In this document: piece by piece, positions 1 through 64,000 of the stretch
How positions within the stretch are numbered: the first letter of the stretch is position 1
Layout of the letters: each line of letters begins with the position of its first letter
DNA from: an uncultured bacterium
Lineage (GTDB): Bacteria; Acidobacteriota; HRBIN11; JAKEFK01
Assembly (NCBI GenBank): GCA_963777505.1
Contig: CAVZQN010000004.1
Location: 1,575,814 to 1,639,813, forward strand
Direction: 5' to 3'
DNA length: 64,000 nucleotides
Made by a program: the position numbers and the translations under genes
Notes under the pieces: generated by a model
What the model was told of the DNA's origin: nothing
What the model saw: the letters and a program-made list of their open reading frames with translations, nothing else
Database searches by the model: none

Positions 1-1325
1 GCAATCGCTGAAGCCAGCATCGCAGCATGAAGCGGTGTTATTTCTAAATACTCAAGTCCGATTGAAAGATTAGAAAGGTAATGTTCATCAATAGAACCTT
101 CCTTAATTTTTCCAAGCTCTACCGGCAGCATTCCATCCAATTTGGAGTCGAACCCGAATTGCTTTAAGTTATTGATCAAATCAGCAGGTTTTAAGGCCAA
201 TCCCATTCGTGCAAAGGCTACATTGCATGAGACAGCAGTCGCAGTGTTGACATCCTTTATCTGATCATGTTTTTTCCAATCATATAAAGCCTTATTGTCC
301 TGAAGTGTAATATAACCATCACATTGAAATGGAACTATTTTGCTCATATCCACTCCATGCTCAAGGCTGCCTGCAAGCGTGATCATTTTGATAATTGAGC
401 CCGGCTCATATCGACCTGTCATTGCAAGCGATGTGCCTTCAGGATGATTCGCGCCAACTCCTTTTAATTTGGAAGCTGCTGCAAGAATGTCACCTTTTTT
501 AATATCTAGGAGAACAATGGCACCTGCATATTGATACAGTGATTTTTGTGCTGCATTCTGGATCCTGTAATCAAGAGTTAAAACAGCGGGATTTTTTGGG
601 GAAGCTTTCTTCAGGGCATCAACAAGATTGTATTCTGAATTCATTAAGACTGGCTTAATCGAATCAGAAAGATAGGTTGGCTCACCTTTGAAACTGAGTT
701 TTACTAAGGGCAGATTTTCGCGATCGATTAAGAAACCAAATTGACCCGTTGCATTGCGTTGCTCAATTTCCGATTTCAATAGTCCTATTTCGCTAGTCAT
801 TTCAGGAATATTGCCAGCCTTCTGCAGCTCGCGAGAAGCTTCTTGAAGCATATTCTCTCCAGCAAGAAATCCTGATTTATAAAAATGAAGTTGTGGTTGA
901 TCTGAAATTGAGTTTTCAATGTGCTTTGAATAGGAAAGACCGTCCTGATAGCGTCCATTTACCCAAAGTGACTTCAAAATGTCAGGCCAAATACCAACCG
1001 GACGAAAAAATAGTTTGGAACTGGCTTTCGAAAAATATGATTGTGCGGATTGCTCGCCGTCTTTGATGAGCCGAATCGTTCCCAACCCCTCGTAAACGCG
1101 TCCATTCACTAATGGAAGCCAGGTCCAATGATCGAGAGTTTCCGTAGCTTCATCATATTTTGAGGTTAGGATTTGTTCTTCCACATTTCTTGTTTGGAAA
1201 AAGTAAAAGCCATAAATTCCCGCTGACAGGATGATGAAAGCAATGAGGACTATAGGAAGTTTGTGAGTAAAGTTGCCTCTGCGAGAAGCTTTTTCGTGAT
1301 CGATATATTTATAACTTGTCGGCAT
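1..1325 (-). CDS. Penicillin-binding protein 2-like transpeptidase, N-terminal part (gene runs past window start)
   Basis: Manual minus-strand translation from ATG at 1323-1325: N-terminal TM helix (IVLIAFIILSAGIYGFYFF), then PBP dimerisation/transpeptidase-like region with S-x-x-K (PGSIIKM); no stop before position 1. Not in ORF track because it is open-ended. Confidence 0.55.
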   Translation of the reverse strand, partial: MPTSYKYIDHEKASRRGNFTHKLPIVLIAFIILSAGIYGFYFFQTRNVEEQILTSKYDEATETLDHWTWLPLVNGRVYEGLGTIRLIKDGEQSAQSYFSKASSKLFFRPVGIWPDILKSLWVNGRYQDGLSYSKHIENSISDQPQLHFYKSGFLAGENMLQEASRELQKAGNIPEMTSEIGLLKSEIEQRNATGQFGFLIDRENLPLVKLSFKGEPTYLSDSIKPVLMNSEYNLVDALKKASPKNPAVLTLDYRIQNAAQKSLYQYAGAIVLLDIKKGDILAAASKLKGVGANHPEGTSLAMTGRYEPGSIIKMITLAGSLEHGVDMSKIVPFQCDGYITLQDNKALYDWKKHDQIKDVNTATAVSCNVAFARMGLALKPADLINNLKQFGFDSKLDGMLPVELGKIKEGSIDEHYLSNLSIGLEYLEITPLHAAMLASAI

Positions 1326-1376
1326 GGAGTTTTAATGATGTAACGCCGGCTTCTTGCTGGCAATGGTATATGCGGA

Positions 1377-2189
1377 TTATTTCAGCAGGATGCCGACTTC
1401 CATTCCGCGCGCGGCTCCCAATGTTTTTGCGGCTGAACCTTGCGTTTGCGCAATTTCAAGGAAATCAGAACTGCCGAACAAAGCCAATAATTCACCTTTT
1501 TGGCCCTGAGCGTAATATTCTTTGAGTCCGTTAATCTCTTGTTTTCCTATTACTGTTTTGAATGTTTCACCCGGAATTTTTGATCGTACTTCGTCATAGT
1601 CGGTTCGTCTGATATTTGTGATCAGGTTTCCAAAACGATCCACATGAAGCACAGTCCCTTTCATCAATCCTTCACCAACGAGTTTCGGCTTCGGCAATGA
1701 GAGCCGCAAATAATTTTCTGTTGGTTCGCCAAAATTTTCTACAGCAGTCCCTTTCGTTAACCAGGCTGCGGCAGGCGCCATGATGTCACGCCCGTGAAAT
1801 GTCTTGCTTACATTATTAAGATAATAATGCTCAGTCGTAATTTCAGTGACCGATGATACGGTTTCAGCTTCATAAATCAACGATAGAACGCCGTTGTCAG
1901 GGGCGATGAAATAATAATTTTCAGTTGCTACGAGCAGAAGTTTTCGAGAAGACCCAACGGTAGGATCGACCACGACTATATGAATGGTGCGTGATGGAAA
2001 ATACGAATAACAGGACCTGAGCACAAACGATGCTTCAAGAATATCCTGAGCTGAGATGTCGTGACTGATATCAATGATCTGAACGTTGGAGTTGATATTC
2101 AGGATAACCCCTTTCATGCTGGGGACGTAACCATCACGTGTTCCGTAGTCGGTAAGAAGGGTAATTGTGGGAATTCGCTGAATTGCCAT
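1377..2189 (-). CDS. S-adenosyl-L-methionine hydroxide adenosyltransferase family protein (DUF62, fluorinase-like fold)
   Basis: 270 aa; N-terminal ITLLTDYG and HGRDIMAP motifs typical of this family; ATG confirmed at 2187-2189; 51 bp upstream of PBP gene on the same strand (operon-like). Confidence 0.7.
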   Translation of the reverse strand: MAIQRIPTITLLTDYGTRDGYVPSMKGVILNINSNVQIIDISHDISAQDILEASFVLRSCYSYFPSRTIHIVVVDPTVGSSRKLLLVATENYYFIAPDNGVLSLIYEAETVSSVTEITTEHYYLNNVSKTFHGRDIMAPAAAWLTKGTAVENFGEPTENYLRLSLPKPKLVGEGLMKGTVLHVDRFGNLITNIRRTDYDEVRSKIPGETFKTVIGKQEINGLKEYYAQGQKGELLALFGSSDFLEIAQTQGSAAKTLGAARGMEVGILLK

Positions 2190-2245
2190 CTTAAATAACC
2201 ATCAAACACTATCGAAAAAGACTTGAGGTGTCAACGAAGTGGTAG

Positions 2246-2272
2246 GGGCGGGTCTGAGACCCGCCCGTCTTT
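2246..2272 (+). terminator. Orphan intrinsic-terminator-like hairpin (GGGCGGGT-ctgag-ACCCGCCC followed by GTCTTTTC)
   Basis: Perfect 8-10 bp GC stem read directly; T-rich tract only on + strand although no + strand gene lies upstream in the window; the 10-mer GGGCGGGTCT recurs as a direct repeat at 2291-2300. Confidence 0.35.
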
Positions 2273-2321
2273 TCAACTCCACAATTGCGCGGGCGGGTCT
2301 AAAACCGCAAAGTCACAGAGC

Positions 2322-2356
2322 TTGACAGTATTACAGTAATTGTATATATTACTGTC
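2322..2356 (+). promoter_or_regulatory. Sigma70-like promoter (TTGACA-17bp-TATATT) giving a leaderless mRNA for the 2357 gene, with embedded palindromic operator
   Basis: TTGACA at 2322-2327, 17-nt spacer, TATATT at 2345-2350, ATG at 2357 only 6 nt after the -10; inverted repeat ACAGTAAT(2333-2340)/ATTACTGT(2348-2355) overlaps the -10. Confidence 0.5.
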
Positions 2357-2851
2357 ATGATCGAAAAAAGTTTGAATCTGGAAGAATTATCAAAGGAAGT
2401 TGAAGAACTTTTAGATCGACGCGGACTTTTAGACGTTCAACAAGATGGAAGGGTGTCGCCAATTCCTGATGCACGAACGATCCGTTATTACACAACGTTA
2501 GGATTGCTGGAACGTCCAAAAATTGTATTGCGCCAGGCTTCGTATGGGAAACGTCATGTCTTGCAGCTTCTTGCAATCAAATCGCTGCAAGGAATGTCGA
2601 TGCCGTTGGAAGAAATTCAGGCGCGACTTTATGGAAAAAGTGATCGTGAACTGGAAGCAATTCTGGAATCTATTTCAAACAAAAGAAAAGCACCCCGGAG
2701 CGAAATCAATCCGCTCGTTTGGCGTGAAATCATAATCGAGCCCGGACTAAAAATAATGGCTGAAGCAAAATGGCAACCTTCCGATGAAGAAGCTCTTGCA
2801 AAAAGAATTCGCGCAGCAGTTGCTGTATTTGCGAAGGAGGAAAAACAATGA
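2357..2851 (+). CDS. MerR-like helix-turn-helix regulatory protein (164 aa)
   Basis: Segment ARTIRYYTTLGLLERP...GKRHVLQLLAIKSLQGMSMPLEEIQARL resembles the MerR-family HTH/wing signature (TLRYYE-GLL...Y..L.fI.....G.sL.eI); stop overlaps start of next gene (ATGA at 2848-2851). Confidence 0.45.
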   Translation: MIEKSLNLEELSKEVEELLDRRGLLDVQQDGRVSPIPDARTIRYYTTLGLLERPKIVLRQASYGKRHVLQLLAIKSLQGMSMPLEEIQARLYGKSDRELEAILESISNKRKAPRSEINPLVWREIIIEPGLKIMAEAKWQPSDEEALAKRIRAAVAVFAKEEKQ

Positions 2852-5319
2852 CTACCCCCCAAATTCCAATCGTCGATCTGCCGGAAGACGATTGTACCCG
2901 TAGTTTCGGCGTATTAACTGTACAAAAAGCAGCACAGCGCATTGCTCTGCCACTCGAAAAGGTGGAAATTGATGCAAGAGTTGCCGGACAAATCGCGGAA
3001 GTTACAGTTCTGCAGTCTTTTCGAAACGAACATCAAGAAGCACTAGAAGCTGTATACATTTTTCCGCTTTCAGGAGGATCAGCAGTCAGCAGTTTCGAAA
3101 TGAAAGTAGGTTCACGTCTCCTTCGCGGCAAAGTGGAAGAGCGCGCACATGCGCGCCAGCAGTATGAAAATGCCATCCAGGATGGAAAGAGAGCAGCGTT
3201 GCTTGAACAAGAACGTGACGATGTTTTCACGCTTCAAGTTGGAAACATACTTCCTGGTGAACATGTTGAAATCAAGATCACCTATTCTGAACGTCTGCCA
3301 TTTTTTGAAAATGGAACGACTGAAATCCGGCTGCCGATGGTTGTTGCTCCAAGGTATGTTCCTGGAAGTCCGCTTGATTCCAGCGGAGTTGGGGATGGAA
3401 TTGAAGAAGATACCGATATTGTTCCAGATGCTTCCAGAATTTCTCCACCACGGTTGGCGAAAGGTTTTGATCCAAAAGTAGGCCTCAACATTCAGGTTGA
3501 ACTTTTGAGCGATGCAGCGATTCGAGAACTATCCTGCTCGCAACATGCGACCCGTACTTCAAATTCAGGAGGCAACGGAATCACTGTTTCGCTTTCCAGG
3601 ACCGACGAATTACTGAATCGTGATTTTGTGTTGCGATGGAACCTCGGTGAAAACAAAATCCAGACAGTTTTCCAAGGATACAAGTCAGAGCATGGCGATT
3701 ATTATGCGATGTTATCGATCCTTCCTCCGCAACTCGAACATCAATCCATTGCAGGACGTGATGTAGTTTTTATTGTGGATCGATCGGGATCGATGCGCGG
3801 TATAAAAATGGCTTCAGCATCCAAAGCATGTGCGATTTTGCTTTCAACGCTCGGACCCGCGGATCGTTTTGCAATTGCTTGCTTTAACACGGCCGTTAAA
3901 TGGTTTTATCCCAATGGTATGGATGGTCAGCGTTTTCTAACAGCCGATGAATCAGGTTTGAAACGTGGTGAAGCATTCTTGCGTGAAATAACAAGTGAAG
4001 GCGGTACAGAACTCGATCAAGCTCTGGAATCGGGTTTGGAAGTGATTCGCAGACGCAGTGATGACAGTACGCGTGTTCCAGTAGTTGTACTTTTGACCGA
4101 TGGACAAATCTCCGATGAGGCCCGCGTATTATCGCGGATCCAAAAAGAGGTTGGAGGTTCTCGTATTTTTACAGTTGGTATTGATACTGCAGTTAATCAT
4201 GGATTTTTGAGCCGTCTTGCTGCATTAGGAAAAGGAACATCCACATTCGTTGAACCAGGAGCGTCCTTAGATAATGCGCTACGGGCAATTAGCAGAGAAA
4301 TTGGAGCTCCAGTAATTGTAGATGTTAGCCTGAAGGATTTGGATTCAAACATAAATATGGAAACAATTTCACCCGCCCGAATTCCGGATCTATTTGCCGG
4401 ACGCTCCAGCGTCACTTTTTTTCAGATGAAGCAACCGGGGCGCATTCAGATCAATGGAAAATTCAGCGATGGAAGCAATTTCGAACAAACAATTTCTTCA
4501 GAAGTCACTCCGGTATCTGCAATTGCGCATTTGTGGGCTCGCGCACGAGTCAGGGATTTAGAAGATCAGTTCCGGCTCGAAAGTGGTCTGCAAGAGCAGA
4601 CAAAAAAGCAAATTATCGAAATTGCAATTCAGCATACATTACTGACGCGTTTTACAGCATTCGTAGTTGTTGATGAAAGCGAAGTTGTAAATCAGGATGG
4701 AACTCGAAGAAAAATTGTTCAACCAGTAGAAATGCCGGCCCAATGGGAAATGGATATGGGTTCTTCAATGCATATCACTGGAGCCATGGCGATGATGTCT
4801 TGTCCGCCGCCGCCGCAAGAAGCACGTGCTTCAGCACCAGTAGCGATGATGCAATTTGATGAAGGAACCAGACCTTCATCTTTATTGAAAGGGCTCTTCC
4901 GTAAACATCGCCGCGATGTGGATCCAAAACAGAAGCCTGCAGAATCAAAAGCGTTGAAAGATGCGGTCAAAGATTTTATGAATGCATTCGACAGCGTACA
5001 AAAATCCATAGAGTCAGGGCAGGTACCTTCAGGGAAACAACTTGAAAAGACACACAAGCAACTAATCAAGCTGATGACGGAGAGTGGTGAATATTCAGCG
5101 ATCAGACGTTTGCTGACTAGTATGGTCACAGAACTATTGACAGCTTTGCGAAGTCCAGGAATTGAAGTGTCAGCTTTGCGGAATATCTTGAATCAGAATA
5201 AGAAAACGATTGATGAAGCCTTTCGCGAAGTAAATGCAACGACAGCCGGCCCATTTCTGGGAATCAACCATTTGATCTCTGCGTCTTTGCGGTTTGTTGG
5301 CGAATTCTGTTACACTTGA
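2848..5319 (+). CDS. VIT-domain plus von Willebrand factor type A (vWA) domain protein, 823 aa, with Met/Pro-rich linker and C-terminal helical domain
   Basis: vWA MIDAS motif D-x-S-x-S in VVFIVDRSGSMRG, downstream LLTDGQISD, and TAFVVVDESEV motif typical of VIT-vWA proteins; N-terminal ~250 aa VIT-like; translationally coupled to the upstream HTH gene. Confidence 0.7.
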   Translation: MTTPQIPIVDLPEDDCTRSFGVLTVQKAAQRIALPLEKVEIDARVAGQIAEVTVLQSFRNEHQEALEAVYIFPLSGGSAVSSFEMKVGSRLLRGKVEERAHARQQYENAIQDGKRAALLEQERDDVFTLQVGNILPGEHVEIKITYSERLPFFENGTTEIRLPMVVAPRYVPGSPLDSSGVGDGIEEDTDIVPDASRISPPRLAKGFDPKVGLNIQVELLSDAAIRELSCSQHATRTSNSGGNGITVSLSRTDELLNRDFVLRWNLGENKIQTVFQGYKSEHGDYYAMLSILPPQLEHQSIAGRDVVFIVDRSGSMRGIKMASASKACAILLSTLGPADRFAIACFNTAVKWFYPNGMDGQRFLTADESGLKRGEAFLREITSEGGTELDQALESGLEVIRRRSDDSTRVPVVVLLTDGQISDEARVLSRIQKEVGGSRIFTVGIDTAVNHGFLSRLAALGKGTSTFVEPGASLDNALRAISREIGAPVIVDVSLKDLDSNINMETISPARIPDLFAGRSSVTFFQMKQPGRIQINGKFSDGSNFEQTISSEVTPVSAIAHLWARARVRDLEDQFRLESGLQEQTKKQIIEIAIQHTLLTRFTAFVVVDESEVVNQDGTRRKIVQPVEMPAQWEMDMGSSMHITGAMAMMSCPPPPQEARASAPVAMMQFDEGTRPSSLLKGLFRKHRRDVDPKQKPAESKALKDAVKDFMNAFDSVQKSIESGQVPSGKQLEKTHKQLIKLMTESGEYSAIRRLLTSMVTELLTALRSPGIEVSALRNILNQNKKTIDEAFREVNATTAGPFLGINHLISASLRFVGEFCYT

Positions 5320-5378
5320 AACGGACCAGACTCTACCGTTTCCGTTGTAAAACGACGCCACATCCTTGCTGATTTTTT

Positions 5379-8300
5379 ATGCCTGATTACTTGAAAGAAG
5401 CCAGAAAAGCTGAAAAAGAAAAAATCTTTTCGAGAGCGGGCGAATTCTACCGGCTTGCTGGAGAAATCGATTCTGCTGTTGAAATGTACATGAAGGCAGA
5501 AGACTACATTCTCGCCGCTGGTCTCATGGAACAAAAAGGCAACTGGAGTGCTGCTGCAAATCTGTATGAACGCGGCAGACAATACCGCGATGCTGCCAAG
5601 ATTTACGAAAAAATTAAAGACTATCGTTCCGCCTTTTCAATGTATGAAAAGATCAACGATTATCCACGTGCTTCAGAAATGGCGGAAAAAGCGGAAGATT
5701 ATTTCAAAGCTGCTGTTATGGCTGAAGAAGCAAAAACATTGCAACGTGCAGCACAACTTTATATTCAAGCCAACCAATATCCACAAGCTGCAAGAATTCA
5801 TTACAAATTATTGCAACAACTTGTCGATCTCACTGAAAAAAGGTTTTTTCCAGATTATGAGGCGCAACTCGCGAAGCATGCGAATACAACGGCGATGCTT
5901 TACGAACGGATTAATGATCATGCAAAAGCAGCCTACTGTTATCAACTTGCAAGAAATCATAAGAAAGCTGCAGAGTCGTATCTTGCAGATCAGAAACCTG
6001 AGAAAGCTGCAGAGATCTATCACCAGCTAAAGAGCTACAACAAAGCATTTGAGATTTTGTCAGGACTCACTGACGTTTCAAACAAGCCTCTTTTCGCGGA
6101 TGTTTGTTACCAGTTAAAGAAATTTGATAAAGCTGCAACTTTATTTCAGCAGTGCGGAAATCTTGGCCGCGCTGCTGATGCCTGTGAACAGGCAAAGCTT
6201 TATAACATCGCAGCTAAGATTTATGAAGAACTAGGAAATTTCAAACGTGCTGCAGAAATGTGTTTGAAGGCAAATAATAAGATTCGAGCGGCTGAACTTT
6301 ATGAAAAGACAGGAAACTTCGGCAACTCCGCAATTTTGTATCAGCAGTCCGGACAAAATGAAAAGGCATTGGAAAGCTATCTTGCGATCGGGCGAAGAAT
6401 TCCTGCCGCCAAAATCGCTCTTCAAATAAAAGATGAAGATAGAGCTATCTTTTTGCTTCAGGCAATTAATCCAATGGAAGAAGAATATAGAGATGCTTGT
6501 GCACTTCTTGGTGTAATTTTCGCTGAAAGAGGAATGAGTTCAGCGGCTCAGCGCAAGTTCGAAGAAGCATTGGAACGCCCCACGCTTACGAAGACAAATT
6601 TGGACATCTATTTTGATCTTGCGATGCAGCAGGAAAAAATGGGGATGCGTGCAGAAGCGGCCGACTTGTATGAGCGGATTCTTTCTGTGGATTTTTCGCA
6701 CAAGGAAGCTTCACGCCGCCTTGAAGAGTTACGAAGATCGGCTGTTTACCATATTCCGGATACATTTTACGTGCCCCAGCCTTCAGAAAGTGTCGAAAAC
6801 ATTCAGACATCCGGACAACCTCGAATTGTGGCATCGCGTTATGAGTTGGTGGAAGAAATGATTCATGATGCTTCGGGGAAAGTATATAAAGCCAGCGATC
6901 AATTTTTTCAACGTCCTGTCATGATCCGGATTCTTCCGAAGCAGGATCAAAATCTTACACAGGTGATTCTAAAATGCACTCAACTTTCATCGGCACTCAA
7001 CCACAATAACATTCTCGCAATTTATGATGGTGGGAAAGATAAAGATGATTACTTTGTTTGTACCGAATATGTAGACGGTCAAACTCTGCGGCAGTATCTT
7101 TCGGATCATTCTTTGAATATTCAGGAAGTTGTTCAAATTGCGCAACAGATTATTTTGGCCCTTGCGTATGTTCATAAGAAGGGTCTAATTCATGGAAATC
7201 TGACGCCGGAAAATATTTATATTGCAGCCGACAAAAGTGTAAAGGTCACTAATTTTGGAAATCTTGCAGTATGGGAAAAACAAAATGCGGCTGTTGTTAA
7301 GCAATACTTAAGTCCGGAACAGCTTACGGATCAGACTTCTGATGAGCGAAGTGACGTCTATTCGTTCGGGATTATTTTGTATGAGCTTGCCTATGGCAAT
7401 CCTCCTTTTTCGGGCGTGGATGTAGAACAACAACATTTGAGTGCTCTTCCTGTATTTGAAGAAACTCCTTTACACACTGTCCCGGATTTTCTGATCCGAA
7501 TTATGAAGAAGAGCCTTGCAAAGGATCGAAACAGACGTTACGCAAATGCGGATGAAATCCAAAATGAGTTTGAAACACCGGGAATCACACCAGGCGTTGT
7601 TATCAATGGCAGATATGAAATTGTCCGTGAACTTGGCGAAGGCGGTATGGGAAATGTTTATCAAGCGCGGGACAGGGACCTGGATGAAATCGTTGCATTA
7701 AAAATGTTGAAGGGGGAGATCGGCGGTGATCCTGATATGCTTCAACGTTTCATTCGTGAAATCAAAGTCGCAAGAATGATTGCTCATCCAAATGTAGTAC
7801 GCGTTTTTGATACCGGGACATACGAAGCAAATCGATACATAACGATGGAATATATCGATGGCATCAGTTTTGACCGATGGATCGATCAATCTAGAGAGAT
7901 CGATCTGAAAACTCGACTCAACATTTTGTTGAAAATCATTCAAGGCGTTCAAGCCGCTCATGCCCGTGGCATCGTTCATCGTGATTTGAAGCCTCAAAAT
8001 ATTTTGATTGATTCCGACTTCATTCCTCACATTCTCGATTTTGGAATTTCACGAGTACGAACTCACAAAGATAGTTCAACGACAGCCAAAATTGTACTTG
8101 GTTCACCAAAATATACATCTCCGGAACAAATCAGCGGACAGGAGGCGGATTATCGCAGCGATATTTATTCGCTTGGAGTCCTTACTTTCTACATGTTAAC
8201 GTTTCAAGAACCTTTCAGCGGAGATGATGTCCAGAGTATTTTGATGAAACACCTAACTTTGGAGCCTGCTTCGCCCCGCCACTTGAATCCTGAAATTCCA

Positions 8301-8420
8301 CTCTGGCTCGAAGATATTGTTCTTCGCGCGTTACGAAAAGATCCCGCCAAACGTTTCGAAAACCTCGATGAAATGCTCGCCGACCTCAAATTCGGCATCG
8401 ACTTCAAGCAAAACTCATAA
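5379..8420 (+). CDS. Multidomain signalling protein: N-terminal array of TPR-like ~19-residue helical repeats, a degenerate (pseudo)kinase domain, and a canonical Ser/Thr protein kinase domain (1013 aa)
   Basis: C-terminal domain has LGEGGMGNVY, VALKML, HRDLKPQNIL, DFGISR, SPKYTSPE. The preceding domain has VMIRIL (K to R), HGNLTPENIY (HRD to HGN) and TNFG (DFG to NFG). N-terminal 350 aa are periodic Y-x-x-A-A-x-x-Y-E-K-type repeats. Confidence 0.8.
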   Translation: MPDYLKEARKAEKEKIFSRAGEFYRLAGEIDSAVEMYMKAEDYILAAGLMEQKGNWSAAANLYERGRQYRDAAKIYEKIKDYRSAFSMYEKINDYPRASEMAEKAEDYFKAAVMAEEAKTLQRAAQLYIQANQYPQAARIHYKLLQQLVDLTEKRFFPDYEAQLAKHANTTAMLYERINDHAKAAYCYQLARNHKKAAESYLADQKPEKAAEIYHQLKSYNKAFEILSGLTDVSNKPLFADVCYQLKKFDKAATLFQQCGNLGRAADACEQAKLYNIAAKIYEELGNFKRAAEMCLKANNKIRAAELYEKTGNFGNSAILYQQSGQNEKALESYLAIGRRIPAAKIALQIKDEDRAIFLLQAINPMEEEYRDACALLGVIFAERGMSSAAQRKFEEALERPTLTKTNLDIYFDLAMQQEKMGMRAEAADLYERILSVDFSHKEASRRLEELRRSAVYHIPDTFYVPQPSESVENIQTSGQPRIVASRYELVEEMIHDASGKVYKASDQFFQRPVMIRILPKQDQNLTQVILKCTQLSSALNHNNILAIYDGGKDKDDYFVCTEYVDGQTLRQYLSDHSLNIQEVVQIAQQIILALAYVHKKGLIHGNLTPENIYIAADKSVKVTNFGNLAVWEKQNAAVVKQYLSPEQLTDQTSDERSDVYSFGIILYELAYGNPPFSGVDVEQQHLSALPVFEETPLHTVPDFLIRIMKKSLAKDRNRRYANADEIQNEFETPGITPGVVINGRYEIVRELGEGGMGNVYQARDRDLDEIVALKMLKGEIGGDPDMLQRFIREIKVARMIAHPNVVRVFDTGTYEANRYITMEYIDGISFDRWIDQSREIDLKTRLNILLKIIQGVQAAHARGIVHRDLKPQNILIDSDFIPHILDFGISRVRTHKDSSTTAKIVLGSPKYTSPEQISGQEADYRSDIYSLGVLTFYMLTFQEPFSGDDVQSILMKHLTLEPASPRHLNPEIPLWLEDIVLRALRKDPAKRFENLDEMLADLKFGIDFKQNS

Positions 8421-8482
8421 GATTTTAGATTTCAGATCACTGATTTCAGATTGAAATTGAAAAATTGAAGATTGCTAGAGCG
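8421..8482. repeat. Terminal inverted repeat R1 of IVS-like cassette (GATTTCAGATT-rich, ~55 bp)
   Basis: gattttagatttcagatcactgatttcagattgaaattgaaaaattgaagattg; its reverse complement matches R2 (8876-8935) at about 85% identity. Confidence 0.75.
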
Positions 8483-8487
8483 TTTTT

Positions 8488-8841
8488 TTATTTCGATAGC
8501 TTCGATGTTTTTATGGAAGATACGAATATGGAAACAAGTTCATTTCCCTCAACAATTAATGATCTTAATAAAGACTCATTAAGGATTTTGCATTCGATAA
8601 TAATCTCCATCCAATAAAGAGATTCATCCGCTTCTTCCAAAACAATTCCCAGTTTTGAGATAAAATCCACTTTTGAACGTGCTCGACAAGCTGCACGATA
8701 ATTTGCTCCCACGGACGTTCCGGACCGAAAAAGCTGATCACCCACGCGTCGTGCTTCATATGAATTCGGCAGAGCTCTGCATAGTCTTAGGATGCGCTTC
8801 CCGTATTCTTTTGTTCGTCTCTTCATCTCTTGTTGATTCAT
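8488..8841 (-). CDS. Four-helix-bundle protein (TIGR02436; 23S rRNA intervening-sequence protein family)
   Basis: SGTSVGANYRAACRARSKVDFISKLGIVLEEADESLYWMEII matches the family signature; start moved to internal ATG (8839-8841) because the track ORF 5' end runs into repeat R2; flanked by inverted repeats R1/R2. Confidence 0.75.
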   Translation of the reverse strand: MNQQEMKRRTKEYGKRILRLCRALPNSYEARRVGDQLFRSGTSVGANYRAACRARSKVDFISKLGIVLEEADESLYWMEIIIECKILNESLLRSLIVEGNELVSIFVSSIKTSKLSK

Positions 8842-8875
8842 ATACCAACCTTCTCTCAATCTTTCAATCCTCAAT

Positions 8876-8935
8876 TTCAATCTGAAATCTAGAATCTGAA
8901 ATCTTAAATAATTGAACCGCAAAGTCACGGAGTTC
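8876..8935. repeat. Terminal inverted repeat R2 of IVS-like cassette
   Basis: caatctttcaatcctcaatttcaatctgaaatctagaatctgaaatcttaaataa is the reverse complement of R1. Confidence 0.75.
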
Positions 8936-8952
8936 TTTGCGTCTTTGCGGTT
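8915..8952. repeat. Hairpin formed by two inverted copies of the recurrent motif (AACCGCAAAG ... CTTTGCGGTT, 10-bp stem)
   Basis: aaccgcaaagtcacggagttctttgcgtctttgcggtt read directly; overlaps the 3' end of the DUF2851 CDS. Confidence 0.6.
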
Positions 8953-10388
8953 GGATTAAATTCGCAGCGGGAGCAGGAAGCATCGCGGTTATCGCAAAAG
9001 TCGTAAAAGAAGTGATGGAGCGCTTGTTGCCGGTGTGCGCTGTCAATCATGTTTCTTGCTTTCTCCGGGCTCCCAAACATCCGATGAACCATCAGACGTG
9101 TAATGCTGTTGTTAGGCAGTTTTGGATGACGTCTATAGATTGCATGGAGAGAATCTTCGAGCCCTCGTTGTGAAGTGAGCTCTGCATGCGCTAACAACAA
9201 TGGAAGCACGACATTTACGATCAGGATCCGCGCGCGATCCTTTCCGATCAATCTGCGAGGTGCGCTGAATTTGTGCTTATCGAATTGATAATGGTATGAC
9301 CAATACAAATGCGATGGACGTCCAAACAAGGCATTCCACGATTTGAGTATTTCGCGAATTCCGCGAGGCGATGGAAAAGGTTCGCCGATAGGGTGGAGTA
9401 ACAATGGAATGATTTGTCCAGAATGGTAATGAAAAAATGATGCAACAGCAGTGAGCCTGCGTGCAGGGAAGTTTGCCGGACGTGTACTTGAGGGATACCA
9501 ACAAAACCCGGTGAGTATTCGCGATTGAAAATGGGATTCGTGTTTATGCCAGTATTGAAAAAGCTCGTTTAGATACCACGACGTTTCAGGATCTTCCGGA
9601 GTTAAACGGATCTGTGATAAGTCTTCGATCAATCCCGCAGTACCAAGTAATATCGCAGCCATTGAATCGATACCGCGCCGACCCGCAAAATTGTAATGCA
9701 TCAATTCATCAATCGGAATTCTTTGGGCAAGCTCACGGAATGCATATCGAGATTGCTTATATCCCATGCCTTCCATGATGCCTTCATAAAAAGCTTGCTG
9801 AAATGTTTGCGATCGAAGTGCCGTCAGATATCGTTCCTTTTTTCGGCGCATTCGAAGATCGCCTGCTGAATCCAATATTCGTGTGATGGATAGTTCATCA
9901 TGCTCTTCCAGAAATCGTCTGCAAAGATGTACTTTGCTTCCTGCATGAAATGGAAATTCATGAATCGGCAATCGTGTCTGCAGCAGCCTTAACTCTTCCA
10001 TCAATGAATCTTTTAATTCCAGTTCAGGAACCGACTCTCCATTCTGTTTGATACATTCCGCGCCTGTGCTGTACAAAACAACGTGAAGAACAACGCTGTT
10101 GTAACGTGGATCCAGATGGTGCCGGTGTTGATACCATTCACCGCTGCTTAAATGAATTTCAACATCACCACACATCCGTTTTCCATCAACAAACAATTCT
10201 GCATTTCGAAAGTCCGGGCCTGCTTCAAGATTCCACCAACCTGGCGATGATATCGATAACGCTGTGCCGTTCAGGCGCAATTGTTTCCGGAAGAGTTGTT
10301 CAGACCAGATGCAATGGATTAAACGTTCAAGGACGCGTTCGCGTCCACCATAGGGGTTTTGCGATTCGCAGACGAGATAAGGTTCCAT
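8925..10388 (-). CDS. DUF2851-family protein (487 aa)
   Basis: N-terminal ERLIHCIWSEQLF...PGWWNLEAGPDF...GDVEIHLSSGEWYQHRHHLDPRYNSVVLHVVL pattern recalled for DUF2851; assignment from memory only. Confidence 0.5.
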   Translation of the reverse strand: MEPYLVCESQNPYGGRERVLERLIHCIWSEQLFRKQLRLNGTALSISSPGWWNLEAGPDFRNAELFVDGKRMCGDVEIHLSSGEWYQHRHHLDPRYNSVVLHVVLYSTGAECIKQNGESVPELELKDSLMEELRLLQTRLPIHEFPFHAGSKVHLCRRFLEEHDELSITRILDSAGDLRMRRKKERYLTALRSQTFQQAFYEGIMEGMGYKQSRYAFRELAQRIPIDELMHYNFAGRRGIDSMAAILLGTAGLIEDLSQIRLTPEDPETSWYLNELFQYWHKHESHFQSRILTGFCWYPSSTRPANFPARRLTAVASFFHYHSGQIIPLLLHPIGEPFPSPRGIREILKSWNALFGRPSHLYWSYHYQFDKHKFSAPRRLIGKDRARILIVNVVLPLLLAHAELTSQRGLEDSLHAIYRRHPKLPNNSITRLMVHRMFGSPEKARNMIDSAHRQQALHHFFYDFCDNRDASCSRCEFNPTAKTQRTP

Positions 10389-10469
10389 CGTTTGCCTCCT
10401 GTTTTGGCAAACGGTGGAGGATGGTAGGAAGTTACCCGCACTAGGATTTTACCACAAAGACACGGCCTA

Positions 10470-10660
10470 CGGCCGCAATTTCAGATTTCAGATCTTAGAT
10501 TTCAGATTGAAATTGATGATTTTTGGATTTAAGTACAGGTTAATTCTACTTTATGTGAGCAGACCGAATTAAGGCTTAAAAAGAATCTAATAGCTTCTAT
10601 CAATCTTCAATCAAAAATTTCAATCTGAAATCTAAGATCTGAAATCTAAAATCTATTGGA
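10470..10660. mobile_element. MITE-like empty element: inverted repeats R3 (10470-10530) and R4 (10598-10660) of the same GATTTCAGATT family flanking a 76-bp non-coding core
   Basis: 33-bp core caatttcaatctgaaatctaagatctgaaatct is identical between rc(R3) and R4; no ORF between them; sits in the DUF2851 / radical-SAM intergenic region. Confidence 0.6.
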
Positions 10661-12023
10661 CTTGGAGTTTGGCGTAGGAGGGTGAACTGCCGCAGCTTTC
10701 AAACCATTCGAGGCCTTCACACACCATATCAAATTTCAGCCAGTACTGGCCGGGTGAGTTTACGGCGGGAACTTGAAAATCAAGACGCAATGCTTGTCCT
10801 GAAGGAAGAGCCTTTGGAAGCAAAGCACGTCCGAAGTTGCGGTTAATCATGCTACGGTTGCGATCTAACAATGAAATTCCGAGAGTGATATGTCTTCGAT
10901 TCGTGCGTGAAGTGTTTTTCCAGAGTGCCCCGCCGGCATTAAGAATTTCTGCGCTTGTAGTAAACGATTGGCCGGCTTTGACTTTCAATGCTGCAATCTC
11001 CGGACGTATTTCGGCTTTTAATGCTTTTTCGTGGATTGCATTTCCTAAAGCGCTCCAGATTTCATGCTGAATCTTTTCATATTCAGGGCGTCCCGGAACA
11101 AACCTTTCGGAAGCTGAATTTTCAGGATGATCTGTAATTTCCCAGCATAAACGATCGATTCCAAGTTCACCTGCAAGTTTTCGTGCAAGATCCATCTCTT
11201 CATCAGTGTCGTTCCAACGAAACAAAATGTAACGCCAGTTGATGAACGGCGTATCGGAGTTCAGTTCATGTTTGATTTCCACAAAGCGCTTCAGGATGCG
11301 CATCAATTTATCGAAATCGCCTCCACGCCTGTAACGCACATATGATTCTTGCATGGCCCCATCGATCGAGAAAGTAATTTCATCAATCCCTGATTTCGTA
11401 AGAGCGCGCAGTTTTTCATCCGTGTTTAGCAGCAATCCATTAGTGCTTGTAAAAAGATAAATCTGAGGATATCGAGATTTTGCATATTCGATCATTTCGA
11501 TCGCGCGTGGATGGATGAAACTTTCACCGTAATTAAAGAAGTCAATGCGCTGAAGTCCCGGTCCAAGCTCATCAATTACTTTTGTGAAAGTGTCATAATT
11601 CAAGAGCCGGATCGATCGCGTAAAATGGATTCCATTTTCATGATTGCAACAAGCTTCAAAACAGGAAAGATTGCAGGAGACACAAGGCTCTACGAATAAA
11701 CGCTGAGGCATATAGGCAAGCGAGGTGCCATCAGGTAATTTCACTGCAGGATCGGATGCAACTCCCATCAAGTTGCAATGGGTGCAAAGTACGGGATTAT
11801 TTTTATGCAGACCCTCACGCAATCCACGAAACACCGGACCATTCCAAATTTCTTTAATGCTCAAGATCGATGCATTGCCAGCCGGACGCTTTTTGAATGG
11901 ATCGGCACAACCACAAACGATCGTTCCATCTGACATTAATGTGACCGTCTCCCATGGCCATGTACAAAAGAAACGCTGGCCTGGTTGAAGATCGATTTGA
12001 GAGGGTTCTTCGGTTCCTATCAT
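10653..12023 (-). CDS. Radical-SAM-like protein with N-terminal SPASM-like Cys-rich domain and non-canonical Cys cluster (456 aa)
   Basis: N-terminus FFCTWPWETVTLMSDGTIVCGC...GNASILSIKEIWNGP...CTHCN resembles a SPASM/twitch domain. The core has CVSCNLSCFEACC (not CxxxCxxC) and FNYGESFIHP (GGEP-like). The C-terminal ~100 aa are unassigned. 4-nt overlap with the upstream deacetylase gene. Confidence 0.5.
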   Translation of the reverse strand: MIGTEEPSQIDLQPGQRFFCTWPWETVTLMSDGTIVCGCADPFKKRPAGNASILSIKEIWNGPVFRGLREGLHKNNPVLCTHCNLMGVASDPAVKLPDGTSLAYMPQRLFVEPCVSCNLSCFEACCNHENGIHFTRSIRLLNYDTFTKVIDELGPGLQRIDFFNYGESFIHPRAIEMIEYAKSRYPQIYLFTSTNGLLLNTDEKLRALTKSGIDEITFSIDGAMQESYVRYRRGGDFDKLMRILKRFVEIKHELNSDTPFINWRYILFRWNDTDEEMDLARKLAGELGIDRLCWEITDHPENSASERFVPGRPEYEKIQHEIWSALGNAIHEKALKAEIRPEIAALKVKAGQSFTTSAEILNAGGALWKNTSRTNRRHITLGISLLDRNRSMINRNFGRALLPKALPSGQALRLDFQVPAVNSPGQYWLKFDMVCEGLEWFESCGSSPSYAKLQVQ

Positions 12024-13414
12024 TTTTGAATTGTTGCTACGTTTGGCAGGAGATCCTGGCGATCGATGAGTTGACTTGCCGAAATAAGCTCATAACCGCG
12101 TTGACGAAAAGTCTGGATAATTTCGGGAAGCCATTTATCGACACGATCTTCCGGTTGACGTTGAGTTCCCAGGTGCATCAGTACAATAGCTCCATTTGTT
12201 TGAGCCGCTTCATTGTGCCCAAAACTTAAAATACGGTCTTTGATTAACATTGCAGGAAAATAATTTGCATAACTTGAATTTGGCACCCAATCCAGGCTGT
12301 CCATATTTTGGCGAGTCTTTGGATCGGATGTCCATGCAACGTGAACGAACCCGAGCTCGGCAGCCCAACGCCGAATTTCGAGATTATGCTCTCCGTAAGG
12401 CGCGCGCCACAAAGGCACCATTCGTTTGCCAGTCGTAAGATAGAACAATTCATCCGTTTTACGCAACTGCATCTGAAGATCTTCGCGCGTGAGCATAGGA
12501 GAAGTTTTCTGCTGTGAATCCGTTGCAAATGTTGTGAGATGGTCATGGCTGAAAGTATGATTGCCAACTTCATGCTCTGAAGCGATACGCCGCGACATTT
12601 CAGGAAATTTTTGAATGAACTCCCCGGTGAGGAAAATCGTGGAACGCACATTATGTTTTTTCAGTGCATTAAGAATCGATTCCGCTGAATTTGCCTCTGA
12701 GCCTCCGTCAAACGTGAGAACAATCTCTTTCCGATTGATGTTTCCGCGCGAAATATTGTCCGGTGAATTTTGGAAAAACTTCCAATTTGCGCTGTCAGAC
12801 TTTATTGAATCCTGATACAGAACCATAATGGCTGGAGAAAAATTTGAAGATCCATCATCATCATAGAATCGGGTCTGCAGTACATTTGCATGTTTCGTTA
12901 GCATGACTTTTGGGAAGCGATACAGCGTGTTGCGTGCTACCGTGCTTTCTACAAGTGATCCGTTCAGGTAAACGGCAACTACAGCATTTGCCGGAGCCGA
13001 GCCTTCTACCTCGACGAACTGAGAAGCGCTCTTCATCCCATTGATTGGCCGCGTAATATTAATCCCATCAGCCTTATCGTCAGCTTTTTCCAGGTCAATA
13101 GGCAGTGACGGTGTCATGAGATCAGGTTGTTGATGCTGACTTCCACCGGAATAAAAAGCGTCTGCAAGCAGGCCGAAATAAACAAAACCTGCCGCTAAAA
13201 CTACCAGCGAAGCATATATTGCATATCGACCATAATTGCGGGTGGGTGTAGCCGTCGCATTCTTTTGCAAATATGTTTTATGACAGAGGTCTCCGCAAAA
13301 TAAATGATGATCCAGGCTAATCTGGCATTGCGGACAAAGCGCGCGACCACATTCAAAGCACTTACGGCGCGCAATACGTGACGGATGTTTAAAACAAAAC
13401 CTAGGCTCGTTCAT
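12020..13414 (-). CDS. Polysaccharide deacetylase (CE4/NodB-homology) with N-terminal zinc-ribbon and one TM segment (464 aa)
   Basis: N-terminal CFECGRALCPQCQ...CGDLCH Cys pairs and a TM helix (YAIYASLVVLAAGFVYFGLL). NodB motifs LTFDGGSE, HTFSHDH and LWRAPYG. Confidence 0.7.
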   Translation of the reverse strand: MNEPRFCFKHPSRIARRKCFECGRALCPQCQISLDHHLFCGDLCHKTYLQKNATATPTRNYGRYAIYASLVVLAAGFVYFGLLADAFYSGGSQHQQPDLMTPSLPIDLEKADDKADGINITRPINGMKSASQFVEVEGSAPANAVVAVYLNGSLVESTVARNTLYRFPKVMLTKHANVLQTRFYDDDGSSNFSPAIMVLYQDSIKSDSANWKFFQNSPDNISRGNINRKEIVLTFDGGSEANSAESILNALKKHNVRSTIFLTGEFIQKFPEMSRRIASEHEVGNHTFSHDHLTTFATDSQQKTSPMLTREDLQMQLRKTDELFYLTTGKRMVPLWRAPYGEHNLEIRRWAAELGFVHVAWTSDPKTRQNMDSLDWVPNSSYANYFPAMLIKDRILSFGHNEAAQTNGAIVLMHLGTQRQPEDRVDKWLPEIIQTFRQRGYELISASQLIDRQDLLPNVATIQK

Positions 13415-13518
13415 CTCCGAAAAAGTCAGAACAAATTATGGGATGTTCATACTATCAATGTCAAACGCCTCGACGGACTATTGACTTGCCTCATTCCCGG
13501 GATTACCCTCAAAAAAAG

Positions 13519-14244
13519 ATGTATATTGTTTCACTTGTTTCATTCATGGTCATAATGTTTGCATGTGCAGGAAATCCCGATGGTTCAGGCCAAGCTGTCT
13601 CCGTGGAGGAACTTCGTAAATTGCGCCAAAACATGGTGAATCGTCAAATTATTGCCCGCGGCGTGAAAGATCCCCTTGTTCTGGAAGCGATGGATAAGGT
13701 GGAACGTCACCAATTCGTTTTGCCCGGTCAAGAACGTCAAGCTTATGATGATGGACCTCTTTCGATCGGTGAAGGCCAAACAATCTCTCAACCTTATATC
13801 GTTGCAATTATGACCGAGCTTGCGAAAATTGGTCCGGAATCAAAAGTTCTTGAAATTGGAACAGGTTCCGGCTATCAAGCTGCAATTCTTGGAGAGATTG
13901 CTAAGGAAGTTTATTCCATTGAAATCATTGAATCGCTAGGTTTGCGTTCGCAAAACCTTTTGCAACGTCTTGGTTATGAAAATGTGAAAGTTCGAATTGG
14001 TGATGGTTATAAGGGTTGGCCGGATGAAGCACCTTTTGATGCGATTGTAGTAACTGCTGCTCCGGATCATGTTCCTCAGCCGCTTGTTGATCAACTAAAA
14101 ATCGGTGGACGCCTCGTGATTCCTGTTGGAGAACTTTATCAGGAACTTGAAGTCATCACTAAAACGGCTAAAGGCACGGAACGCAACAAAATTATTCCAG
14201 TGCGATTCGTCCCGATGACCGGCGAAGCTGAACAAGATAACTAA
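13519..14244 (+). CDS. pcm: Protein-L-isoaspartate O-methyltransferase
   Basis: ISQPYIVAIM, VLEIGTGSGYQAA and VVTAAPDHVPQPLVDQLKIGGRLVIPVG motifs; start moved to ATG at 13519 (signal-peptide-like MYIVSLVSFMVIMFACAG). Confidence 0.85.
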   Translation: MYIVSLVSFMVIMFACAGNPDGSGQAVSVEELRKLRQNMVNRQIIARGVKDPLVLEAMDKVERHQFVLPGQERQAYDDGPLSIGEGQTISQPYIVAIMTELAKIGPESKVLEIGTGSGYQAAILGEIAKEVYSIEIIESLGLRSQNLLQRLGYENVKVRIGDGYKGWPDEAPFDAIVVTAAPDHVPQPLVDQLKIGGRLVIPVGELYQELEVITKTAKGTERNKIIPVRFVPMTGEAEQDN

Positions 14245-14271
14245 AATCTCTGCGTCTTTGCGGTTTAATAA

Positions 14272-15351
14272 TCAAAAGTAAAGATGAATGCGGAACGTTA
14301 GCTCATCTGCATTCTGAATTTCATTTTGCGGAATGCTTTGATTGAAGCTGTAATACACTCCGACCTGTAAGAACGGAACGATAAAAGGTTCGACTCCAAC
14401 CAACACTCGATCGCGCTGATTTTCATCGATATCCCGATTTGGGTCAAGAAATTCATACGCAGCTTTGACATTCCAGCCATCCGTTATCAGGTAATTTACT
14501 TCAGCGTGTGCAACAAATTGTTCGCGATCAGCTTCATCGGGAATTTCGTCCTTCACAAGATCGACTTCACCAAGAAAAACGGCTTTGTACAATCGGAATC
14601 CACCCCACAAACCTGCTGCCGTGCGATCACCCAAATCGGATGGGTTGTACGATCCTGAGGCGCCGATTCTAAATGCATTCGCTGCATACGATACAGATCC
14701 AACGAATTGTTTTGAAGCATTGTTATCCAGGCTACTACCGGTGCCGTTTGTTGCGGAAGTTACAATTGAAAAAGGTCCAGGTTCAAAGCCGACTTCAACT
14801 CCCGCGTCAGGATTATTGAAATTAAATCCTGTTGCTTCGCGGATAAATGCGCGATCATCTTCAATTCGCAGGCCGTAAGGGAGAATAAAACGTCCGCCTT
14901 TGATCCATCCGTGCGCAGGCATCGCCTCGAACATCGCGAATATTTCACGACTCTGGACTCCGCCCGGCGCGACACTTTCATCAACATACAAAGAAAGCAT
15001 GTCTGGAATTGGTTTTACATGGAGATAAATATTTCCTTTGTCGGTTAGAAATGTATTTGCGGTGTTATCTTCAACGAAAGTGCTTTGATTCAAGAATCTG
15101 AAATCCCCACCCACTGAAAGATTTCCGTCTAGAATCGCCCAATAGTGTGGCACTTTTTTTTCACTCAGGTCGATTTTTTGCCAGGGAAGGGCTTGGGTTC
15201 CGTATCCAGATCCCATTACATTACGTTTACCGCCTCCGGTTCGATTCACATGACAGGCACTGCATTTGAGACCTTCACGAATCGCAAGATAAGGTTCCGA
15301 AAAAACAACGGTTGGACACAGAACGAACAGCAGCAAGATTATTCGTTTCAT
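14272..15351 (-). CDS. Outer-membrane beta-barrel protein with N-terminal CXXCH heme motif; candidate Cyc2-like fused cytochrome-porin
   Basis: Signal peptide MKRIILLLFVLCPTVVFS, then CSACH 12 aa into the mature protein, a glycine/aromatic-rich beta-strand-like body, and C-terminal ...TFRIHLYF (terminal Phe). Confidence 0.5.
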   Translation of the reverse strand: MKRIILLLFVLCPTVVFSEPYLAIREGLKCSACHVNRTGGGKRNVMGSGYGTQALPWQKIDLSEKKVPHYWAILDGNLSVGGDFRFLNQSTFVEDNTANTFLTDKGNIYLHVKPIPDMLSLYVDESVAPGGVQSREIFAMFEAMPAHGWIKGGRFILPYGLRIEDDRAFIREATGFNFNNPDAGVEVGFEPGPFSIVTSATNGTGSSLDNNASKQFVGSVSYAANAFRIGASGSYNPSDLGDRTAAGLWGGFRLYKAVFLGEVDLVKDEIPDEADREQFVAHAEVNYLITDGWNVKAAYEFLDPNRDIDENQRDRVLVGVEPFIVPFLQVGVYYSFNQSIPQNEIQNADELTFRIHLYF

Positions 15352-15362
15352 TCAGTTTTCCC

Positions 15363-15821
15363 TCAGTTGCGTTGGGCACCCTGGGAGATCCAAACGCGGA
15401 AAGCGTTAATGGTTTCTTGAGGCAATGGCGGAATATTTAATGGCATCTGAGCCCCTACAATATTCGGCACCCCTTCAAGTTTGTGAATTAAATAGCTGTT
15501 ATCCGGATCGCCTGGTCTTACTCGAAACAGTTCCGGTCTTTCAACTGATGCAACGTTTACCAAAGAATCGTAAGCATTGACTTCATCTAATCGCAGTCCT
15601 TGCGGAGCATTTGCACCGATATGACATGCAACACAAACCCTGTTAAAAACATTGGCCTGAATGTTTGTAAAGGTAGGAGGAAAAGTTACGGGCAAGTCTC
15701 CATTTCCAGAACCGACCGGATTGCCATTTTCATCGAGTCCATTTCCATTGCCCGCACATCCTGCAAGTAAAGCTAATAATGCGAAAACCGGCAAAACTCG
15801 AAGTAAATCTCTAAAAAACAC
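15363..15821 (-). CDS. Small monoheme c-type cytochrome lipoprotein
   Basis: Lipobox LLAGCAG, a Gly/Asn-rich linker, a single CVACH heme-binding motif and a downstream Met (GAQMP); probably GTG start; immediately upstream of the Cyc2-like gene on the same strand. Confidence 0.6.
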   Translation of the reverse strand: MFFRDLLRVLPVFALLALLAGCAGNGNGLDENGNPVGSGNGDLPVTFPPTFTNIQANVFNRVCVACHIGANAPQGLRLDEVNAYDSLVNVASVERPELFRVRPGDPDNSYLIHKLEGVPNIVGAQMPLNIPPLPQETINAFRVWISQGAQRN

Positions 15822-15870
15822 GATACGTTAGAAATATCAGCCAAAACCAGGGAAGTCAAGATCTTTGCGG

Positions 15871-16863
15871 CTAGAGCTTGCGAACTTGAACTCCTGCTTC
15901 CTTTAGCAGTGCGAAAGAAGTTTCAGACAGCGGATAATCATGGTTGAAGACAACTTCCATAATTCCGGAGTTGATAATCATCTTCGTACAAAGCAGACAG
16001 GGTGAGAATGTTGAATATAATGTTGAACCTTTTAATGCTGTTCCATGATATGAAGCCTGAGTAATTGCATTTTCTTCACCATGTGAGCAAAAACATTCTT
16101 CGAGTGAGCTTCCGCTTTTTGCGAGTGAATTGCATCGCGGACAACCGCCTTCATTGCAGTTTTTCGTTCCCCTTGGAGTGCCATTGTATCCGGTTGAAAT
16201 AATTCTGCGGTCTTTTACGATGATTGCTGCAACTTTCCGTTTCACACAGTTGCTCCGGCTTGCTACAACTTGAGCAATCGACATGAAATATTCATCCCAA
16301 CCTGGACGCGAAAAATTTCCCATTTCACCGCTCACAACGCCTTGAACCTTGCTATGAAGAGTATCCAGATCCTCATCATTCATAATTGTAAAGTTTGCCA
16401 TTGCCTGACAATCTTCAATGCTTTGCATATGAGTCGCAGTGTTTTTACGTTCTGCTTCTTCTTTGGCTGTGAATTCCTTCAAAGTCTTTGGATCATTTTC
16501 CCTGTTGCGGGATCGAATCCTTTCAAAACGCACATCTGCCGGAGCATCTACATTCAACAAAACAAAACGGCCCGATTCGCGTAACGCCGCAACCTCAGCA
16601 GGATTGCGAATTGAATCGATTACGTAATTTCGATTCGGATCGATTTTTTGCAGAATCCGCCTTGCCAGAATATCGGCGCCATGTTTTTCGCGAAGCTCAT
16701 TTCCTAAGGCAATCAGGCTGTCGCGAGTAATAGGAATTTTGCGTGCATCTAACTCGTCACGAATTGCATCCGAGAGCGAGTAATAGTAAAAACTCTTGTC
16801 TTTAAGAAAGGATGCGACTTCGCCCTTGCCTGCAGCGTTTTTGCCGGTTAATCCGATAATCAT
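15871..16863 (-). CDS. Fusion protein: N-terminal P-loop nucleotide kinase (CoaE/dNMP-kinase-like) plus C-terminal dCMP/cytidine deaminase zinc domain
   Basis: Walker A GLTGKNAAGKGEV at the N-terminus; C-terminal H-x-E (SHGEENAI) and PCxxC (SPCLLCTKMI) deaminase zinc motifs. Confidence 0.65.
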   Translation of the reverse strand: MIIGLTGKNAAGKGEVASFLKDKSFYYYSLSDAIRDELDARKIPITRDSLIALGNELREKHGADILARRILQKIDPNRNYVIDSIRNPAEVAALRESGRFVLLNVDAPADVRFERIRSRNRENDPKTLKEFTAKEEAERKNTATHMQSIEDCQAMANFTIMNDEDLDTLHSKVQGVVSGEMGNFSRPGWDEYFMSIAQVVASRSNCVKRKVAAIIVKDRRIISTGYNGTPRGTKNCNEGGCPRCNSLAKSGSSLEECFCSHGEENAITQASYHGTALKGSTLYSTFSPCLLCTKMIINSGIMEVVFNHDYPLSETSFALLKEAGVQVRKL

Positions 16864-16932
16864 ATTGGCGAAAAGATTAACATATCTGGAGCTTTGTGTC
16901 TCTGCGGTAAATAAAGCCTTATATTGTTCAGA

Positions 16933-18012
16933 ATGATTTCAATAAAATTCAGTATCGTCTTTATACTTTTGGCATCATTTGCGGTCGCGCAACAAGCGGA
17001 TCCTTATTTGGTTGGTGCCCATTATTATCTTTGGTATCGCAGCGGATCATGGGGAAACATTGATGGCGACCCTTTATTGGGTAAATATGATTCAGCTCAA
17101 GATTCAGTGATCAGTCAGCATATCCGCTGGGCAAAAAATTATGGAATCGATTTTTTTGGTGTGGAATGGGGCGGCAAAGATCGTGAACAAGATGAAGATA
17201 TGCGGAAACATTTTCTCGTGTCTTCCGATCTGAAAGGTTTTCAGTTCTGCATCGCTTACGATACTTTAACTCGATTTGCCAAATATCAATCTCCACCTTT
17301 TGATTTTAATGATTCGCGAATCTTGCACGAATTTGTATCGGATTTTGCATACTTAAGCCGTACATATTTTTCACATCCGAGCTATTTGAAGTTTAACGGG
17401 CGTCCGGTAGTTTGGGTTTACATCGCGCGAGGTTGGAAAGGGGATTGGAAGCGCGCACTTCGCGAAGCACGATATGAAGTGAAAAAGAACGGTTTTGATT
17501 TATATCTTGATGGCGATTTGCTGTGGCCTGATCGCACCGATACTGACCGGCTTTCATATTTTGATGCTGCTTCAGCATATGTATTGAATCAAAAGGAATT
17601 GTTTACAAAACAGAAAGTGAAGAAGACCGCCGACATTATTCCTATTGCTGATAAATATTTTCGCGAATGGGCAGGAATGTTAGACGTTGTAAAAAACAGA
17701 CAGACAAATGAAAAGGTAGCTTTTCATCCTGTTGTCCATCCACAGTTTTGGAAACCTGCAGACCCCGGCGCATTGTACTACTCTCTAGATTCACCAGATG
17801 ATTTCAAACGCTTTGCAGAAAAGGCGCGAGATACCGCTACATTGAATACACTTGCGAACGCAAAAGTCATCTGGATTACAAGCTGGAATGAATGGTATGA
17901 AGGTAGTTCGATTGAGCCAACGCACAACGGCCCTTCATACCAAAAGAATTATGGATTCGAATTGTTGAGAGCAATGAAGGAAGTATTTGTAGTAAGGCAC
18001 GCAGCCGAGTGA
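16933..18012 (+). CDS. Secreted TIM-barrel glycoside-hydrolase-like protein (GH99/GH71-like; uncertain)
   Basis: Signal peptide MISIKFSIVFILLASFAVAQQ; GAHYYLWY and VEWGG motifs recall GH99-type enzymes; weak assignment. Confidence 0.3.
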   Translation: MISIKFSIVFILLASFAVAQQADPYLVGAHYYLWYRSGSWGNIDGDPLLGKYDSAQDSVISQHIRWAKNYGIDFFGVEWGGKDREQDEDMRKHFLVSSDLKGFQFCIAYDTLTRFAKYQSPPFDFNDSRILHEFVSDFAYLSRTYFSHPSYLKFNGRPVVWVYIARGWKGDWKRALREARYEVKKNGFDLYLDGDLLWPDRTDTDRLSYFDAASAYVLNQKELFTKQKVKKTADIIPIADKYFREWAGMLDVVKNRQTNEKVAFHPVVHPQFWKPADPGALYYSLDSPDDFKRFAEKARDTATLNTLANAKVIWITSWNEWYEGSSIEPTHNGPSYQKNYGFELLRAMKEVFVVRHAAE

Positions 18013-18046
18013 ATACGAGGCAGTGCCGTAATACAGAACGAACAAA

Positions 18047-19126
18047 ATGACAGACCTCTTAAAACGTTATGGCTGGAATCAATTCTTTGAACAGCAGTTT
18101 GCTTCTCTTGTTGATGAAGGCTTGATTCCAGGGCGTGTCATAGAACAACAACGAAATAGCTACACTTTGAAATCAGAGCAAGGCGATTTATTGGCTCACA
18201 TCGCAGGAAAAGTCAGGTATCATGCGCGCGGGATCGAAGATCTTCCCGCCGTTGGGGATTGGGTCGTTGCTCAACCAACTGGTGATGGCGCAGCGCGAAT
18301 TGAACAGATATTAAAAAGACAAACCCAGTTTGTGCGAAAAGCTCCAGGCGAACGAACAGAACAGCAGGTACTCGCTGCAAATGTTGACGCGGTATTTCTT
18401 GTCAGCGGACTGGATCAAGACTTTAATTTGCGCCGGATCGAACGGTATCTTGTTCTGGCAATTGAAAGCGGAGCGCGTCCGATTATTGTTTTGAACAAAG
18501 CCGACCTCTGTGAAAATATCCTAAACAAGATTGATGAAGTACGATCGATAGCGCCAGCAACCCCAATCGTTGCAATGAGCGCGCTATACGACGAAGGACT
18601 TGATGCATTTGAAAAAAATCTTCCGGAACGTTCTACCGCAGTTTTGCTTGGCTCTTCCGGTGTCGGAAAATCAACGATCATTAATCATTTGATGGGACAT
18701 GAAACGCAAACCACTCAAAGCGTTCGTGAAAGTGACAGCCGTGGACGCCATACAACAACACATCGCGAATTGATGATGCTTCAGTGGGGCGCAATGTTAA
18801 TCGATACGCCTGGATTACGCGAACTTCAGCTTTGGGGTGAGGCTCAAAGTGTTCAGGATACTTTTCAGGATATTAGCGATATCGCGTCGTCTTGCAAGTT
18901 TTCCGATTGTGTTCATGAATCCGAACCAGGATGTGCCGTAAAAGCGGCTCTAAAGGAGGGTTCGCTGAATCAAGATCGTTATGATAGCTATGTAAAACTT
19001 CAACGTGAAATTTCATATTTGAAGCGGAAGGAAGATCCAAAAGAACAGCGAAATGAAAAAGAGCGCTGGAAGAAAATTCATCAGGCAAACAAACAATTCT
19101 ACAAAACCCCCAAACATTCGAATTAA
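18047..19126 (+). CDS. rsgA: Ribosome small-subunit-dependent GTPase A
   Basis: Circularly permuted GTPase motifs VLNKADL, GSSGVGKSTIIN, DTPG and the C-terminal zinc-finger CKFSDCVHESEPGC. Confidence 0.85.
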   Translation: MTDLLKRYGWNQFFEQQFASLVDEGLIPGRVIEQQRNSYTLKSEQGDLLAHIAGKVRYHARGIEDLPAVGDWVVAQPTGDGAARIEQILKRQTQFVRKAPGERTEQQVLAANVDAVFLVSGLDQDFNLRRIERYLVLAIESGARPIIVLNKADLCENILNKIDEVRSIAPATPIVAMSALYDEGLDAFEKNLPERSTAVLLGSSGVGKSTIINHLMGHETQTTQSVRESDSRGRHTTTHRELMMLQWGAMLIDTPGLRELQLWGEAQSVQDTFQDISDIASSCKFSDCVHESEPGCAVKAALKEGSLNQDRYDSYVKLQREISYLKRKEDPKEQRNEKERWKKIHQANKQFYKTPKHSN

Positions 19127-19148
19127 TGTTTTTTTTTACCGCAAAGAC

Positions 19149-20162
19149 TCAGATGACAAGTTCTGAAACGGGGAAGAGAGCAGGGGAGTTTTCTAGAACT
19201 TTAGTTACTGCCGATTCAACCGGCCCATTCATCAATATTCCTGATGCATGTTGATGTCCGCCACCGCCGAAACGTGCTGCAAATTTATTTACATCAACAT
19301 CACCTTTGGAACGCAAACTCACTTTGACTCGTCCATCAGGAAGTTCAAGAAACAGAAGTGACGCAAGAACATTTTTGATTCCACGTGCAATGTCAACGAA
19401 TCCTTCAATCTCTTCCGGTTCTACGCCCGTTTTTGTCAGCATGTCTTGAGTAACGACAGCCCAGGCAAGGCGTCCTGTGTGCATATATTCGAGATTGCAC
19501 AACACCATTCCAAGGAGTTTTACACGCGCCGGCGAACATCGCTCATAAATTTGTTCGTAGATGTGAGCGGGATTGATCCCAGTTTGAAGTAACTGAGAGG
19601 CGGCAACATGAGTCCGGTGATTGGTGTTGGGAAACCGGAATGCTCCAGTATCCGTCAAGATCGAAGCATACAACGGCTCAGCTATATCCGTCGTGAGTGG
19701 AGAATTCATTTCTGTAATCAGTTCAAGAACAAGTTCTCCTGAAGCACATGCGTCCTGGCAAATCCAGTTAATATCTGCAAAATCGCCGCAAAGCGGATGA
19801 TGATCGATGCAAATCTTGAGTGCCGGATGATTTTGAATAACAGAATGCATCGGACCTAATCTTTCCCACTTACTGATATCCAGAATGAAAATCACTTGAG
19901 CTTTATCGATGATGGAAGTGTCATGAGGTTCGTACAAGAAAATTTCGGATGGTCTCTCCAGAAATTGATATTTCCGCGGAGTCCATGTGGAGTTAACGAT
20001 ACAGGCTTCTTTGCCAAGCCTTTTCAAGAAGCGCAGAAGACCGAGTTCGGATCCGATACCATCACCATCTGGATTTACGTGTGTGGTGATGATGAAGCGT
20101 TGATTTGCGTTAATGGCTTCTTTCGTTTTTGTAAAAGCGTCCATGTCTCGGAGGTTAAACAA
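19149..20162 (-). CDS. DHH-family phosphoesterase (NrnA-like nanoRNase/pAp phosphatase)
   Basis: HVNPDGDGIGS and DHH-type motifs; track start is TTG at 20162, an in-frame ATG lies 18 nt downstream. Confidence 0.75.
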   Translation of the reverse strand: MFNLRDMDAFTKTKEAINANQRFIITTHVNPDGDGIGSELGLLRFLKRLGKEACIVNSTWTPRKYQFLERPSEIFLYEPHDTSIIDKAQVIFILDISKWERLGPMHSVIQNHPALKICIDHHPLCGDFADINWICQDACASGELVLELITEMNSPLTTDIAEPLYASILTDTGAFRFPNTNHRTHVAASQLLQTGINPAHIYEQIYERCSPARVKLLGMVLCNLEYMHTGRLAWAVVTQDMLTKTGVEPEEIEGFVDIARGIKNVLASLLFLELPDGRVKVSLRSKGDVDVNKFAARFGGGGHQHASGILMNGPVESAVTKVLENSPALFPVSELVI

Positions 20163-21104
20163 TCACAAAACTATTTCCAGCCCCTCAAAAGCTGCGATTG
20201 AATTTTGGAACATGCTCCTTGCGCGCTTTTCCATTTCCTGGATAGTCGCGTCATCATACATGGGATCGTAATGAAATAATGCTAATTGTTGAACTCTTGA
20301 TTGTGTTGCTACATCGGCAGCCATGTCTACAGTGCTATGTCCATAACCCTGAACGTACGTTGAGCCTGTAATGTAATCATTCTGCATATATTGCGAATCA
20401 TGAATGAGAAGTGTCGCTCCTTGCGCGAAATTGATTAATCTTTGATCCCCTCCAACATATCCTTCAGTGTCTGTTGCATAGACGACGCTCTTACCATTCA
20501 TCTCAATGCGATAGACAAATACTCCGCCGTTTGGATGAGCCAGACTGTGCATCACTCTAATTCGAATTTTATAGATGCCTTTTGATTTGTCATCTCTGTA
20601 ATAGTTCAGGACTTTCGGTGGATCATCATTGTTTTCAAAAACGATAATTTCTGATTCATTTACACTTCGAATCTTGCGGAATGATGGTAAATCTTCAAGT
20701 TGAACAGGAAAGTAAGGACTTACCATTGCTTTGCTTAACCCTTGTTCAAGTTCTTCTTCCAAAAGACGCGGGCCAAATAAATAGCAAGTACTGGTTGGAA
20801 TGTACGCTGGTTTAAAAAATGCAAAGCCTTGAGTGTGGTCGTGGTGAGTGTGGCTGAAAAGAATTGTGAAAACAATTTTTTCGCGATCGGATGTATTGCT
20901 GCCGCTAGCTAAATGATTCCGGGCGATCTCCTGACCGAGTCCGATAATTCCGGTGCCCGCATCAAGAATGATGAGATGTTTTCCGGCATGAACTTCAACA
21001 CAGGAAGTGTTGCCACCGAAGTGAACTGTATTGGGGCCAGGCATTGCATGACTACCGCGTACGCCGCGGAATTTAACTGCGAATCGATCGCTGGCGTTTG
21101 CCAT
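20163..21104 (-). CDS. MBL-fold metallo-hydrolase
   Basis: HTHHDHTQG zinc-binding motif; start set to ATG 21102-21104 with GAGAGGGA RBS; abuts the DHH gene (operon). Confidence 0.7.
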   Translation of the reverse strand: MANASDRFAVKFRGVRGSHAMPGPNTVHFGGNTSCVEVHAGKHLIILDAGTGIIGLGQEIARNHLASGSNTSDREKIVFTILFSHTHHDHTQGFAFFKPAYIPTSTCYLFGPRLLEEELEQGLSKAMVSPYFPVQLEDLPSFRKIRSVNESEIIVFENNDDPPKVLNYYRDDKSKGIYKIRIRVMHSLAHPNGGVFVYRIEMNGKSVVYATDTEGYVGGDQRLINFAQGATLLIHDSQYMQNDYITGSTYVQGYGHSTVDMAADVATQSRVQQLALFHYDPMYDDATIQEMEKRARSMFQNSIAAFEGLEIVL

Positions 21105-21184
21105 GGCCGTCCCTCTCAATTATCCCCTTGGGCCTAAATAAGGCTCCAATGTTAGCAGAAGACAATAACCTCTGCAATAAATAA

Positions 21185-21913
21185 TCAACCACTGTAACTG
21201 TCGAAGCGAGCGAGCCAGGCGCTCAGCCTTGAGAATTGGTTTGTCGCTACCAGCAGCCCAATTAAAATCAATAACACACCACTGGCTAATTCAATTCCAC
21301 GATAATGCTTCTTAATAGCCTTAAACACATTCATAGCATAGTTCAAGGCTATTCCGGTTAAGAGAAAAGGTACACCGAGTCCCATTGAATAAACAGCGAG
21401 AAGTATGATCCCATCTGCCGTTGTTTTTTGATCTGCAGCAATTAAGAGAATCCCACTTAGAATTGGACCGATACAAGGGGTCCAGCCGAATGCAAATGCT
21501 GCACCGATTAAGACAGATCCTAGCATCCCCAAAGGTTTTTCTTTTACATGAACCCGTTTTTCATAATCCAGCCATTTGATTCGATAAACCCCTGCAAGAT
21601 GCAAACCCAACACAATGATTACGATGCCACCGATTACATTAATGTATGTTTTGTAAAGTACAAGATACTGTCCGATATAACTTGCTGTCGCGCCAAGAGT
21701 ACAAAAAACAAGGCTGAATCCCAGGACAAATAACAGAGTATTGATGATGACTTTTCGTCCCGTCCCTTTTTCTTCGGTTTTGCCTCGCATTGCATCCAGC
21801 GATACACCCGAAATGTAGGAGAGATAAGCCGGTACCAATGGCAACACGCATGGTGAAATGAATGAGAGCAAACCGGCTGTGAAAGCTGTTATGAAATTTA
21901 CTTGTTCAGTCAT
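21185..21913 (-). CDS. ccdA: Cytochrome c-type biogenesis protein CcdA (DsbD-like thiol:disulfide transporter core)
   Basis: LSFISPCVLPLVPAYLSYISG with conserved Cys, second Cys in GWTPCIGPIL, 6 TM segments. Confidence 0.8.
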   Translation of the reverse strand: MTEQVNFITAFTAGLLSFISPCVLPLVPAYLSYISGVSLDAMRGKTEEKGTGRKVIINTLLFVLGFSLVFCTLGATASYIGQYLVLYKTYINVIGGIVIIVLGLHLAGVYRIKWLDYEKRVHVKEKPLGMLGSVLIGAAFAFGWTPCIGPILSGILLIAADQKTTADGIILLAVYSMGLGVPFLLTGIALNYAMNVFKAIKKHYRGIELASGVLLILIGLLVATNQFSRLSAWLARFDSYSG

Positions 21914-22046
21914 CTATGTGACTCTTCGAGGCCCGGTCCCGCGGATGCGGGGATCGGGGACCGGGCCTCAGTATTTCTTGCACTCGGAGGCCCGGCCTTA
22001 CGCACCCTATCACCGCAAGGCCGGGCCTCATTGTTAGCATCACGCA
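21914..22046. repeat. Pair of GC-rich REP-like hairpins (13-bp stems GAGGCCCGGTCCC/GGGGACCGGGCCTC and GAGGCCCGGCCTT/AAGGCCGGGCCTC)
   Basis: Perfect inverted repeats read directly; GC-rich in an ~45% GC background; no T-tract on either strand. Confidence 0.6.
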
Positions 22047-23516
22047 TCACGTTCTTCCAATATCGGACAAAAGGTGGAGAATGCATCGGACTCCGAACCC
22101 ACTGGCTGCTTTGCTGTAGACACCCCATTCACGTTCTTGCCATGCAGGTCCAGCAATATCCAGATGTACCCATTTAGGATGATTGATGAATTCTGATAAG
22201 AATAGAGCAGCCTGGATCGTTCCTGCTTCAGGTATACCGCTTGAGTTTCGAATGTCGGCAATATCGCTGCGGATTAAATCTCTATAAGGTTCGAACAGAG
22301 GAAGCGGACACATTGTTTCGCCGGAATTTTTTCCGGCGCGTACAACTTGTTGAACGAATGATTCATTATTGCCAATCACAGCAGCCATTAATCTGCCGAG
22401 CCCCACTACCTGAGCGCCTGTTAACGTTGCAATATCAACTAAATAATCCGGCTTCAAAGTCTGGGCATAGGTCAAACCATCAGCAAGCGCCAGACGACCT
22501 TCGGCATCAGTGTTTGTGATTTCAATAGTCTTTCCGTTCATCGCACGGATAACGTCACCGGGGCGGTTTGCTCGTCCACCAGGCATATTTTCCGTGACCA
22601 TCATTAAAGCAGTCACAGTTAAAGGCAGCTTCAGTTCTGCCGCCGCTTGCACGCAGGCAAGTGCTGTGGCTGCGCCGGCCATGTCCGACTTCATGTGCTC
22701 CATTCCTTTTTCTGTCTTCAAGGAAAGTCCACCCGAATCGAACGTGATCCCTTTTCCAATTAAGGCAACATGAGCTATAGACTTTTTGGGATGCTTGTAA
22801 GTTAAATGCACCATCCGGCCTTGCTGTGTGCTTCCTTTTCCAACTGAAAGGAATGCGTTAGCCCGCATCTTTTCTAATTCAGGAGCTTCAAAAACTTTGA
22901 TCCGCAATTTATTCTTACGTGCAATTACTTCTGCGTTGCGTGCCAGTGTGGAAGGGTTCAAATGATCAGGAGGTTCATTGACATAGTCACGGACAAGCGA
23001 AACCGCGCGGCAATGCACTTCTGCGATTTGAATTGGATTGCCCTTCGCTTGAGTCGTGCAAATACTAACGGATTGAAGCTGTTTGTCTTTGTCAGGCTTT
23101 GATTTAAATCGAACATATTGATACCCCGCAAGTAAGCTCCCTTCAGCGATTGCCTGAACTTCTGAATCTTTTGAAGGATCAAATGCAATTGTAAGTGAAC
23201 TTAACCCTCGCAAAGCCGCTTGACGAGATGCGATATACGCTGCTTCCCGTAACATATCCGTTGACGGTTCGCCATTTGTTTTGACAGCCACACAAAGGAC
23301 ACGGGAAGGGCTATCAGATCCTGTATACAACAGCAAAGAATTCCGTTTCCGAACCGTAAAATGCGTCGATTCCAGCTCGCGCTTCAAGTATCCCTTTAAG
23401 AAGGCATTCAACTTTGAACCCGATTTTGTAAGTTCGTAGTTGTCTCGAACTAAAACAGCAATCGCATCCGCTTGAATATGAACAGGATCATCCGTTACGT
23501 GTTTTATCTTCATCAT
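22047..23516 (-). CDS. pepA: Leucyl aminopeptidase (M17 family)
   Basis: NTDAEGRL signature (ITNTDAEGRLALAD), 489 aa. Confidence 0.9.
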   Translation of the reverse strand: MMKIKHVTDDPVHIQADAIAVLVRDNYELTKSGSKLNAFLKGYLKRELESTHFTVRKRNSLLLYTGSDSPSRVLCVAVKTNGEPSTDMLREAAYIASRQAALRGLSSLTIAFDPSKDSEVQAIAEGSLLAGYQYVRFKSKPDKDKQLQSVSICTTQAKGNPIQIAEVHCRAVSLVRDYVNEPPDHLNPSTLARNAEVIARKNKLRIKVFEAPELEKMRANAFLSVGKGSTQQGRMVHLTYKHPKKSIAHVALIGKGITFDSGGLSLKTEKGMEHMKSDMAGAATALACVQAAAELKLPLTVTALMMVTENMPGGRANRPGDVIRAMNGKTIEITNTDAEGRLALADGLTYAQTLKPDYLVDIATLTGAQVVGLGRLMAAVIGNNESFVQQVVRAGKNSGETMCPLPLFEPYRDLIRSDIADIRNSSGIPEAGTIQAALFLSEFINHPKWVHLDIAGPAWQEREWGVYSKAASGFGVRCILHLLSDIGRT

Positions 23517-23691
23517 CGCAAACTCACTATTATAAGGTCTTTATTTTCGATTTTTCATTTTTGTCTTCCATTTTTATGTAATCACTTGAGCCGACTTGAT
23601 TTAGCGACATGTTCCTGATAGGATGGAAAGCTCCTTGAGGGCGAGGGATTGTAATCCCGATTAGAATTTAAATCGATTAGGGTAAGACGGG

Positions 23692-24393
23692 ATGGCGCTT
23701 CGGCAATCGGATAAACTTCAATCATTAGAACATCAGGTTGAGCTTTTACAAGCTGAACTCCAGCAGTATAAAGAAGCAAATCAAATATTACAGCAGCAAT
23801 ATAACACGCTCAAACTTCAAAATGAGCGGATGTTGAAAAAGGAGGCGGAACATCAAAACGCCAAATCACACCTCCTCCAGAAACGCATTATCATGTCTCG
23901 TGCTATTGTGCTTGTGCCTGAAAATTTGGTGATAGGCGACCGTCTTGAAAATTGCACAATCAAGGTTTATCGCGGAACCAATGTTGTTTTAAGTGATACG
24001 GCTGAGCTTATTAACTGCCGTATTATTGGTTTGGATCATGCGTCAGATGGACGTACTGTTACGAATAGTAAAAATCAGGGGACAATCGAGATTAAAGGTG
24101 TTTTCTACAATATGACTCCTCGCAAGTTTGCGATTGCAACATCCGAACGCGTGGTTATTAGTCCTGGTGCTCGATTCGTCGGCAATATAAGAGCAGATCG
24201 AATTGTGATCAATGAACTGACGAAAGTTCGTGGAAGATTCGCATCGAATGATTTAATTAGAAAATTGCGGGAAGAAAAAGAACAGAAAAAAATAGCTTCA
24301 AGGAAATTTGAAGACACCAAACCCCACGAAAATAAAATCGAAAACGTACTGGACGGTTCAAATGAAACTGTTCAGGTGACAGAAATAGGATAA
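23692..24393 (+). CDS. Bactofilin-like protein with N-terminal coiled coil
   Basis: N-terminal heptad-like LQSLEHQVELLQAELQQYKEANQILQQQ; central beta-helix-like region VIGDRLENCTIKVYRGTNVVLSDTAELINCRIIG. Confidence 0.45.
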   Translation: MALRQSDKLQSLEHQVELLQAELQQYKEANQILQQQYNTLKLQNERMLKKEAEHQNAKSHLLQKRIIMSRAIVLVPENLVIGDRLENCTIKVYRGTNVVLSDTAELINCRIIGLDHASDGRTVTNSKNQGTIEIKGVFYNMTPRKFAIATSERVVISPGARFVGNIRADRIVINELTKVRGRFASNDLIRKLREEKEQKKIASRKFEDTKPHENKIENVLDGSNETVQVTEIG

Positions 24394-24401
24394 GAGGTAC
24401 T

Positions 24402-24845
24402 ATGAATCAGGAACCAAAGGTTACCAGAGTCGCAGAGGGGACGGTCATTAAGGGGGAAATTTCGTTTCCGGGTGGTAAACTCCGCCTTGAAGGAGAATTG
24501 CAGGGAAATGTAACCTCAATTGACGGTCTCGAAGTAACACAGAAAGGCCGTCTGAAAGGGGATGTACATATGGCTGCCGAGATTGAATTGCTTGGCACCA
24601 TAGAAGGCAACATCAAAACACGTAAGCTAATCATTCGCCCTTCTGGTGTTTTAACCGGGAATTTAGAGGTTGAACATTTTGTAATGGAAGAGGGTGGACG
24701 AATTCTGGGCGAAGTAAAAATGAATTTGGGCGAGATGAAAGAATCTTGGAAAACAGCACCAGCACGTCCGCCAAGCAGCCCAAGCAGCTCAGGCGGAAGT
24801 CCCCGCGGCGAAACATTAAGTTCAGCCATTTCTAAAGGGCATTGA
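24402..24845 (+). CDS. Bactofilin (DUF583) with Pro/Ser-rich C-terminal tail
   Basis: GTVIKGEISFPGGKLRLEGELQGNVTSIDGLEVTQKGRLKGDV... repetitive beta-helix pattern typical of bactofilins. Confidence 0.7.
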   Translation: MNQEPKVTRVAEGTVIKGEISFPGGKLRLEGELQGNVTSIDGLEVTQKGRLKGDVHMAAEIELLGTIEGNIKTRKLIIRPSGVLTGNLEVEHFVMEEGGRILGEVKMNLGEMKESWKTAPARPPSSPSSSGGSPRGETLSSAISKGH

Positions 24846-25450
24846 TGCGTCGAAAACAATGGGCCATATCCGCCCTTGTATTCGCTGCATCACTATACTT
24901 TTTGCTGTACTCTCAGCAGTTCTTCTCACAGCGGAAGGGAGAGCCACAAAATGCTGCACTTCCTTCCGCATCAGAACCTGCCCAAAATATCATTCTTCTA
25001 GCAAACGAAGATTATTATCCTTTCCTGAAACAACACTTCCGAAATGCTAAAAGCCGCATTATCGGGACAGTCTATCTGTTAAGAATGACTTCACACCCCG
25101 AAAATGCACCAGCAGATTTACTTCGTGAATTGATTGCTGCTAAAAATCGGAAAGTGGAGGTGGATATTGTGCTGGAGGTTTCAAATGACAAAGATCCAAC
25201 GGATATCAATCTGGAAGCGGCTAAACAACTAACGGATGCTGGAGTAAATGTGCAATTGGATCATCAAAGAATAACCACACATTCAAAGGTCTTCGTGATC
25301 GATGACAGGTATTGTTTTGTGGGAAGCCACAATATGACTCATTCAGCATTGACAATGAATCAAGAGCTTTCAATTTATGTGGATTCAAAAGAGCTCGCTT
25401 CAAAAATTACAAACTTTGTAAGACAAATTCCCCTTTCGGGGTCCCAATAG
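24842..25450 (+). CDS. Phospholipase D-like (single HKD motif, Nuc/cardiolipin-synthase-like) membrane-anchored protein
   Basis: HSKVFVIDDRYCFVGSHNMT = HxKx4Dx6GSxN; N-terminal hydrophobic segment; start overlaps the bactofilin stop. Confidence 0.75.
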   Translation: MMRRKQWAISALVFAASLYFLLYSQQFFSQRKGEPQNAALPSASEPAQNIILLANEDYYPFLKQHFRNAKSRIIGTVYLLRMTSHPENAPADLLRELIAAKNRKVEVDIVLEVSNDKDPTDINLEAAKQLTDAGVNVQLDHQRITTHSKVFVIDDRYCFVGSHNMTHSALTMNQELSIYVDSKELASKITNFVRQIPLSGSQ

Positions 25451-25491
25451 GGCATTGTGACTGAAGAGAGCGCAGAGATATAATCACAAAA

Positions 25492-26079
25492 ATGCAAGTT
25501 CTCGATGATCTCGCTTCCTCCTATGATCGAATTGTCGAAGTACTTCGTGGTGGGGGGATCATTTGTTATCCAACCGAAACTTTTTACGCTCTTGGCGTTG
25601 ATCCCTGGAATGCAAATGCATGCGAACGGCTCTATCGCTTAAAACAACGAAGTTCTGACAAAGAGCTACCCCTCATTGCTGCGAACCTGGAGATGGCATC
25701 GAAGTTCTTTGATCTATCGGATCACAGGGTTCAAATTCTTATCCAGAAATTTTGGCCCGGCGCATTAACACTTGTCATTCCTTCTGCGGATAAATCCCGA
25801 AATTACGCAGTTCGAGTCTCTTCTCTTCCCGAAGCGCAAAAAATTTCTGAAGCATTCGGTAAGCCAATTGTTTCAACAAGCGCTAATATCAGTGGTATCA
25901 GGCCGATTTCGTCTCCGGGTGAACTAAGCCAGGAGTTAATTTCCGGAATTGATGTTCTCCTGGATGGAGGCGTTTGCGCAGGAGGTTTACCTTCCACGAT
26001 TGTTTCAATCTTAAAACCCGACATTGAAATTCTTCGTGAAGGAGCTATCTCTTCAAAAGAGATCCTTTCACTTTTATGA
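25492..26079 (+). CDS. tsaC: L-threonylcarbamoyladenylate synthase (YrdC/Sua5 domain)
   Basis: GGIICYPTETFYALGVD and STSANISG motifs. Confidence 0.85.
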   Translation: MQVLDDLASSYDRIVEVLRGGGIICYPTETFYALGVDPWNANACERLYRLKQRSSDKELPLIAANLEMASKFFDLSDHRVQILIQKFWPGALTLVIPSADKSRNYAVRVSSLPEAQKISEAFGKPIVSTSANISGIRPISSPGELSQELISGIDVLLDGGVCAGGLPSTIVSILKPDIEILREGAISSKEILSLL

Positions 26080-26930
26080 AGATTCGAAAACAAGACATTT
26101 ATCTATCCCCGGATCATCCTTCAACTCTGCTGACTTTGAAGCCGCTTTCGATTGTTGCTGCGCCTCTTGTTTTAAACAAAAACGGAATTCTTTTGGATGG
26201 CTACAGACGATATCAACTGATGGAAGGAGATTTTGTTGATGCAGTCCAAATCGATGCGCAGAATGTATTCGATGCAGCCTATGAAATGAATTTGAATACC
26301 CGCATCTGGGATGATCGTGATTGCTTCTTATGGTCGCGGTGGGCTCGTACTCTCGGAGCAAATCCCTCGCGCCTTCCTATAAACCGCTTTTCTACAGCAA
26401 TTGAATCTGCGCCGCAAGAGTTACTACATTTGATGGCAGAGCGAAAGATCACAATGCGGAAAGCAGTCTTGATTCAGGAAGCTCCACCGGCGGCCCGCGA
26501 GATATTTACTGATCTTTTAACAAACGGTTTGAGTCTGAATGACAATGAAGCCGCCGACCTGATCCGGATGGCATGGGACGTCAAAACCAGGCTCAATTCA
26601 CAAGGTCTTCAGGGTCTTTTTCAGGGTGAGCTTTTTGCCGGTATTTTGCAGAATTCGAGCCTGTCTCCCAGACAAAGAGGAGAGGCATTGTTGAAAGAAT
26701 TGAGGGCAGTGCGTTATCCTTTATATCAAGAGAAGCTGGAGCAGTTTACGTCGAATTGGCAACAACTGAACTTAGGGAACGGCGTACAGGTTAAACGACG
26801 TTCTTTCATTGAACGCGGCGTTCTTGAAATTTCATTTACGTCATCTTCATTGGAGGAGTTAAAGGAAAATATCGAGAGGCTCACGACTAGCTTGAATGCG
26901 GGGTCATGGGTCAGGATTTGGGAAGAATGA
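26076..26930 (+). CDS. Hypothetical protein with possible ParB/Srx-like N-terminal domain
   Basis: ILLDGYRRYQL resembles the ParB-fold GxxRxxA motif; ATGA overlap with tsaC; the rest is helical and unassigned. Confidence 0.3.
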   Translation: MKIRKQDIYLSPDHPSTLLTLKPLSIVAAPLVLNKNGILLDGYRRYQLMEGDFVDAVQIDAQNVFDAAYEMNLNTRIWDDRDCFLWSRWARTLGANPSRLPINRFSTAIESAPQELLHLMAERKITMRKAVLIQEAPPAAREIFTDLLTNGLSLNDNEAADLIRMAWDVKTRLNSQGLQGLFQGELFAGILQNSSLSPRQRGEALLKELRAVRYPLYQEKLEQFTSNWQQLNLGNGVQVKRRSFIERGVLEISFTSSSLEELKENIERLTTSLNAGSWVRIWEE

Positions 26931-27478
26931 CTCGAACTGAACGGATTCAATGGCAGATTTTTGTTTTACTTGTTGTTGCGATCGCTGCGTCTATTTATTA
27001 CTTCTCAATGCCTTCTACCGAAGATCCTATAAAAACGAACCTAAAAAAACCTTCCGCAAAGCCTGGGACTTCGTCGCCCGATAACTTACCACAAGTTTCT
27101 ACGCTTCAAGGAAAACTTCCAGAATTTAAGAATGTACAGAGGAACGTTTTTGAATTTGCAGGAGAACCCTCTGAATCAGATGATGTAACGAGTTCACAAC
27201 CCGTTTTAACCGAGCCGCAAACCATGCCGCTCCTGGTTCCGGTTGGACCTGATGTAACATATTTGGCTTTTTACAAAGAAAAAGAGGGATCGAATCGGAA
27301 ATTAGCTGCAATTAGTAATGGTGGGCAAATCTATGTTGGCGGTGTAGGTGAAGTCCTTGCTGGAAAGTACAGGGTGATTCAGGTTGAAGATGAATTCATC
27401 GAAGTCGAATATTTGCCTGAGAAACGAGTGATCCGCTTGGAACTCGGCCGCCATGATGGAACTCCGCCGCTGGAGTGA
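26906..27478 (+). CDS. Hypothetical membrane-anchored protein (Pro/Ser-rich linker plus C-terminal beta domain)
   Basis: N-terminal TM helix IFVLLVVAIAASIYYF; overlaps neighbours on both sides. Confidence 0.4.
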   Translation: MGQDLGRMTRTERIQWQIFVLLVVAIAASIYYFSMPSTEDPIKTNLKKPSAKPGTSSPDNLPQVSTLQGKLPEFKNVQRNVFEFAGEPSESDDVTSSQPVLTEPQTMPLLVPVGPDVTYLAFYKEKEGSNRKLAAISNGGQIYVGGVGEVLAGKYRVIQVEDEFIEVEYLPEKRVIRLELGRHDGTPPLE

Positions 27479-28014
27479 TCCACCTATCGAGAAATCTTTA
27501 TTTTTACTGGTTTAAAATAGAACTGATGAAAGAAGATCGTGATGCCATTGCTCTCGCAATTGAACTATTTCATAAAGCGTATGTGCATCATATGAGTGGT
27601 TATCTTGATGAGGCAATTGAACTTTATAGGGAATCAATTGCAATGTATCCAACGGCTGAAGCATACACATTCCTCGGATGGGCATATAGTTTTCAAGGAA
27701 GATTGGATGAAGCGATTGAGGAATGTAAAAGAGCGATCGAAGTCGATCCTGATTTCGGCAATCCATACAACGATATCGGGGCATATTTAATTGAAAAGGA
27801 ATTGTTCAATGAAGCGATTCCATGGTTGAAACAAGCCACGGAAGCGAAACGATACGAATCCTATCATTTTCCACATTACAATCTTGGGCGTGTATATATT
27901 GCGCAAGGTATGATGAAGCGCGCAATCGAAGAATTTCAAAAAGCGTTAAAAATTGCGCCAAATTACACGCTCGCACGTGATGCATTAGAAGAAACGAGCC
28001 GGCAGATCAATTAA
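27475..28014 (+). CDS. TPR-repeat protein
   Basis: Repeated A-x-x-Y/W-x-G-x-A-Y helical pairs (AEAYTFLGWAYSFQGRLDEAIE... ); GTG start overlaps the upstream stop. Confidence 0.6.
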   Translation: MIHLSRNLYFYWFKIELMKEDRDAIALAIELFHKAYVHHMSGYLDEAIELYRESIAMYPTAEAYTFLGWAYSFQGRLDEAIEECKRAIEVDPDFGNPYNDIGAYLIEKELFNEAIPWLKQATEAKRYESYHFPHYNLGRVYIAQGMMKRAIEEFQKALKIAPNYTLARDALEETSRQIN

Positions 28015-28095
28015 AGATCAAAAATGAAAGATCAAAGATCAAAAATAAAGATAGAGCTTCATTTTTGATATTTTATTTTTCATTTTTTATTTTAA
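28015..28095. repeat. AT-rich imperfect palindrome with tandem AAAGATCAAA units; probable bidirectional terminator/hairpin
   Basis: aaagatcaaaaatgaaagatcaaagatcaaaaataaagat ... ttcatttttgatattttatttttcatttttt read directly. Confidence 0.4.
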
Positions 28096-28099
28096 TAAC

Positions 28100-28819
28100 A
28101 TGGATCTAAAAAACAAAAGTGTTCTGATTACTGGAGCAGCCCGAAGACTCGGCCGTGAGACTGCAGTTCATCTGGCGCGAGCAGGGGCTCGAATTACAGT
28201 TCAATATAACGAATCGGCAGAAGACGCGAAATCACTTCAAAAAGAAATTGGCTGCGAAATTGTTCAGGCAAATTTTACAGCAATGCCCGCCGAAGAACTT
28301 TGTAAGCGTCTGGAATCGGCAGCCGGACATGTTGATATTCTGATTAACAACGCGTCCACGTTTACACATGTGCGATGGCCTGAAATTTCGGAAGAAATAT
28401 GGGATCGGGAACTTGCAGTAAATCTTAAAATACCATTCTTCTTAACGCGTTACTTTGGAAGCCGAATGAAGACGAAAGGGATCGGCAAAATTTTAAACAT
28501 AGCCGATATTGCTGCAGAGCATCCATATTTAACATATTTTGCATACAGCATAGCGAAGTCCGGAATCATCACAATGACGCGTGGATTTGCCCGGGCGCTG
28601 GCTCCATCAGTTCAAGTAAATGCTATCGCTCCCGGCACGGTATTGCCGCCTGACAATATGGATCCCGGGCAATATCGTAAACTAATAGAGAAAATTCCTG
28701 CGCAACGTCCGGCGAGTGTGGAAGAGTTTTTACGAACTGTTGATTTCTTGCTGTCGGATGTAGATTATATTACCGGCCAAACGATCACTTTAGACGGTGG
28801 CCGTTCATTAAACTGGTGA
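28100..28819 (+). CDS. SDR-family short-chain dehydrogenase/reductase
   Basis: VLITGAARRLG NAD(P)-binding motif and the catalytic YSIAKSG. Confidence 0.8.
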   Translation: MDLKNKSVLITGAARRLGRETAVHLARAGARITVQYNESAEDAKSLQKEIGCEIVQANFTAMPAEELCKRLESAAGHVDILINNASTFTHVRWPEISEEIWDRELAVNLKIPFFLTRYFGSRMKTKGIGKILNIADIAAEHPYLTYFAYSIAKSGIITMTRGFARALAPSVQVNAIAPGTVLPPDNMDPGQYRKLIEKIPAQRPASVEEFLRTVDFLLSDVDYITGQTITLDGGRSLNW

Positions 28820-28847
28820 AAAAACTTAGCGTCTTTGCGGTAAAAAA

Positions 28848-29873
28848 ATGATTACACATGATTGGCACGCTTCAAAAGGTGCAAAATTTCAAGATTTTTT
28901 CGGCGTAGAAATTCCTTCAAATTACGGCGACGTTGAATCGGAATACTGGGCATTACGAAAAGCCGTGGGTCTGCGTGATGTCAGTTATTTCGGGAAAGTA
29001 AAAGTCTCAGGAAAAGATGCGCAGGAATTTTTGCATCGCATGATTTCAAATGATGTAAAGTCTCTGGCACCCGGAAAAGGCGTCTGGGCCTTGTTCCTTA
29101 ATATCAAGGGCCACATTCAAGGGGACATGAAAATTTATCGATTTCCTGATTATTTGCTGATGGTCATGCAACACCATGCTCTTGATCGAGTCGTCAAAGG
29201 TCTTGACCGTTATATCATTGGTGAACAACTTCAAATGACGGATGTTTCCGGTCAGTTCGCACTTTTCCAAATCTTAGGCCCTGAAGCTAAAACCTTCCTT
29301 CAATCAAAAGGGGCAAATCATTTACCCGAAACTGAACTCGCTTTTGAGTCAGTCTCCTTTGATGGAATTGCAACACAGGTGATCCGCTTGGGACTTGGAT
29401 ATGCTTTGCTTGTTGAAGCAAATTCCGCTGTTCAGCTTTTGAATTTCCTGAATGTGCAACCTGTAGGGATGCAGGCATTCAACATATTTAGAATTGAATC
29501 CGGACTTCCTTTGTTAGGGCTGGATTATGATGAGACCAATTTGCCTCAGGAAAGCAGACTCGATCACGCTTTGAACTTCAATAAAGGTTGCTATTTAGGA
29601 CAAGAAGTTATGGCACGCCTGGATGCTCAAGGTCATGTAAATAAGGTGTTGATGGGCCTGGTGTCGTCTGATGAAGTCAGCCGTGATCAAAAGTTGTTTG
29701 CTGGTGAAAAGGAAGCCGGCAGAATCACAAGTGTTGCGCGATCTCCGCTTTCCGGTGAATATGTTGCCCTGGGTTACATCCGCCGCGAATTTGCTAAAGA
29801 AAATCAGCCTCTACAAGTTTCTGGCAATAGTACTACAGCCATAGTACGCAACCTCCCCATCGTACAGCAGTAA
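28848..29873 (+). CDS. YgfZ-like folate-binding protein (GcvT/aminomethyltransferase fold)
   Basis: KGCYLGQEVMARL signature of YgfZ/GcvT-family proteins. Confidence 0.65.
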   Translation: MITHDWHASKGAKFQDFFGVEIPSNYGDVESEYWALRKAVGLRDVSYFGKVKVSGKDAQEFLHRMISNDVKSLAPGKGVWALFLNIKGHIQGDMKIYRFPDYLLMVMQHHALDRVVKGLDRYIIGEQLQMTDVSGQFALFQILGPEAKTFLQSKGANHLPETELAFESVSFDGIATQVIRLGLGYALLVEANSAVQLLNFLNVQPVGMQAFNIFRIESGLPLLGLDYDETNLPQESRLDHALNFNKGCYLGQEVMARLDAQGHVNKVLMGLVSSDEVSRDQKLFAGEKEAGRITSVARSPLSGEYVALGYIRREFAKENQPLQVSGNSTTAIVRNLPIVQQ

Positions 29874-30283
29874 TGAGAAAAGTTTCCAAGCTCGAATTGC
29901 AGGACGTAAAAAAGATCCTTACGGCTTCCGAAGCAGAAGCCATTCGGATCGGCGTTGATATGGACATTGCGGTCGTTGATGATGGCGGGAATCTCCTCGG
30001 ATTTCTCCGAATGGATCGTGCCAAGGTAACAAGCATTCAAATTTCAATTGATAAAGCTTTTACCGCAGCCGGAACACGAAAGCCTACAAAAGATTACAAA
30101 GCCGTAGGCGCTGTTGATGGAATGGCATTTGGGATCAACACCAGCCATCAAGGACGTTTTACAATTTTCGGCGGTGGCGTTCCAATTATGATTGAAGGCG
30201 AATGTGTCGGCGCCGTGGGCTGTAGTTCAGGGACTCCTGAGCAAGATGAACAGGTTGCTCAAGCAGGAATCAATGCACTCTGA
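29873..30283 (+). CDS. GlcG/HbpS-like heme-binding protein (DUF336)
   Basis: 136 aa; DIAVVDDGGNLLGFLRMD and GGGVPI motifs typical of DUF336. Confidence 0.7.
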   Translation: MRKVSKLELQDVKKILTASEAEAIRIGVDMDIAVVDDGGNLLGFLRMDRAKVTSIQISIDKAFTAAGTRKPTKDYKAVGAVDGMAFGINTSHQGRFTIFGGGVPIMIEGECVGAVGCSSGTPEQDEQVAQAGINAL

Positions 30284-30300
30284 ATCTTTGCGGTAAAAAA

Positions 30301-32617
30301 ATGAAAATAAAAAAAGTGGCAATTCTAGGTGCTGGAACAATGGGCTCACAAATTGCGGCTCATTTTGCAAATGCTTCGATTCCATCAATGTTGTTTGATA
30401 TGCCTGGGCTTTCAAAAGCCGGCATTGAAAAGCTGAAGAAATTAGAACCTGCACCGCTCTTTGATCCTTCCTTATCTTCATTAATAGAACCTCTTGAATT
30501 TGGACCTGACTTTCCGCGATTAATAGAAGCCGATTGGATTATTGAAGCAGTTATTGAAGATTTAGAAGCAAAACGCGCATTGCTGAACTCGGTGCTCCCG
30601 CATCTTCGCGATGATTCAGTCATTACTTCAAATACTTCTGGTTTACCTCTATCAAGTATCGCTCTTGAAATGCCGGCAGAATTTAAGAGTCGCTGGTTCG
30701 GTACACATTTTTTCAATCCACCCCGCTATCTTAAACTTTTAGAGCTGATTCCAACTTCCGATACGAACGAAAATTTATTGCATGAAATTGCAGAATTTGG
30801 CGATAAACATCTTGGCAAAGGCATTGTTTATGCAAAAGATACTCCCAACTTCATTGCGAATCGTCTTGGCACGTTCGCAGCAATGCTCGCTTTGAAAGTC
30901 ATGCTTGAAGATGGATATTCAATTGAAGAAGTGGATGTACTCACAGGTCCGATTGTCGGCCATCCAAAAACTGCAACATTCCGTTTATTCGATCTAGTTG
31001 GAATCGATATTCTTGGAATGGTGGCGCGGAATTTATTTGAAAATGTACCTGATGATGAAAACCGTGAACTTTTCAGAATTCCAATGTTCCTGGAAGACCT
31101 TCTTCAACGCGGATGGTATGGAAATAAAACCGGTCAGGGTTTTTACAAGAAAACGCCTGAAGGTATTTTGACTCTCGATCCCTCAACAATGGAGTATAGT
31201 CCGCAAAAGAAGCCAGTCTTTCCATCTTTGGAGATGGTAAAGAATATTGAAGATCCAAGAGAACGGATTGCAAACTTAGTTCGTTCAAAGGATCGCGCAG
31301 GAAGTTTTATTTGGAAAACATTATCTCCACTCTTTGCTTACGCTGCGAACTTAATTCCGGAAATTTCGGATGACATTCTGAATGTGGACAATTCAATAAA
31401 GTGGGGATTCAACTGGTCGCATGGAATTTTTGAAACGTGGGATGCGATCGGAGTTCGTAAGTCCGTTGAGCGTATGCGTGAAGAAGGAAAGCATATTCCT
31501 GCATGGATGGACTTGATGCTTGCGCAGCCGGATCCAAAGTTTTACAAAAATGAAAAAGGGAAATTGCATTGCTGGGATATTTTTGGATATGAGTATCGTC
31601 CTGTTCCGCAGCCTCAGGGTGTCTTAATTCTGGATCACATCAAACAGCAGAAGGGAACGATCAAGAAAAATGCCGGAGCCAGCTTGATCGATCTTGGAGA
31701 TGGTGTGGCCTGTCTGGAATTTCATTCAAAAATGAATGCAATCGGCGGGGATACAATCCAGATGGTGAAGTCGGCAATTGAAATTGTCGAAAAAGATTTT
31801 GAAGGCTTAGTTATAGGAAACCAGGGTGAAAATTTTTCAGCAGGAGCAAATTTAATGCTCTTGCTTTTGGAAGCGCAGGAAGAAAACTGGGACGATCTAA
31901 ATATGATAATCAAAGCATTTCAACAAATGGTGATGTCCTTGCGCTATTCAGCGCGTCCAGTTGTTGCTGCGCCATTCGGTCTTGCACTTGGAGGTGGATG
32001 CGAAGTTAGCATGGGAGCCGATGCAATCCATTCCGCAGCGGAAGTTTACACCGGACTTGTTGAAGTAGGTGTTGGATTAATTCCTGCAGGAACGGGAACG
32101 AAAGAAATATACGTAAGAAATTTTAAGAAATGTTTGCCCGGTGCTGATCCATTACCGTTTTTGCGAAATGCTTTCGAAACCAGTTGCACTTGCGAAAGCA
32201 TCACGTTCAGTACTCGATGCAAAAAGACTTGGATACTATGCCGAATCAGATACTTTTAGCATGAATGCGGATCGCGTCATTCAAGATGCGAAGAATGTTG
32301 TTTTACGACTTGCGAAAAATTATAGACAACCTCAACCACGAACCGACATTCTTCTGACTGGTCGCGCAGGATACGCTTACCTTCAAGCTGGCATTTACTT
32401 AATGCGTGAAGCTGGTTTCATCAGTGAATATGATCAAAAACTCGGTCAAAAAGTTGCGTGGATCATGACCGGTGGAGACTTGACCGAGCCCACCCGCGTA
32501 AATGAACAATTTATGCTGGATCTCGAACGCGAAGCCTTCCTTTCGCTGCTGGGTGAACCGAAAACGCAGGACAGAATTCGACATATGCTGAAGACCGGCA
32601 AACCCCTCCGGAATTAA
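30301..32617 (+). pseudogene. fadN: FadN-type bifunctional 3-hydroxyacyl-CoA dehydrogenase / enoyl-CoA hydratase, interrupted by an apparent 1-nt frameshift near a T5 run (~32158-32162)
   Basis: ORFs 30301..32259 (VAILGAGTMGSQIA; crotonase GLVIGNQGENFSAGANL) and 32141..32617 (…EREAFLSLLGEPKTQDRIRHMLKTGKPLRN) are the N- and C-terminal parts of one FadN-like protein in different frames; removing one T restores a continuous ~770 aa protein. Confidence 0.7.
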
Positions 32618-32710
32618 TTTCGGATTTTAACCGCAAAGACTCAGAATCTCTGTGGTTCACAAAAGGAGTTAGTTTTGCCACGAAAACACAAAGAGCATGG
32701 AGATAAGAAC

Positions 32711-33883
32711 ATGACTGAAGTATTCATAGTGGCCGGCGCAAGGACTGCAGTTGGAAAAGCTCCACGCGGAACATTACGGAACACCCGACCTGATGATATG
32801 GCTGCAGCCGTTTTCAAAGAGGTATTGAAGCGAGCGCCGGAGGTACGTGCGGAAGAAATTGAAGATGTCATCATTGGATGTGCGATGCCTGAAGCAGAAC
32901 AAGGGATGAATGTTGCACGCATTGCATCGTTGCGTGCAGGATTGCCTGTTGAAACTTCTGCGATCACGGTTAATCGATTTTGCGCATCCGGACTGCAAGC
33001 AATTGCTTTTGGCGCAGAACGAATTGCGTCAGGTTCAGCAGATTGCATTCTTGCAGGCGGAACAGAAAGCATGAGTCTAATTCCTATGGGTGGTAACAAG
33101 ATCGTTCCGAATCCAGCATTAATTACTGAAAGTCCCCAGGCATACATTTCAATGGGACTTGGCACCGAGGGACTTGTTCACAAATTCGAAATTAGCCGCG
33201 CTGATCAGGATCAGTTTTCGTATCAATCCCATCAAAAAGCATTGGCAGCAATCGATTCAGGAAAATTTCAAGATGAAATTGTTCCACTTGAATTTGAAGA
33301 AGTAATGCTTGAGAACGGAAAACGGATTCGAAGGAATGTGAAATTTGATACTGATGAAGGTCCGCGACGTGATACGAGTCTTGACGCCTTAGCTTCACTA
33401 AAGCCTTCATTCAAAGTAAATGGCACAGTTACTCCCGGCAATTCATCACAGATGAGTGACGGATCTGCAGCAGTGCTACTCATGTCGCGAAAGAAAATGG
33501 AAGCAAGCGGACTCCAACCATTAGCTCGTTTTGTCAGTTATGCATATGCAGGCGTACCGCCAGAAATGTTTGGGATTGGGCCAGTGTACGCAATTCCAAA
33601 AGCATTGAAGTTAGCAGGGTTGAGTCTTTCGGACATTAAAATCATTGAACTGAATGAAGCGTTTGCCGGGCAATCTCTTGCAGTAATCCGAAAAGCTGGC
33701 TTGGATCCGGATATTGTTAATCCAAATGGAGGGGCAATCGCGCTTGGGCATCCACTCGGTTGTACTGGAGCAAAGTTGACTGTCAGTATCATTCAGGAGT
33801 TAAAACGCCGGGGTGGCGGCTTTGGAATGGTCACGATGTGTGTCGGCGGTGGAATGGGGGCTGCGGGCATATTCGAAATCTAA
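32711..33883 (+). CDS. fadA: Acetyl-CoA C-acyltransferase (thiolase)
   Basis: NRFCASGLQAIA (active-site Cys) and GHPLGCTGA motifs; start set at ATG 32711 with GGAGA RBS. Confidence 0.85.
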   Translation: MTEVFIVAGARTAVGKAPRGTLRNTRPDDMAAAVFKEVLKRAPEVRAEEIEDVIIGCAMPEAEQGMNVARIASLRAGLPVETSAITVNRFCASGLQAIAFGAERIASGSADCILAGGTESMSLIPMGGNKIVPNPALITESPQAYISMGLGTEGLVHKFEISRADQDQFSYQSHQKALAAIDSGKFQDEIVPLEFEEVMLENGKRIRRNVKFDTDEGPRRDTSLDALASLKPSFKVNGTVTPGNSSQMSDGSAAVLLMSRKKMEASGLQPLARFVSYAYAGVPPEMFGIGPVYAIPKALKLAGLSLSDIKIIELNEAFAGQSLAVIRKAGLDPDIVNPNGGAIALGHPLGCTGAKLTVSIIQELKRRGGGFGMVTMCVGGGMGAAGIFEI

Positions 33884-33907
33884 AGACATATAATTAGATC
33901 AGAAATT

Positions 33908-35695
33908 ATGAGCACAATATTAGAAGAATTAAAGCTTGGAAAGAAAGGGGGCGGTTTTCTTCTTGAAGACTTATCTGCCTCCGATATATTTACGCCCGAA
34001 GATTTTTCGGAAGAACAAAAAATGATCGCTAAAACTGTTGATGAATTTGTAATCAACGAAGTTCTTCCTCAACGCGACAGGATGGAAAAAAAGGATCTTT
34101 CGGCAACTGTCGAATTGTTGCGCAAAGCGTCCGAGCTTGGTTTATGCGGTATTGAAGTTCCAGAAAAATATTCAGGTCTGGGTCTGGATAAAGTTTCTGC
34201 GATGCTTGTTGCCGAAAGAATCACTCGTTATGGTTCTTTTGCGGTTTCCTATGGCGGCCATACAGGGATCGGGAGTTTACCGATCGTTTATTTTGGAACT
34301 GAAGAGCAGAAGAAAAAATATCTTCCAAGACTTGTCACCTCCGAAATTCTATCTTCATACGCTTTAACGGAAGCTCATTCAGGCTCAGATGCGCTTGCAG
34401 CCCGCACAACTGCTGTTCTTTCCGCGGATGGGAAAGAGTACGTATTGAACGGCACAAAAATGTGGATTACCAATGCTGGTTTTGCAGACATCTTTATCAC
34501 GTTTGCAAAAATTGACGGCGAAAAATTCAGTGCTTTTATTGTGGAAAAAGGGTTTCCAGGAGTTTCAACGGGTGCTGAAGAACGGAAAATGGGAATCAAT
34601 GGTTCGTCTACTCGCACATTAATTCTTGAAGATGCGCGAGTGCCAGCTGAAAATTTGCTTGGTGAAGTTGGCAAAGGACATAAGATCGCTTTTAGCATTT
34701 TAAACATTGGACGTTTCAAGCTGGGTGCTGCATGCGTCGGCGGGTCAAAACATTGTATTGAAGCTGCAGTGAAGTATGCGAATGAACGTCATCAATTCGG
34801 AAAATCGATCGGCAGTTTTGGCGCAATCAAATACAAACTTGCTGAGATGGCAACCCGTACGTTCGTTGGCGAAAGTATGGTCTATCGTACCGCAGGGTTG
34901 CTGGATGGAGCTCTTGGGCGTGTCGATGTGGATGATTCAAAGCAGGCGCTCAAGGCAATGGAAGAATATGCAGTTGAATGCGCTGCAATTAAAGTAACGA
35001 CCAGTGAATTTTTGGATTATGTTGTGGATGAAGCTGTTCAGATTTTTGGCGGTTATGGATACAGCCAGGAATATCCGGTGGAAATGCCATATCGTGATGC
35101 GCGTATTAATCGCATCTTTGAAGGAACAAATGAAATCAATCGTTTGTTAATTCTTGGAATGTTGTTAAAGAGAGCGATGAAAGGCGAACTTCCACTGATG
35201 GCCGCCGCTCAAAAACTTCAAGATGAAGTGCTCGGCTTCAGCGGTGCAGAAGAAGAGGGAGATGGACTTTTGGCGCGCGAACAAAAAGCTGTCAAGAATA
35301 TCAAGAAACTTGGACTCCTCACCGCCGGTTTAGCTTTGCAAAAATACATGACTGCAATTGAAGAAGAGCAGGAAATTTTGAGCATGTTGAGCGATATTGT
35401 GATGGAAGCTTTCGCCGCAGAAAGTGCATTACTTCGAACATTGAAAATGATTAAAACTTCCGGCCCGGAAAAAGCAGCGCCTTATGTGATGATGACTCAA
35501 GTTTACATTAACGATGCGATCGGGCGGGTTGAATCGCGCGCAAAGGATGTACTCGCTGCAATATCAGAAGGTGATATGCTTCGAACAAATCTTGCGGCAA
35601 TGAAACGCTTCCTGAAGTTTCCGCCAGTCAACACAATTGAACTTCGCCGCAAAATCGCTGACAAGATGCTGGAAGCCGACACCTACATCTATTAA
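33908..35695 (+). CDS. fadE: Long-chain acyl-CoA dehydrogenase (~595 aa FadE type)
   Basis: ACAD motifs LTEAHSGSDA, WITNAG, IFEGTNEINRL. Confidence 0.85.
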   Translation: MSTILEELKLGKKGGGFLLEDLSASDIFTPEDFSEEQKMIAKTVDEFVINEVLPQRDRMEKKDLSATVELLRKASELGLCGIEVPEKYSGLGLDKVSAMLVAERITRYGSFAVSYGGHTGIGSLPIVYFGTEEQKKKYLPRLVTSEILSSYALTEAHSGSDALAARTTAVLSADGKEYVLNGTKMWITNAGFADIFITFAKIDGEKFSAFIVEKGFPGVSTGAEERKMGINGSSTRTLILEDARVPAENLLGEVGKGHKIAFSILNIGRFKLGAACVGGSKHCIEAAVKYANERHQFGKSIGSFGAIKYKLAEMATRTFVGESMVYRTAGLLDGALGRVDVDDSKQALKAMEEYAVECAAIKVTTSEFLDYVVDEAVQIFGGYGYSQEYPVEMPYRDARINRIFEGTNEINRLLILGMLLKRAMKGELPLMAAAQKLQDEVLGFSGAEEEGDGLLAREQKAVKNIKKLGLLTAGLALQKYMTAIEEEQEILSMLSDIVMEAFAAESALLRTLKMIKTSGPEKAAPYVMMTQVYINDAIGRVESRAKDVLAAISEGDMLRTNLAAMKRFLKFPPVNTIELRRKIADKMLEADTYIY

Positions 35696-35703
35696 TTTCT
35701 TTT

Positions 35704-35765
35704 ATCGGAGCGCGGACATCCTTGTCCGCATTACGGGCCGCAGGCATCTTTGCCTGCAATTAATC
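35704..35765. repeat. REP-like element: GCGGACATCCTTGTCCGC hairpin + ATTACGGGCC + GCAGGCATCTTTGCCTGC hairpin
   Basis: Read directly; the same composite occurs reverse-complemented at 42426-42500 and partially at 57040-57100. Confidence 0.7.
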
Positions 35766-36950
35766 CTATTCATTTCTTTGCGTCTCTGCGGTTATAAAAT
35801 CTCGAATCACTTTATCTATAAATTCCGGTTTATCGTCTAAGGCAAATGTTCCTACATTTTCGACGGGAACAATCTTTACGGATGAAATCTCGACGGCTTT
35901 CCATTGCGTTATCGAATGAGGTTTCTCTTTCGGATCCGTAATTGATGGAATCACAAGAGCTGGAATTTTCAACTCCGTAATTTCAGCCGACAAGTCTGTA
36001 GTCATTAATTCTGCGCCGTAATCCCAGGTCAAATGAGCGTCTGATTTACCGCCGTTTTGAGCTAGCTGCAGATTGCGTTGTGGATCTTTGCTCATTGTTC
36101 CTCCAACGTTCTGCCAGTATTTTGAGAAACATTCGCGCGAAGGCCTCGGAAACAATTCGATGGGCAAAAAAAGTTTTGCCAGGCGATCCCGGAATTCAGG
36201 CGTTAACTTGCCTGAAGGATCATCCTTTGAAATTACCATCGGAGAATAAAGCAAACCATTTAAAACGACCACTGCTCTAATATTTTGCGGGTGGTCAAGC
36301 GCTAAGCGTAACGCAAGATACGCACCTGCTTGATGACCTAAAACGATGGGTGCTTTCAAGTTTTCTTTTTGGATCAGGTTCAGAATTGCATCTTCTGCAT
36401 TTTTCCAAAGCCTTCGTGCTGTGTAATCGCGTTTTTCAAAAGAGGGGAGTGCAGGCGTTCCACCAAAACCAGGAAGTGTTACAGCATACATTTTGTAATT
36501 ACTTTTATTTCTATCAATAAATAATTGGAAAACATTTCCATCCATTCCTACATCGGGAATTAGGATGATCGGGATCTCACCATTGCCCACCTTAATTACC
36601 TGTTCAAGTTCACCAGGCTTTGCTAAAGGAGATGCGATTTCACTTTCCCCAGGACACGTCCAGCTTATTGCGGATGAAACAAGCATATCGATTACCGATG
36701 GCGGTGGATTCGATTTCTGCAAACGGACAGACAACTGGAACAATTCTTTGTAGGCATCCTTGCGCTGATCAACAGTCAAATCCGGAGATTCAGCTTTTGA
36801 TTTTGCTTTCGCAAGCATCGAAATGTCCTCAGCTGAAACATTCTCTTCAATTCCAAGGTAGTGAATCAGGTTTCGTGCGAAGGTCGTGTCATCTGCATGA
36901 GCTTGTAAAAATACAAGTAAACAAAAAGGAAGAAATAGCATTGCTTTCAT
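35766..36950 (-). CDS. Secreted alpha/beta-hydrolase-fold protein
   Basis: Signal peptide MKAMLFLPFCLLVFLQAHA; nucleophile-elbow-like VVLGHQAGAYLAL (G-H-x-x-G). Confidence 0.55.
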   Translation of the reverse strand: MKAMLFLPFCLLVFLQAHADDTTFARNLIHYLGIEENVSAEDISMLAKAKSKAESPDLTVDQRKDAYKELFQLSVRLQKSNPPPSVIDMLVSSAISWTCPGESEIASPLAKPGELEQVIKVGNGEIPIILIPDVGMDGNVFQLFIDRNKSNYKMYAVTLPGFGGTPALPSFEKRDYTARRLWKNAEDAILNLIQKENLKAPIVLGHQAGAYLALRLALDHPQNIRAVVVLNGLLYSPMVISKDDPSGKLTPEFRDRLAKLFLPIELFPRPSRECFSKYWQNVGGTMSKDPQRNLQLAQNGGKSDAHLTWDYGAELMTTDLSAEITELKIPALVIPSITDPKEKPHSITQWKAVEISSVKIVPVENVGTFALDDKPEFIDKVIRDFITAETQRNE

Positions 36951-37078
36951 TTTGTTTGGTCTCCTTTGTTGTGGCTAATGTAAGTTGGAGGGCAACAAGG
37001 AGTCTCTACTTATGTGGTGGACGGACGCTTTCTAATTGCGAATGGTCTTCAAACTCAACCGCAGAGACGCTAAGTAAG

Positions 37079-37870
37079 TTAAAACTCAGAATGGAGAACT
37101 TTTCGTAATTCGTTTCGGTAACTTCGACCGAGTGGTAGGATGGTCCCATTTCGAAGCACAACGCGATAGTCACGTTTGAACCATTGCTGCAGTTCTTTAA
37201 TCGACTCTACGTTTACAATTGCTCCGCGATGAATCCGCACAAATGAAATCGGATCCAGCTCCTTTTCGAGTAATCCAATCTTTTGCCGTATCAAATATGT
37301 CTCTTTTCCTGAATGGATCCGTACGTAATTATCTTCTGCTTCAATCCAATCAACTTCGCGGGCTTTTATAAAAAATATTCGTCCTCTTTCTTTAACCGTA
37401 AACCGATCCAGATACATGCCTTTCCCGGACAGTGATTCAAGCATCGAATAAGTTCTCTGGATCCACTCTTTTTGGTTTCTTGTACGAAGTTCATTTTTCG
37501 CATGAATGACAGCTTCTTCAAATCGCTTTTTCTTGAATGGTTTCAAAAGGTAATCGAAAGCATGAAGCTCAAACGCTTTGATTGCGAATTCATCATAAGC
37601 GGTGACGAAAATAACGAGGGGCATCGACCCTTCATTGATTTTCTTCAGGACTCCAAAGCCATTCATGTCGGGCATCTGAATATCCAAAAAGAGAATATCG
37701 GGTTTTGAACCCGTTAATGCTGCCACAGCTTCAGTGCCGGTTGCGCATTCTGAGACCACTTGTAGTTCGGAATCTTTTTGGACGAGTTCACGGATACGAG
37801 TTCGCGCTAGCTCTTCATCATCAACGATCATGATCGTGATTTTGTTTTGCTCGATCATGTTTTTACCCAT
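37079..37870 (-). CDS. LytTR-family two-component response regulator
   Basis: CheY-like receiver (IMIVDDE...DILFLDIQMPDMNGF) and C-terminal LytTR DNA-binding domain. Confidence 0.85.
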   Translation of the reverse strand: MGKNMIEQNKITIMIVDDEELARTRIRELVQKDSELQVVSECATGTEAVAALTGSKPDILFLDIQMPDMNGFGVLKKINEGSMPLVIFVTAYDEFAIKAFELHAFDYLLKPFKKKRFEEAVIHAKNELRTRNQKEWIQRTYSMLESLSGKGMYLDRFTVKERGRIFFIKAREVDWIEAEDNYVRIHSGKETYLIRQKIGLLEKELDPISFVRIHRGAIVNVESIKELQQWFKRDYRVVLRNGTILPLGRSYRNELRKVLHSEF

Positions 37871-38975
37871 GGGTTCGGATGGGGATTTTCATTTCAACAC
37901 TGACCCCGCCTTCAGACCGATTTGATAATCGAAATTCATACTCGTCAGTGTAGAGACGTTTTAATCTTTCCTGCACATTGCTAAGTCCGATTCCATTGAT
38001 AGGCTTATCGGAAAGTTCAGGGCCATCGTTGACCACCTGAAGGAAAAGATGATGATCATTCTTTCGTGAGGAAACTTCAATCCGGCCAGAATGAATATGT
38101 GCGATTCCATGTCGTATCGCATTTTCGATGATCGGCTGCAAAATTAGATTCGGAACTTTGAGCGGAAGAGTCTCCGGGTCAATTTGCATTTCTACTTTCA
38201 AACGATTTCTGAAGCGGATTCTTTCAATCTCCAAATAACTTGATAAAAAACGAAGTTCTTCTTCTAGAGTGACTTCCAGTCCTGAACTACTTTGAAGGGT
38301 TAACCGTAAGAAATTTCCGAGTTCACCGATCATTTCATCTGCATCTTCTGGATTTTTGTGGATTAAAGCTGAAATGGAATTCAGAGTATTAAAAAGAAAA
38401 TGAGGATGAAGCTGCATTTTTAATGCATCAAGCTTTGCCTGTGCTAGCTGAGTCTTCAACTCGGAAGCCCTGCGTGAATAATCGAGTGCGTGATATCCCG
38501 CGAGAATGATCCAGTAAATCAAAATGCCGATATGGAAGTCGATCGCAAAGATCATTTTGAAAATCCGTTCAGGATCGTACTGCGCTCTTTGTATAGCTTC
38601 AGGAAATTTGACAAACAATGCGTCTGTGATTGAAGCACTCGTGGCGAACGCTTCCGTGAAACGAATGACGAACCAATAAATGATGGAAAAGATCGCAAGA
38701 TGTAAAAGAGAAATGAGAATACTTGCGATGCCATTCGTTATGAAGAATCGTTTTCGGGAGCCTGAGAATTGAGGTGAGCGCTGGATTGTTCGGATAACAA
38801 GCGGAAACAAAAAAATCCACAAACACCAACGAGTCAACTCCCAGCTGATGATGTTGGACCAGCTCATTGTAAATCCGCTGTTTAGTGCAAGGAGGCGGAG
38901 TTGCCATGAAAAAATAAATCCGATTCCAACCCAGGCTAAAACAAACAGCAGGATCTTGATCCAGCGTTTCTGCAT
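37863..38975 (-). CDS. LytS/YehU-type sensor histidine kinase
   Basis: Multi-TM N-terminus, LHPHFLFNTLNSI (His_kinase internal region) and HATPase motifs; 8-nt overlap with the regulator gene. Confidence 0.85.
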   Translation of the reverse strand: MQKRWIKILLFVLAWVGIGFIFSWQLRLLALNSGFTMSWSNIISWELTRWCLWIFLFPLVIRTIQRSPQFSGSRKRFFITNGIASILISLLHLAIFSIIYWFVIRFTEAFATSASITDALFVKFPEAIQRAQYDPERIFKMIFAIDFHIGILIYWIILAGYHALDYSRRASELKTQLAQAKLDALKMQLHPHFLFNTLNSISALIHKNPEDADEMIGELGNFLRLTLQSSSGLEVTLEEELRFLSSYLEIERIRFRNRLKVEMQIDPETLPLKVPNLILQPIIENAIRHGIAHIHSGRIEVSSRKNDHHLFLQVVNDGPELSDKPINGIGLSNVQERLKRLYTDEYEFRLSNRSEGGVSVEMKIPIRTHG

Positions 38976-39106
38976 ACTTCATATTTTACCGACTTGTCGG
39001 TCAATAGCATGATTTGGTGGCGAACGGTCCGATTTCACTGGCGACCTTTCTCTTTGAGTCTTTGCGGTTCGAGCGTATTCGAGTATTCTTACAAGGGAGT
39101 AATACA

Positions 39107-39646
39107 ATGCCATTGGTTCATTTTGATAGACAAACGGTTCTAGATTTTTTCAAGGTTTCGCCTGAAGAAGCTGAGGAGATAATCAAACAAATTGGATATA
39201 AAGATCCGATCGATGTTCATGATGATTTTTCAGGTGATGATGTAAAAGCTATGGCGATGAGCTATGCGCATAAGTCGCATCCTTCAGCGAAGGACAACGA
39301 CAAAGTCTCGTTCGGAAGCCAGGTCAGTTATCTTGTTTGTGGAATGTATACTGGCGTAGCTCATTATATTAAGGAACAAAAAGCAGAACGCACCTTCGAA
39401 GAGTTTAAGAAAGCATTCGGTGTAGATCCGGGCGATGAAGGTCCGGAAATTAAGGGCGAAATTAGCAGTCCTGAATTTACAATTGCTGGAATCATCCTTC
39501 TCGAAGGAATGATTTTGTCGGAAGATGATCAGGCCAACGTAAATCAGTCCATAGGACTTCTTGACCAGCATGCTTCCTCTTTTGCACCCAATCGTCTGGA
39601 TTCCATCAAAAAAGTCTTGTCAGGTTTGCAAAATCTTAAGCTCTAA
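39107..39646 (+). CDS. Hypothetical protein
   Basis: Start set to ATG 39107 preceded by AAGGGAG RBS; no recognisable family. Confidence 0.4.
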   Translation: MPLVHFDRQTVLDFFKVSPEEAEEIIKQIGYKDPIDVHDDFSGDDVKAMAMSYAHKSHPSAKDNDKVSFGSQVSYLVCGMYTGVAHYIKEQKAERTFEEFKKAFGVDPGDEGPEIKGEISSPEFTIAGIILLEGMILSEDDQANVNQSIGLLDQHASSFAPNRLDSIKKVLSGLQNLKL

Positions 39647-39673
39647 TCCTTTAATATTTTCCCACAGCGACAT

Positions 39674-41152
39674 ATGAGTACAGAAGAACAGTATATTCAG
39701 CAAAGACGCGAAAAGCTGGAAAAGCTACGCAGTCTTGGTGTGGATGTATATCCGCGCAAATTTGAATACTCCAAACCTGTTTCTAAAATTCTGCAAGCCA
39801 ATCACGACAAAACTGCTGAACAACTTGAGCATGAAAAAACGCGAGAAAAAATCGCCGGCCGGATTGTCGCTTTGCGTGGGCATGGTAAAGCAGGTTTTAT
39901 GAATTTGCAGCAGGATGGTGCGCAGCTTCAGGTCTATGTAAAAAAGGATCTGGTTGGAGATCAAAGTTTTGCAATTTATGAATGTCTTGATATCGGCGAT
40001 TTTGTTGGGATAGACGGTGAGTTATTTCGCACGCGGACAGGTGAGTTAACTGTAAAAGCGGAAAACATTACGTTTCTTTCAAAAGCGCTACGACCGTTGC
40101 CAGAAAAATGGCATGGTCTTCAAGATGTTGAATTGCGTTATCGCCAGCGCTATCTGGACTTAATCGTGAATCCCGATGTACGGCGGTATTTTGAAATTCG
40201 AAGCAAGATCGTAGCTGAAATGCGCAGCTTCATGGATTCGCATGGATTTATGGAAGTTGAAACGCCGATGATGCAAGTCATCGCAGGAGGGGCACTTGCG
40301 CGTCCCTTTAAAACGCATCACAACACTCTGGATATCGATTTATTTATGCGAATTGCTCCCGAGTTATTTTTAAAGCGATTAACTGTGGGTGGTCTGGATC
40401 GAGTCTACGAGATCAATCGGAATTTTCGGAATGAAGGAATTTCAACGATGCACAATCCGGAATTCACAATGCTGGAATTTTATACGGCATATTTTGATTA
40501 TAACGATCTCATGGAGTTCACTGAAGAATTAATCGGCAGTCTTGCTCAAAAAATTCTTGAGAAGGATCAATTGGAGTTTGAAGGTCAAACGATTTCTCTC
40601 AATAGGCCATGGAGAAGGTTAACCTTCGCGCAAGCACTCATTGAGTTGGGCGGCATTTCTGCAGAGTTGTTGGAAGACGAAAAGGCATTGCGTGCGTTCG
40701 CAATTGAAAAGCATATTAAAGATGCGGCGAAGCTTTCGAAAGGCAAACTATGGGGCGCCCTGTTTGATGAATATGTAGAAGATAAATTAACCGGTCCGGT
40801 TTTTATAACCGACTACCCACGCGATCTTTCGCCGCTTTCGAAATCGCGTGCTGACAATCCTGAAATTGTCGAACGATTTGAGCTGTATATCGGTGCGATG
40901 GAAATCGCAAACGCATACAGTGAGTTGAATGATCCTGTTGAACAGCGGATTCGATTTGAAGAACAGCTCCGTGCCTATGAAGCAGGGGATCAGGAAGCCC
41001 ATGCGATGGATGAAGATTATGTGACTGCACTTGAACATGGTATGCCTCCGACAGGCGGCGAAGGATTGGGCATTGATCGTTTAACGATGCTATTTACCGG
41101 TGTACGTTCCATCCGCGAAGTAATTTTATTTCCGCTTCTAAAACCGCGTTGA
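39674..41152 (+). CDS. lysS: Lysine--tRNA ligase (class II)
   Basis: Class II motifs FRNEGIS and GGEGLGIDRL; N-terminal OB-fold anticodon-binding domain. Confidence 0.95.
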   Translation: MSTEEQYIQQRREKLEKLRSLGVDVYPRKFEYSKPVSKILQANHDKTAEQLEHEKTREKIAGRIVALRGHGKAGFMNLQQDGAQLQVYVKKDLVGDQSFAIYECLDIGDFVGIDGELFRTRTGELTVKAENITFLSKALRPLPEKWHGLQDVELRYRQRYLDLIVNPDVRRYFEIRSKIVAEMRSFMDSHGFMEVETPMMQVIAGGALARPFKTHHNTLDIDLFMRIAPELFLKRLTVGGLDRVYEINRNFRNEGISTMHNPEFTMLEFYTAYFDYNDLMEFTEELIGSLAQKILEKDQLEFEGQTISLNRPWRRLTFAQALIELGGISAELLEDEKALRAFAIEKHIKDAAKLSKGKLWGALFDEYVEDKLTGPVFITDYPRDLSPLSKSRADNPEIVERFELYIGAMEIANAYSELNDPVEQRIRFEEQLRAYEAGDQEAHAMDEDYVTALEHGMPPTGGEGLGIDRLTMLFTGVRSIREVILFPLLKPR

Positions 41153-41183
41153 GAAACTTTTGCGCCTCTGCGGTTAAATAAAC

Positions 41184-42413
41184 ATGAAATTTGAATTATC
41201 GGTAGCACTGCGATATTTGCGCGCCAAACGAAAACAAACTTTGTTGTCCGCAGTGTCCTTAATCGCAGTCCTCGGTTTTATCCTTGGTGTAATGGCGCTT
41301 ATCATTGCGCTTGCATTAATGACAGGCTTTCAAGAAGACATCCAGGCGAAAATCCTTGGTGCCAGCGCACACGTTCTTGTATATCCAACAGGATCCCGCG
41401 GAATCAAAGAAGTAGATAGTACTATAGACATAGTACGTAAAGATCCAATGATTACTTCCGTCTCGGGCGTTGTCTATGGCAAAGTGATGGTCTACACAAC
41501 GGGCGGCGCCGATGGAATCGTGTTGAAAGGAATCGATCCAGTAAAAGAAAAATCCGTTACGGAGCTGACATCAAGTCTTGATGAGGCGGCATTAAAAGCC
41601 TTAAGCGATCCCGGACAGGAGAGAGAAGGGATCGTTTTGGGAAGCGACTTAGCAGAAACTTTGCGTGCAAAAAAAGGGGACCTCGTTACGCTTGTTTCAC
41701 CCGAAGCTCTTTTAACTCCGCTAGGATTGATGCCGAAATTCAAGAAACTTCGAGTGGTCGGAACATTCCGAAGCGGAATGTACGAATATGATCAAAACTG
41801 GGCCCTTGTTTCAATGAAAACGGCCCAACGGCTTTTTTCACTCGGCGAATCTGTTACTTTAGTCGAAGCTCGAATCAACAATATTCATCGTGCCAATGAA
41901 GTATCGGATCGTTTACAAAAGTCTCTAGGAAGCCGTTTCTTTGTTGACAATTGGATTAATCAGAATCGTTCATTATTTTCTGCAATGAAATTGGAAAAAA
42001 TCATGCTGTTCATCACAATTACGCTGATCGTGCTGGTAGCAGCATTTAATGTAGTTTCAACGTTAATCATGATGGTGCTTGATAAAAACAAAGACATCGC
42101 AGTCTTAATGGCAATGGGTGCAACAACAAAGCAAGTCATGCGCATTTTTATGATTCAAGGTGTCTTAATCGGAATTGCAGGAACTTTGATTGGTGCAATC
42201 CTTGGAATTGTAACTTCCTTGATCATGGATCATTACAAAGTAATCCAGCTTCCACTCGATGTATATTTCATTCCCTATTTGCCATTTCGCTTGCGATTTG
42301 AAGATGTTGCCTTCGTTACCGCAACAGCACTTGTCATTAGTTTTTTATCAACGCTCTATCCGGCAATCCGTGCATCAAGAATCAATCCGGCAGAGGCTTT
42401 GCGTTATGAGTGA
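41184..42413 (+). CDS. lolC: Lipoprotein-releasing system permease (LolC/LolE, FtsX/MacB-type)
   Basis: N-terminal TM helix, periplasmic domain and C-terminal FtsX-like 3-TM bundle; adjacent to the lolD-like ATPase. Confidence 0.8.
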   Translation: MKFELSVALRYLRAKRKQTLLSAVSLIAVLGFILGVMALIIALALMTGFQEDIQAKILGASAHVLVYPTGSRGIKEVDSTIDIVRKDPMITSVSGVVYGKVMVYTTGGADGIVLKGIDPVKEKSVTELTSSLDEAALKALSDPGQEREGIVLGSDLAETLRAKKGDLVTLVSPEALLTPLGLMPKFKKLRVVGTFRSGMYEYDQNWALVSMKTAQRLFSLGESVTLVEARINNIHRANEVSDRLQKSLGSRFFVDNWINQNRSLFSAMKLEKIMLFITITLIVLVAAFNVVSTLIMMVLDKNKDIAVLMAMGATTKQVMRIFMIQGVLIGIAGTLIGAILGIVTSLIMDHYKVIQLPLDVYFIPYLPFRLRFEDVAFVTATALVISFLSTLYPAIRASRINPAEALRYE

Positions 42414-42425
42414 GCGCTACGGTCC

Positions 42426-42500
42426 AATCTGTTGTTTTCTTGCAGGCAAGATGCCTGCCGCCCGTAATGCGGACAAGATGTCCGCGCTCCGAAGCAGAGG
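42426..42500. repeat. REP-like element (reverse-complement copy of the 35704 element) in the lolC-lolD spacer
   Basis: gcaggcaagatgcctgc cgcccgtaat gcggacaagatgtccgc read directly. Confidence 0.7.
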
Positions 42501-42509
42501 CATTGCGTT

Positions 42510-43220
42510 ATGAGTGATGGAACCGCAAAGGCGCAAAGTGAGATTCTTTTATTAGAAGCGCGAAGCTTATCAAAGAGTTACCAATCGCCTGTTCGCAGGA
42601 TTGATGTGCTGAATGAATTAGATCTTCAAATTCCGCATGGAAAGACAATTGCAATTATGGGCGCGTCCGGAGTAGGGAAAAGCACTTTGCTCCATGTACT
42701 GGGTATGCTGGATCGTCCGGATAGCGGTCAAATCTTGTTTGAAGGACGCGATTTAGCCTCTTCAACAACACAAGAACTTGCAGACTTCCGCAACAAAAAA
42801 ATTGGATTTGTTTTTCAGATGCACCATTTACTTCCGGAGTTCAATGCGCTTGAAAATGTCATGATGCCAATCCTGCTAAGGAATTATGATCGCAAGGTGG
42901 CTGGAGAGCGCGCGATGAAAATCTTACATGAAGTGGGTCTTTCAGAACGTGCCGATCATCGCCCGGGACAACTTTCAGGAGGCGAACAGCAGCGTGCCGC
43001 AATCGCAAGGGCTCTTGTTAACGATCCACCTTTAGATTCTTGCTGATGAACCTACTGGAAATCTTGACGAGCGTACAGGTGAAACAATCTTCCAACTATT
43101 CCGCGATCTTCATTCTCATCGCAAACTATCTTTCATAATTGCCACTCACAATCCTGCCCTTGCGGCTATCTGCGACGAAACGTACGTTCTCCATGAAGGA
43201 AAACTTACACCGAAAATTTA
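42510..43220 (+). pseudogene. lolD: Lipoprotein-releasing ABC ATPase LolD, interrupted by an apparent 1-nt insertion (~43035)
   Basis: Walker A GASGVGKST and signature LSGGEQQR. The ORF stops at NDPPLDSC*, and the next frame reads ILADEPTGNLDE...ATHNPALAAICDETYVLHEGKL*. Deleting the g in cctttaGattctt restores LILADEPTG. Confidence 0.7.
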
Positions 43221-43290
43221 ACAAACTTTGCGTCTTTGCTATTGAGTTATCCTCTGAAAACGTTGAAAAATTGTAGTAATTCTTGTAAAA

Positions 43291-43320
43291 TCAAGGCGCG
43301 CGAGCCGGAGTTGAAGCGCG
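43291..43320 (+). promoter_or_regulatory. Candidate sigma70 promoter for clpC (TTGAAA-17-TAAAAT) followed by ~100-nt structured leader (GCGCGC...GCGCGC palindrome)
   Basis: Hexamers and spacing read directly; no ORF in the leader. Confidence 0.4.
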
Positions 43321-43429
43321 CAGATGTTGGGCGTTTCATAATGCTCACTTTTAAGTTGCAGTCCTTCTTGCAATCCGGACGTGAGGAGGCTTGAAACTTG
43401 AAAACCATACACGTACTTTTAGGGTGAGC

Positions 43430-45832
43430 ATGTTTGAGCATTATACAGAACGGGCGATTCGTGTTATTCAGTTTGCGAGGTACGAGGCCACACAGCTGGG
43501 GAGCCGCACGATTGAAACTGAGCATTTGTTGCTTGGTTTAATCCGTGAAGGGAACGGAATTACAAGCCGCATTTTTAACCGCTGCAAAGTTACCTTCGAA
43601 GAGATTCGAAAAGAAATAGAATCCCGCGTAGTACTCAAAGAAAAAATTTCTCCTTCCGTTGAACCTCCACCTAGCCCTGATGTTGATAAGGTTCTTGCTT
43701 TTGCTGCAGAAGAAGCTGAGCATCTCAATCACAAATACATAGGGACAGAACATATCCTTCTTGGCATTTTACGTTTAGAGAGTTGTGTTGCTGCAGAGAT
43801 CCTCCGTCAAAAAGGGATGAAACTGACTGTCATTCGTTCGGAGATTTCGAACATTCTTAACGAAAAGGCCGGTGCGAAAGTAAAAGAATCTCCAACACTT
43901 TACGAATTCTGTCGAGATCTTACCGATGAAGCAGCCCGCCATAATCTGGATCCGTTAATTGGGCGTAATGATGAAATGGGCCGGATTATTCAAGTGCTCT
44001 GCCGCCGTTCGAAAAATAATCCGCTCCTTGTTGGAGAACCTGGAGTTGGTAAGACTGCATTGGTCGAAGGTCTTGCTCAGCGCATTGTGGATGGTGAAGT
44101 CCCTTATCATTTGACCGACAAACGCGTTCTTGCATTAGACATTTCGCTTGTCGTTGCTGGTACAAAATATCGCGGCCAGTTTGAAGAAAGAATGAAAGCC
44201 ATTCTGAAGGAATTGGTCGAATCCCCTGAAATTATTATTTTCATCGATGAAATCCACACACTGGTCGGAGCCGGTTCTGCGGAAGGTTCTTTAGATGCAG
44301 CCAATATTTTGAAGCCCGCACTTTCGCGCCGGGAAATTCAATGTATCGGAGCGTCCACTCCTGCGGAATACAGAAAATATATTGAAAAAGACCGTTCACT
44401 TGAACGGCGTTTCCAACCGATCCGAATTACTCCACCATCAGAAGATGACAGCATCCGTATCCTTGATGGCCTAAAAGAGATTTACGAAAATTTCCACAGT
44501 GTTAAATACACCGAAGATGCAATCAAAGCATCCGTATTTCTTTCTTCACGTTATCTGACTGAACGTTTCCTTCCGGATAAAGCGATTGACTTAATGGATG
44601 AGGCCGGATCGAAAGTGAAACTGAAGACTTCACCTCAACCGAGCGAACTTTCGGATATTAAGAAAAAAATCAAAACGATTGTAGATCGTATGGAAACTGC
44701 AATCTCAAAGAAGGAATTTGAAAAGGCTGCATTTTATCGTGATGAAGAAATGCTTCAGCGTGAAAATCTGATGATGCTGAAAGATAAGTTGAACAGCCAA
44801 ACTCAAAAGAATCTGGTAACGGAAGAAAACATCAGCGAAGTTATTTCTACATGGACAGGCATTCCGTTGAGTGCCATCAATGAAGTCGAATCTCAGAAGC
44901 TTTTGCGAATTGAAGAAGAATTGCGCAAATGGATGGTTGCTCAGGCCCAGGCAATTGAGGCTGTGGCACGTGCAATCCGCCGGTCAAGAATTGGTCTGAA
45001 AAATCCATCTAAACCGATCGGCTCCTTCCTGCTTTTAGGACCTACTGGCGTCGGTAAGACTGAATTAGGCCGCTCGTTGGCCCGACATATGTTCGGAAGT
45101 GAAAAGTCTTTAATCCGCTTTGATATGTCTGAATTTATGGAAAAGCATTCGGTCTCAAAACTAATTGGTTCACCCCCAGGGTATGTCGGATATGAAGATG
45201 GTGGACAACTGACTGAACTTGTTAAACGTACACCGTATTCGATCATACTTTTGGATGAGATCGAAAAAGCTCATCCGAGCATCTTCAATGTGTTGTTGCA
45301 GGTGCTCGAAGACGGTCATTTGACCGATTCTTTCGGAAATAGAATTGACTTTAAGAACACGATCATTATTATGACTTCCAATATTGGAGCCCGATTAATT
45401 GAAAAAAGTGGAAGAATGGGCTTCCGTGCTCCAGATGAGTTAAAGGAGTATGAGGACACGCGCGAGGAAGTCTTGCAAGAAGTGAGGAAAACTTTCAATC
45501 CGGAATTCATCAATCGTTTGGATGAAATTATTGTTTTCCATCCTCTGTCTGATGATGATTTGCTTCAAATCATCCATATGATGATTCAGCAGATTAACAT
45601 CGATCAAAAGGAGGAAAAACCGCGAATTATGCTCTCAGAAGCTGCCATGCGTTGGCTGCTGGATAAATCATGCCGGGATAAACGTTACGGCGCTCGTCCG
45701 CTTCGGCGGGCAATTCAACGTTATGTTGAAGATCCGATCGCTGATCTGTTGATCCGGAATGGGATTGAAAAGAATACGGCAGAAATTCGTGTAGAAATTC
45801 AAGACGAAAAACTCGTCTTTAGCCAGTCCTGA
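43430..45832 (+). CDS. clpC: ClpC-type AAA+ chaperone ATPase (Clp_N repeats, two AAA modules, UVR-like linker)
   Basis: Two Clp R-domain repeats, Walker A GEPGVGKT and GPTGVGKT, UVR-like EFEKAAFYRDEE; start at ATG 43430 (MFEHYTERAI). Confidence 0.85.
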   Translation: MFEHYTERAIRVIQFARYEATQLGSRTIETEHLLLGLIREGNGITSRIFNRCKVTFEEIRKEIESRVVLKEKISPSVEPPPSPDVDKVLAFAAEEAEHLNHKYIGTEHILLGILRLESCVAAEILRQKGMKLTVIRSEISNILNEKAGAKVKESPTLYEFCRDLTDEAARHNLDPLIGRNDEMGRIIQVLCRRSKNNPLLVGEPGVGKTALVEGLAQRIVDGEVPYHLTDKRVLALDISLVVAGTKYRGQFEERMKAILKELVESPEIIIFIDEIHTLVGAGSAEGSLDAANILKPALSRREIQCIGASTPAEYRKYIEKDRSLERRFQPIRITPPSEDDSIRILDGLKEIYENFHSVKYTEDAIKASVFLSSRYLTERFLPDKAIDLMDEAGSKVKLKTSPQPSELSDIKKKIKTIVDRMETAISKKEFEKAAFYRDEEMLQRENLMMLKDKLNSQTQKNLVTEENISEVISTWTGIPLSAINEVESQKLLRIEEELRKWMVAQAQAIEAVARAIRRSRIGLKNPSKPIGSFLLLGPTGVGKTELGRSLARHMFGSEKSLIRFDMSEFMEKHSVSKLIGSPPGYVGYEDGGQLTELVKRTPYSIILLDEIEKAHPSIFNVLLQVLEDGHLTDSFGNRIDFKNTIIIMTSNIGARLIEKSGRMGFRAPDELKEYEDTREEVLQEVRKTFNPEFINRLDEIIVFHPLSDDDLLQIIHMMIQQINIDQKEEKPRIMLSEAAMRWLLDKSCRDKRYGARPLRRAIQRYVEDPIADLLIRNGIEKNTAEIRVEIQDEKLVFSQS

Positions 45833-45870
45833 CGATCCGGCCACAATTCAATATTATTAAAGAAAAGAAT

Positions 45871-48207
45871 ATGAAATTGCTTGTACTACCTTTCATTCTA
45901 GTCCTGGCCTTCGGTTGTTCTGTTTTTGCTCAAGGAAACGAAAACACCATTGTCGAAGTCCGCATCGAAGGAAATCAGAGAATCGCTACTGAGACTTATC
46001 AGTATTACATCACGACACGGGCGGGAAATGATTATGATGCCGCCGGTGTTCGCGAAGATTTTAAGCGCCTCTGGCAAACTGGATTTTTGAATGATTTAAA
46101 GATCGAAACGGAAACAACCCCCGAGGGTGTTATTGTAATTTTCAAAGTTGAAGAGCGGCCGCTGGTCAAGGTAATTGAATATTCAGGCAATAAGAAAGTC
46201 TCCAAGGATGATATTGAAACCAAGTTGAAGGATGACAATATCGGATTGAAAATCGATCAGCCTTACGATCCATATTCCGCGAAAAAAGTCTCGAATGCAA
46301 TTGATCAGCTAATGATCGAAAAGGGTCTCCGTTTTGGGAATGTCAAAATTCTTACCGAATCGATAGGTACATCAGGCACCAAAGTGACTTTTCAAGTCGA
46401 TGAAGGGCCGAAAGTCCGAATCGGTGAAATCGTATTTGAAGGGAACAAAGTCTTTTCCGATGGAAAGTTAAAAAAGCGCATGAAAGATACGAAAGAGCGT
46501 GGAATGCTTTCCTGGATCATGCGCAAAGATGATTTCGAAAAAGAAAAATTCGATAAGGATATGGAACGCGTTTCCGATTTATATCTGGACAATGGTTATA
46601 TCAATGCAAGGATTGATGAGCCTCAAATAGAACTCATAGAAGGTAAAGAGCGGATGCGCGTCACGATTCCTGTTGATGAAGGGGATCAGTATCGGACTGG
46701 CGATATTCATTTTTCGAAGAATACTGTCATTGCTGAGAAGGTTCTCCAGAAGAACATGGAAATGAAAAAAGGAGAAGTATTCAATCGAAGTCAGCTTCGC
46801 GCCGGGCTTGAAGAGAATCAAAAGGCTTATGGTGATCAAGGATATATTTATGCATCACTGAACCCTGCACTGGACCCTGATAATGCGAACAAAATTATTA
46901 ATCTCAATATTGAAGTGCAGGAAAACGGACAATTCTTTGTTAACCGGATTGAATTTACAGGCAATAATTACACGCGTGACAAAGTCATCCGTCGCGAGCT
47001 TCTCATTCAGGAAGGAGAACTTCTCCGAGTCAGCCGTTTTCGCGAGAGTTTGGACCGCATTTATCGTCTCGGATTTTTCGATGATATTAAGCCGAATATT
47101 GTGCCTGTTGAAGGCGTCGATAACAGAGCCGATGTATCAATCGATGTAAAAGAAAACAAGAGAAATGAAATCCGGTTGGGCGGCGGTTACAGTGAATTTG
47201 AAGGATTTTTCGGCAATGTCGTTTTCTCAACCAAAAACCTTTTTGGTACAGGAAAGATCTTCACTCTCAATCTTCAAGGTGGGTCACGATCTGAAAACTA
47301 TGGAATCGAAATTCTTGAACCATATTTTCTTGATCGCCGTATTTCCCTTGGTTTTGGTTTGTTCAAATATAGATACGACTATTTCAATTTCCTTCGCGAC
47401 ACTTTAGGCGGTTCGATTTCTTTTGGATTCCATATTTATGAAGAATTTAAAGGCGTTGTAACCTATGCATATCAGGTCGTTGATATCGACAATCCAACCG
47501 ATAACTCCGGAACTCCAATTGATGATGATATTTTCCCCGGACTTGAGCAGCTTCAAAGTGACCGCACAGAAAGCCGGGTTACTCCTCAGCTCATCCGCAG
47601 CACGATCAACAATCCAAACGAACCTACACGCGGGACGCGGTTAGTTCTTGCAAATGAATTTGTAGGCGGTTTTCTCGGTGGCGAAGTAAGTTACATTAAG
47701 CCAGCCATAACCTGGACGCACTTTATTAGAGGATTTATTAAGAAACACCATTTTGCATATAACGTAGAATTCGGTTATGGCAGTGGATTCGGGAGTCTTG
47801 AGCTGCCTTTTTATGAACGATATTTTCTTGGGGGCGAACGGAGTATTCGTGGTTACGAAATCCGCATCGTTGCCCCTATCGCAGTTGATGCTTCAGGCCG
47901 TCAATTTATTGCAGGGGGAAACAAGTTTTTTGTGACCAACGTTGAGTATGTTGTACCATTGGCAGGGCCATTGAAAGTTGCCGTATTTCTGGATTACGGA
48001 AATGCCTTCAGGCCAGGAGATGGAGTCGATTTCACAGATATGCGCGGCAGTACGGGAATTGAAATCAGATTCCTGGCGCCATTTCTCAGCGCTCCATTCC
48101 GCTTTATCTGGGCCTATAACTTTAACCGTGGCGAGCTGATGACCTTGCCTCCAGACTTCCAGCCAGAACGAACCACCTTCCGATTCTCTGTTGGGACGAC
48201 ATTCTAA
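45871..48207 (+). CDS. bamA: Outer-membrane protein assembly factor BamA
   Basis: Signal peptide, POTRA repeats, C-terminal beta-barrel ending ...RFSVGTTF. Confidence 0.85.
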   Translation: MKLLVLPFILVLAFGCSVFAQGNENTIVEVRIEGNQRIATETYQYYITTRAGNDYDAAGVREDFKRLWQTGFLNDLKIETETTPEGVIVIFKVEERPLVKVIEYSGNKKVSKDDIETKLKDDNIGLKIDQPYDPYSAKKVSNAIDQLMIEKGLRFGNVKILTESIGTSGTKVTFQVDEGPKVRIGEIVFEGNKVFSDGKLKKRMKDTKERGMLSWIMRKDDFEKEKFDKDMERVSDLYLDNGYINARIDEPQIELIEGKERMRVTIPVDEGDQYRTGDIHFSKNTVIAEKVLQKNMEMKKGEVFNRSQLRAGLEENQKAYGDQGYIYASLNPALDPDNANKIINLNIEVQENGQFFVNRIEFTGNNYTRDKVIRRELLIQEGELLRVSRFRESLDRIYRLGFFDDIKPNIVPVEGVDNRADVSIDVKENKRNEIRLGGGYSEFEGFFGNVVFSTKNLFGTGKIFTLNLQGGSRSENYGIEILEPYFLDRRISLGFGLFKYRYDYFNFLRDTLGGSISFGFHIYEEFKGVVTYAYQVVDIDNPTDNSGTPIDDDIFPGLEQLQSDRTESRVTPQLIRSTINNPNEPTRGTRLVLANEFVGGFLGGEVSYIKPAITWTHFIRGFIKKHHFAYNVEFGYGSGFGSLELPFYERYFLGGERSIRGYEIRIVAPIAVDASGRQFIAGGNKFFVTNVEYVVPLAGPLKVAVFLDYGNAFRPGDGVDFTDMRGSTGIEIRFLAPFLSAPFRFIWAYNFNRGELMTLPPDFQPERTTFRFSVGTTF

Positions 48208-48270
48208 TTGCTGAAAATATCGGGAGAGCGGGCTGCATGTTTGTTGAGATAAATGATTCTATGGCGTGCG

Positions 48271-48306
48271 CGGAGGCGCGCCCTCCGGACGTAGTCCGGT
48301 TTTAGA
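48271..48306 (+). terminator. bamA terminator: two adjacent hairpins (CGGAGG-CGCGCC-CTCCG and CCGGAC-gta-GTCCGG) followed by TTTTAG
   Basis: Perfect inverted repeats read directly, 64 nt after the bamA stop. A further 12-bp IR TTTAGATTGCAG/CTGCAATCTAAA follows at 48300-48355 upstream of skp. Confidence 0.6.
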
Positions 48307-48381
48307 TTGCAGATTTCAGTTTGAAAAAGTACAATCTAAAAGCTGCAATCTAAAAAATTCAAAGTTGGAGAAAGTAGTTTT

Positions 48382-48912
48382 ATGAAATTGTTAGTTGTGT
48401 CATTTCTGTTGCTTTTCGCTTTGCCCGTGATGTCTCAAAGTGCGGGACAAATCGCTGTTGTTGACGGCGAGAAAGTATTAAGAGATTCAGAACCTGGTAA
48501 AAAGTTGTTTGCTGAAGTCAAAACACTGCGCGACAAAAAGCAGCAGGAAATCGAACAGCGTCAGACCAGCATTCAAGCTATGCAAGAAAAACTTAACAAA
48601 GAAAAAGATATCCTTAGCCCTGATGCTCAAGAAAAGCGTCGTGCTGAAATTCAAAAAGCTTTAACGGATGCAAAACGTTTTCGCGAAGATTCGGAAGCTG
48701 AAATTCAAGGCAGACTCGATTCTGCAATGGGTGGAATGCAAGACAAATTACTTCCGATGATCCAAAAATTGGGCCAGGAAAAAGGATATTCATTAATTGT
48801 TGGTAAACAGTTTACTATCTGGCATGATGCTAAATACGACATTACAGAGGAAGTAATCAAACGTTTTAATGAATCGCAAGGTGCAGCAGCTCCTGCTGAA
48901 AAGAAACAGTAA
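48382..48912 (+). CDS. skp: Periplasmic chaperone Skp (OmpH)
   Basis: Signal peptide plus long coiled-coil lysine/glutamine-rich body; classic position after bamA. Confidence 0.8.
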   Translation: MKLLVVSFLLLFALPVMSQSAGQIAVVDGEKVLRDSEPGKKLFAEVKTLRDKKQQEIEQRQTSIQAMQEKLNKEKDILSPDAQEKRRAEIQKALTDAKRFREDSEAEIQGRLDSAMGGMQDKLLPMIQKLGQEKGYSLIVGKQFTIWHDAKYDITEEVIKRFNESQGAAAPAEKKQ

Positions 48913-48923
48913 ACACGAGACGA

Positions 48924-49376
48924 ATGACGGCCTTCGACATCAATTCAATCTTGAGGGCGTTACCCCACCGTTATCCGTTCCTTTTAGTAGATAGGATTCT
49001 CGAATACGAAAAAGAAAAACGGATTGTCGGAATCAAGAATGTAACCATCAATGAGCCTTTTTTTCAGGGCCATTTTCCCGGCAGACCGATTATGCCGGGA
49101 GTCCTGATTATTGAAGCAATGGCTCAGATGGGAGGCGTCTTGTTACTCCAAGATCATGAATTGAAAGAAAAAGGCCTGGTTTATCTTGTCGGAATTGATA
49201 ATGCTAAGTTTCGTAAAACAGTGATACCTGGCGACCAGTTACGGATTGTGGTAAATGTACTGAAGTATAAATACACGATTTGTAAAATGAGGGGAGAGGC
49301 ATTTGTGGATGAAAACCTGGTAGCTGAGGCAGAATTCTTGACATCCCTCGTGACCCAGGAACCAGAGCATGCCTGA
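48924..49376 (+). CDS. fabZ: 3-hydroxyacyl-ACP dehydratase
   Basis: HFPGRPIMPGVLIIEAMAQ hot-dog active-site motif. Confidence 0.9.
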   Translation: MTAFDINSILRALPHRYPFLLVDRILEYEKEKRIVGIKNVTINEPFFQGHFPGRPIMPGVLIIEAMAQMGGVLLLQDHELKEKGLVYLVGIDNAKFRKTVIPGDQLRIVVNVLKYKYTICKMRGEAFVDENLVAEAEFLTSLVTQEPEHA

Positions 49377-50145
49377 AATTCATCCTACCGCAATTGTTCA
49401 TTCCGATGCACAAATCGCAGCGGAAGTTACAATCGGACCCTATAGTGTGATAGGTTCTGGCGTCCGAATCGGAAGTGGAACCAGAATCATGTCGCATGTA
49501 GTCATTGAAGGACCGACTACCATTGGAAGCAATTGCACATTCTTTCCCTATGGTTCAATTGGCCAAATTCCTCAGGATTTAAAATTTCGCGGAGAACACA
49601 GCGAGCTGATCATAGGCGATCAGAATATCTTTCGCGAATTCGTCACATTTCATCGTGGAACTTCAGGTGGCGGCGCAAAAACGGTTGTTGGAAACAACAA
49701 TCTCTTTATGGCTTATGCACACGTTGCTCACGATTGTCATATAGGAAATTCAATTATTATGGCGAACGCAGCTACGCTGGCAGGTCATGTACGAGTTGAG
49801 GACGATTCGGTCATTGGCGCATTTTCAGGGATTCATCAACATTGCCGTATTGGGAAATATGGCTTTGTTGGCGGTTATTCTGTGATTACAAAGGATGTAT
49901 TGCCTTATTCAAAGACCGTAGGAAATCGCGCGCATTGTTATGGCATTAATTCTGTTGGTCTGCGTAGGCAGGGATTCGATTCATTAAGAATCAATACAAT
50001 CCGAAAGGCATTCAGGCTTCTTCTGCAATCACATTTAAATACGTCACAAGCTGTTGAAGCAATTTCAAAAGAAGTATCTGAATCGGAAGAGATTTCATAC
50101 CTTCTGCAATTTATTAAAAATTCCAAACGCGGCATCATAAAGTAA
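49369..50145 (+). CDS. lpxA: Acyl-ACP--UDP-N-acetylglucosamine O-acyltransferase
   Basis: Left-handed beta-helix hexapeptide repeats and C-terminal helical domain; 8-nt overlap with fabZ. Confidence 0.85.
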   Translation: MPEIHPTAIVHSDAQIAAEVTIGPYSVIGSGVRIGSGTRIMSHVVIEGPTTIGSNCTFFPYGSIGQIPQDLKFRGEHSELIIGDQNIFREFVTFHRGTSGGGAKTVVGNNNLFMAYAHVAHDCHIGNSIIMANAATLAGHVRVEDDSVIGAFSGIHQHCRIGKYGFVGGYSVITKDVLPYSKTVGNRAHCYGINSVGLRRQGFDSLRINTIRKAFRLLLQSHLNTSQAVEAISKEVSESEEISYLLQFIKNSKRGIIK

Positions 50146-50166
50146 TTCAACCGCAGAGACGCAAAG

Positions 50167-51105
50167 CTAAATCGGTGGGAGGGAGAACTTACTTTTCACG
50201 TTTAATGCCATTCGCAATGAAGGGATTGCCCCGGTGATCGTAACACCTTTGTCGCTTTTACCTTGCACCGCGTTACTAAAATCCAGCTGTTCAAGTTCGA
50301 GCGGATGTACGATCTGTTCAGGCTTGTATGCCATGTGATTAATTTGAGGCATGCCGCCCTCGCAGGCATTCGGCTGGAGAGAAACCATTGAAACCGATTG
50401 CTCCAGAAGATCCATTGATAAGTAGTAGTAAGGCTGAAAAAGGCGCATCTTTCTCATTTTTTTCGCGCTGACCCTGGACGCTGTAATATTCGCAACACAT
50501 TTCCCGGGAAATTTAATTCGTGCATTTGCTATATCGACATTGCGTGACAGGATTGGAATTCCAACCGCTTCAAGTTCCGATGTCTCTTCATTCAAGAAAA
50601 GATGCAGCAAATCAAGATCGTGAATCATCAGATCCAATACAACATCAATGTCCAGACTTCGCGGTGAAAATAATCCCAACCGGTGGACTTCAATGAACAA
50701 GGGCCGTGTGATGCTTGGAAGGGCTCGCTGAACAGCAGGGTTATAACGCTCAGGAAAACCGACCCTGGCAACAATTCCTGCTTTTTGAACTATTGCTGCA
50801 AGCTGTTCCGCCTCTTCAACAGAAGCCGCTACAGGCTTTTCAATCAAAATATGCTTGCCCGCTAAAACAAGATCGGAAGCAATTTTGAAATGAGTGACTG
50901 TTGGTGTCGCAATCACTGCTGCATCAAATTCATGCAGATGATTCTGATACTGTGTATCAAATGGGACCCTATATTCTTCTCCGGCTTTTGAAGCACGTTC
51001 TGTATCAATGTCTACAATCAGAGTCAGCGTGGCTTCAGGAAGACTTTTCAAAAAGCGGACATGATTCCTTCCTTGATGTCCAATACCGATTAGTGCAATT
51101 CGCAT
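50167..51105 (-). CDS. Gfo/Idh/MocA-family NAD(P)-dependent oxidoreductase (GnnA-like candidate)
   Basis: MRIALIGIGHQGRNHV Rossmann N-terminus; convergent with lpxA. Confidence 0.75.
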   Translation of the reverse strand: MRIALIGIGHQGRNHVRFLKSLPEATLTLIVDIDTERASKAGEEYRVPFDTQYQNHLHEFDAAVIATPTVTHFKIASDLVLAGKHILIEKPVAASVEEAEQLAAIVQKAGIVARVGFPERYNPAVQRALPSITRPLFIEVHRLGLFSPRSLDIDVVLDLMIHDLDLLHLFLNEETSELEAVGIPILSRNVDIANARIKFPGKCVANITASRVSAKKMRKMRLFQPYYYLSMDLLEQSVSMVSLQPNACEGGMPQINHMAYKPEQIVHPLELEQLDFSNAVQGKSDKGVTITGAIPSLRMALNVKSKFSLPPI

Positions 51106-51135
51106 AGTAACGCGACACTTCTTTACTACTCTTTT

Positions 51136-52254
51136 TCAGACGTATTCTTGCAGAGTCGAGTTGATCCGTTCAAGGCCTGCTTTTACGTATTCCGGTGGAG
51201 AACCAAAACCGATTCTTAAGTAATGATCCATTCCGAAATGATCGCCCGGAACGATCAAAACGCTTTTCTCAGTACGAAGTTTTTCAACAAGTTCCGTTGA
51301 GTTTACATTCAGTTTGTAACGAAAGTAGGCAATAGCCCCAGCATGTGGAGAAATCATTGAAAACATCGAACCGTGATTCTTAATCCACTCTTCTACTACG
51401 GGAAAGTTCTTTCGAATAATGGATTGTGTTCGTTGCAGAATCAATTGGCGTTTTTCGGGTTCAAGCGCAACTCGCGCCAGGATGTCACTGAGCATCGATG
51501 TACCGATTGTAGTGTAATCGTGATACGACCAGCACTCCGCCACGAATTGTGATGGTGCAACGATCCATCCCATTCGAAGGCCAGGAAGTCCATATGCCTT
51601 TGAAAGACCACACGTAACAATGACTCGGTCAGATTTGCCGTAAAATGTTTTCGTTTCAGATTCGTCACGTTCAGCGCCTCGATATACTTCATCCGCTAGA
51701 AGCCAGGCACCGCATGAATCTGCGATCTTCACGAGTTCATCCATTTCTTGTTCAGTCAAAATGGAACCGGTCGGATTGTTCGGGTTACACACCGCAATTA
51801 ATTTTGTGCGTTTTGAAACGACAGAACGAAGCTCATCAAAATCAGGATGCCACTGTTTTTCTTCACGCAAATTGAATGACCGCACATTGCCGCGCAGAGA
51901 GCGGGTCAATCCCCACAGCTGCATGTAATTCGGCAGCATCATCACGATTTCGTCTTCAGGTTCTGTGATACGTAAAGCTGAAAGCAGATTTGCTTCGGCC
52001 GTTCCATTTGTCACGATGATGTTGTCTCGTGTGGCACCAGGATAGAGTTGCGCGATTCGATCACGCAATTCAGGAGTGCCATTTGATTGAACATAACCAA
52101 GCTCTTGCTGCATCAAACGATCGATCCAGCGCGTGTCACCATCCAAAAGCTCTCCCAGTGACATTGGGTGTACTCCGCTTTCGGACAAGTTGTATTCGAC
52201 CAGGTTTTCGTACGTAGACTGCATCCGTTCCATTTTGAAGAGTTCAATTTTCAT
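51136..52254 (-). CDS. PLP-dependent aminotransferase, class I/II (GnnB-like candidate)
   Basis: SKAYGLPGLRMGW (PLP-lysine region); upstream partner of the oxidoreductase on the same strand. Confidence 0.75.
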   Translation of the reverse strand: MKIELFKMERMQSTYENLVEYNLSESGVHPMSLGELLDGDTRWIDRLMQQELGYVQSNGTPELRDRIAQLYPGATRDNIIVTNGTAEANLLSALRITEPEDEIVMMLPNYMQLWGLTRSLRGNVRSFNLREEKQWHPDFDELRSVVSKRTKLIAVCNPNNPTGSILTEQEMDELVKIADSCGAWLLADEVYRGAERDESETKTFYGKSDRVIVTCGLSKAYGLPGLRMGWIVAPSQFVAECWSYHDYTTIGTSMLSDILARVALEPEKRQLILQRTQSIIRKNFPVVEEWIKNHGSMFSMISPHAGAIAYFRYKLNVNSTELVEKLRTEKSVLIVPGDHFGMDHYLRIGFGSPPEYVKAGLERINSTLQEYV

Positions 52255-52353
52255 AATGTTTCTATTGTACCAAGGATCTTCTTTACCGCCGAGAACGCCG
52301 AGTAGCTTAAATTTTTTTGCCTCCCGGATTCAATGCGAGTATAGTAATACGTT

Positions 52354-53239
52354 TATGAATGAGACTGAACCACAAGAAAGCTTACAAAAAGCAGAGCCGA
52401 AGTCGTGGCGTTTTACGATTCTTCATGCTTTTGGACTCTGTGTATTGTTTGCTGTTATTCAAGCCGCCATTTTCCTGGCTATTCGACAATCGACTGGATT
52501 GAAATTAGAAGAGCTAAGATGGTTTCACCTCGCGGTTATTAACGGAATACCAGGCGGAATTGTACTCGCAGTTGGAGCTTATCTGAATGGCTTTTCGCTT
52601 CATGACATGCTCATGGATCGGCTTCCAGATGCGGGCGGAATCCTTTCGACTGTTGTCGCTGTACTCGGCATCATGATCCTTTCTTCGGAACTGAACAATA
52701 TACTGATGAAATACTTACCGTTCACAATGGACGATCAAGTTCAGTTGATTGAGAGGCTGCTAAATGAGGATTTGATCGGTGTGATCATTACTGTTGGAGT
52801 CGTAGCGCCAATCGTTGAAGAATTGTTATTCCGCGGCGTGATTCTTGACGGCTTAAGGTTGTACTATCGAATGAGTACTGCGGTTTTGGCTTCTTCCATC
52901 CTGTTTGGTCTCGTGCATTTGAATCCAGTCGTATCAATCGGAACTTTCCTACTCGCTCTCTTCCTTGCGTGGCTGCGCATCAGTACTGGCTCGCTGATGT
53001 TATGTGTGATTAGCCACTCGGTTTTCAACATAACTCCATTCATTCTGAAAAAAATGCTTCATAGTGAAGTTCAGGGTTTGACGTCGTTACCAACAACCGC
53101 AGGAGTTCAGTTTCAACCGTTTTGGTTGGATGCGCTTGGAGTATTATTGCTGCTCGCTGGAATTGCTGGCTTGAAATTCAGTAACGAGGAAGAACAAAAG
53201 CCTCAAGAAATTCGAGAACTGGGATCAGAACAAGGATAG
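52354..53239 (+). CDS. CPBP/CAAX-family intramembrane metalloprotease
   Basis: VAPIVEELLFRGV and FGLVHL motifs; start moved to ATG 52354 because the track ORF 5' end overlaps the aminotransferase gene. Confidence 0.7.
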
Positions 53240-54337
53240 TTGCCCCGATCTCAGAAAATGTTCTGTAGTCATTTCATCCTCATCGTCTTCATCATCATCA
53301 TTATTCAGGCCATATTTCTTGCATGAGGCAGAGAAGAGAGCTTTGATAGTTTTGGCGAGCTCTCCTTCGCCTGTCATTCGAGAATGAAATCGTGGATCAC
53401 TTAAATTTCCGCCGCGAACTTCTCGGATTCGATTCAGAATTTTCTCTGCGCTATCCGGTAATTCCCTTCGTACCCATTCTTCAAATAATTCTTTCACTGC
53501 ATATGGCAATCGCATGATGATGTAAGCGGCACTCTTAGCGCCGTGATCGGCAGCTTGTTTCAAAATCTCTGGAATCTCGCTATCTGTGAGTCCAGGAATT
53601 ACTGGCGCAATATTTACTCCAACTGGGATACCGGCATCACTTAACGCTTTAACTGCCTTCAACCGATTTTGAGGGGAAGCGGTTCTTGGCTCCATTTTTG
53701 AAATGAGCTTCTGATTCAAGCTGGTTATCGAAAGTGTAACGTGAACCAATTTGAAACGGGCGAGTTCTTGCAGCACATCAATGTCGCGGGTCACCATAGA
53801 ATTCTTCGTGATGACGCCAACGGGATTACGGAAACGTAAGAACTGCTGAAGGCACCCTCTGGTGAGCTTTAGCTTCTTTTCAACTGGCTGATAACAATCA
53901 GTATTCCCGCACAGTGCAATGACCTGCGGCTCAAATTTTGGATCCGATAGAGCCTCTGCCAGCAATTCTGGCGCATTCATTTTCACCATGATTTTGCTTT
54001 CAAAATCCAGGCCTGCCGAAAATCCAAGATATTCGTGACTCGGCCGTGCATAACAATAAATACAGCCATGTTCGCATCCGCGATAAGGGTTTACACTGAA
54101 TGTGAAAGGAACATCCGGGCTATCGTTTTTTGCAAGAATTGAACGTGAAGAGTCCTTAAAATAGATGGTAGGGATTTTTCCGGGTGCCGTACCCTCCATC
54201 TCGTCGGAGAGGTCATCTATCTTCAGTGTTTCAAAACGATTACCCGGATTAAATGCAGCACCCCGGCCTTGAATTCGTTCAGGCATAGTATGATTATTGT
54301 ATGAATTTTTGGAAGAGTGTTGCAAATGAACATTCAA
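53225..54337 (-). CDS. Radical SAM protein (SplB/PA0069-like DNA-repair-photolyase family)
   Basis: CEHGCIYCYA = CxxxCxxC; acidic DDDEDDEDE C-terminal tail. Confidence 0.7.
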   Translation of the reverse strand: MNVHLQHSSKNSYNNHTMPERIQGRGAAFNPGNRFETLKIDDLSDEMEGTAPGKIPTIYFKDSSRSILAKNDSPDVPFTFSVNPYRGCEHGCIYCYARPSHEYLGFSAGLDFESKIMVKMNAPELLAEALSDPKFEPQVIALCGNTDCYQPVEKKLKLTRGCLQQFLRFRNPVGVITKNSMVTRDIDVLQELARFKLVHVTLSITSLNQKLISKMEPRTASPQNRLKAVKALSDAGIPVGVNIAPVIPGLTDSEIPEILKQAADHGAKSAAYIIMRLPYAVKELFEEWVRRELPDSAEKILNRIREVRGGNLSDPRFHSRMTGEGELAKTIKALFSASCKKYGLNNDDDEDDEDEMTTEHFLRSGQLSLF

Positions 54338-54368
54338 AAAACAAAAAATGTGCCCAACAAGAGGGAGA

Positions 54369-54953
54369 ATGATGAGACGAGATGAATATGAGGAGCTGCC
54401 TTATTTTGATTCAGATGGCAACGTCTTCGTTGAAGAATTGCGCCGTCATGACGCTTACATAAAGCGTGGTGGTAAGCTAACGGCTCCACAAATGATTAAG
54501 TATGAGAATCGTGTCATGATGCTCGTTGAGCGTTTGATGCTAATTCATGAAGCTGTAAAACCAAATAACCAGGATTGTGAAGACTTTCTTCGATCGATAG
54601 AGAATTATCATCGCCGTGGTTTATTGCCCGTGCAAGTTTATCAGCGGTTTAAGGAGAAAAATGAAGCTCAACCTGGCCATAAATCAGAAAGGGATCGTGA
54701 TCGTCTTCGAGTGATTACAGGTGGAGCGGAAGCTGATGAACGAAGTCTCTCCGATCTACCTGTGGAAACCTTGCTTGAGATGAATCAGCAGGGCGCGATT
54801 ACGAATCCAGTTTTATTTCATGAATTGAACAAGCGCGAGAAGACTGGAACAAAGCTTCCCAAAATGGGAGGTGTTCTTTGGGGGAAATATCGTACGTGGG
54901 TGGCCGAAAGAAATCGTGCTCGACGTCACGCACCACGAAACCATGAACGATAA
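54369..54953 (+). CDS. Hypothetical basic protein, co-oriented with and 11 nt overlapping the GreA-domain gene
   Basis: ATG doublet at 54369 after AGGGAG RBS; Arg/Lys-rich C-terminus; no family recognised. Confidence 0.4.
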   Translation: MMRRDEYEELPYFDSDGNVFVEELRRHDAYIKRGGKLTAPQMIKYENRVMMLVERLMLIHEAVKPNNQDCEDFLRSIENYHRRGLLPVQVYQRFKEKNEAQPGHKSERDRDRLRVITGGAEADERSLSDLPVETLLEMNQQGAITNPVLFHELNKREKTGTKLPKMGGVLWGKYRTWVAERNRARRHAPRNHER

Positions 54954-57036
54954 TCACCTTCAAGACCTCCTTCAAAACAATCGTTTTGATGAACTAGAAG
55001 AATACTGGCTGGAACTTATGGAGTCCGGCCAATTTGATCTGCAAGATTTGCTTTCGTGCGCAAAGATTCTAGGACGAAATCGAGAAAAGAAGCGCGCTGG
55101 TTTATTGATGACGTTGCTGGATGAGCATCTTCGCGAACATGGCCGCTGGGCCGATCGCCTACGCGTTCTAAAGGAAATTACTCGTCATACACTTGAGCTA
55201 AAAGAACTCGATAACATGAAGGATGCGCTTCGAGAAACTCTTGCGAAAGTTTATCCCGATAGCCCTTCATTCAACGCCGTTTTGAGATCTTTCGCATTCG
55301 ATGAAATTCTGAATGCTGAAGAGCTTGCAAAGAGTGTCGAAAAATCCGAGGAAGCATTCCCTTATGATGTCGGTCGGGTTTTTTACCAGCCGGGCTATGG
55401 AGTGGGGCGAGTTTCAGAAGTGAATCTCAAGCTCAGAGTTGCTCGAATTAATTTCGAAAAGAAGGAAGATGTTACCGTTCAATTTGGCGATCCAGAAGTT
55501 CAGCTCTTGCCGGAAGGTCATCTACTTCGCGACAAAGTAATGAATCTTGAGCAGGTTCGACAGGATGCGGAAGCAAATCCTGCAGAAATGCTAGGGAGAT
55601 TGTTGCAGACGTTTGATCGTGCGATGACAGCTGGGGAAATCAAGGATTGTTTCCATGGAATTGTCGATACCAATCAATGGTCGAGATGGTGGACAGCCGC
55701 AAAAAAGAATCCGCAGGTGGTAACAACGGGAAAGGGCGCTCAAGCCGTTTATGCCTGGAGTGGGTCGGCTTCAGAAGCTGAAGAAAGTGTTCGGAAGGAA
55801 TTTGACTCTGCGAAAGTTAAAGATCGAATTAATCTTGCGCGTACGCATGCAGCACGAAGCCAGGAACTTTCTGACCATTTTGCAGCAATCTTGCTTCAAG
55901 AATCTGTGCGGGCATATGAAGGGAAGAAATGGGATGAAGCAATTGAGCTTCTGGATTTATTTCAAAAGTGGCCCGGCAAATCGTCTCCAGCTGCTGGTTA
56001 TACTTTCGAACAAATTATTAGAGAAGCTCGTCCGGCAGAACTGCTCACCAGTGTAGAGAATCAGCCGCAGAAAACAAAAATCCTGATGGCTTATCGTGAA
56101 TTGTTACCAGATAACTGGGTACAGATTTTTACTGATCACTTTTATCGGGAAGAGAATCCGCGCCTTCTTACTTTGATGTATCAGCAATTACAAACCGATG
56201 CGCCGGAATCATCGGCCACTGCGATATTGAATCGCATAGTCGGTCATCCATCCTTGAATCCAGCTGCATTTGCCTGGTTCTGTGAAGGCGCAAGTGGAGA
56301 AAATGTTGATCCTGCTTTTGCGCAGCTTCTAGATGGAAAGTTCATGCTATCTGCGTTTGAATCAATTGATGGAACTGAGTTTTCAAAACAGCGGAACCGG
56401 GTTAAGAAGGCTGTAGAAAGCGGATTGCTGATGAATTTGCTTGCCCGTTCCATCAATCCAGATCTTGCGCAAAAAGCGGTCGATATGTTGGATCACACGA
56501 TTCACCTGGAAGATTATCGAAGAGATCGTTGGAAAAATGTGATTCGTGCACGGATTCCAGAAACGAAGAAAAAGGAAGATTGGATTTTCAGCACACGTGA
56601 AGCCTTTGAACGGAAACGCGTGGAGCTTGAACAGCTGATTAAAGTTGAGCTGCCTGTCAATCGAAAAGCAATTGGCGAAGCTGCGGCGCATGGTGATTTG
56701 AAAGAGAATCACGAATATAAGGCTGCAAGGGAACGTCAGGATTATTTGATTAACAGAGTCAGTCAACTTCAGGGTGAATTGAGTCACGTTCGCGTTCTTG
56801 AGCCGGGACAGGTTGATTGCAGCGAAGTGCGGCCTGGTACGCGGGTCGAATTAGTTCAACCCGGTGAAAAACGGATGCTTGTGACATTGCTCGGTCCCTG
56901 GGATTCCAATCCTCAGGAAGGTGTGTATTCCTATCAAGCAAGAATCGGCACGATACTTCTTGGCAAACTTCCAGGTGAAAAAGTGGAATGGAATGACGAG
57001 CACTGGACCGTAGAAAAAATCGAACCCTGGAGCTGA
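54943..57036 (+). CDS. Large (~698 aa) helical protein with C-terminal GreA/GreB-like module
   Basis: C-terminus: GDLKENHEYKAARERQDYLINRVSQLQGEL (Gre coiled-coil signature) then FKBP-like GTRVELVQPGEKRMLVTLLGPWDSNPQEGVYSYQARIGTILLGKLPGEKVEW; start set at internal ATG (MNDNHLQDLL). Confidence 0.55.
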   Translation: MNDNHLQDLLQNNRFDELEEYWLELMESGQFDLQDLLSCAKILGRNREKKRAGLLMTLLDEHLREHGRWADRLRVLKEITRHTLELKELDNMKDALRETLAKVYPDSPSFNAVLRSFAFDEILNAEELAKSVEKSEEAFPYDVGRVFYQPGYGVGRVSEVNLKLRVARINFEKKEDVTVQFGDPEVQLLPEGHLLRDKVMNLEQVRQDAEANPAEMLGRLLQTFDRAMTAGEIKDCFHGIVDTNQWSRWWTAAKKNPQVVTTGKGAQAVYAWSGSASEAEESVRKEFDSAKVKDRINLARTHAARSQELSDHFAAILLQESVRAYEGKKWDEAIELLDLFQKWPGKSSPAAGYTFEQIIREARPAELLTSVENQPQKTKILMAYRELLPDNWVQIFTDHFYREENPRLLTLMYQQLQTDAPESSATAILNRIVGHPSLNPAAFAWFCEGASGENVDPAFAQLLDGKFMLSAFESIDGTEFSKQRNRVKKAVESGLLMNLLARSINPDLAQKAVDMLDHTIHLEDYRRDRWKNVIRARIPETKKKEDWIFSTREAFERKRVELEQLIKVELPVNRKAIGEAAAHGDLKENHEYKAARERQDYLINRVSQLQGELSHVRVLEPGQVDCSEVRPGTRVELVQPGEKRMLVTLLGPWDSNPQEGVYSYQARIGTILLGKLPGEKVEWNDEHWTVEKIEPWS

Positions 57037-57039
57037 GCT

Positions 57040-57100
57040 TATTAAGGGATCGCAGACGTCCCGTCTGCATCGGGATCGCGGACATCTTGTCCGCATACCA
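57040..57100. repeat. REP-like element (GCAGACGTCCCGTCTGC + GCGGACATCTTGTCCGC)
   Basis: Read directly between convergent genes. Confidence 0.65.
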
Positions 57101-57102
57101 TT

Positions 57103-57708
57103 TCACTGCGGCGTTACAGGAATCTGCCTATCTTCCGGAACTGTCCACAAGTAAAGCGTTCTATTGTGAACATAGATAGTCTTCTCTGGCTTCCAATCAC
57201 CCATATCGAATGTATTTGAAACGATTCGTGTGCCTGGTTTGAGTTCAGCGAGAAGTTTAGGTCGCAATTTCAGATTTACCCTTTGCAAAAGATAGAGTGT
57301 AACTACTGTCGCATCTTTAATATCTGCATCAAATAAATCGCGTTCGAGAAACTTTACGCGATCACTGACTCCGGCCTTCGTTGCATTGCCCCATGCTTCT
57401 TTGATTCTTACGGGATCGATATCAATACCGACTCCATGCGCTCCAAACTTTTCTGCAGCCATAACAACAATTCGACCATCGCCGCATCCTAAGTCGTAGA
57501 CAATGTCACTGCTTTGTACGTTTGCCATTTTTAACATTTCCTCAACGACCTCATTAGGAGTTGAGACATACGGCACATCTTTTTCCTTTTTGGGCTGCGG
57601 TTGAGATTGTGGTTGTAAAACATCCAACACCTGGGCTTCCTGGAATTGAGCTCCTGCAAACGCGAATAGCACAACCGCCATTGCGCCGAGAATTGTTTTG
57701 CGTACCAT
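57103..57708 (-). CDS. Secreted class I SAM-dependent methyltransferase
   Basis: Signal peptide; VYDLGCGDGRIVVMAA motif I. Confidence 0.7.
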   Translation of the reverse strand: MVRKTILGAMAVVLFAFAGAQFQEAQVLDVLQPQSQPQPKKEKDVPYVSTPNEVVEEMLKMANVQSSDIVYDLGCGDGRIVVMAAEKFGAHGVGIDIDPVRIKEAWGNATKAGVSDRVKFLERDLFDADIKDATVVTLYLLQRVNLKLRPKLLAELKPGTRIVSNTFDMGDWKPEKTIYVHNRTLYLWTVPEDRQIPVTPQ

Positions 57709-57820
57709 ACGGTTCTCCTTTTAGATCTACCTGGGGTTCAATACGAATAAAGATTTGTCCTGGCTTCTGAAGCTATAATAAAATATTAGTACAACATCCA
57801 ATAGATACAAGGATAAACCT

Positions 57821-59986
57821 ATGCATATTCGCTCAATTTTTATTGTCTTCAGCGTATTCCTCGCTGGTTTTGCTTTCGCCGAAAACTTAAATGAACAGCT
57901 TCTCGAAGCTGCACGGAAAGGTGATGCAACGCTCGTCAAGTCGTTGCTTGACCGTGGTGCCGATGTCAATGCAAAAGCCCGGTATAACGTCACACCCCTT
58001 GCTTTTGCCTGCGATAAAGGGCATCTCGAAGTCGTTAAATTGTTGCTTGAACGCGGCGCAGATGTGAATGCAGAAGATACTTTTTACAAATCAACTCCTT
58101 TAACGTGGGCGGCGGAAAATGGACACATTGAAATCGCAAAACTTCTAATCCAAAAAGGGGCGAAAACTGAAGGAGCCCTAACATTCATGATTTATACCGG
58201 AAAAGAAGATATGGTCCGGATGCTTCTCGAAAACGCAAAGTTTACGCCTGAAAATATGACGGAGGCTCTTGAAGTCGCAATCTCGCAAGAGCAAAAAGGT
58301 ATTGTAAAAATTCTTGAAGACGCAGGAGCAGTACGAAAAAAGGCGGACCTTCAGGTACCACCAGAAGTTCTAAAAATGTACGCAGGCAAGTTCAAAAATA
58401 ATGAAGGAAATGAGGTGACGTTTGTTCCTGATGAAAATTCAATAAAGGGGAGTGGAGCAGGTGAGCCTTTTGTGCTTATTCCCAAAGACGATAAGTCATT
58501 TGAAATGGGTGGTGCTCCTGACTACAAATTTGTTTTTGAAGTCGCAGATGGCAAGTCAAACCGGTTAACTGTTACACGTCCGGATGGCTCTACTTCCATT
58601 TATGACAGAGTTGATGAAAAGAGTGCAGCTGCAGAAGAACCAAAAAGCACTCAGACTGCCAACACCGCCGCGCTTACAGAAAAGCGTGAGGTTACAAAGC
58701 CATTAAACTGGCCTTCATTTCGTGGAACTGAAGCTTCAGGTGTCGCAGATGGACAATATCCTCCTGCTGTATGGGATGTTGAGAAAGGAAATAACATTGC
58801 ATGGAAAACAGCAGTTCCTGGTTTAGCGAATTCATCTCCTATTGTTTGGGGCGACCGTGTATTCATAACGACTGCTATCACCAGCGATCCAGAATCAAAA
58901 TTGCGGCATGGTCTTTATGGCGATGTTAAACCCTCTGAAGATTTAACAAAACATACATGGCGTATCTATAGCATTGATAAAAAATCAGGAAAAATTTTAT
59001 GGGACAAGATTGCTTTTGAAGGCTCTCCAAACGTAAAACGCCATCCAAAATCTACCCAATCGAATTCAACACCTGTAACCGACGGTACGCATGTAGTTGC
59101 TTTGTTTGGTTATGGAGGACTGCAGTGTTATGACTTCAAAGGAAATCTATTGTGGAAGAACGATCTTGGAGTTCTAGATTCCGGCTGGTTTTATGATCCT
59201 GATTATCAATGGGGCCATGGAAGTTCTCCAGTATTGTTCGGAGATCTGGTTATTGTGCAGGCCGATTTGCAGAAAAATTCCTATATTGCCGCATTCAATC
59301 TTAAAGATGGAAAGTTAGTATGGAAAACTCTTCGTGATGAAATTCCATCATGGGGGAGTCCCACTGTAGTGAAAACAAAGAACGGAAGTCAGATCGTTAC
59401 CAATGGTACGAATTATGTTCGAGGTTACGACGCGAAATCCGGAAAAGAAGTGTGGAAGCTTAAAAATAATTCAGAAATTACAGTTCCAACTCCTTTTGTT
59501 GCTCATGATCTAATTTTTGTTACAAGCGGTTATCCTCCCATGCAACCAATCTTTGCAATTCGCACGAGTGCAACTGGAGATATTTCATTGAAAGAAGGTT
59601 CCGAATCGAATGAATATGTCGCGTGGAGTAAATCACGTGGCGGACCATACATGCCAACTCCCATTGTGTATGGTGATTATTTGTATACTTGTGCAAATAA
59701 TGGTGTTGTGGCTTGCTACAACGCGAAAACAGGCGAACGCATTTATCAAAAACGCCTTGGTGGAAAGGGCAGCGGATATGCATTTACTGCTTCACCTGTT
59801 GCAGCAGATGGAAAGCTATATTTTACGAGTGAAGATGGGGAAATTTATGTTGTTAAAGCAGGGCCTGAATATGAAGTGCTCGCGATCAACAAAATGAATG
59901 AAGTCGCAATGGCAACACCTGCTATCTCCGACGGCATGATCGTCATCCGAACGCTCGAGCATGTGTACGGAATTCAAGCCAAATGA
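57821..59986 (+). CDS. Secreted protein with N-terminal ankyrin repeats and C-terminal PQQ-like beta-propeller
   Basis: Three ankyrin repeats (LLEAARKGDATLVKSLLDRGADVNA...), then PQQ/BamB-like W-motif blades. Confidence 0.65.
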   Translation: MHIRSIFIVFSVFLAGFAFAENLNEQLLEAARKGDATLVKSLLDRGADVNAKARYNVTPLAFACDKGHLEVVKLLLERGADVNAEDTFYKSTPLTWAAENGHIEIAKLLIQKGAKTEGALTFMIYTGKEDMVRMLLENAKFTPENMTEALEVAISQEQKGIVKILEDAGAVRKKADLQVPPEVLKMYAGKFKNNEGNEVTFVPDENSIKGSGAGEPFVLIPKDDKSFEMGGAPDYKFVFEVADGKSNRLTVTRPDGSTSIYDRVDEKSAAAEEPKSTQTANTAALTEKREVTKPLNWPSFRGTEASGVADGQYPPAVWDVEKGNNIAWKTAVPGLANSSPIVWGDRVFITTAITSDPESKLRHGLYGDVKPSEDLTKHTWRIYSIDKKSGKILWDKIAFEGSPNVKRHPKSTQSNSTPVTDGTHVVALFGYGGLQCYDFKGNLLWKNDLGVLDSGWFYDPDYQWGHGSSPVLFGDLVIVQADLQKNSYIAAFNLKDGKLVWKTLRDEIPSWGSPTVVKTKNGSQIVTNGTNYVRGYDAKSGKEVWKLKNNSEITVPTPFVAHDLIFVTSGYPPMQPIFAIRTSATGDISLKEGSESNEYVAWSKSRGGPYMPTPIVYGDYLYTCANNGVVACYNAKTGERIYQKRLGGKGSGYAFTASPVAADGKLYFTSEDGEIYVVKAGPEYEVLAINKMNEVAMATPAISDGMIVIRTLEHVYGIQAK

Positions 59987-60030
59987 GGATGGGTTAAATC
60001 TTCGCCACAATCGGTGCGTTCAAGAAAGGT

Positions 60031-60882
60031 ATGATGAGAAACCGTCTCTTTCATGATGCGCGCGACTTTCAAATTCTTTTTTTATTTACCTTCCTGACAC
60101 TAGGAATATTTGAGCGGGATTGGACTCTTCGACCCATACTGATGGCGACGATTATAGTGTCCTCAGTCACCGTTCAATGGATTTGCGATCGTTTTTTCTC
60201 TTCTCCCAAGCCCTCGATTCGCAGCGCCTTGATCACGGCGATTAGCTTGTGCGCACTTCTTCGAGCCGGCTCAATTCTAACAATGATCATTGCCGGAGCA
60301 GCGTCCATCTTGAGTAAATTTCTTTTTCGTTACCGCGGAAAACATTTCTTTAACCCATCTAATTTTGGAATCATTCTTGTTTTGTTGCTCACGTCTGATG
60401 CCTGGGTATCGCCAGGGCAATGGGGGAACGAGGTTTGGCTTGTGCTTTTGTTTTTCGCAACCGGTGGCATGGTGGTTAGCAAAGTCGGACGTTGGGACAC
60501 GACAGGTGCATTTTTAGGCGGTTATATATTGCTTGAGTTTGCCCGCAATCAATGGCTCGGATGGACACCCGATGTTTTTGTTCACAAAATGATGAGCGGC
60601 TCGCTGCTTCTGTTTTCATTTTTCATGATCACAGATCCGCGTGCGATTCCTGATCGAAGAATTGCAAGAATACTCTGGTCTCTTTGTGTTGCAGTCCTTA
60701 CGTATGTTCTCCGGAATCATTATTTCCTTCCGACAGCTCCGTTTTGGGCATTATTTGTGCTGTCACCATTTACGATCGTTTTCGATCGGATATTTCCAGC
60801 CAAGCGATTTGAATGGAGTGCCAAAGAAAGCTCTGTTGTAAATCCATTAATCGCAAAGACACAAAGGGAGGTCTTGGTATGA
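60031..60882 (+). CDS. Polytopic integral membrane protein of unknown function
   Basis: ~8 hydrophobic segments; FFNPSNFGI and MITDP motifs; stop overlaps the start (ATGATG) of the next gene. Confidence 0.45.
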   Translation: MMRNRLFHDARDFQILFLFTFLTLGIFERDWTLRPILMATIIVSSVTVQWICDRFFSSPKPSIRSALITAISLCALLRAGSILTMIIAGAASILSKFLFRYRGKHFFNPSNFGIILVLLLTSDAWVSPGQWGNEVWLVLLFFATGGMVVSKVGRWDTTGAFLGGYILLEFARNQWLGWTPDVFVHKMMSGSLLLFSFFMITDPRAIPDRRIARILWSLCVAVLTYVLRNHYFLPTAPFWALFVLSPFTIVFDRIFPAKRFEWSAKESSVVNPLIAKTQREVLV

Positions 60883-62190
60883 TGCGGATTTTATTAGCTT
60901 TTGTATTTTCATTGCCTTTCATTTCATCTGCCTATGGATTTTGCGGATTTTTTGTGGCCAAGGCAGACACGAAATTATTCAACAAGGCTTCAAAGGTTGT
61001 GCTTGTTCGGGATGAAAATCGCACAGTCATTACAATGGCGAACGACTTTCAAGGAGAAGTAAAAGATTTTGCAATTGTAGTTCCGGTTCCAGTCGTTTTG
61101 AAAAAGGAACAAGTTCATATCGGTGATCCAAAAATCATTGAAAGGCTTGATGCATTCAGCGCACCGCGATTGGTCGAATACTTCGATCGTGATCCATGCC
61201 AGCCTGTTTATCCTGAAAGTGTCGGTGCGGCAATGCCGCGGAAATCGGCAGTAGCTGACCGCAAGAAGAGATTCAACAGGCGTAACGATTGAGGAGCAGT
61301 TTACTGTTGGCGAATACGACATCATGATTTTGAGTGCGACTGAATCTTCAGGACTTCAGACATGGCTGGAACAAAATGGATATAAAATTCCGAAAACCGC
61401 AACTGAATTGCTTCAGCCTTATATCCGCAGTAACACAAAGTTTTTTGTAGCGAAAGTGAATCTTGCCGAATATGACAAACGAGGTCTAACGTATCTTCGT
61501 CCAATTCAAATGGCTTTTGAATCACCTAAATTTATGCTGCCGATCCGTTTGGGAATGGCAAATGCAGATGGCGTACAGGACCTGATTGTATTTGCATTAT
61601 CTCGAGTGGGAAGAATTGAGGTTACCAATTACCGAACTGTAAATATTCCATCAGAATTCAATATTCCGATTTACGTTAAGAATGAATTCGCCGATTTCTA
61701 TAAAGCGATGTTTCAAAGAGCCTACGAAAAGGAAGGGAAGAATGCTGTGTTTGTTGAGTATGCATGGGACATGGCCTGGTGTGATCCATGTGCAGATGAT
61801 CCATTGAATCCTGAAGAGCTTCGAAAAGCGGGTGTTTTCTGGTTAGATCAGCAAAATCAAAACAATGTTTTTATTACTCGAATTCATGCGCGTTATACAC
61901 GTCCGCTATTTCCTGAGGATTTCGTATTTCAGGCAACTCCTAATCGTCAGAATTATCAAGGACGTTATATTTTGCAGCATCCATTCAAAGGGAAAATTGC
62001 GTGTGACCAGGGCCGTCAGTATTTAAGAGAAGTGGCTAAACGGCAGGAGAAAGAAGCACAACAACTGGCAAGTTATACAGGGTGGGACATTAATGAAATT
62101 CGTAAGAAAATGGGACTTCAACAAGCTGTGAATAAACCCGAAGATGAGTCATGGTGGGATAAAATCTTTTCGGATGAAAAGGATGACTAA
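60879..62190 (+). pseudogene. Secreted DUF2330-like protein, paralog copy 1, split by an apparent frameshift near 61255-61262
   Basis: ORFs 60879..61292 and 61324..62190 align with the N- and C-terminal halves of the downstream paralog (62217..63530). An alternate frame across 61255-61320 reads TARRDSTGVTIEEQFTVGEYDIMILS, matching RAREDALGIKIEAQFTVGEYDIIILS in copy 2. Confidence 0.65.
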
Positions 62191-62216
62191 CCGCAAAGAC
62201 ACAGAGGGAGGTTGAT

Positions 62217-63530
62217 ATGAAGCGGATTGTTCTAGCTTTTTTATTTACAACGATCATAGTTAGCTCTGCTTACGGCTTTTGCGGTTTTTTCGTAGCAAAG
62301 GCTGATACAAAGCTATTCAACAAGGCTTCGAAAGTTGTTTTAGCCCGTGATGGTGATCGCACTGTCCTTACAATGGCAAACGATTTTCAAGGTGAAGTCA
62401 AAGACTTTGCGATTGTCGTTCCTGTTCCTGTTGTATTGAAGAAGGAACAAGTTCACATCGGCGACCCGAAAATGATTGAACGTCTTGATGCATTCAGTGC
62501 GCCGCGGCTCGTAGAATATTTTGATTCGGATCCGTGTATGCCTATTCCTCCGCAACCAGTTCCCATGCCTTCGGCTATGGCAGACAAAAGCGGCGCGAGC
62601 AGAGCGCGTGAAGATGCTCTTGGAATCAAGATTGAGGCTCAATTTACCGTTGGTGAATATGACATCATTATTTTGAGCGCGAAAGAATCATCGGGGCTTC
62701 AAATTTGGCTCAATGAAAATGGCTACAAAATGCCACCAGGTGCAGCAGAACTTCTGCAGCCTTACATCCGAAGCAATACAAAGTTCTTCGTTGCGAAAGT
62801 GAATCTTGCCGAATATGACAAACGAGGTCTTACCTTTTTGCGGCCATTACAGATGGCATTCGAATCGCCTAAGTTTATGCTGCCGATCCGTCTTGGAATG
62901 GCTAATGCAGATAAAGAACAAGATCTTGTCGTGTTTGCTTTATCACCGCAAGGAAGAACAGAGGTAACAAATTACAGAACTGTGAATATCCCTTCCAACG
63001 TCGAAATCCCCGTTTATGTAAAGAACGAATTTTCAGAATTCTATCGTTCAATGTTTCAGCGTGCCTATGAGAAAGAAGGCAGGAATGCTGTATTTGTGGA
63101 ATATGCATGGGACATGGCATGGTGCGATCCATGTGCCGCCGATCCTTTAACACCTGAAGAACTGCGAAAAGCCGGTGTGTTCTGGGAAAGCGAGCAAGGT
63201 TCAAGCAATGTTTTTATCACGCGTATTCATGCGCGATATACGCGAGATAAATTTCCTGAGGATCTCGTATTTCAGACAACTCCGAATCGAGAAAACTACC
63301 AGGGACGTTACATCATGCGGCATCCATTTAAAGGAAAAGTCGCCTGCGATCAGGGACGCCGGTACATGCGTGAACTTTCCACAAGACAGGAAAAAGAAGC
63401 GCAAACACTTGCTTCACTGACAGGATGGGACATCAATGAGGTTAGAAAAAAGATGGGACTCAACCAGGCGAAAGGCAAACCTGAAGATGAATCCTGGTGG
63501 GACAAAATTTTTGACGATGATGAACAGTAG
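62217..63530 (+). CDS. Secreted DUF2330-like protein, paralog copy 2 (437 aa, intact)
   Basis: Signal peptide; WDMAWCDPCAADPL motif; about 75% identical to copy 1; the DUF2330 name is from memory and unverified. Confidence 0.5.
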   Translation: MKRIVLAFLFTTIIVSSAYGFCGFFVAKADTKLFNKASKVVLARDGDRTVLTMANDFQGEVKDFAIVVPVPVVLKKEQVHIGDPKMIERLDAFSAPRLVEYFDSDPCMPIPPQPVPMPSAMADKSGASRAREDALGIKIEAQFTVGEYDIIILSAKESSGLQIWLNENGYKMPPGAAELLQPYIRSNTKFFVAKVNLAEYDKRGLTFLRPLQMAFESPKFMLPIRLGMANADKEQDLVVFALSPQGRTEVTNYRTVNIPSNVEIPVYVKNEFSEFYRSMFQRAYEKEGRNAVFVEYAWDMAWCDPCAADPLTPEELRKAGVFWESEQGSSNVFITRIHARYTRDKFPEDLVFQTTPNRENYQGRYIMRHPFKGKVACDQGRRYMRELSTRQEKEAQTLASLTGWDINEVRKKMGLNQAKGKPEDESWWDKIFDDDEQ

Positions 63531-63559
63531 ACTCTGCGACTCCGCGGTGAGAACAAAGA

Positions 63560-64000
63560 TTAACGAAGCCGCCGAAATTGTGTAGGAGTCATGCCAGTAA
63601 AGCGTTTGAATATTTTTGTAAAGTGACTTTGATCACAAAATCCAGACGCTAACGCAATCTCCGCAATTGAATTGTGTCCGTGAAGTAAATTGCAGGCATG
63701 CTCAACTCTTAAGCTCCGTACATATTCTGCAACTGTCGTTCCATAGAATTTGCGGAAGGATCTAGCCAGATGAACAGGATGGACACCCGCGCCTAAGGCT
63801 AATTGTTTAAAAGAAAAATTCTCCACGAAACAATCCTGAAGATGAGCTTTCGTATCCTTCAACCATCGCGGGATTTCTTTCGAAGCGATACGGAATTCTC
63901 TCAATCCCGCAGCCATTAATTCCATTGAAAGTCCTTCAATAGCAAGGCTTGAAAGATTGTCCGGAAATTTGAACTCCTGAAATATCCGCATAGCAATCAA
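63560..64000 (-). CDS. AraC-family transcriptional regulator, C-terminal HTH part (5' end beyond window)
   Basis: Twin HTH: GVHPVHLARSFRKFYGTTVAEYVRSLRV...SIAEIALASGFCDQSHFTKIFKRFTGMTP. Confidence 0.8.
   Translation of the reverse strand: MIAMRIFQEFKFPDNLSSLAIEGLSMELMAAGLREFRIASKEIPRWLKDTKAHLQDCFVENFSFKQLALGAGVHPVHLARSFRKFYGTTVAEYVRSLRVEHACNLLHGHNSIAEIALASGFCDQSHFTKIFKRFTGMTPTQFRRLR

Follow-up and report, generated by a model that had tools for sequence, protein, structure and literature searches.

Two overlapping genes in the genome of an uncultured member of the Acidobacteriota form a bicistron, the second cistron of which encodes a radical-SAM (rSAM) protein from an extensive and as yet uncharacterised family, most members of which come from that phylum. 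The explanation of these sequences that we favour, with a probability of roughly 0.6, is that the product is a soluble and very probably active enzyme with its modules in the permuted order twitch, rSAM, FW, and that the pairing of its gene with the upstream gene, which encodes a CE4 (NodB) deacetylase-family protein, is limited to one clade and is not obligate.

In the window, as the whole 64 kb stretch of DNA analysed is termed here, both open reading frames lie on the minus strand: the CE4 gene, at 12020..13414, encodes a 464 aa bitopic protein, and the rSAM gene, at 10653..12023, encodes a protein of 456 aa. The first-pass annotation of this locus had reported an overlap of four nucleotides, and the bases at 12020..12023 (minus strand), read directly in the sequence, are indeed ATGA, joining the stop codon of one gene to the start codon of the next; an identical junction is found in six relatives (L002, L006, L007, L008, L009 and L088). 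On the 5' side, a short divergent spacer separates the pair from a PCMT gene. A promoter-like site, TTGACA-18-CATAAT (13435..13464, minus strand), precedes the CE4 start codon by around 20 nt; it is a match to the consensus only (11/12), the total of such sites in the region being no greater than the shuffle expectation.

Domain order of the radical-SAM protein

Homologues sharing 67-90% identity with this protein uniformly have lengths of 455-457 aa and align with 100% coverage, hence the start codon is conserved. The protein has no transmembrane segments, and its AF2 model has a pLDDT of 86.9 and a pTM of 0.85. The first domain, at aa 17-90 (11754..11975, minus strand), was recognised through a match to the Pfam SPASM profile PF13186, the whole of which aligns with aa 20-84 (E 7e-9; 36.3 bits, cut-off 21.5), and through the conservation of its cysteines: amongst 83 superfamily representatives, C20 is found in 78 of 78 ungapped sequences, C37 in 80, C80 in 82, C83 in all 83 and C39 in 47. 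From the full seven-cysteine SPASM set (CX9-15GX4C...CX2CX5CX3C...C) only C20, C37 (or C39), C80 and C83 are represented, none following C83 within the domain. As there is no CX5CX3C second half, this is a twitch rather than a SPASM domain, and it fits the shorter twitch definition reportedly given by Grell, Goldman and Drennan in 2015. The SPASM- or twitch-like cysteine cluster originally proposed for the N-terminus is therefore present, in the narrower form of a twitch domain with four to five cysteines and a single auxiliary cluster. Such domains normally lie C-terminal to the core, whereas here it precedes a core at aa 105-300.

This core (11124..11711, minus strand) is a partial TIM barrel, matching the Radical_SAM profile PF04055 at aa 114-250 (E 6.5e-12; 46.4 bits, cut-off 29.5), with a GGE-type SAM motif in the form of NYGE, in which G166 is conserved in 83/83 and E167 in 77/83 representatives. 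N195 and G222 are conserved too, as are the TNG and SxDG motifs, and the predicted fold matches the solved radical-SAM enzymes BlsE, MoaA, GDGT-MAS and LIAS. Profile searches hence placed the N-terminus with the SPASM/twitch domains and the core with the radical-SAM enzymes, rather than in a non-SPASM family and a non-radical-SAM fold. The C-terminal domain of around 100 residues that had been left unassigned does exist, extends to approximately 120 aa (aa 336-456; 10656..11018, minus strand) and has no match in Pfam, including PF16158 (FW / N_BRCA1_IG), at E values of up to 1; however, it can now be assigned by its fold, a beta-sandwich of the FW type found in NBR1 and ILRUN (PDB 4OLE and 6VHI), and a 56% identical homologue, P0035, passes PF16158 (28.9 bits against a cut-off of 28).

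One genome encodes, beside a member of the same family, a 537 aa paralogue (L004:10344-11957) with an FW domain at 54-159, an rSAM domain containing CPLKCIQC at 180-352 and a twitch domain at 458-522. It represents a small and likewise uncharacterised family (P0407; around 30 relatives), with three modules that each have their homologue in the window protein, but stand in permuted order and are accompanied by a canonical CX3CX2C loop. Compared module by module, the two proteins match at E values of 8e-15 for the core, 2e-7 for the twitch and 4e-7 for the FW domain. Since the paralogue has the same modules ordered FW, rSAM and C-terminal twitch, the window protein is a circular permutant. BtrN (PDB 4M7T), a twitch-domain rSAM dehydrogenase that shares both Fe-S modules, also aligns in swapped order, although weakly (E 4e-4): residues 97-220 of the query align with 16-136 of BtrN, and 32-91 with 201-263, bringing together the beta-hairpin and CxxC motif of the twitch domains. 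BtrN differs in having a C-terminal twitch domain and the canonical CX3CX2C loop, and in lacking an FW domain.

The order of twitch then rSAM is nevertheless already a curated kind, as the NCBIfam profile NF033640 (N_Twi_rSAM) is also twitch-first, positions 2-70 of its 398 matching aa 17-84 of the window protein, and a relative (P0264) matches positions 2-308 colinearly. The window protein scores 47.8 bits against the NF033640 cut-off of 170, no member of the set of 83 superfamily representatives attains E 1e-30 with this profile and, as far as a comparison by profile match goes, the window family has in addition a C-terminal FW domain and a CX3CX4C radical-cluster loop. The best sequence match to the core is TIGR04317, a tungsten-cofactor oxidoreductase rSAM maturase (E 8e-27; 94 bits against a cut-off of 380), and the best Foldseek match is BlsE (PDB 7VOB; E 2.8e-9); both have the canonical order, with the barrel alone aligning, and are not informative about the substrate. 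No curated NCBIfam model claims the family, and no description of an FW domain fused to a radical-SAM enzyme was found in the literature searched.

The radical-cluster loop

Radical-SAM enzymology rests on a CX3CX2C loop. The unusual core cluster noted in the first-pass annotation, CVSCNLSCFEACC, is present and is specifically CX3CX4C, with the spacing 3+4: the loop reads C117-N-L-S-C121-F-E-A-C-C126 (11646..11675, minus strand; coordinates verified by translation). C117, C121 and C126 are invariant (50/50 and 83/83 sequences), and the invariance of all three speaks in favour of a functional cluster site. Homologues can do without C114 and C125, and relatives have V, A, G or S in place of C125. 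Across the 83 superfamily representatives, 40 have CX3CX4C, seven have CX3CX3C and 36 have CX3CX2C. As no description of a CX3CX4C loop in a radical-SAM enzyme was found in the literature searched, we infer binding of the cluster and of SAM from conservation alone.

It is conceivable that so stretched a loop would fail to place the unique iron correctly for SAM, which would leave a protein with an Fe-S or binding role but no radical chemistry. The departure from the canonical spacing is consistent with this, as are the poor modelling of the loop (pLDDT <50 at aa 118-124) and the existence of pseudo-SAM/SPASM families recognised by NCBIfam, one of which, TIGR04347, is amongst the weak matches. 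However, the three cysteines are retained by every representative, the NYGE, TNG and SxDG motifs are conserved, and close relatives grade through CX3CX3C to the canonical loop. Altered spacing is also tolerated by other radical-SAM enzymes, namely ThiC (CX2CX4C), HmdB (CX5CX2C) and QueE (CX14CX2C). Loss of radical chemistry therefore seems very unlikely.

In the active enzyme that we favour, the cluster on C117, C121 and C126 would cleave SAM reductively, and the resulting 5'-deoxyadenosyl radical would abstract a hydrogen from a substrate lying between barrel and twitch domain. The latter should hold a fully cysteine-ligated auxiliary [4Fe-4S] cluster (C20, C37, C80 and C83, with the clade-specific C39), which may act as an electron relay, whilst the FW domain could serve in the docking of a macromolecular substrate, either protein or glycan.

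The deacetylase and its pairing with the radical-SAM gene

The CE4 protein matches PF01522 (E 6e-26; 91.2 bits, cut-off 23.1), and its AF2 model (pLDDT 86.9) retrieves BC1960, PdaA and BA3943 through Foldseek at E values of 1e-14 to 1e-16, with TMt of 0.8-0.89 to CE4 structures. It begins with a B-box-like double zinc finger (aa 1-45; 13280..13414, minus strand), of which C7, H10, C19, C22, C27, C30, H37, C40 and C44 are fully or almost fully conserved across 49 homologues, and which has a weak match to zf-B_box (E 0.013). A single transmembrane helix follows at aa 63-89 (13148..13228, minus strand), identified from hydropathy, there being one hydrophobic helix with a Kyte-Doolittle maximum of 2.15 at aa 65-84, and from the AF2 model, in which a long helix at aa 59-89 leads into a disordered linker at aa 90-113. 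As basic residues precede this helix, the zinc finger is predicted to be cytosolic. Beyond it are an all-beta, Ig-like sandwich (aa 116-203; 12806..13069, minus strand), modelled with strands from 119 to 200, aa 116-210 of which weakly match the NCBIfam PamR RbmA-like model, and the NodB catalytic domain (aa 226-452; 12059..12739, minus strand). Nine conserved Cys/His residues at aa 7-44, one transmembrane helix and a NodB domain are consistent with the earlier description of a membrane-anchored deacetylase with a cytoplasmic zinc ribbon, and the Ig-like and NodB domains of this envelope protein are predicted to be extracytoplasmic.

The catalytic motifs are TFD236-G237, H286-T-F-S-H290-D-H292, R337-A-P-Y, D372-x-x-D375-W and L-M-H414. 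MT2 (HxxxH), MT3 (RxPY), MT4 (DxxDW) and MT5 (LxH) are conserved, and are shared, along with the NodB fold, by BC1960 (4L1G), PdaA (1W17) and BA3943 (6HM9), from which the window protein differs in its TFDG MT1, an additional invariant His292, the N-terminal zinc finger, the transmembrane helix and the Ig-like domain. Canonical MT1 contains a tandem Asp-Asp that provides the catalytic base and a metal ligand (PMC10967932). In this family, 45 of the 49 homologues have G at the second position and four have A; hence the metal-binding Asp is replaced by Gly or Ala family-wide.

The initial suggestion that the two gene products work together on a single polysaccharide or peptide was not borne out. 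Examination of neighbourhoods revealed a CE4 gene upstream of the rSAM gene only in the window's own narrow clade of six relatives (L002, L006-L009 and L088), five of which are amongst 85 rSAM-seeded loci; beside an intact rSAM gene, L003 retains a stub of it comprising the transmembrane segment and the Ig-like domain, and in the other 79 rSAM-seeded loci there is no CE4 gene within 8 kb. The CE4 homologue P0173 (40% identity) has a PGM/PMM gene as its coupled partner.

These distributions bear on the possibility that the two proteins are partners in the tailoring of an envelope polysaccharide or a peptidoglycan-type glycan, the rSAM enzyme modifying a cytoplasmic sugar or lipid-linked precursor and the CE4 protein de-N-acetylating the exported polymer. 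Such a pathway would accord with the ATGA overlap kept in six relatives, with the promoter-like site before the pair and a GC-rich, terminator-like hairpin with a T-rich tail after it (10461..10477, minus strand; a pattern match only), and with the presence of the sugar-modifying enzymes BlsE, DesII and BtrN amongst the best structural or PDB sequence matches. The C-terminal sandwich also resembles the Ig and CBM modules of glycosidases, and weak hints come from LPS heptose-pathway, GT9 and GT2 genes beside P0035, a PMT_2/GT-C gene downstream in L001 and a GT1/Capsule_synth fusion in one of 83 relatives. Yet the confinement of the pairing to one clade, the loss of CE4 in L003, its absence from the other loci and the different partners of distant CE4-family members all count against it, as does the predicted location of the two catalytic domains on opposite sides of the membrane, and we consider joint glycan tailoring rather unlikely. 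The pair is best read as two families, each widespread in its own right, that are associated here at the level of an operon and do not make up an obligate two-enzyme system, although the overlap of four bases, kept at CE4 identities of 52-79%, could stem from a genuine functional partnership in this clade.

The operon had also been described as flanked by a MITE-like element. A 175 nt inverted-repeat element (10478..10652, with no strand assigned), recognised by its paired arms, does abut the rSAM stop codon, the terminator-like hairpin lying just past it, but there is none on the 5' side. Its arms, or TIRs, are 44 nt long and 93% complementary, its RNA fold is calculated at -68.7 kcal/mol (z = -10.3), and the core of the inverted repeat occurs four times in the window, against 0.01 expected. 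A second, longer and gene-bearing copy at 8420-8909, 1.5 kb away, is the only other in the 64 kb and lies beyond DUF2851, hence the copies flank DUF2851 rather than the operon. The element is absent from all 88 related loci, including the orthologous site; the spacer between the rSAM gene and DUF2851 is 264 nt in the window, against 60-123 nt in relatives. A target-site duplication was sought at the element, and none could be defined.

Distribution and possible roles of the family

Searches with the rSAM protein returned more than 3376 matches, and 242 clusters at 50% identity had E <1e-30. Members occur in at least 492 species genomes; of these, the 80 listed are for the most part assigned by the submitters' MAG labels to Acidobacteriota or Vicinamibacterales (the latter of which we take to be SD6). 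In Vicinamibacterales the rSAM gene follows not CE4 but a set comprising an ECF sigma gene, a STAS gene and an 88 aa gene, and the conserved 88 aa ORF is directly upstream of it in at least 28 loci.

The presence of this ORF would accord with a role of the rSAM protein in the maturation of proteins or peptides, akin to that of anSME and the sactipeptide synthases, with the FW domain recognising the substrate and CE4 an unrelated neighbour. The top NCBIfam matches to the core are to maturase families (TIGR04317, 8e-27; TIGR04311, 3e-21), CteB, SkfB and SuiB are amongst the structural matches, and the documented function of FW domains is protein binding, the partners being MAP1B (PMC3357945) and Ams1 (PMC9233695). 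However, all NCBIfam matches are far below their cut-offs (e.g. 94 against 380 bits for TIGR04317). The 88 aa protein is conserved end to end, helical-looking and devoid of cysteine, hence it is unlike a RiPP precursor, and neither the window nor the close-clade loci encode a homologue of it. Furthermore, the ORF list of the window contains no small precursor-like ORF adjoining the pair, and a 75 aa ORF beside P0035 is a GmhB-like fragment. A role in maturation is therefore unlikely.

A bolder version, put forward tentatively, is that these proteins may be an unstudied class of radical-SAM enzymes, mainly of Acidobacteriota, with a permuted origin that placed twitch first and FW last, a functional CX3CX4C loop, a reaction so far assigned to no rSAM family and a macromolecular substrate. 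In its extreme form, which we regard as extremely improbable, the enzyme might be the missing acidobacterial one that joins iso-fatty acids tail to tail to give iso-diabolic acid and membrane-spanning lipids of the brGDGT type. Acidobacteria that make such lipids, including SD6, have no Mss homologues and few Tes homologues (PMC13159169). On this idea, it may be observed in its favour that the family is abundant in Vicinamibacterales, and against it that the protein has no hydrophobic segment and no lipid genes nearby.

The locus is a cautionary example, in that a translational overlap conserved amongst a handful of relatives did not translate into a general functional pairing. One set of close homologues nevertheless provides a natural series in which the second loop spacing is two, three or four residues and the domain order runs both ways, so that tests can be made directly of how plastic the SAM-binding cluster loop is and of what geometry the radical and auxiliary clusters require between them. 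The family occurs in hundreds of species of Acidobacteriota, a dominant and poorly understood phylum of soil; as it has no assigned function, identification of its substrate would fill in a conserved part of the biology of these bacteria.

The overlapping genes and an adjacent repeat

The gene pair reported in the first-pass annotation was confirmed. Both genes lie on the minus strand, the CE4 deacetylase gene (12020-13414, 464 aa) preceding a radical SAM (rSAM) gene (10653-12023, 456 aa). The junction, read directly from the sequence as ...TTCAAAAATGATAGGA..., contains the four-base overlap at 12020-12023 originally described, in which the TGA stop codon of the upstream gene overlaps the ATG start codon of the downstream one. 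This rSAM start codon is not an artefact, since every homologue sharing 67-90% identity has a length of 455-457 aa and aligns with 100% coverage. Exact copies of both proteins are encoded on a single 1.9-Mb NCBI/ENA metagenome contig; the annotation of near-identical copies extends only to "SPASM domain-containing protein" and "polysaccharide deacetylase family protein".

A near-consensus promoter-like sequence, TTGACA-18-CATAAT, is present just upstream of the CE4 start (13464-13435, minus strand), and a GC-rich terminator-like hairpin is found at 10477-10461 on the same strand; both are pattern matches only. Between this hairpin and the rSAM stop codon (10653-10655) is a 175 nt MITE-like element (10478-10652), the 44 nt termini of which are 93% complementary and for which a highly stable hairpin is predicted (-68.7 kcal/mol, z = -10.3). 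Rfam detected no riboswitch or other known RNA in 8000-14500, the sole sub-threshold matches being to plant miRNA hairpins on the MITE. The operon had been described as flanked by this element, which is inaccurate because contact is on the 3' side only. No relative carries it at the orthologous position, the spacer between the rSAM and DUF2851 genes being 264 nt in the window versus 60-123 nt in relatives, hence the insertion appears to be recent; no match was found in plasmids or in 88 related loci.

The termini of the same element, as 70 nt inverted repeats, also bracket a four-helix-bundle gene at 8420-8909 (CDS approximately 8488-8841, minus strand; TIGR02436 and PF05635, the '23S rRNA intervening sequence protein' family), with the gene-less 175 nt derivative 1.5 kb away. 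In total, the window contains four arms of the repeat, the number expected by chance being 0.01. rRNA intervening sequences likewise consist of a stem and an S23p-type ORF, although the window element is instead intergenic. These features suggest that 8420-8909 and 10478-10652 are a mobile cassette and its MITE.

Other genes in the window include a 1013 aa ORF (5379-8420, plus strand), the translation of which has N-terminal TPR-like repeats and, after them, two kinase-like regions, one apparently degenerate (HGNLTPEN instead of HRDLKPxN) and the next canonical (HRDLKPQN). Beyond the deacetylase, a 359 aa secreted protein without a Pfam family (14272-15351, minus strand) carries an N-terminal CSACH haem-type motif, and adjoins a 152 aa lipoprotein (15363-15821, minus strand) that carries CVACH and weakly matches PSCyt1. 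The 359 aa protein has a clear homologue in the related locus L003 (5581-6657), adjoining a 160 aa ORF (5090-5572).

Domain order and predicted cluster ligands of the radical SAM protein

The architecture proposed for the rSAM protein, a Cys-rich N-terminus ahead of the rSAM core, was correct and can be sharpened: the protein appears to be a circular permutant among twitch rSAMs, in which a CX3CX4C loop is combined with an FW (NBR1-like beta-sandwich) domain. Pfam places SPASM (PF13186) at aa 20-84 with 36.3 bits, above the cut-off of 21.5, and Radical_SAM (PF04055) at aa 114-250 with 46.4 bits, above that of 29.5. Eight Cys (C20, C37, C39, C80, C83, C117, C121 and C126) are invariant in 50 family members. 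Among 83 representatives drawn from 50%-identity clusters of the wider superfamily, C20 is retained in all 78 that are ungapped at this position, C37 in 80, C80 in 82 and C83 in all 83, but C39 in only 47. As these four are conserved and no Cys follows C83 within the N-terminal domain, this seems to be a twitch, or half-SPASM, domain with one auxiliary cluster held by four Cys ligands. The SPASM/twitch-like label therefore stands in view of the PF13186 match, but not for a full SPASM domain.

The core cluster was rightly called non-canonical. The string originally singled out, CVSCNLSCFEACC, corresponds to C117-x3-C121-x4-C126, with C114 and C125 being replaceable. Whilst 36 of the 83 representatives have the canonical CX3CX2C spacing, CX3CX4C is found in 40 and CX3CX3C in seven, and the three loop Cys are invariant throughout. 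Conservation extends to the NYGE motif (G166 in 83/83, E167 in 77/83) and to N195, G222, Y231 and F268. Such a pattern is expected where purifying selection maintains a functional cluster and SAM site, and argues against the protein being a dead enzyme. Full-text literature, excluding most subscription papers, yielded nothing relevant on CX3CX4C or CX3CX3C radical SAM loops, which constitutes weak evidence.

Relatives provide the evidence for permutation. In BtrN, a twitch enzyme of solved structure, the order is swapped: the core (16-136) corresponds to aa 97-220 of the window protein and the C-terminal twitch (201-263) to aa 32-91. The most direct comparison comes from locus L004 (GCA_016191015.1, JACPPM010000135.1), where two convergent rSAM paralogues lie on opposite strands around 500 bp apart. 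One (8001-9839, plus strand) is a 612 aa member of the window family with the order twitch-rSAM-FW after an N-terminal extension, approximately 170 aa long, that has no Pfam match; the other (10344-11957, minus strand), of 537 aa, has the order FW-rSAM-twitch and a canonical loop, CPLKCIQC. The latter aligns with the window protein in three pieces: the core (188-352 with 114-292, E 8e-15), the C-terminal twitch (458-509 with 19-72, E 2e-7) and the N-terminal FW domain (54-159 with 347-455, E 4e-7). The same modules therefore occur in both cyclic orders among relatives, a direct answer to the originally proposed check against circular permutants. The L004 pair adjoins LPS heptose-pathway and glycosyltransferase genes.

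A twitch-first order is already known from NF033640 (N_Twi_rSAM), positions 2-70 of which correspond to aa 17-84 of the window protein. Membership of this family was ruled out, as the score, 47.8 bits, fell short of the cut-off of 170; none of the 83 relatives reached E 1e-30 with the profile. The window family is hence claimed by no curated family. Nothing relevant to N-terminal twitch or SPASM domains, circular permutation or NF033640 was found in the full-text literature, again weak evidence given the omission of most subscription papers.

An AlphaFold2 model built from 50 sequences (pLDDT 86.9, pTM 0.85) is confident except in the metal-free cluster loop, aa 118-124. Its structural matches (BlsE at E 2.8e-9, along with LIAS, PFL-AE, viperin, CteB and SkfB) are generic and do not point to any particular substrate. 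The C-terminal domain, previously left unassigned, indeed lacks a Pfam match in the window protein, including to PF16158, which is narrowly above threshold in a 56%-identical homologue; it is nevertheless assignable by fold, as the final 120 aa are modelled as an FW/NBR1-type beta-sandwich (4OLE, E 3.8e-7). Bacterial FW domains have previously been noted near C-termini (PMC3357945), and that of NBR1 is protein-binding (PMC3357945; PMC9233695).

The deacetylase

The deacetylase had been described as membrane-anchored with a cytoplasmic zinc ribbon. A single hydrophobic helix (aa 63-89), following a basic stretch, is consistent with the anchor, and the zinc-binding part reads as a double-site, B-box-like region: conservation across 49 homologues covers nine Cys/His in aa 7-44, sufficient for two zinc sites, and Pfam gives a weak B-box match. 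Beyond the helix, the model has a disordered acidic linker and an Ig-like sandwich (aa 116-203), then a NodB barrel (aa 226-452; window 12059-12739) also supported by structure matches. From the helix topology, the NodB domain should face outward, and the rSAM protein, having no TM segment, should be cytoplasmic; the two are hence predicted to lie on opposite sides of the membrane.

NodB motifs MT2-MT5 are intact, but MT1, canonically TFDD with a metal-binding second Asp (PMC10967932), is TFDG. Throughout this zinc-finger CE4 family, found mainly in Acidobacteriota, the motif is TFDG or SFDA, Gly or Ala thus occupying the metal-binding position, and there is an additional invariant His, H292 (HTFSHDH). 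The top structural match is BA3943, a CE4 pseudo-enzyme. The TFDG form may be an active variant that uses an alternative metal triad, or else a pseudo-enzyme, as BA3943 is.

Distribution of the pair and possible function

A word-indexed search returned more than 3376 homologues of the rSAM protein; in an exhaustive search, the number of 50%-identity clusters was 242 at E <= 1e-30, rising to 6099 at E <= 1e-10. Scanning one genome per GTDB species found a relative in 492 genomes, the best 80 of which are mostly labelled Acidobacteriota, chiefly Vicinamibacterales, alongside Aminicenantes and a small number of MAGs with odd labels.

Neighbourhood conservation is partial. Six relatives (L002, L006, L007, L008, L009 and L088) share the order PCMT (divergent), CE4, rSAM, DUF2851, all with the ATGA overlap and with rSAM identities to the window of around 70-90% where measured. 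However, no CE4 homologue lies within 8 kb in the other 79 rSAM-seeded loci, and clustering across all 85 revealed no neighbour conserved between lineages. In a seventh, close relative, L003, the upstream gene (7413-7958) encodes just 181 aa: a clean loss of both the zinc finger and the NodB domain has left the TM helix with the Ig-like domain. Its rSAM and DUF2851 genes both remain intact, with a 42 nt gap replacing the overlap. Conversely, the zinc-finger CE4 architecture is widespread outside the pairing. In L086 (CP070701.1, 6001-8885), a 40%-identical example overlaps stop-to-start with a phosphoglucomutase/phosphomannomutase gene, a different translationally coupled partner. The pair as a functional unit is thus not established; given this clade-limited pairing and separate occurrence, it is best interpreted as an operon particular to one lineage, uniting two families of independent distribution. 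That the two share a pathway in the window's clade, as adjacency might hint, seems rather unlikely.

Elsewhere the rSAM gene has other neighbours. In Vicinamibacterales it is preceded by a conserved string of genes (ECF sigma factor, STAS protein, 88 aa helical protein), which lies directly 5' of the orthologue in L001 (8725-11362) and at least 28 other loci. The highly conserved 88 aa protein (MRSIKTTSG...YENDKLESYMRKL) has no Pfam family, just sub-threshold coiled-coil matches. The 56%-identical rSAM homologue adjoins LPS heptose genes. A RiPP reading was rejected: the 75 aa ORF beside this homologue is a GmhB-like fragment, and neither the window nor its close clade contains a homologue of the 88 aa ORF.

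Under the generic scheme for twitch enzymes, the radical cluster would cleave SAM, the resulting radical would abstract a hydrogen from the substrate and the auxiliary cluster would relay electrons, with the FW domain perhaps docking a macromolecular substrate. A role in lipid synthesis would be a long shot. The protein is of moderate relevance to radical-SAM enzymologists and to those studying Acidobacteriota.

Follow-up and report, generated by a model that had tools for sequence, protein, structure and literature searches.

In this study, we found that two adjacent genes in the window (the whole 64-kb stretch of DNA that was analysed) encode a predicted fused monohaem cytochrome-porin of 359 amino acids (aa) and, directly upstream, a 152-aa lipoprotein with a c-type cytochrome domain (hereafter, the partner). 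The pair is best explained as a self-contained outer-membrane electron-transfer module in which electrons most likely flow inward, and we consider this explanation reasonably probable. The 359-aa protein is Cyc2-like in design; judged by its sequence, however, it falls outside the Cyc2 family in the definition of Keffer et al. 2021 (PMC8406198). It represents a separate, large and undescribed family of cytochrome-porins, which probably moves electrons across the outer membrane.

Two adjacent genes hold the haem motifs of the window

The coordinates of the two genes and of their main features are given in Table 1. The partner ORF lies 11 nt upstream of the 359-aa ORF on the same (-) strand, and no terminator-like site was found on this strand between the two genes; judging from their sequence, they are probably co-transcribed. 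Promoter and terminator calls near both genes did not rise above the shuffled background. An identical 152-aa product has been called in public assemblies (P0121), and the nearest named homologues of the 359-aa protein, with 57-62% identity, are from Acidobacteriota.

Table 1 Positions of the two genes and their features in the window
Feature	Position	Strand	Remarks
359-aa fused monohaem cytochrome-porin gene	14272..15351	-	Signal peptide 1-18, haem head 19-~75, 16-strand barrel 78-359 (predicted)
16-strand beta-barrel (residues 78-359)	14275..15120	-	Predicted; includes conserved non-strand segment ~156-181
His356 in last strand (RIHLYF)	14284..14286	-	Candidate second axial ligand of the barrel haem
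Haem-binding motif CSACH (C30-H34)	15250..15264	-	Invariant in 30 homologues; within signature AEPYLAxREGLKCSxCHxNxTGGGxR
Intergenic spacer	15352..15362	-	11 nt; holds a GAGGGAAAA-type ribosome-binding stretch
152-aa lipoprotein monohaem cytochrome c gene (partner)	15363..15821	-	GTG start, lipobox LLAG-C22, conserved tether, cytochrome domain ~50-150
Met126-Pro127 of partner	15441..15446	-	Candidate distal haem ligand (His/Met); invariant in both partner alignments
Haem-binding motif CVACH (C63-H67) of partner	15621..15635	-	Invariant in both partner alignments
Lipobox Cys22 and tether, LAG-C-AGNGNGLDENGNP	15717..15767	-	Conserved directly after the lipidation site

Among the 52 likely proteins of the window (19,030 residues), exactly two CXXCH motifs occur, both encoded by these two adjacent genes. 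Residue shuffles of the window proteins gave a mean of 0.05 CXXCH, with P(>=2) = 0.001, and shuffling of the 359-aa protein alone gave P = 1.5e-4. In a six-frame scan of ORFs of at least 90 aa, the sole further CXXCH was located in a 104-aa ORF antisense to a dCMP-deaminase gene. In addition, every mature cysteine of both proteins is accounted for by a haem motif or the lipobox. A chance occurrence of CXXCH in the pair is excluded.

The neighbours of the pair in the window are beta-oxidation and housekeeping genes. No other haem protein, no oxidase, cupredoxin or further cytochrome, and no other gene for extracellular electron transfer was found within the 64 kb. A CcdA/DsbD_TM gene is present 5 kb from the pair, which we counted in favour of an electron conduit.

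The haem head is conserved throughout the family

The N-terminus of the 359-aa protein (MKRIILLLFVLCPTVVFS/EPY, the slash marking the predicted cleavage site) consists of MKR, a hydrophobic stretch and VFS/EP. It was read from the sequence as a signal peptide, and its position is kept in the homologue alignment. The CSACH motif stands at residue 12 of the predicted mature chain. In 30 aligned homologues (36-79% identity), C30, C33 and H34 are invariant, as are N36, T38, G39, G41 and R43 of the VNRTGGGKRN segment that follows the CH. More broadly, CXXCH is kept in 117 of the 118 full-length family representatives clustered at 50% identity; it lies within a 25-residue invariant signature and occurs only once per protein in 116 of these 117. 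The signal peptide, the CXXCH about 12 residues into the mature chain and the C-terminal Phe named in the original prediction are thus all present. N-terminal alpha-amino ligation of the haem, as in cytochrome f, was also considered in view of the invariant Glu-Pro at the predicted cleavage site, and was dropped because the Glu-Pro is separated from the likely cleavage site by 2-4 additional residues in several clades.

These data bear on the reading of the 359-aa protein as a haem-less general porin with a coincidental CXXCH. Its general-porin fold and the precomputed Pfam Porin_4 match on some homologues would agree with such a reading, but the near-complete conservation of the motif among representatives of at most 50% mutual identity, its place within the invariant signature, the shuffling result and a partner that is itself a cytochrome all argue against it. 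We regard this reading as effectively refuted, with next to no probability left to it.

A 16-strand barrel carries a candidate second haem ligand

The AlphaFold2 (AF2) model of the 359-aa protein contains 16 strands over residues 78-358 (barrel pLDDT ~80-90), with OprP/OprO as the best structural matches, which bears out the beta-barrel body that had been claimed. Neither outcome that the original prediction named as refuting it was seen, as a barrel is predicted and the homologues retain the haem motif. At the sequence level, a search of Pfam and NCBIfam with the barrel protein gave no match at E <= 1, and searches of the PDB with the protein and with its family profile returned noise only. 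The identities to the 16-strand porins OprP/OprO, OmpF, PorB and Omp32 were 9-15%; unlike the 359-aa protein, these porins have no haem and no N-terminal head. A non-strand segment at ~156-181 (LPYGLRxxDDxAFIRxxTGFN), which is highly conserved and family-specific, may be the analogue of a constriction loop. MtrAB(C), PioAB and MtoAB likewise use an outer-membrane barrel and a c-type cytochrome, encoded by adjacent genes, as an electron path across the outer membrane; they differ in having a ~26-strand barrel around a separate decahaem cytochrome, an arrangement not found here.

The C-terminus of the 359-aa protein (RIHLYF) ends in Phe and includes His356, which is invariant in the 30 homologues and 92% conserved in 114 representatives. 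H34 and His356 are the only two conserved His residues, and a conserved Met is lacking. From the alternation of hydrophobic residues in I-H-L-Y-F, His356 would face the lumen of the barrel. Because the haem head was modelled at pLDDT below 50 (residues 13-73), we infer the haem position and the ligation by His356 rather than reading them from the model.

The similarity to Cyc2 is confined to the haem head and the overall design

Cyc2, known from Acidithiobacillus ferrooxidans and Mariprofundus ferrooxydans PV-1, is an Fe(II) oxidase in which a monohaem cytochrome is fused to a porin, and the haem of the PV-1 protein has a potential of +208 mV (PMC8406198). The family is recognised by an AxPxFAR[Q/K][T/Y] motif upstream of CXXCH, a PxL four residues after CXXCH and a length cut-off of 365 aa, most members having at least 400 aa, and OprP/OprO have served as templates for modelling it (PMC8406198). 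The 359-aa protein follows the same plan: after a signal peptide comes a short head with one CXXCH close to the mature N-terminus, and this head is joined to a 16-strand OprP/OprO-like barrel. Moreover, its CXXCH lies ~10 residues past a conserved Pro, with an identical Pro-to-Cys spacing (10) and a Gly three residues before the first Cys, and in some genomes the family is likewise located near dihaem c4 cytochromes and cupredoxins. Alignment of the head with 76 motif-defined Cyc2 sequences by hhalign gave probabilities of 87-96% (E 4.5e-6 to 3.6e-9) over 29-44 columns, compared with 7-10 columns at 25% probability for a control with an unrelated cytochrome c family.

In contrast, the features that define Cyc2 are missing. 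P.FAR[QK][TY] was found in none of the 118 family representatives, the window protein having SEPYLAIRE and the family PYLAxREG at this position, and an invariant xNxTGGGxR takes the place of PxL. The window protein falls below the 365-aa cut-off, and the motif-defined Cyc2 sequences retrieved here have 407-529 aa. We built a surrogate Cyc2 HMM from 76 motif-defined Cyc2 sequences, in place of the FeGenie HMMs. With this profile, the window protein scored 5.3 bits (E 0.11), which is no significant match, and the family proteins of 82 related loci had a median of 11.8 bits, whereas true Cyc2 scored at least 202 bits. The profile similarity to Cyc2 is confined to the roughly 30-residue haem head; for the two barrels, the hhalign probability was 18%, so that relatedness between them is undetectable. 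Furthermore, His356 has no counterpart in the Cyc2 C-termini examined, and a lipoprotein cytochrome partner was present in 0 of 118 Cyc2 loci.

The original prediction had called this combination of features the hallmark of Cyc2-type iron oxidases. This holds for the architecture; it does not hold for the motifs, the length, the HMM score or the barrel. A short and divergent but bona fide Cyc2 orthologue would explain the common domain order, the haem some 12 residues from the mature N-terminus, the shared barrel class and the aligned heads. Given the differences described above, and the presence of canonical Cyc2 and the cytochrome-porin as distinct genes side by side in one cluster, we consider orthology very unlikely.

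The partner is a predicted lipoprotein with a FoxE-type cytochrome domain

The original prediction of a lipoprotein with one CXXCH upstream of the barrel gene was confirmed by the lipobox and the CVACH motif. The lipobox Cys is invariant in two alignments of partner homologues (28/28 and 30/30). Directly after it, C22, G24, G26 and G28 are invariant across phyla in the first alignment and C-A-G-N-G-x-G-L in the second, which contains 30 homologues. Since lipoprotein tethers are normally unconserved, this conservation suggests a docking role for the tether. C63, C66, H67, M126 and P127 are also invariant in both alignments.

A search of the PDB with the partner-family profile matched FoxE (5mab; E 6.5e-6), the periplasmic dihaem c-type Fe(II) oxidoreductase of Rhodobacter ferrooxidans SW2, and both haem domains were aligned. 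The partner domain aligns over its full length with each of them in the order CxxCH, GL.L, PGdP..S, MP and WI..GA, with predicted His/Met-type ligation, and Met126-Pro127 falls on the MP of both FoxE domains. On the basis of this profile match, the cytochrome domain of the partner is a remote homologue of FoxE. The two proteins differ in several respects: the partner has one haem domain and one CXXCH, whereas FoxE has two; the partner is a lipoprotein with a conserved tether, whereas FoxE is soluble; and the pair in the window lacks a foxYZ context, with neither a PQQ protein nor a transporter encoded next to it. For homologues of FoxE, a swap of the Met ligands between the two domains has been described (PMC10654088), an arrangement that is impossible in a monomeric single-domain partner.

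Other comparisons also placed the partner among c-type cytochromes. Its AF2 model is helical (pLDDT 79) and had weak Foldseek matches only (E >= 0.2), nearly all of them to c-type cytochromes, and a partner homologue matches Pfam Cytochrom_C at 1.3e-9. The score against PSCyt1 (PF07635), a planctomycete cytochrome c domain, was 17.3 bits (E 0.0072), below the gathering threshold of 22 bits. Weak PSCyt1 matches were obtained for 8 of the 30 partner homologues (best E 3.5e-4), and the resemblance is restricted to the CxxCH-to-PGxP segment. The usual setting of PSCyt1 is a very large multidomain protein rather than a small lipoprotein.

The conserved tether also allows a different topology, in which the partner is exposed on the cell surface and the barrel acts as its translocon and anchor, with the tether passing through the lumen in the style of RcsF-OmpA or MtrB-MtrC. 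In this arrangement, the FoxE-like domain would encounter its substrate outside the cell, and electrons would reach the interior by way of the barrel haem. Direct oxidation of Fe(II) is an established property of FoxE-type domains; this, the strict adjacency of the two genes and the unusual conservation across phyla of the sequence after the lipidated Cys (C-AGNGxGLDxNG) are consistent with such a topology. However, a 16-strand lumen would be crowded by the haem head together with a threaded tether, and the haem head is unchanged in a subclade that has no adjacent partner. We consider this topology quite improbable.

The pair is widespread and in some lineages clusters with electron-transport genes

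The cytochrome-porin family comprises about 2,400 clusters at 50% identity, with proteins of 355-400 aa, and no published description of it was found in literature searches. The porin and partner genes are adjacent and on the same strand in 69 of the 82 related loci, which span Acidobacteriota, Gemmatimonadota, Gammaproteobacteria, Bdellovibrionota, Myxococcota and Rhodothermales. The 13 loci without an adjacent partner are mostly from Latescibacterota. Cultured carriers include Steroidobacter, Peristeroidobacter and Thalassomonas, which are ordinary heterotrophs and are not known to oxidise iron.

The pair usually stands alone among unrelated genes, with response regulators as common neighbours. 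Beyond the partner, the 82 loci showed lineage-specific synteny only, such as an aldehyde dehydrogenase in 28 Gemmatimonadota-type loci. A dihaem c4-like cytochrome adjoins the pair in 14 loci from four phyla, and multi-cupredoxin (sulfocyanin-like) proteins are encoded in nine loci. Eight Gemmatimonadota loci encode a canonical Cyc2 no more than a few kb from the pair, in seven of them on the strand of the pair, and some Gemmatimonadota combine the pair in a single cluster with canonical Cyc2, a c4-type dihaem cytochrome and cupredoxins. An earlier study of marine Gemmatimonadota MAGs interpreted homologues of Cyc2 and sulfocyanin as putative genes for iron oxidation (PMC11316326).

Additional domains of the P460 or CopC/Ig-like type are present in some partners and suggest other substrates. 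The Thalassomonas partner is fused to two cytochrome P460 domains, and a neighbouring CHRD-domain protein in Steroidobacter carries the same cytochrome domain as the partner. P460 cytochromes are NO- and NH2OH-reactive haem proteins. Together with the usual isolation of the pair and the frequent response regulators nearby, these cases would be compatible with a non-respiratory role in the envelope, namely the detoxification or sensing of NO, hydroxylamine, H2O2 or Cu(I), in which the barrel haem would be the catalytic or sensing site and the lipoprotein cytochrome its reductant. Nevertheless, the fusions are limited to particular lineages and the conserved core consists of the barrel and the cytochrome domain only. 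The association with c4 cytochromes, cupredoxins and Cyc2 fits electron transport better, and His356, if it is the sixth ligand, would leave no open coordination site for catalysis. Such a role is therefore rather unlikely in our judgement.

A model for electron transfer across the outer membrane

From the sequences, an outer-membrane-to-periplasm electron conduit appears to be the most likely function of the pair. What the analysis shows directly is the set of conserved motifs, the barrel fold, the pairing of both genes and their gene-cluster associations; in the model proposed here, we infer the haem attachment, the position and ligands of the haem, the docking of the partner, the electron direction and the substrate. 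The 359-aa protein would be exported and inserted in the outer membrane as a 16-strand porin-type barrel, and its first ~55 mature residues would carry one covalent c-haem. A segment of this length does not suffice for an independently folded cytochrome, so the haem head would probably reside inside the periplasmic opening of the barrel or right at it, with His34 as one axial ligand and the lumen-facing His356 probably as the other. The partner, which has Ala at +2 and no Asp, would for this reason probably be sorted to the inner leaflet of the outer membrane, and the conserved Gly/Asn tether that bears its FoxE-type His/Met domain would probably keep it docked to the barrel. Electrons would be exchanged between a small soluble redox species entering the barrel and the barrel haem, and from there with the tethered cytochrome and then soluble periplasmic carriers. 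As in Cyc2, the flow would most likely be inward and draw on the oxidation of a reductant outside the cell, for example Fe(II); Fe(II) oxidation by the pair is considered plausible.

The same components could also work outward, passing respiratory or surplus electrons to an acceptor outside the cell or within reach of the barrel (Fe(III) chelates, Mn(IV), Cu(II), humic quinones or oxygen species), either for assimilatory metal reduction or as an electron sink. A bis-His haem, for which H34 and H356 are the candidate ligands in the absence of a conserved Met, typically has a low potential suited to export; the carriers are soil and sediment heterotrophs, and the CopC/Ig-like domains fused to some partners are metal-binding. 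On the other hand, the partner is of the His/Met FoxE type, a class that is normally high-potential and known from an Fe(II) oxidase. The Gemmatimonadota cluster with Cyc2, c4-type dihaem cytochrome and cupredoxins has the composition of oxidising (rus-like) chains, and no quinol dehydrogenase or multihaem cytochrome lies nearby. On balance, we think outward transfer unlikely.

Several observations were counted against the inward electron-transfer module that we favour, namely the heterotrophic carriers, the plain neighbours of the pair in the window, the 13 of 82 loci without an adjacent partner, the P460 or CopC/Ig-like domains of some partners and the low-confidence modelling of the haem head. 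A bis-His haem, moreover, usually has a lower potential than the Cyc2 haem. A more specific form of the model, in which the pair belongs to a second, previously unrecognised family of monohaem cytochrome-porins with a bis-His haem (His34 and His356) in the barrel and a tether-docked FoxE-like lipoprotein as the periplasmic outlet, is put forward as a tentative possibility.

Implications for iron and metal redox metabolism

Cyc2 is the main marker gene for inferring neutrophilic iron oxidation from genomes and metagenomes. Its definition as a marker relies on the head motif and a length filter, and the cytochrome-porin family fails both. Judging by the 365-aa cut-off and by our surrogate HMM, this family probably escapes the FeGenie Cyc2 HMMs and the motif and length filters. 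Should this family, too, prove to transfer electrons through the outer membrane, marker-gene surveys would overlook a potential for iron or metal redox chemistry in major phyla of soil and sediment that are deemed plain heterotrophs, and fused cytochrome-porins would fall into at least two lineages that differ in haem environment and in periplasmic partner. The occurrence of the family in cultured carriers opens its function to genetics and to the heterologous expression route that was used for Cyc2 of PV-1.

Overall, if the more specific form of the model is true, abundant heterotrophs of soil and sediment from the Acidobacteriota, Gemmatimonadota, Latescibacterota and Steroidobacteraceae would be cryptically able to oxidise Fe(II) or other metals, or to carry out extracellular electron exchange.

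A two-gene haem module in the window

The interval 14272-15821 contains exactly two open reading frames, both on the minus strand, which encode a lipoprotein monohaem cytochrome c (the partner) and, directly downstream, a fused monohaem cytochrome-porin (the barrel protein). Their translations agreed with the original prediction of an upstream lipoprotein with one CXXCH and of a 359-aa protein with a signal peptide, a single CXXCH near the mature N-terminus and a terminal Phe (C-terminus RIHLYF). Every cysteine of the two mature proteins belongs to a haem motif or to the lipobox, and public assemblies contain an identical 152-aa partner product (P0121). Among the 52 likely window proteins (19,030 residues), CXXCH occurs twice, once in each member of the pair; residue shuffling produced 0.05 on average, with P(>=2) = 0.001, indicating that these motifs are not there by chance. 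The 64-kb window encodes no further haem protein, and the flanking genes, for protein-isoaspartate methyltransferase, a dCMP deaminase/kinase fusion, RsgA, a radical SAM/SPASM enzyme, a polysaccharide deacetylase and a fatty-acid beta-oxidation block, are unrelated to electron transfer. The module is here a bare two-gene core. Acidobacteriota are the closest named relatives of the uncultured host. The radical SAM/SPASM and polysaccharide deacetylase genes (10653-13414, minus strand) look like a putative operon.

Features of the window and of the two haem proteins
Feature	Position	Strand	Details
VIT-VWA protein, then 1,013-aa TPR Ser/Thr kinase	2848-8420	+	
23S rRNA intervening-sequence protein homologue and DUF2851 protein	8488-10388	-	
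Radical SAM/SPASM gene	10653-12023	-	4-nt overlap with the end (stop) of the upstream deacetylase gene
Cys-rich N-terminus/TM/polysaccharide deacetylase gene	12020-13414	-	
Barrel protein	14272-15351	-	359 aa; N-terminus MKRIILLLFVLCPTVVFS/EPYLAIREGLKCSACH
CSACH of barrel protein	residues 30-34	-	
Spacer, partner stop to barrel start		-	11 nt; contains GAGGGAAAA stretch
Partner	15363-15821	-	GTG start; 152 aa; N-terminus MFFRDLLRVLPVFALLALLAG-C
Lipobox of partner, LLAG/C22		-	ends lipoprotein signal peptide (translation)
CVACH of partner	residues 63-67	-	sole haem motif in the protein
CcdA/DsbD_TM-type gene	21185-21913	-	cytochrome c biogenesis thiol-reductant transporter; 5 kb from pair
Fatty-acid beta-oxidation block	28100-35695	+	SDR, GCV_T-like, 3-hydroxyacyl-CoA dehydrogenase/enoyl-CoA hydratase, thiolase, acyl-CoA dehydrogenase
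HbpS-like haem-degrading-protein gene	29873-30283		embedded in beta-oxidation block

The barrel protein represents a large family with a conserved haem motif

The barrel protein had no match in Pfam, NCBIfam or the PDB sequences. A word-indexed search returned 221 homologues, each annotated as 'hypothetical protein' wherever a source annotation existed, and an exhaustive HMM search over 1.84 billion cluster representatives (clusters at 50% identity) detected 2,404 clusters at E <= 1e-3, of which 1,193 reached E <= 1e-10 and 427 reached E <= 1e-30. We found no curated model of this family in Pfam or NCBIfam and no description of it in the searchable literature. C30, C33 and H34 were invariant in 30 aligned homologues (36-79% identity to the query), within the signature AEPYLAxREGLKCSxCHxNxTGGGxR. 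Among 118 full-length representatives with mutual identity of at most 50%, CXXCH was kept at the same position in 117, exactly one being present in 116 of those. Because the motif persists in such diverse representatives, a porin that lacks haem and contains CXXCH by coincidence, the alternative attached to the original prediction, is excluded.

The AlphaFold2 model built from the alignment (mean pLDDT 72.8, pTM 0.73) bore out the predicted beta-barrel, with 16 strands within residues 78-358 and a barrel pLDDT of ~80-90. The haem head (residues 13-73) fell below pLDDT 50, as is to be expected where folding depends on haem. The conserved c-haem attachment site lies 12 residues from the start of a head of ~55 residues that is fused to the 16-strand barrel. 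Foldseek gave OprP as the top match of the barrel model and also listed OprO; no fused cytochrome-porin was among the PDB structural matches. Cyc2, the fused monohaem cytochrome-porin Fe(II) oxidase, has been modelled as a 16-strand porin on OprP and OprO templates (PMC8406198).

The barrel family resembles Cyc2 in its head and lies outside the Cyc2 family

Keffer et al. defined Cyc2 by six features: a signal peptide, one CXXCH, AxPxFAR[Q/K][T/Y] upstream of it, PxL four residues downstream, a 16-strand porin and a minimum length of 365 aa (PMC8406198). In contrast, the window protein has PYLAIRE in place of PxFAR[QK][TY], VNRTGGG instead of xxxPxL after CXXCH, and 359 aa; the Cyc2 motif was found in none of the 118 family representatives. 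A reference set of 76 complete motif-bearing proteins (407-529 aa) was obtained by scanning metagenome contigs with the back-translated motif. On the HMM built from it, true Cyc2 proteins scored at least 202 bits, whereas the window protein reached 5.3 bits and the barrel proteins of 82 related loci from other genomes a median of 11.8 bits. Membership in the Cyc2 family was rejected on the absence of both motifs, the length and this score.

However, profile-profile comparison aligned the two families over 44 columns of the N-terminus including the signal peptide (96% probability, E 3.6e-9), over 29 columns of the mature head only (87-95%, E 4.5e-6 to 2.2e-8) and over 81 columns of the barrel only (18%, E 1.4e-3). 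The head likeness is specific, since either head aligned with the partner's unrelated cytochrome family over merely 7-10 residues around CxxCH (25% probability). Both families also have a Pro-to-Cys spacing of 10 residues and a Gly that precedes the first Cys by three residues. Hence, the 'Cyc2-type iron oxidase' hallmark claimed earlier held for the architecture and the head (87-96%) but failed for motifs, length and HMM score. Overall, the barrel family is a fused cytochrome-porin like Cyc2, with a sequence family of its own. The window protein is built like Cyc2 while falling outside that family as defined; the barrel family differs in its dedicated lipoprotein cytochrome partner and probably in haem environment, and the two may have an ancestral head in common.

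The partner is a predicted FoxE-type lipoprotein cytochrome

In partner-family alignments, the lipobox Cys, CxxCH, a Met-Pro pair (M126-P127) and a C-terminal W..GA were invariant, as was an unusual tether right after the lipobox Cys (C-AGNGxGLDxNGxP). The best match of the family profile among all PDB sequences was FoxE (5mab, E 6.5e-6), a dihaem Fe(II) oxidoreductase from Rhodobacter ferrooxidans; both FoxE haem domains matched the whole cytochrome domain of the partner family. The AlphaFold2 model was helical (pLDDT 79), with weak Foldseek matches that were c-type cytochromes almost throughout. The Thalassomonas homologue matched Pfam Cytochrom_C (1.3e-9), and a PSCyt1 match of the partner was below threshold only. 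The invariant lipobox, CxxCH and Met-Pro, together with the FoxE and Cytochrom_C matches, point to a lipid-anchored FoxE-type monohaem cytochrome c, probably with His/Met ligation. In E. coli, Ala at +2 combined with the absence of Asp directs a lipoprotein to the outer membrane; the partner, which has this arrangement, would go there if the rule holds in the host phylum.

Pairing and gene neighbourhoods in other genomes

Scanning species-representative genomes with the pattern R[ET]GL[KR]C[SA]xCH, which biases the census to sequences bearing that motif, revealed 80 loci encoding the barrel family in Gemmatimonadota (the majority), Latescibacterota, Acidobacteriota, Bdellovibrionota, Polyangiaceae and Rhodothermales; the hosts include cultured Steroidobacter and Peristeroidobacter species and also Thalassomonas sp. 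RHCl1. In 69 of the 82 related loci, the partner gene directly precedes the barrel gene in the same orientation; the partner was encoded in 0 of 118 Cyc2-motif loci. The 13 loci lacking it belong mostly to a Latescibacterota-type subclade that retains the haem head. In that subclade (L017, L019, L023, L025, L029, L030, L038 and others), the head reads EPYIA[LF]REGLKC, with neither a partner nor another CXXCH gene nearby.

Beyond the pair, neighbour genes were unrelated in most loci. The partner is conserved, and periplasmic electron carriers are associated in some lineages: a dihaem c4-type cytochrome gene adjoins the pair in 14 loci from four phyla, and multi-cupredoxin (plastocyanin/sulfocyanin-like) proteins occur in nine. 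In eight Gemmatimonadota loci, the pair has a canonical Cyc2 (466-522 aa; IPAFARKYRTSCTTCHTAAPKL, motif plus PxL) only a few kb away, and in 7/8 the strand is shared. Seven same-strand clusters with the pair at the end (L006, L007, L011, L012, L014, L016, L044; e.g. L016:27-7841) run from a CarboxypepD_reg protein through canonical Cyc2 (PAFARKY..CxxCH..PKL), a response regulator (some loci), a multi-cupredoxin/sulfocyanin-like lipoprotein, the dihaem c4-type cytochrome, partner and barrel to a second CarboxypepD_reg protein; L013 has the same genes arranged differently. This gene set recalls the Acidithiobacillus operon cyc2-cyc1-cup-cox-rus (PMC10654088), and the cluster resembles a rus-operon-like iron-oxidation locus. 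Several Cyc2-bearing MAGs are named like those of a marine Gemmatimonadota study in which homologues of Cyc2 and sulfocyanin were singled out as putative iron-cycling genes (PMC11316326).

Variants of the pair were also observed. In Thalassomonas sp. RHCl1 (L061:4438-5871), two Cytochrome_P460 domains that each carry a CXXCH extend the partner to a 477-aa trihaem lipoprotein whose gene adjoins the barrel gene. The Steroidobacter/Peristeroidobacter partner (~285 aa) has an additional C-terminal Ig/CopC-like domain, and a divergently transcribed gene there (L052:3488-5248; equivalents in L039, L048, L064, L067, L070 and L072) encodes ~500-590 aa with CHRD, Big_7 and partner-type cytochrome domains. 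A Bdellovibrionota MAG carries the pair twice in tandem (L028:5523-8787), and several Gemmatimonadota MAGs have two separate copies (L014/L032, L016/L033, L020/L079, L040/L074).

Proposed mechanism and function

Cyc2 haem has been proposed to pack into the periplasmic mouth of the barrel (PMC8406198). The same probably applies here, because the ~55-residue head is too short for an autonomous cytochrome. Among 114 representatives, His356 is the sole conserved His (92%) besides that of the haem motif, and no Met is conserved. The alternating R-I-H-L-Y-F suggests that His356 faces the lumen at the periplasmic rim, beside the entry of the N-terminal head; the haem may therefore be bis-His ligated, with His356 as the candidate second ligand. 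The partner would sit anchored at the inner leaflet, dock via its conserved Gly/Asn tether and pass electrons to or from soluble carriers. Only small solutes can enter a 16-strand pore, so the substrate would be a small molecule or a dissolved ion.

Fe(II) oxidation is the best single guess for the module, albeit a tentative one that falls somewhat short of an even chance; in its favour are the likeness of the head to Cyc2 and of the partner to FoxE, and the clusters with Cyc2, c4 cytochrome and cupredoxins. Against Fe(II) oxidation stand the heterotrophic hosts, the possibly low-potential bis-His haem and the lineage-specific fusions of the partner with P460 or CopC-like domains. Outward electron flow, other metals and detoxification are alternative possibilities. 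With ~2,400 clusters at 50% identity, a distribution across dominant soil and sediment phyla and cultured carriers, the family is a worthwhile experimental target.

Follow-up and report, generated by a model that had tools for sequence, protein, structure and literature searches.

An RnfD-like membrane protein and DUF2330 proteins form a conserved gene module, found here with two old tandem paralogs

The window, the whole stretch of 64 kb of bacterial DNA that we analyzed, contains near its 3′ end a three-gene operon-like unit: a gene for an RnfD/NqrB-family membrane protein and, after it, two DUF2330 genes that go back to an ancient duplication, all on the forward strand. The membrane protein gene (60031–60882, 283 aa) encodes a polytopic PF03116 protein without the flavinylated loop, and its TGA stop codon (60880–60882) falls within the ATGATG at which the first DUF2330 gene starts. 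DUF2330 paralog 1 (copy 1, 60879–62190) carries a +1 frameshift, and the removal of one base gives an intact protein of 436 aa. After a spacer of 26 nt, DUF2330 paralog 2 (copy 2, 62217–63530) is intact and encodes a predicted exported protein of 437 aa. Upstream, and ending 44 nt 5′ of the module, lies a gene for a predicted exported 721-aa protein with ankyrin repeats and a PQQ-like beta-propeller (57821–59986, forward strand; Pfam Ank_2 and PQQ_2). Downstream, a convergent AraC-type regulator gene (63560–64000, reverse strand; HTH_18 and HTH_AraC) is truncated by the end of the window. An earlier note on this DNA had described the polytopic membrane protein gene upstream of copy 1, its ending in the ATGATG start, and the convergent AraC regulator, and all three descriptions hold. 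Scans for promoters and terminators gave no signal above shuffle level, and the Rfam and tRNA scans were empty.

The flanking genes do not travel with the module over long distances. The ankyrin/PQQ gene is also found upstream of the module in the related contigs L002, L088 and one P0122 contig, and it was not found at the cyanobacterial, alphaproteobacterial or Binatia loci; it is a neighbor kept only inside its own lineage. The AraC-type gene is also present in L088, was not found in L002 or in more distant loci, and is outside the conserved module.

The membrane protein matches PF03116 (NQR2_RnfD_RnfE) with an E-value of 2e-16 and 60.5 bits (cut-off 27.7), its best stretch covering only profile positions 172–295 of 296, and this is its sole Pfam match even at E-values up to 10. 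Azotobacter RnfD and E. coli RsxD can be aligned with it over both membrane halves, N- and C-terminal, and the K-H-x-F-N-P and T-D-P motifs are part of the match. Unlike those proteins, it does not have the roughly 75 residues that bear the covalent-FMN threonine: residues 134–209 of Azotobacter RnfD (8ahx_D) are left unmatched, a gap stands opposite the E. coli RsxD segment with DGISQATPLD in both the window protein and five relatives, and the S-x-A-T threonine loop for covalent FMN is absent from the aligned protein. It also falls far under the NCBIfam rnfD cut-off (TIGR01946; 34.1 bits vs. 207) and under that of the RsxD equivalog (29.3 bits vs. 415), and it has no rnfABCDGE or nqrABCDEF operon context, its neighbors being the ankyrin/PQQ gene and the DUF2330 genes. 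Many polar and charged residues in or near the membrane segments are invariant in the family, and no cysteine is. The N- and C-termini are rich in lysine and arginine, and the protein probably has about 10 helices with both ends cytoplasmic.

As for the two downstream genes, the proposed DUF2330 identity was confirmed by profile search. Copy 2 matches PF10092 with an E-value of 5e-74 and 249 bits (cut-off 24.7) over profile positions 4–278 of 279, and copy 1, in its two pieces, scores 96 and 137 bits against it (positions 4–108 and 124–278). PF10092 is the only Pfam match of these partner genes even at E-values up to 10, and the long DUF2330 proteins found elsewhere (600–1250 aa) have no extra Pfam domains. 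Within the literature searched, no paper mentions DUF2330 or PF10092, and a DUF2330 profile search against PDB sequences returned no match.

DUF2330 proteins have a hydrophobic N-terminus and a signal-peptidase-type site before FCGF, and 329 of the 330 homologs have A, S or G at position −1. We infer that the protein is exported by the Sec pathway and cut after A-x-A/G, which would leave a mature N-terminus of F-C-G-F. We rejected the FCGF cysteine as a lipoprotein site, since it is preceded at −1 by a phenylalanine and the A-x-A site is placed one residue further toward the N-terminus. Paralog 2 has five conserved cysteines, C22, C107, C303, C306 and C377. C107 and C377 are essentially invariant across homologs, C303 and C306 are lost together, and C22 is replaced alone. 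The C303–C306 pair forms a CxPC motif that roughly 8% of representative clusters lack, and so it may not be essential. An AlphaFold model of copy 2 reached a pLDDT of 87.3 when homologs at 35–60% identity were added to the alignment, compared with 47.8 for an alignment limited to 50 homologs of 62% identity or higher. In this model, the fold around the CxPC pair is not thioredoxin-like.

The two paralogs are preceded by nearly the same leader. The pattern CGCAAAGACACA[A/G]AGGGAGG, which includes the Shine-Dalgarno AGGGAGG, occurs exactly twice in the window, at 60852 and at 62192, where 100 shuffles give a chance expectation of 0. Leader copy 1 (60852–60871, forward strand) is CGCAAAGACACAAAGGGAGG and lies within the codons for the variable C-terminal tail of the membrane protein; leader copy 2 (62192–62211, forward strand) is CGCAAAGACACAGAGGGAGG and sits within the spacer between the paralogs. 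They differ by one base inside the 20-mer and by one more just upstream. The earlier note had a leader in front of each copy, which is correct, with a fixed spacer of six nucleotides to the ATG, which is not: the spacers are 7 nt (copy 1) and 5 nt (copy 2). The recurrent motif was indeed duplicated with the gene, as had been proposed, but it is species-specific. It is absent from the sister lineage L002. A metagenome collection yielded five exact matches to the 20-mer, four unrelated to DUF2330 and the fifth at a contig end with an unreadable flank. Since the matches are unrelated to DUF2330 wherever the flank can be read, the leader is not a conserved element.

How old is the duplication? The two copies are 78% identical in DNA and 79% in protein, clearly similar paralogs, with a figure slightly above the 75% first suggested. 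The dN between them is 0.165 and the dS about 2.2, for an omega of 0.075. In a neighbor-joining tree, each copy groups with its own orthologs in a clade apart from the other (cyanobacteria show independent duplications), and both paralogs are intact in at least 6 other related contigs. The high dS and the two clades of orthologs, with neither copy broken in those contigs, lead us to conclude that the duplication is old. Strong purifying selection acts on both paralogs. The protein of copy 2 has an identical counterpart in L088, and copy 1 compared with L001 (97.6% DNA identity) differs in 15 codons, 14 of them synonymous and one a conservative change. The earlier note saw a duplication and decay under way, and proposed the dN/dS between the copies as a check; the omega of 0.075, the synonymous changes and the age of the duplication all go against it.

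Copy 1 is nevertheless split in the window. Its first frame (A) ends at the stop codon at 61290–61292, and the second (B, at A+1) is open from 61255. The frameshift reported near 61255–61262 is real in the sequence, with its position a few bases off: the lesion is a single extra A at 61269 on the forward strand (AAGAAG[A]GATTC), the surroundings at 61264–61273 reading AAGAAGAGATT with the extra base and AAGAAGGATT without it. The extra A is missing from both L001 and L088 (98.5% DNA identity), and it is the only indel relative to L088 over 5785 nt. It falls in a variable, disordered linker; the equivalent loop in the copy 2 model (113–135) has pLDDT below 50. The sister assembly L001, which has the same style of ENA accession and contig names, is full of indels and split genes. 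The frameshift is probably a consensus error of a long-read assembly. A real and very recent inactivation in the window strain is the lesser of the two possibilities and still a considerable one. The inserted A splits a GG dinucleotide and lengthens no homopolymer. Nanopore errors are most typically of another kind, which keeps a real mutation plausible.

Could paralog 1 then be a genuine pseudogene, and the tandem pair a case of duplication followed by decay? The split itself and its location outside a homopolymer point that way, and the C-terminal piece would be left without a signal peptide. We find this rather unlikely, in that L001, L088, L002 and the P0122 contigs (the latter compared by gene order) all have an unbroken paralog 1, 9 of the 14 synonymous changes relative to L001 lie downstream of the lesion, omega between the copies downstream of the lesion is 0.059, and both paralog clades are kept across lineages. 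At most, the break in paralog 1 is a loss that is very recent and private to the strain; it is not a decay still under way. Programmed +1 ribosomal frameshifting, which could restore the full-length protein because the frames overlap by about 37 nt (61255–61292), is effectively refuted by the close relatives, which encode paralog 1 in a single frame; the arrangement is not conserved, and the AAG-AAG-AGA site has no recognizable slippery or stall motif. A second candidate frameshift in the window, in a FadB-like gene (30301–32617), could not be substantiated.

The pairing of the two gene families recurs in other genomes. Among 75 informative loci, defined as those with at least 1 kb of upstream sequence and mostly cyanobacterial, 72 have an RnfD-like gene directly upstream of DUF2330 and on the same strand. 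The other three (L046, L066 and L083) have DUF2330 and no RnfD-like gene within 5 kb. The pairing also occurs in one alphaproteobacterial locus, one Binatia locus and one further genome of 8.4 Mb. DUF2330 and RnfD-like are the only gene families common to the 84 loci compared, and no rnfA/B/C/E/G or nqr genes are adjacent at any of them. Moreover, the two proteins are fused into one open reading frame in 12 protein clusters (10 of the best 150 representative clusters, plus P0422 and P0524); one fusion was confirmed on the DNA as an uninterrupted reading frame, and the fusion junctions retain the signal-like helix and the A-x-A site. DUF2330 proteins of the Acidobacteriota-like lineage and of cyanobacteria are 55–65% identical. 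The RnfD-like gene followed by DUF2330 is a conserved two-gene module, confirmed mainly in cyanobacteria and the Acidobacteriota-like lineage. A second DUF2330 copy is a recurrent feature of the module, and so is fusion of the two proteins into one polypeptide. The pair of membrane protein and secreted protein that the earlier note had suspected, and whose neighborhood it proposed to examine, is supported by this linkage and by the fusions.

Linkage and fusion suggest that the two proteins form a complex. Our overall explanation, to which we assign a probability of roughly 55%, joins the conserved module and its old, retained paralogs with a complex of an RnfD-like and a DUF2330 protein. That this complex faces the periplasm and possibly acts in thiol redox is a view we favor with little confidence. 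DUF2330 would be exported and then reside on the periplasmic face, where an invariant DAWVSPGQWG loop of the membrane protein, standing in place of the FMN loop, is a plausible docking site. A flavin bound non-covalently or a quinone site may let the RnfD-like subunit serve as the conduit in the membrane, and DUF2330 may be the cysteine-bearing subunit, with its W-C-D-P-C pair and an unpaired cysteine at mature position 2.

There are known systems that resemble this arrangement in part. Two-subunit Nqr/Rnf-like complexes have been described in which an NqrB/RnfD-like membrane subunit without the flavinylated threonine is paired with an NqrC/RnfG homolog (FMN_bind) that carries a flavinylation site (Meheust et al. 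2021; Huang et al., bioRxiv 10.1101/2024.03.13.584918). Like those, the window pair has a stand-alone membrane subunit in which the flavinylated threonine is not conserved, beside a single extracytoplasmic partner and outside a full nqr or rnf operon. Unlike those, its membrane protein has only 283 aa and PF03116 alone, and the partner is DUF2330, which has neither an FMN_bind domain nor a flavinylation motif. By motif resemblance, a periplasmic W-C-x-P-C protein with a polytopic membrane partner also brings to mind oxidoreductases of the TlpA, ResA and CcmG type, whose thioredoxin-like fold the DUF2330 model does not share. Unlike the membrane redox partners of the DsbD/CcdA and DsbB/VKOR kind, the RnfD-like protein has no conserved cysteines, and it has no homology to DsbB, VKOR or CcdA. 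A DsbD/CcdA-like thiol relay was rejected because of the missing cysteines.

What would the complex do? A periplasm-facing thiol/disulfide redox module is our favored choice, and a speculative one that we hold only tentatively. We recognized no redox input in the pair (NAD-binding and FMN_bind domains, a flavinylation motif, and heme and Fe-S motifs are all lacking), and the membrane subunit with no conserved cysteine, the clusters without the CxPC pair and the fold around that pair all count against thiol chemistry.

Alternatively, the RnfD-like protein may be a channel or transporter for ions or small solutes, with DUF2330 as a periplasmic cap or substrate-binding partner and no redox chemistry at all. 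NqrB has been described as resembling urea and ammonium channels, a likeness that favors this possibility. The loss of the FMN loop with no other cofactor module in its place, the many invariant polar and charged residues near the membrane segments, and the retained FNP and TDP motifs are consistent with it too. On the other hand, there is no direct evidence of a pore or a substrate, and a channel leaves the conserved CxPC pair and the free cysteine of DUF2330 unexplained. We rate a channel or transporter with a periplasmic cap as nearly as likely as the thiol-redox module, each standing well short of an even chance.

The best structural match of the DUF2330 model is to the baculovirus caspase inhibitors P35/P49 (SCOP b.28.1), with TM-scores of only 0.27–0.36. 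The P35 family is considered to lack homologs in cells (PMC4643759, PMC5671483, PMC4411684), and the P35/P49 fold has been classed as virus-specific. If DUF2330 were a bacterial counterpart, it would act as a mechanism-based protease trap, with a bait loop of variable sequence and a cysteine close to the N-terminus, and the RnfD-like protein would keep it at the inner membrane. Like P35, the modeled DUF2330 would have a cysteine at mature position 2 (F-C-G-F-F-V-A-K-A-D vs. M-C-V-I-F-P-V-E-I-D in P35) and a long exposed loop, variable and disordered over about 25 residues, and C22 behaves as an unpaired cysteine. Against this, there is no sequence or profile signal (an hhalign probability of 0.2%, and no Pfam P35 match at E-values up to 10), the TM-scores are low, DUF2330 is about 140 residues longer with extra helices, and, unlike P35, it is predicted to be exported to the periplasm and is partnered with a membrane protein. 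After signal-peptidase cleavage the cysteine would be residue 2 and not a free N-terminal residue, and a trap gives no rationale for the obligatory coupling to the RnfD-like protein. We consider the trap improbable. The wider idea that DUF2330 proteins may be cellular relatives of the P35/P49 fold, which together with a flavin-less RnfD/NqrB partner would make a new two-component envelope system with either a cysteine redox subunit or a P35-like trap, is doubtful. If the fold were confirmed, it would be the first cellular structural relative of that family.

The frameshift and the duplication are in themselves ordinary; the two-gene module beneath them is very widespread and highly conserved. 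It reuses the RnfD/NqrB membrane core with neither the covalent flavin nor an Rnf or Nqr partner, and it extends the idea of Nqr/Rnf-like complexes to a cofactor-poor form with an entirely different periplasmic subunit. From the gene fusions a physical complex can be predicted with unusual clarity, and the prediction is testable in tractable cyanobacteria such as Nostoc and Anabaena. Finally, a distant DUF2330 member, P0469, sits at a contig end.

The module at 60031-63530, on the plus strand, belongs to a widespread uncharacterised system, a newly seen variant of Nqr/Rnf-derived membrane modules in which an RnfD-like membrane protein is paired with DUF2330. According to the ORF listing of the raw sequence, the RnfD-like gene (60031-60882, 283 aa) is followed by two DUF2330 genes. 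Copy 1 starts with ATGATG at 60879 and is split between a first frame that stops at 61290-61292 and frame A+1, open from 61255, which encodes the remainder of the protein to 62190. Copy 2 (62217-63530, 437 aa) is intact and comes after a 26-nt spacer. The membrane-gene stop codon falls inside the ATGATG of copy 1, an overlap typical of translational coupling, and a convergent AraC-type regulator gene lies downstream of copy 2. Both copies match Pfam PF10092 (DUF2330), copy 2 with an E-value of 5e-74 over profile positions 4-278 of 279, and the pieces of copy 1 over positions 4-108 and 124-278. Between the copies, identity is 78% at the DNA level and 79% at the protein level. An earlier note had described the tandem paralogs, the overlapping start and the convergent regulator correctly; the leader and the frameshift it reported are also both present, with small corrections to the spacer lengths and to the lesion position. 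Its interpretation, a possible membrane and secreted protein pair undergoing duplication and decay, was correct about the conserved pair and wrong about the decay.

An RnfD-like gene sits immediately upstream of DUF2330 in Crinalium and Calothrix (membrane-protein homologs) and in Aphanothece (a DUF2330 homolog), in neighborhoods that are otherwise unrelated. We scanned one genome per species, which gave 80 DUF2330 loci, mostly cyanobacterial. Using HMMs built in this work, we find that 72 of the 75 loci with at least 1 kb of upstream sequence have the RnfD-like gene as the next gene upstream, in the same orientation. The same adjacency, mostly with overlapping stop and start, occurs in an alphaproteobacterium, a Binatia MAG, and an 8.4-Mb genome. 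All-against-all ORF clustering found no third gene family common to 84 loci. In an exhaustive representative search (5603 DUF2330 clusters), 10 of the best 150 clusters are single-polypeptide fusions with an N-terminal RnfD-like and a C-terminal DUF2330 part, as are clusters P0422, whose ORF is uninterrupted on its contig, and P0524. The fusion junctions keep a hydrophobic signal-like helix and a small-residue site before FCGF, and the fusions fit a topology in which the membrane domain ends in the cytoplasm and DUF2330 lies in the periplasm. Adjacency across phyla and recurrent fusion bear out the proposed pair, and are strong evidence that the two proteins physically work together.

The exceptions to the linkage are the cyanobacterial loci L046, L066, and L083, where no RnfD-like gene was detected in 5 kb of upstream sequence. 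Two thiol-redox neighbors are anecdotal and not conserved: in the alphaproteobacterial locus (L089), a DsbA-family gene (6515-7168) follows immediately after the pair, and in the 8.4-Mb genome (L090), an AhpC/TSA-redoxin gene (1635-2228) lies about 2 kb upstream.

The membrane protein matches PF03116 (NQR2_RnfD_RnfE) with an E-value of 2e-16. It differs from bona fide RnfD/NqrB in that it has no FMN site and no rnf/nqr operon, and it scores far below both curated NCBIfam cut-offs, rnfD and RsxD. Its residues 25-119 and 127-260 align to residues 36-133 and 210-342 of Azotobacter RnfD (8ahx_D), skipping RnfD residues 134-209. About 75 residues of E. coli RsxD have no counterpart in the window protein and five relatives from cyanobacteria and other lineages, and the missing segment includes DGISQATPLD, the S-x-A-T flavinylation motif, in which Thr-187 is the residue that carries the flavin. 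The DAWVSPGQWG loop is invariant in the family, which also keeps the motifs K-H-F-F-N-P and T-D-P-R and many invariant charged or polar residues; the family alignment has no invariant cysteine. From the K/R-rich termini and about ten hydrophobic segments we infer an N-in, C-in topology.

Of the 330 DUF2330 homologs with an FCGF[FY]V motif, 329 have A, S, or G just before it (position -1), and only two have a residue other than A, V, L, S, G, or T at position -3. This pattern indicates cleavage by signal peptidase I, with a predicted mature N-terminus F-C-G-F. We scored the five conserved cysteines (copy 2 numbering) across 151 representatives. C107 and C377 are essentially always present, which makes a structural disulfide between them likely. 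In about ten clusters both cysteines of W-C-D-P-C, C303 and C306, are missing at once, which argues that they form a pair. Roughly ten clusters have G, S, V, or Y in place of C22 alone, so C22 is probably unpaired. Sequence inspection and Pfam found no twin-arginine signal, CxxCH motif, FMN_bind domain, or flavinylation motif in DUF2330. In the window proteins, a conserved SWWDKIF motif precedes a C-terminal acidic tail. The Crinalium-type cyanobacterial P0231 and P0234 end instead in a hydrophobic stretch followed by RKRRRK (LSLVAPLVLIMMPTRKRRRK), which resembles a C-terminal membrane anchor or sorting signal.

The AlphaFold2 model of DUF2330 (147-sequence alignment, 35-97% identity) has a pLDDT of 87.3 and a pTM of 0.83. 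Its best Foldseek match in the PDB is baculovirus P35 (1p35_A; E-value 5e-4, probability 1.0, TM 0.27/0.36), and in BFVD a Tupanvirus protein, granulovirus P35, and p49 (E-values 9.5e-5, 9.3e-4, and 1.2e-3). There is no sequence-level signal between DUF2330 and P35 (hhalign probability 0.2%). The PDB sequence of P35 starts (M)CVIFPVEID, with a cysteine at mature position 2 as in DUF2330. Catalogues list the P35 superfamily (SCOP b.28.1) as restricted to viruses (PMC4643759, PMC5671483), and the origin of p35/p49 is given as 'Virus' (PMC4411684). We regard this likeness between model and P35, unexpected for a periplasmic subunit, as a lead. The best viral match, the uncharacterised giant-virus protein A0A6N1NI77 (Tupanvirus soda lake), could link the bacterial and baculoviral folds.

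What could such a module do? The literature searched has no mention of DUF2330 or PF10092. The closest described system is a two-subunit 'Nqr/Rnf-like' complex, which combines an NqrB/RnfD-like membrane subunit lacking the flavinylated Thr with a single extracytoplasmic subunit (bioRxiv 10.1101/2024.03.13.584918). The likeness is in architecture only: that membrane subunit carries a cytosolic NAD-binding domain and ours has none, and its partner is an NqrC/RnfG-like flavoprotein, which DUF2330 is not. The RnfD-like protein and DUF2330 probably form a stoichiometric membrane-periplasm complex, possibly with two different DUF2330 subunits in this lineage. Tentatively, it might be a thiol-based periplasmic redox module, joining a non-covalent flavin/quinone site in the RnfD-like core to the CxPC pair and free cysteine of DUF2330. 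Against this speculative reading, there is no electron-input module of any kind, and the CxPC pair is dispensable in about 8% of clusters. Almost as probable, and as speculative, is a membrane conduit for ions or solutes that is capped on its periplasmic side; that DUF2330 is a P35-like protease trap is speculative and improbable. The remaining weight, equally speculative, goes to some other function.

The decay is contradicted by the history of the two genes. Between the paralogs, dN is 0.165 and dS is 2.2 (saturated), and omega, the check that the note proposed, is 0.075 overall and 0.059 downstream of the frameshift. In a neighbor-joining tree, the window copies fall in two separate clades, each holding one gene apiece from the sister lineage L002 and five other two-copy contigs, and locus L088 and two JGI contigs likewise have the RnfD-like gene followed by an intact copy 1 and an intact copy 2. 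Thus the duplication is old and both copies are maintained. Compared to L001, a contig of the same species (ENA ERZ25039591 contig_90900), 15 codons of copy 1 differ, 14 of them synonymously (9 downstream of the lesion) and one from L to I, which indicates purifying selection until essentially now. Independent tandem duplications in several cyanobacteria (L007, L022, L018/L053, L080, L085) and P0261, a protein of 963 aa that contains the DUF2330 domain twice, hint at a benefit of having two copies, which may form a heteromer.

The frameshift itself is a one-base, assembly-private lesion. We compared three related assemblies. L088, 98.5% identical to the window over 5785 nt and with an identical copy 2 protein, differs from it by a single indel in 5.8 kb: it lacks the extra A at 61269 (AAGAAG[A]GATTC). 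The base is also missing from L001. In the third, L002, the membrane protein is 79% identical. Without the A, copy 1 encodes a full-length protein of 436 aa that shows no difference from the L001 product over the junction. The site is in a variable linker whose equivalent in the copy 2 model (residues 113-135) is disordered. L001, L088, L002, and L090 come from one ENA accession series with a contig_N naming style, and since a genome-collection locus of that style is labelled MFD MAG, we take the assemblies as long-read. L001, 97.6% identical to the window, is indel-ridden, with 41 gap positions in a 7.5-kb BLAST alignment and many genes in pieces (the ankyrin/PQQ gene in five, DUF2330 copy 2 in three). 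Such assemblies can therefore carry many false indels, and we give a consensus error a probability of about 60%. A real, very recent, strain-private mutation is a serious competitor, somewhat less favored. Programmed frameshifting is excluded for practical purposes, as the relatives encode one frame.

By its substitution pattern, the leader is a tract of about 70 nt homogenised specifically in this species (60852-60925 and 62192-62262, leader plus first 15 codons). The 20-mer CGCAAAGACACA[A/G]AGGGAGG occurs only at 60852 and 62192 in the window, with none expected by chance, and the leaders are 22/24 identical. Third positions match in 12 of the first 15 codons and are near saturation in codons 16-105 (5-10/15 per block). 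The L002 leaders have no relation to each other beyond a GGAGG Shine-Dalgarno sequence. It is this silent-site likeness, limited to leader and first codons and absent in L002, that points to homogenisation; the likeness could stem from gene conversion over a short stretch or from selection acting locally on the region of translation initiation. In front of copy 1, the tract extends over codons of the membrane protein's C-terminal tail, the variable part of that family. A conserved regulatory element is rejected by the L002 leaders and by an exact-match scan of a metagenome collection, in which four of five matches are unrelated to DUF2330 and the fifth is at the very end of a contig.

Elsewhere on the plus strand, a FadB-like gene (30301-32617; 3HCDH and ECH), whose ECH match ends at profile position 138 of 251, near the protein end, is followed by an overlapping 158-aa ORF in another frame without a family match; it may be a second frameshift in this assembly. 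A 721-aa protein (54871-57036) ends, after a long unannotated N-terminal region, in a GreA/GreB domain pair of about 150 residues, and its L002 ortholog has an additional PF27167 HTH_GRAD match. A second 721-aa protein (57821-59986), exported, with N-terminal ankyrin repeats and a PQQ/BamB-like beta-propeller, is encoded 44 nt upstream of the module. Its gene is found there in every close relative (L002, L088, and the P0122 contigs), not in other phyla, and may be co-transcribed with the module.
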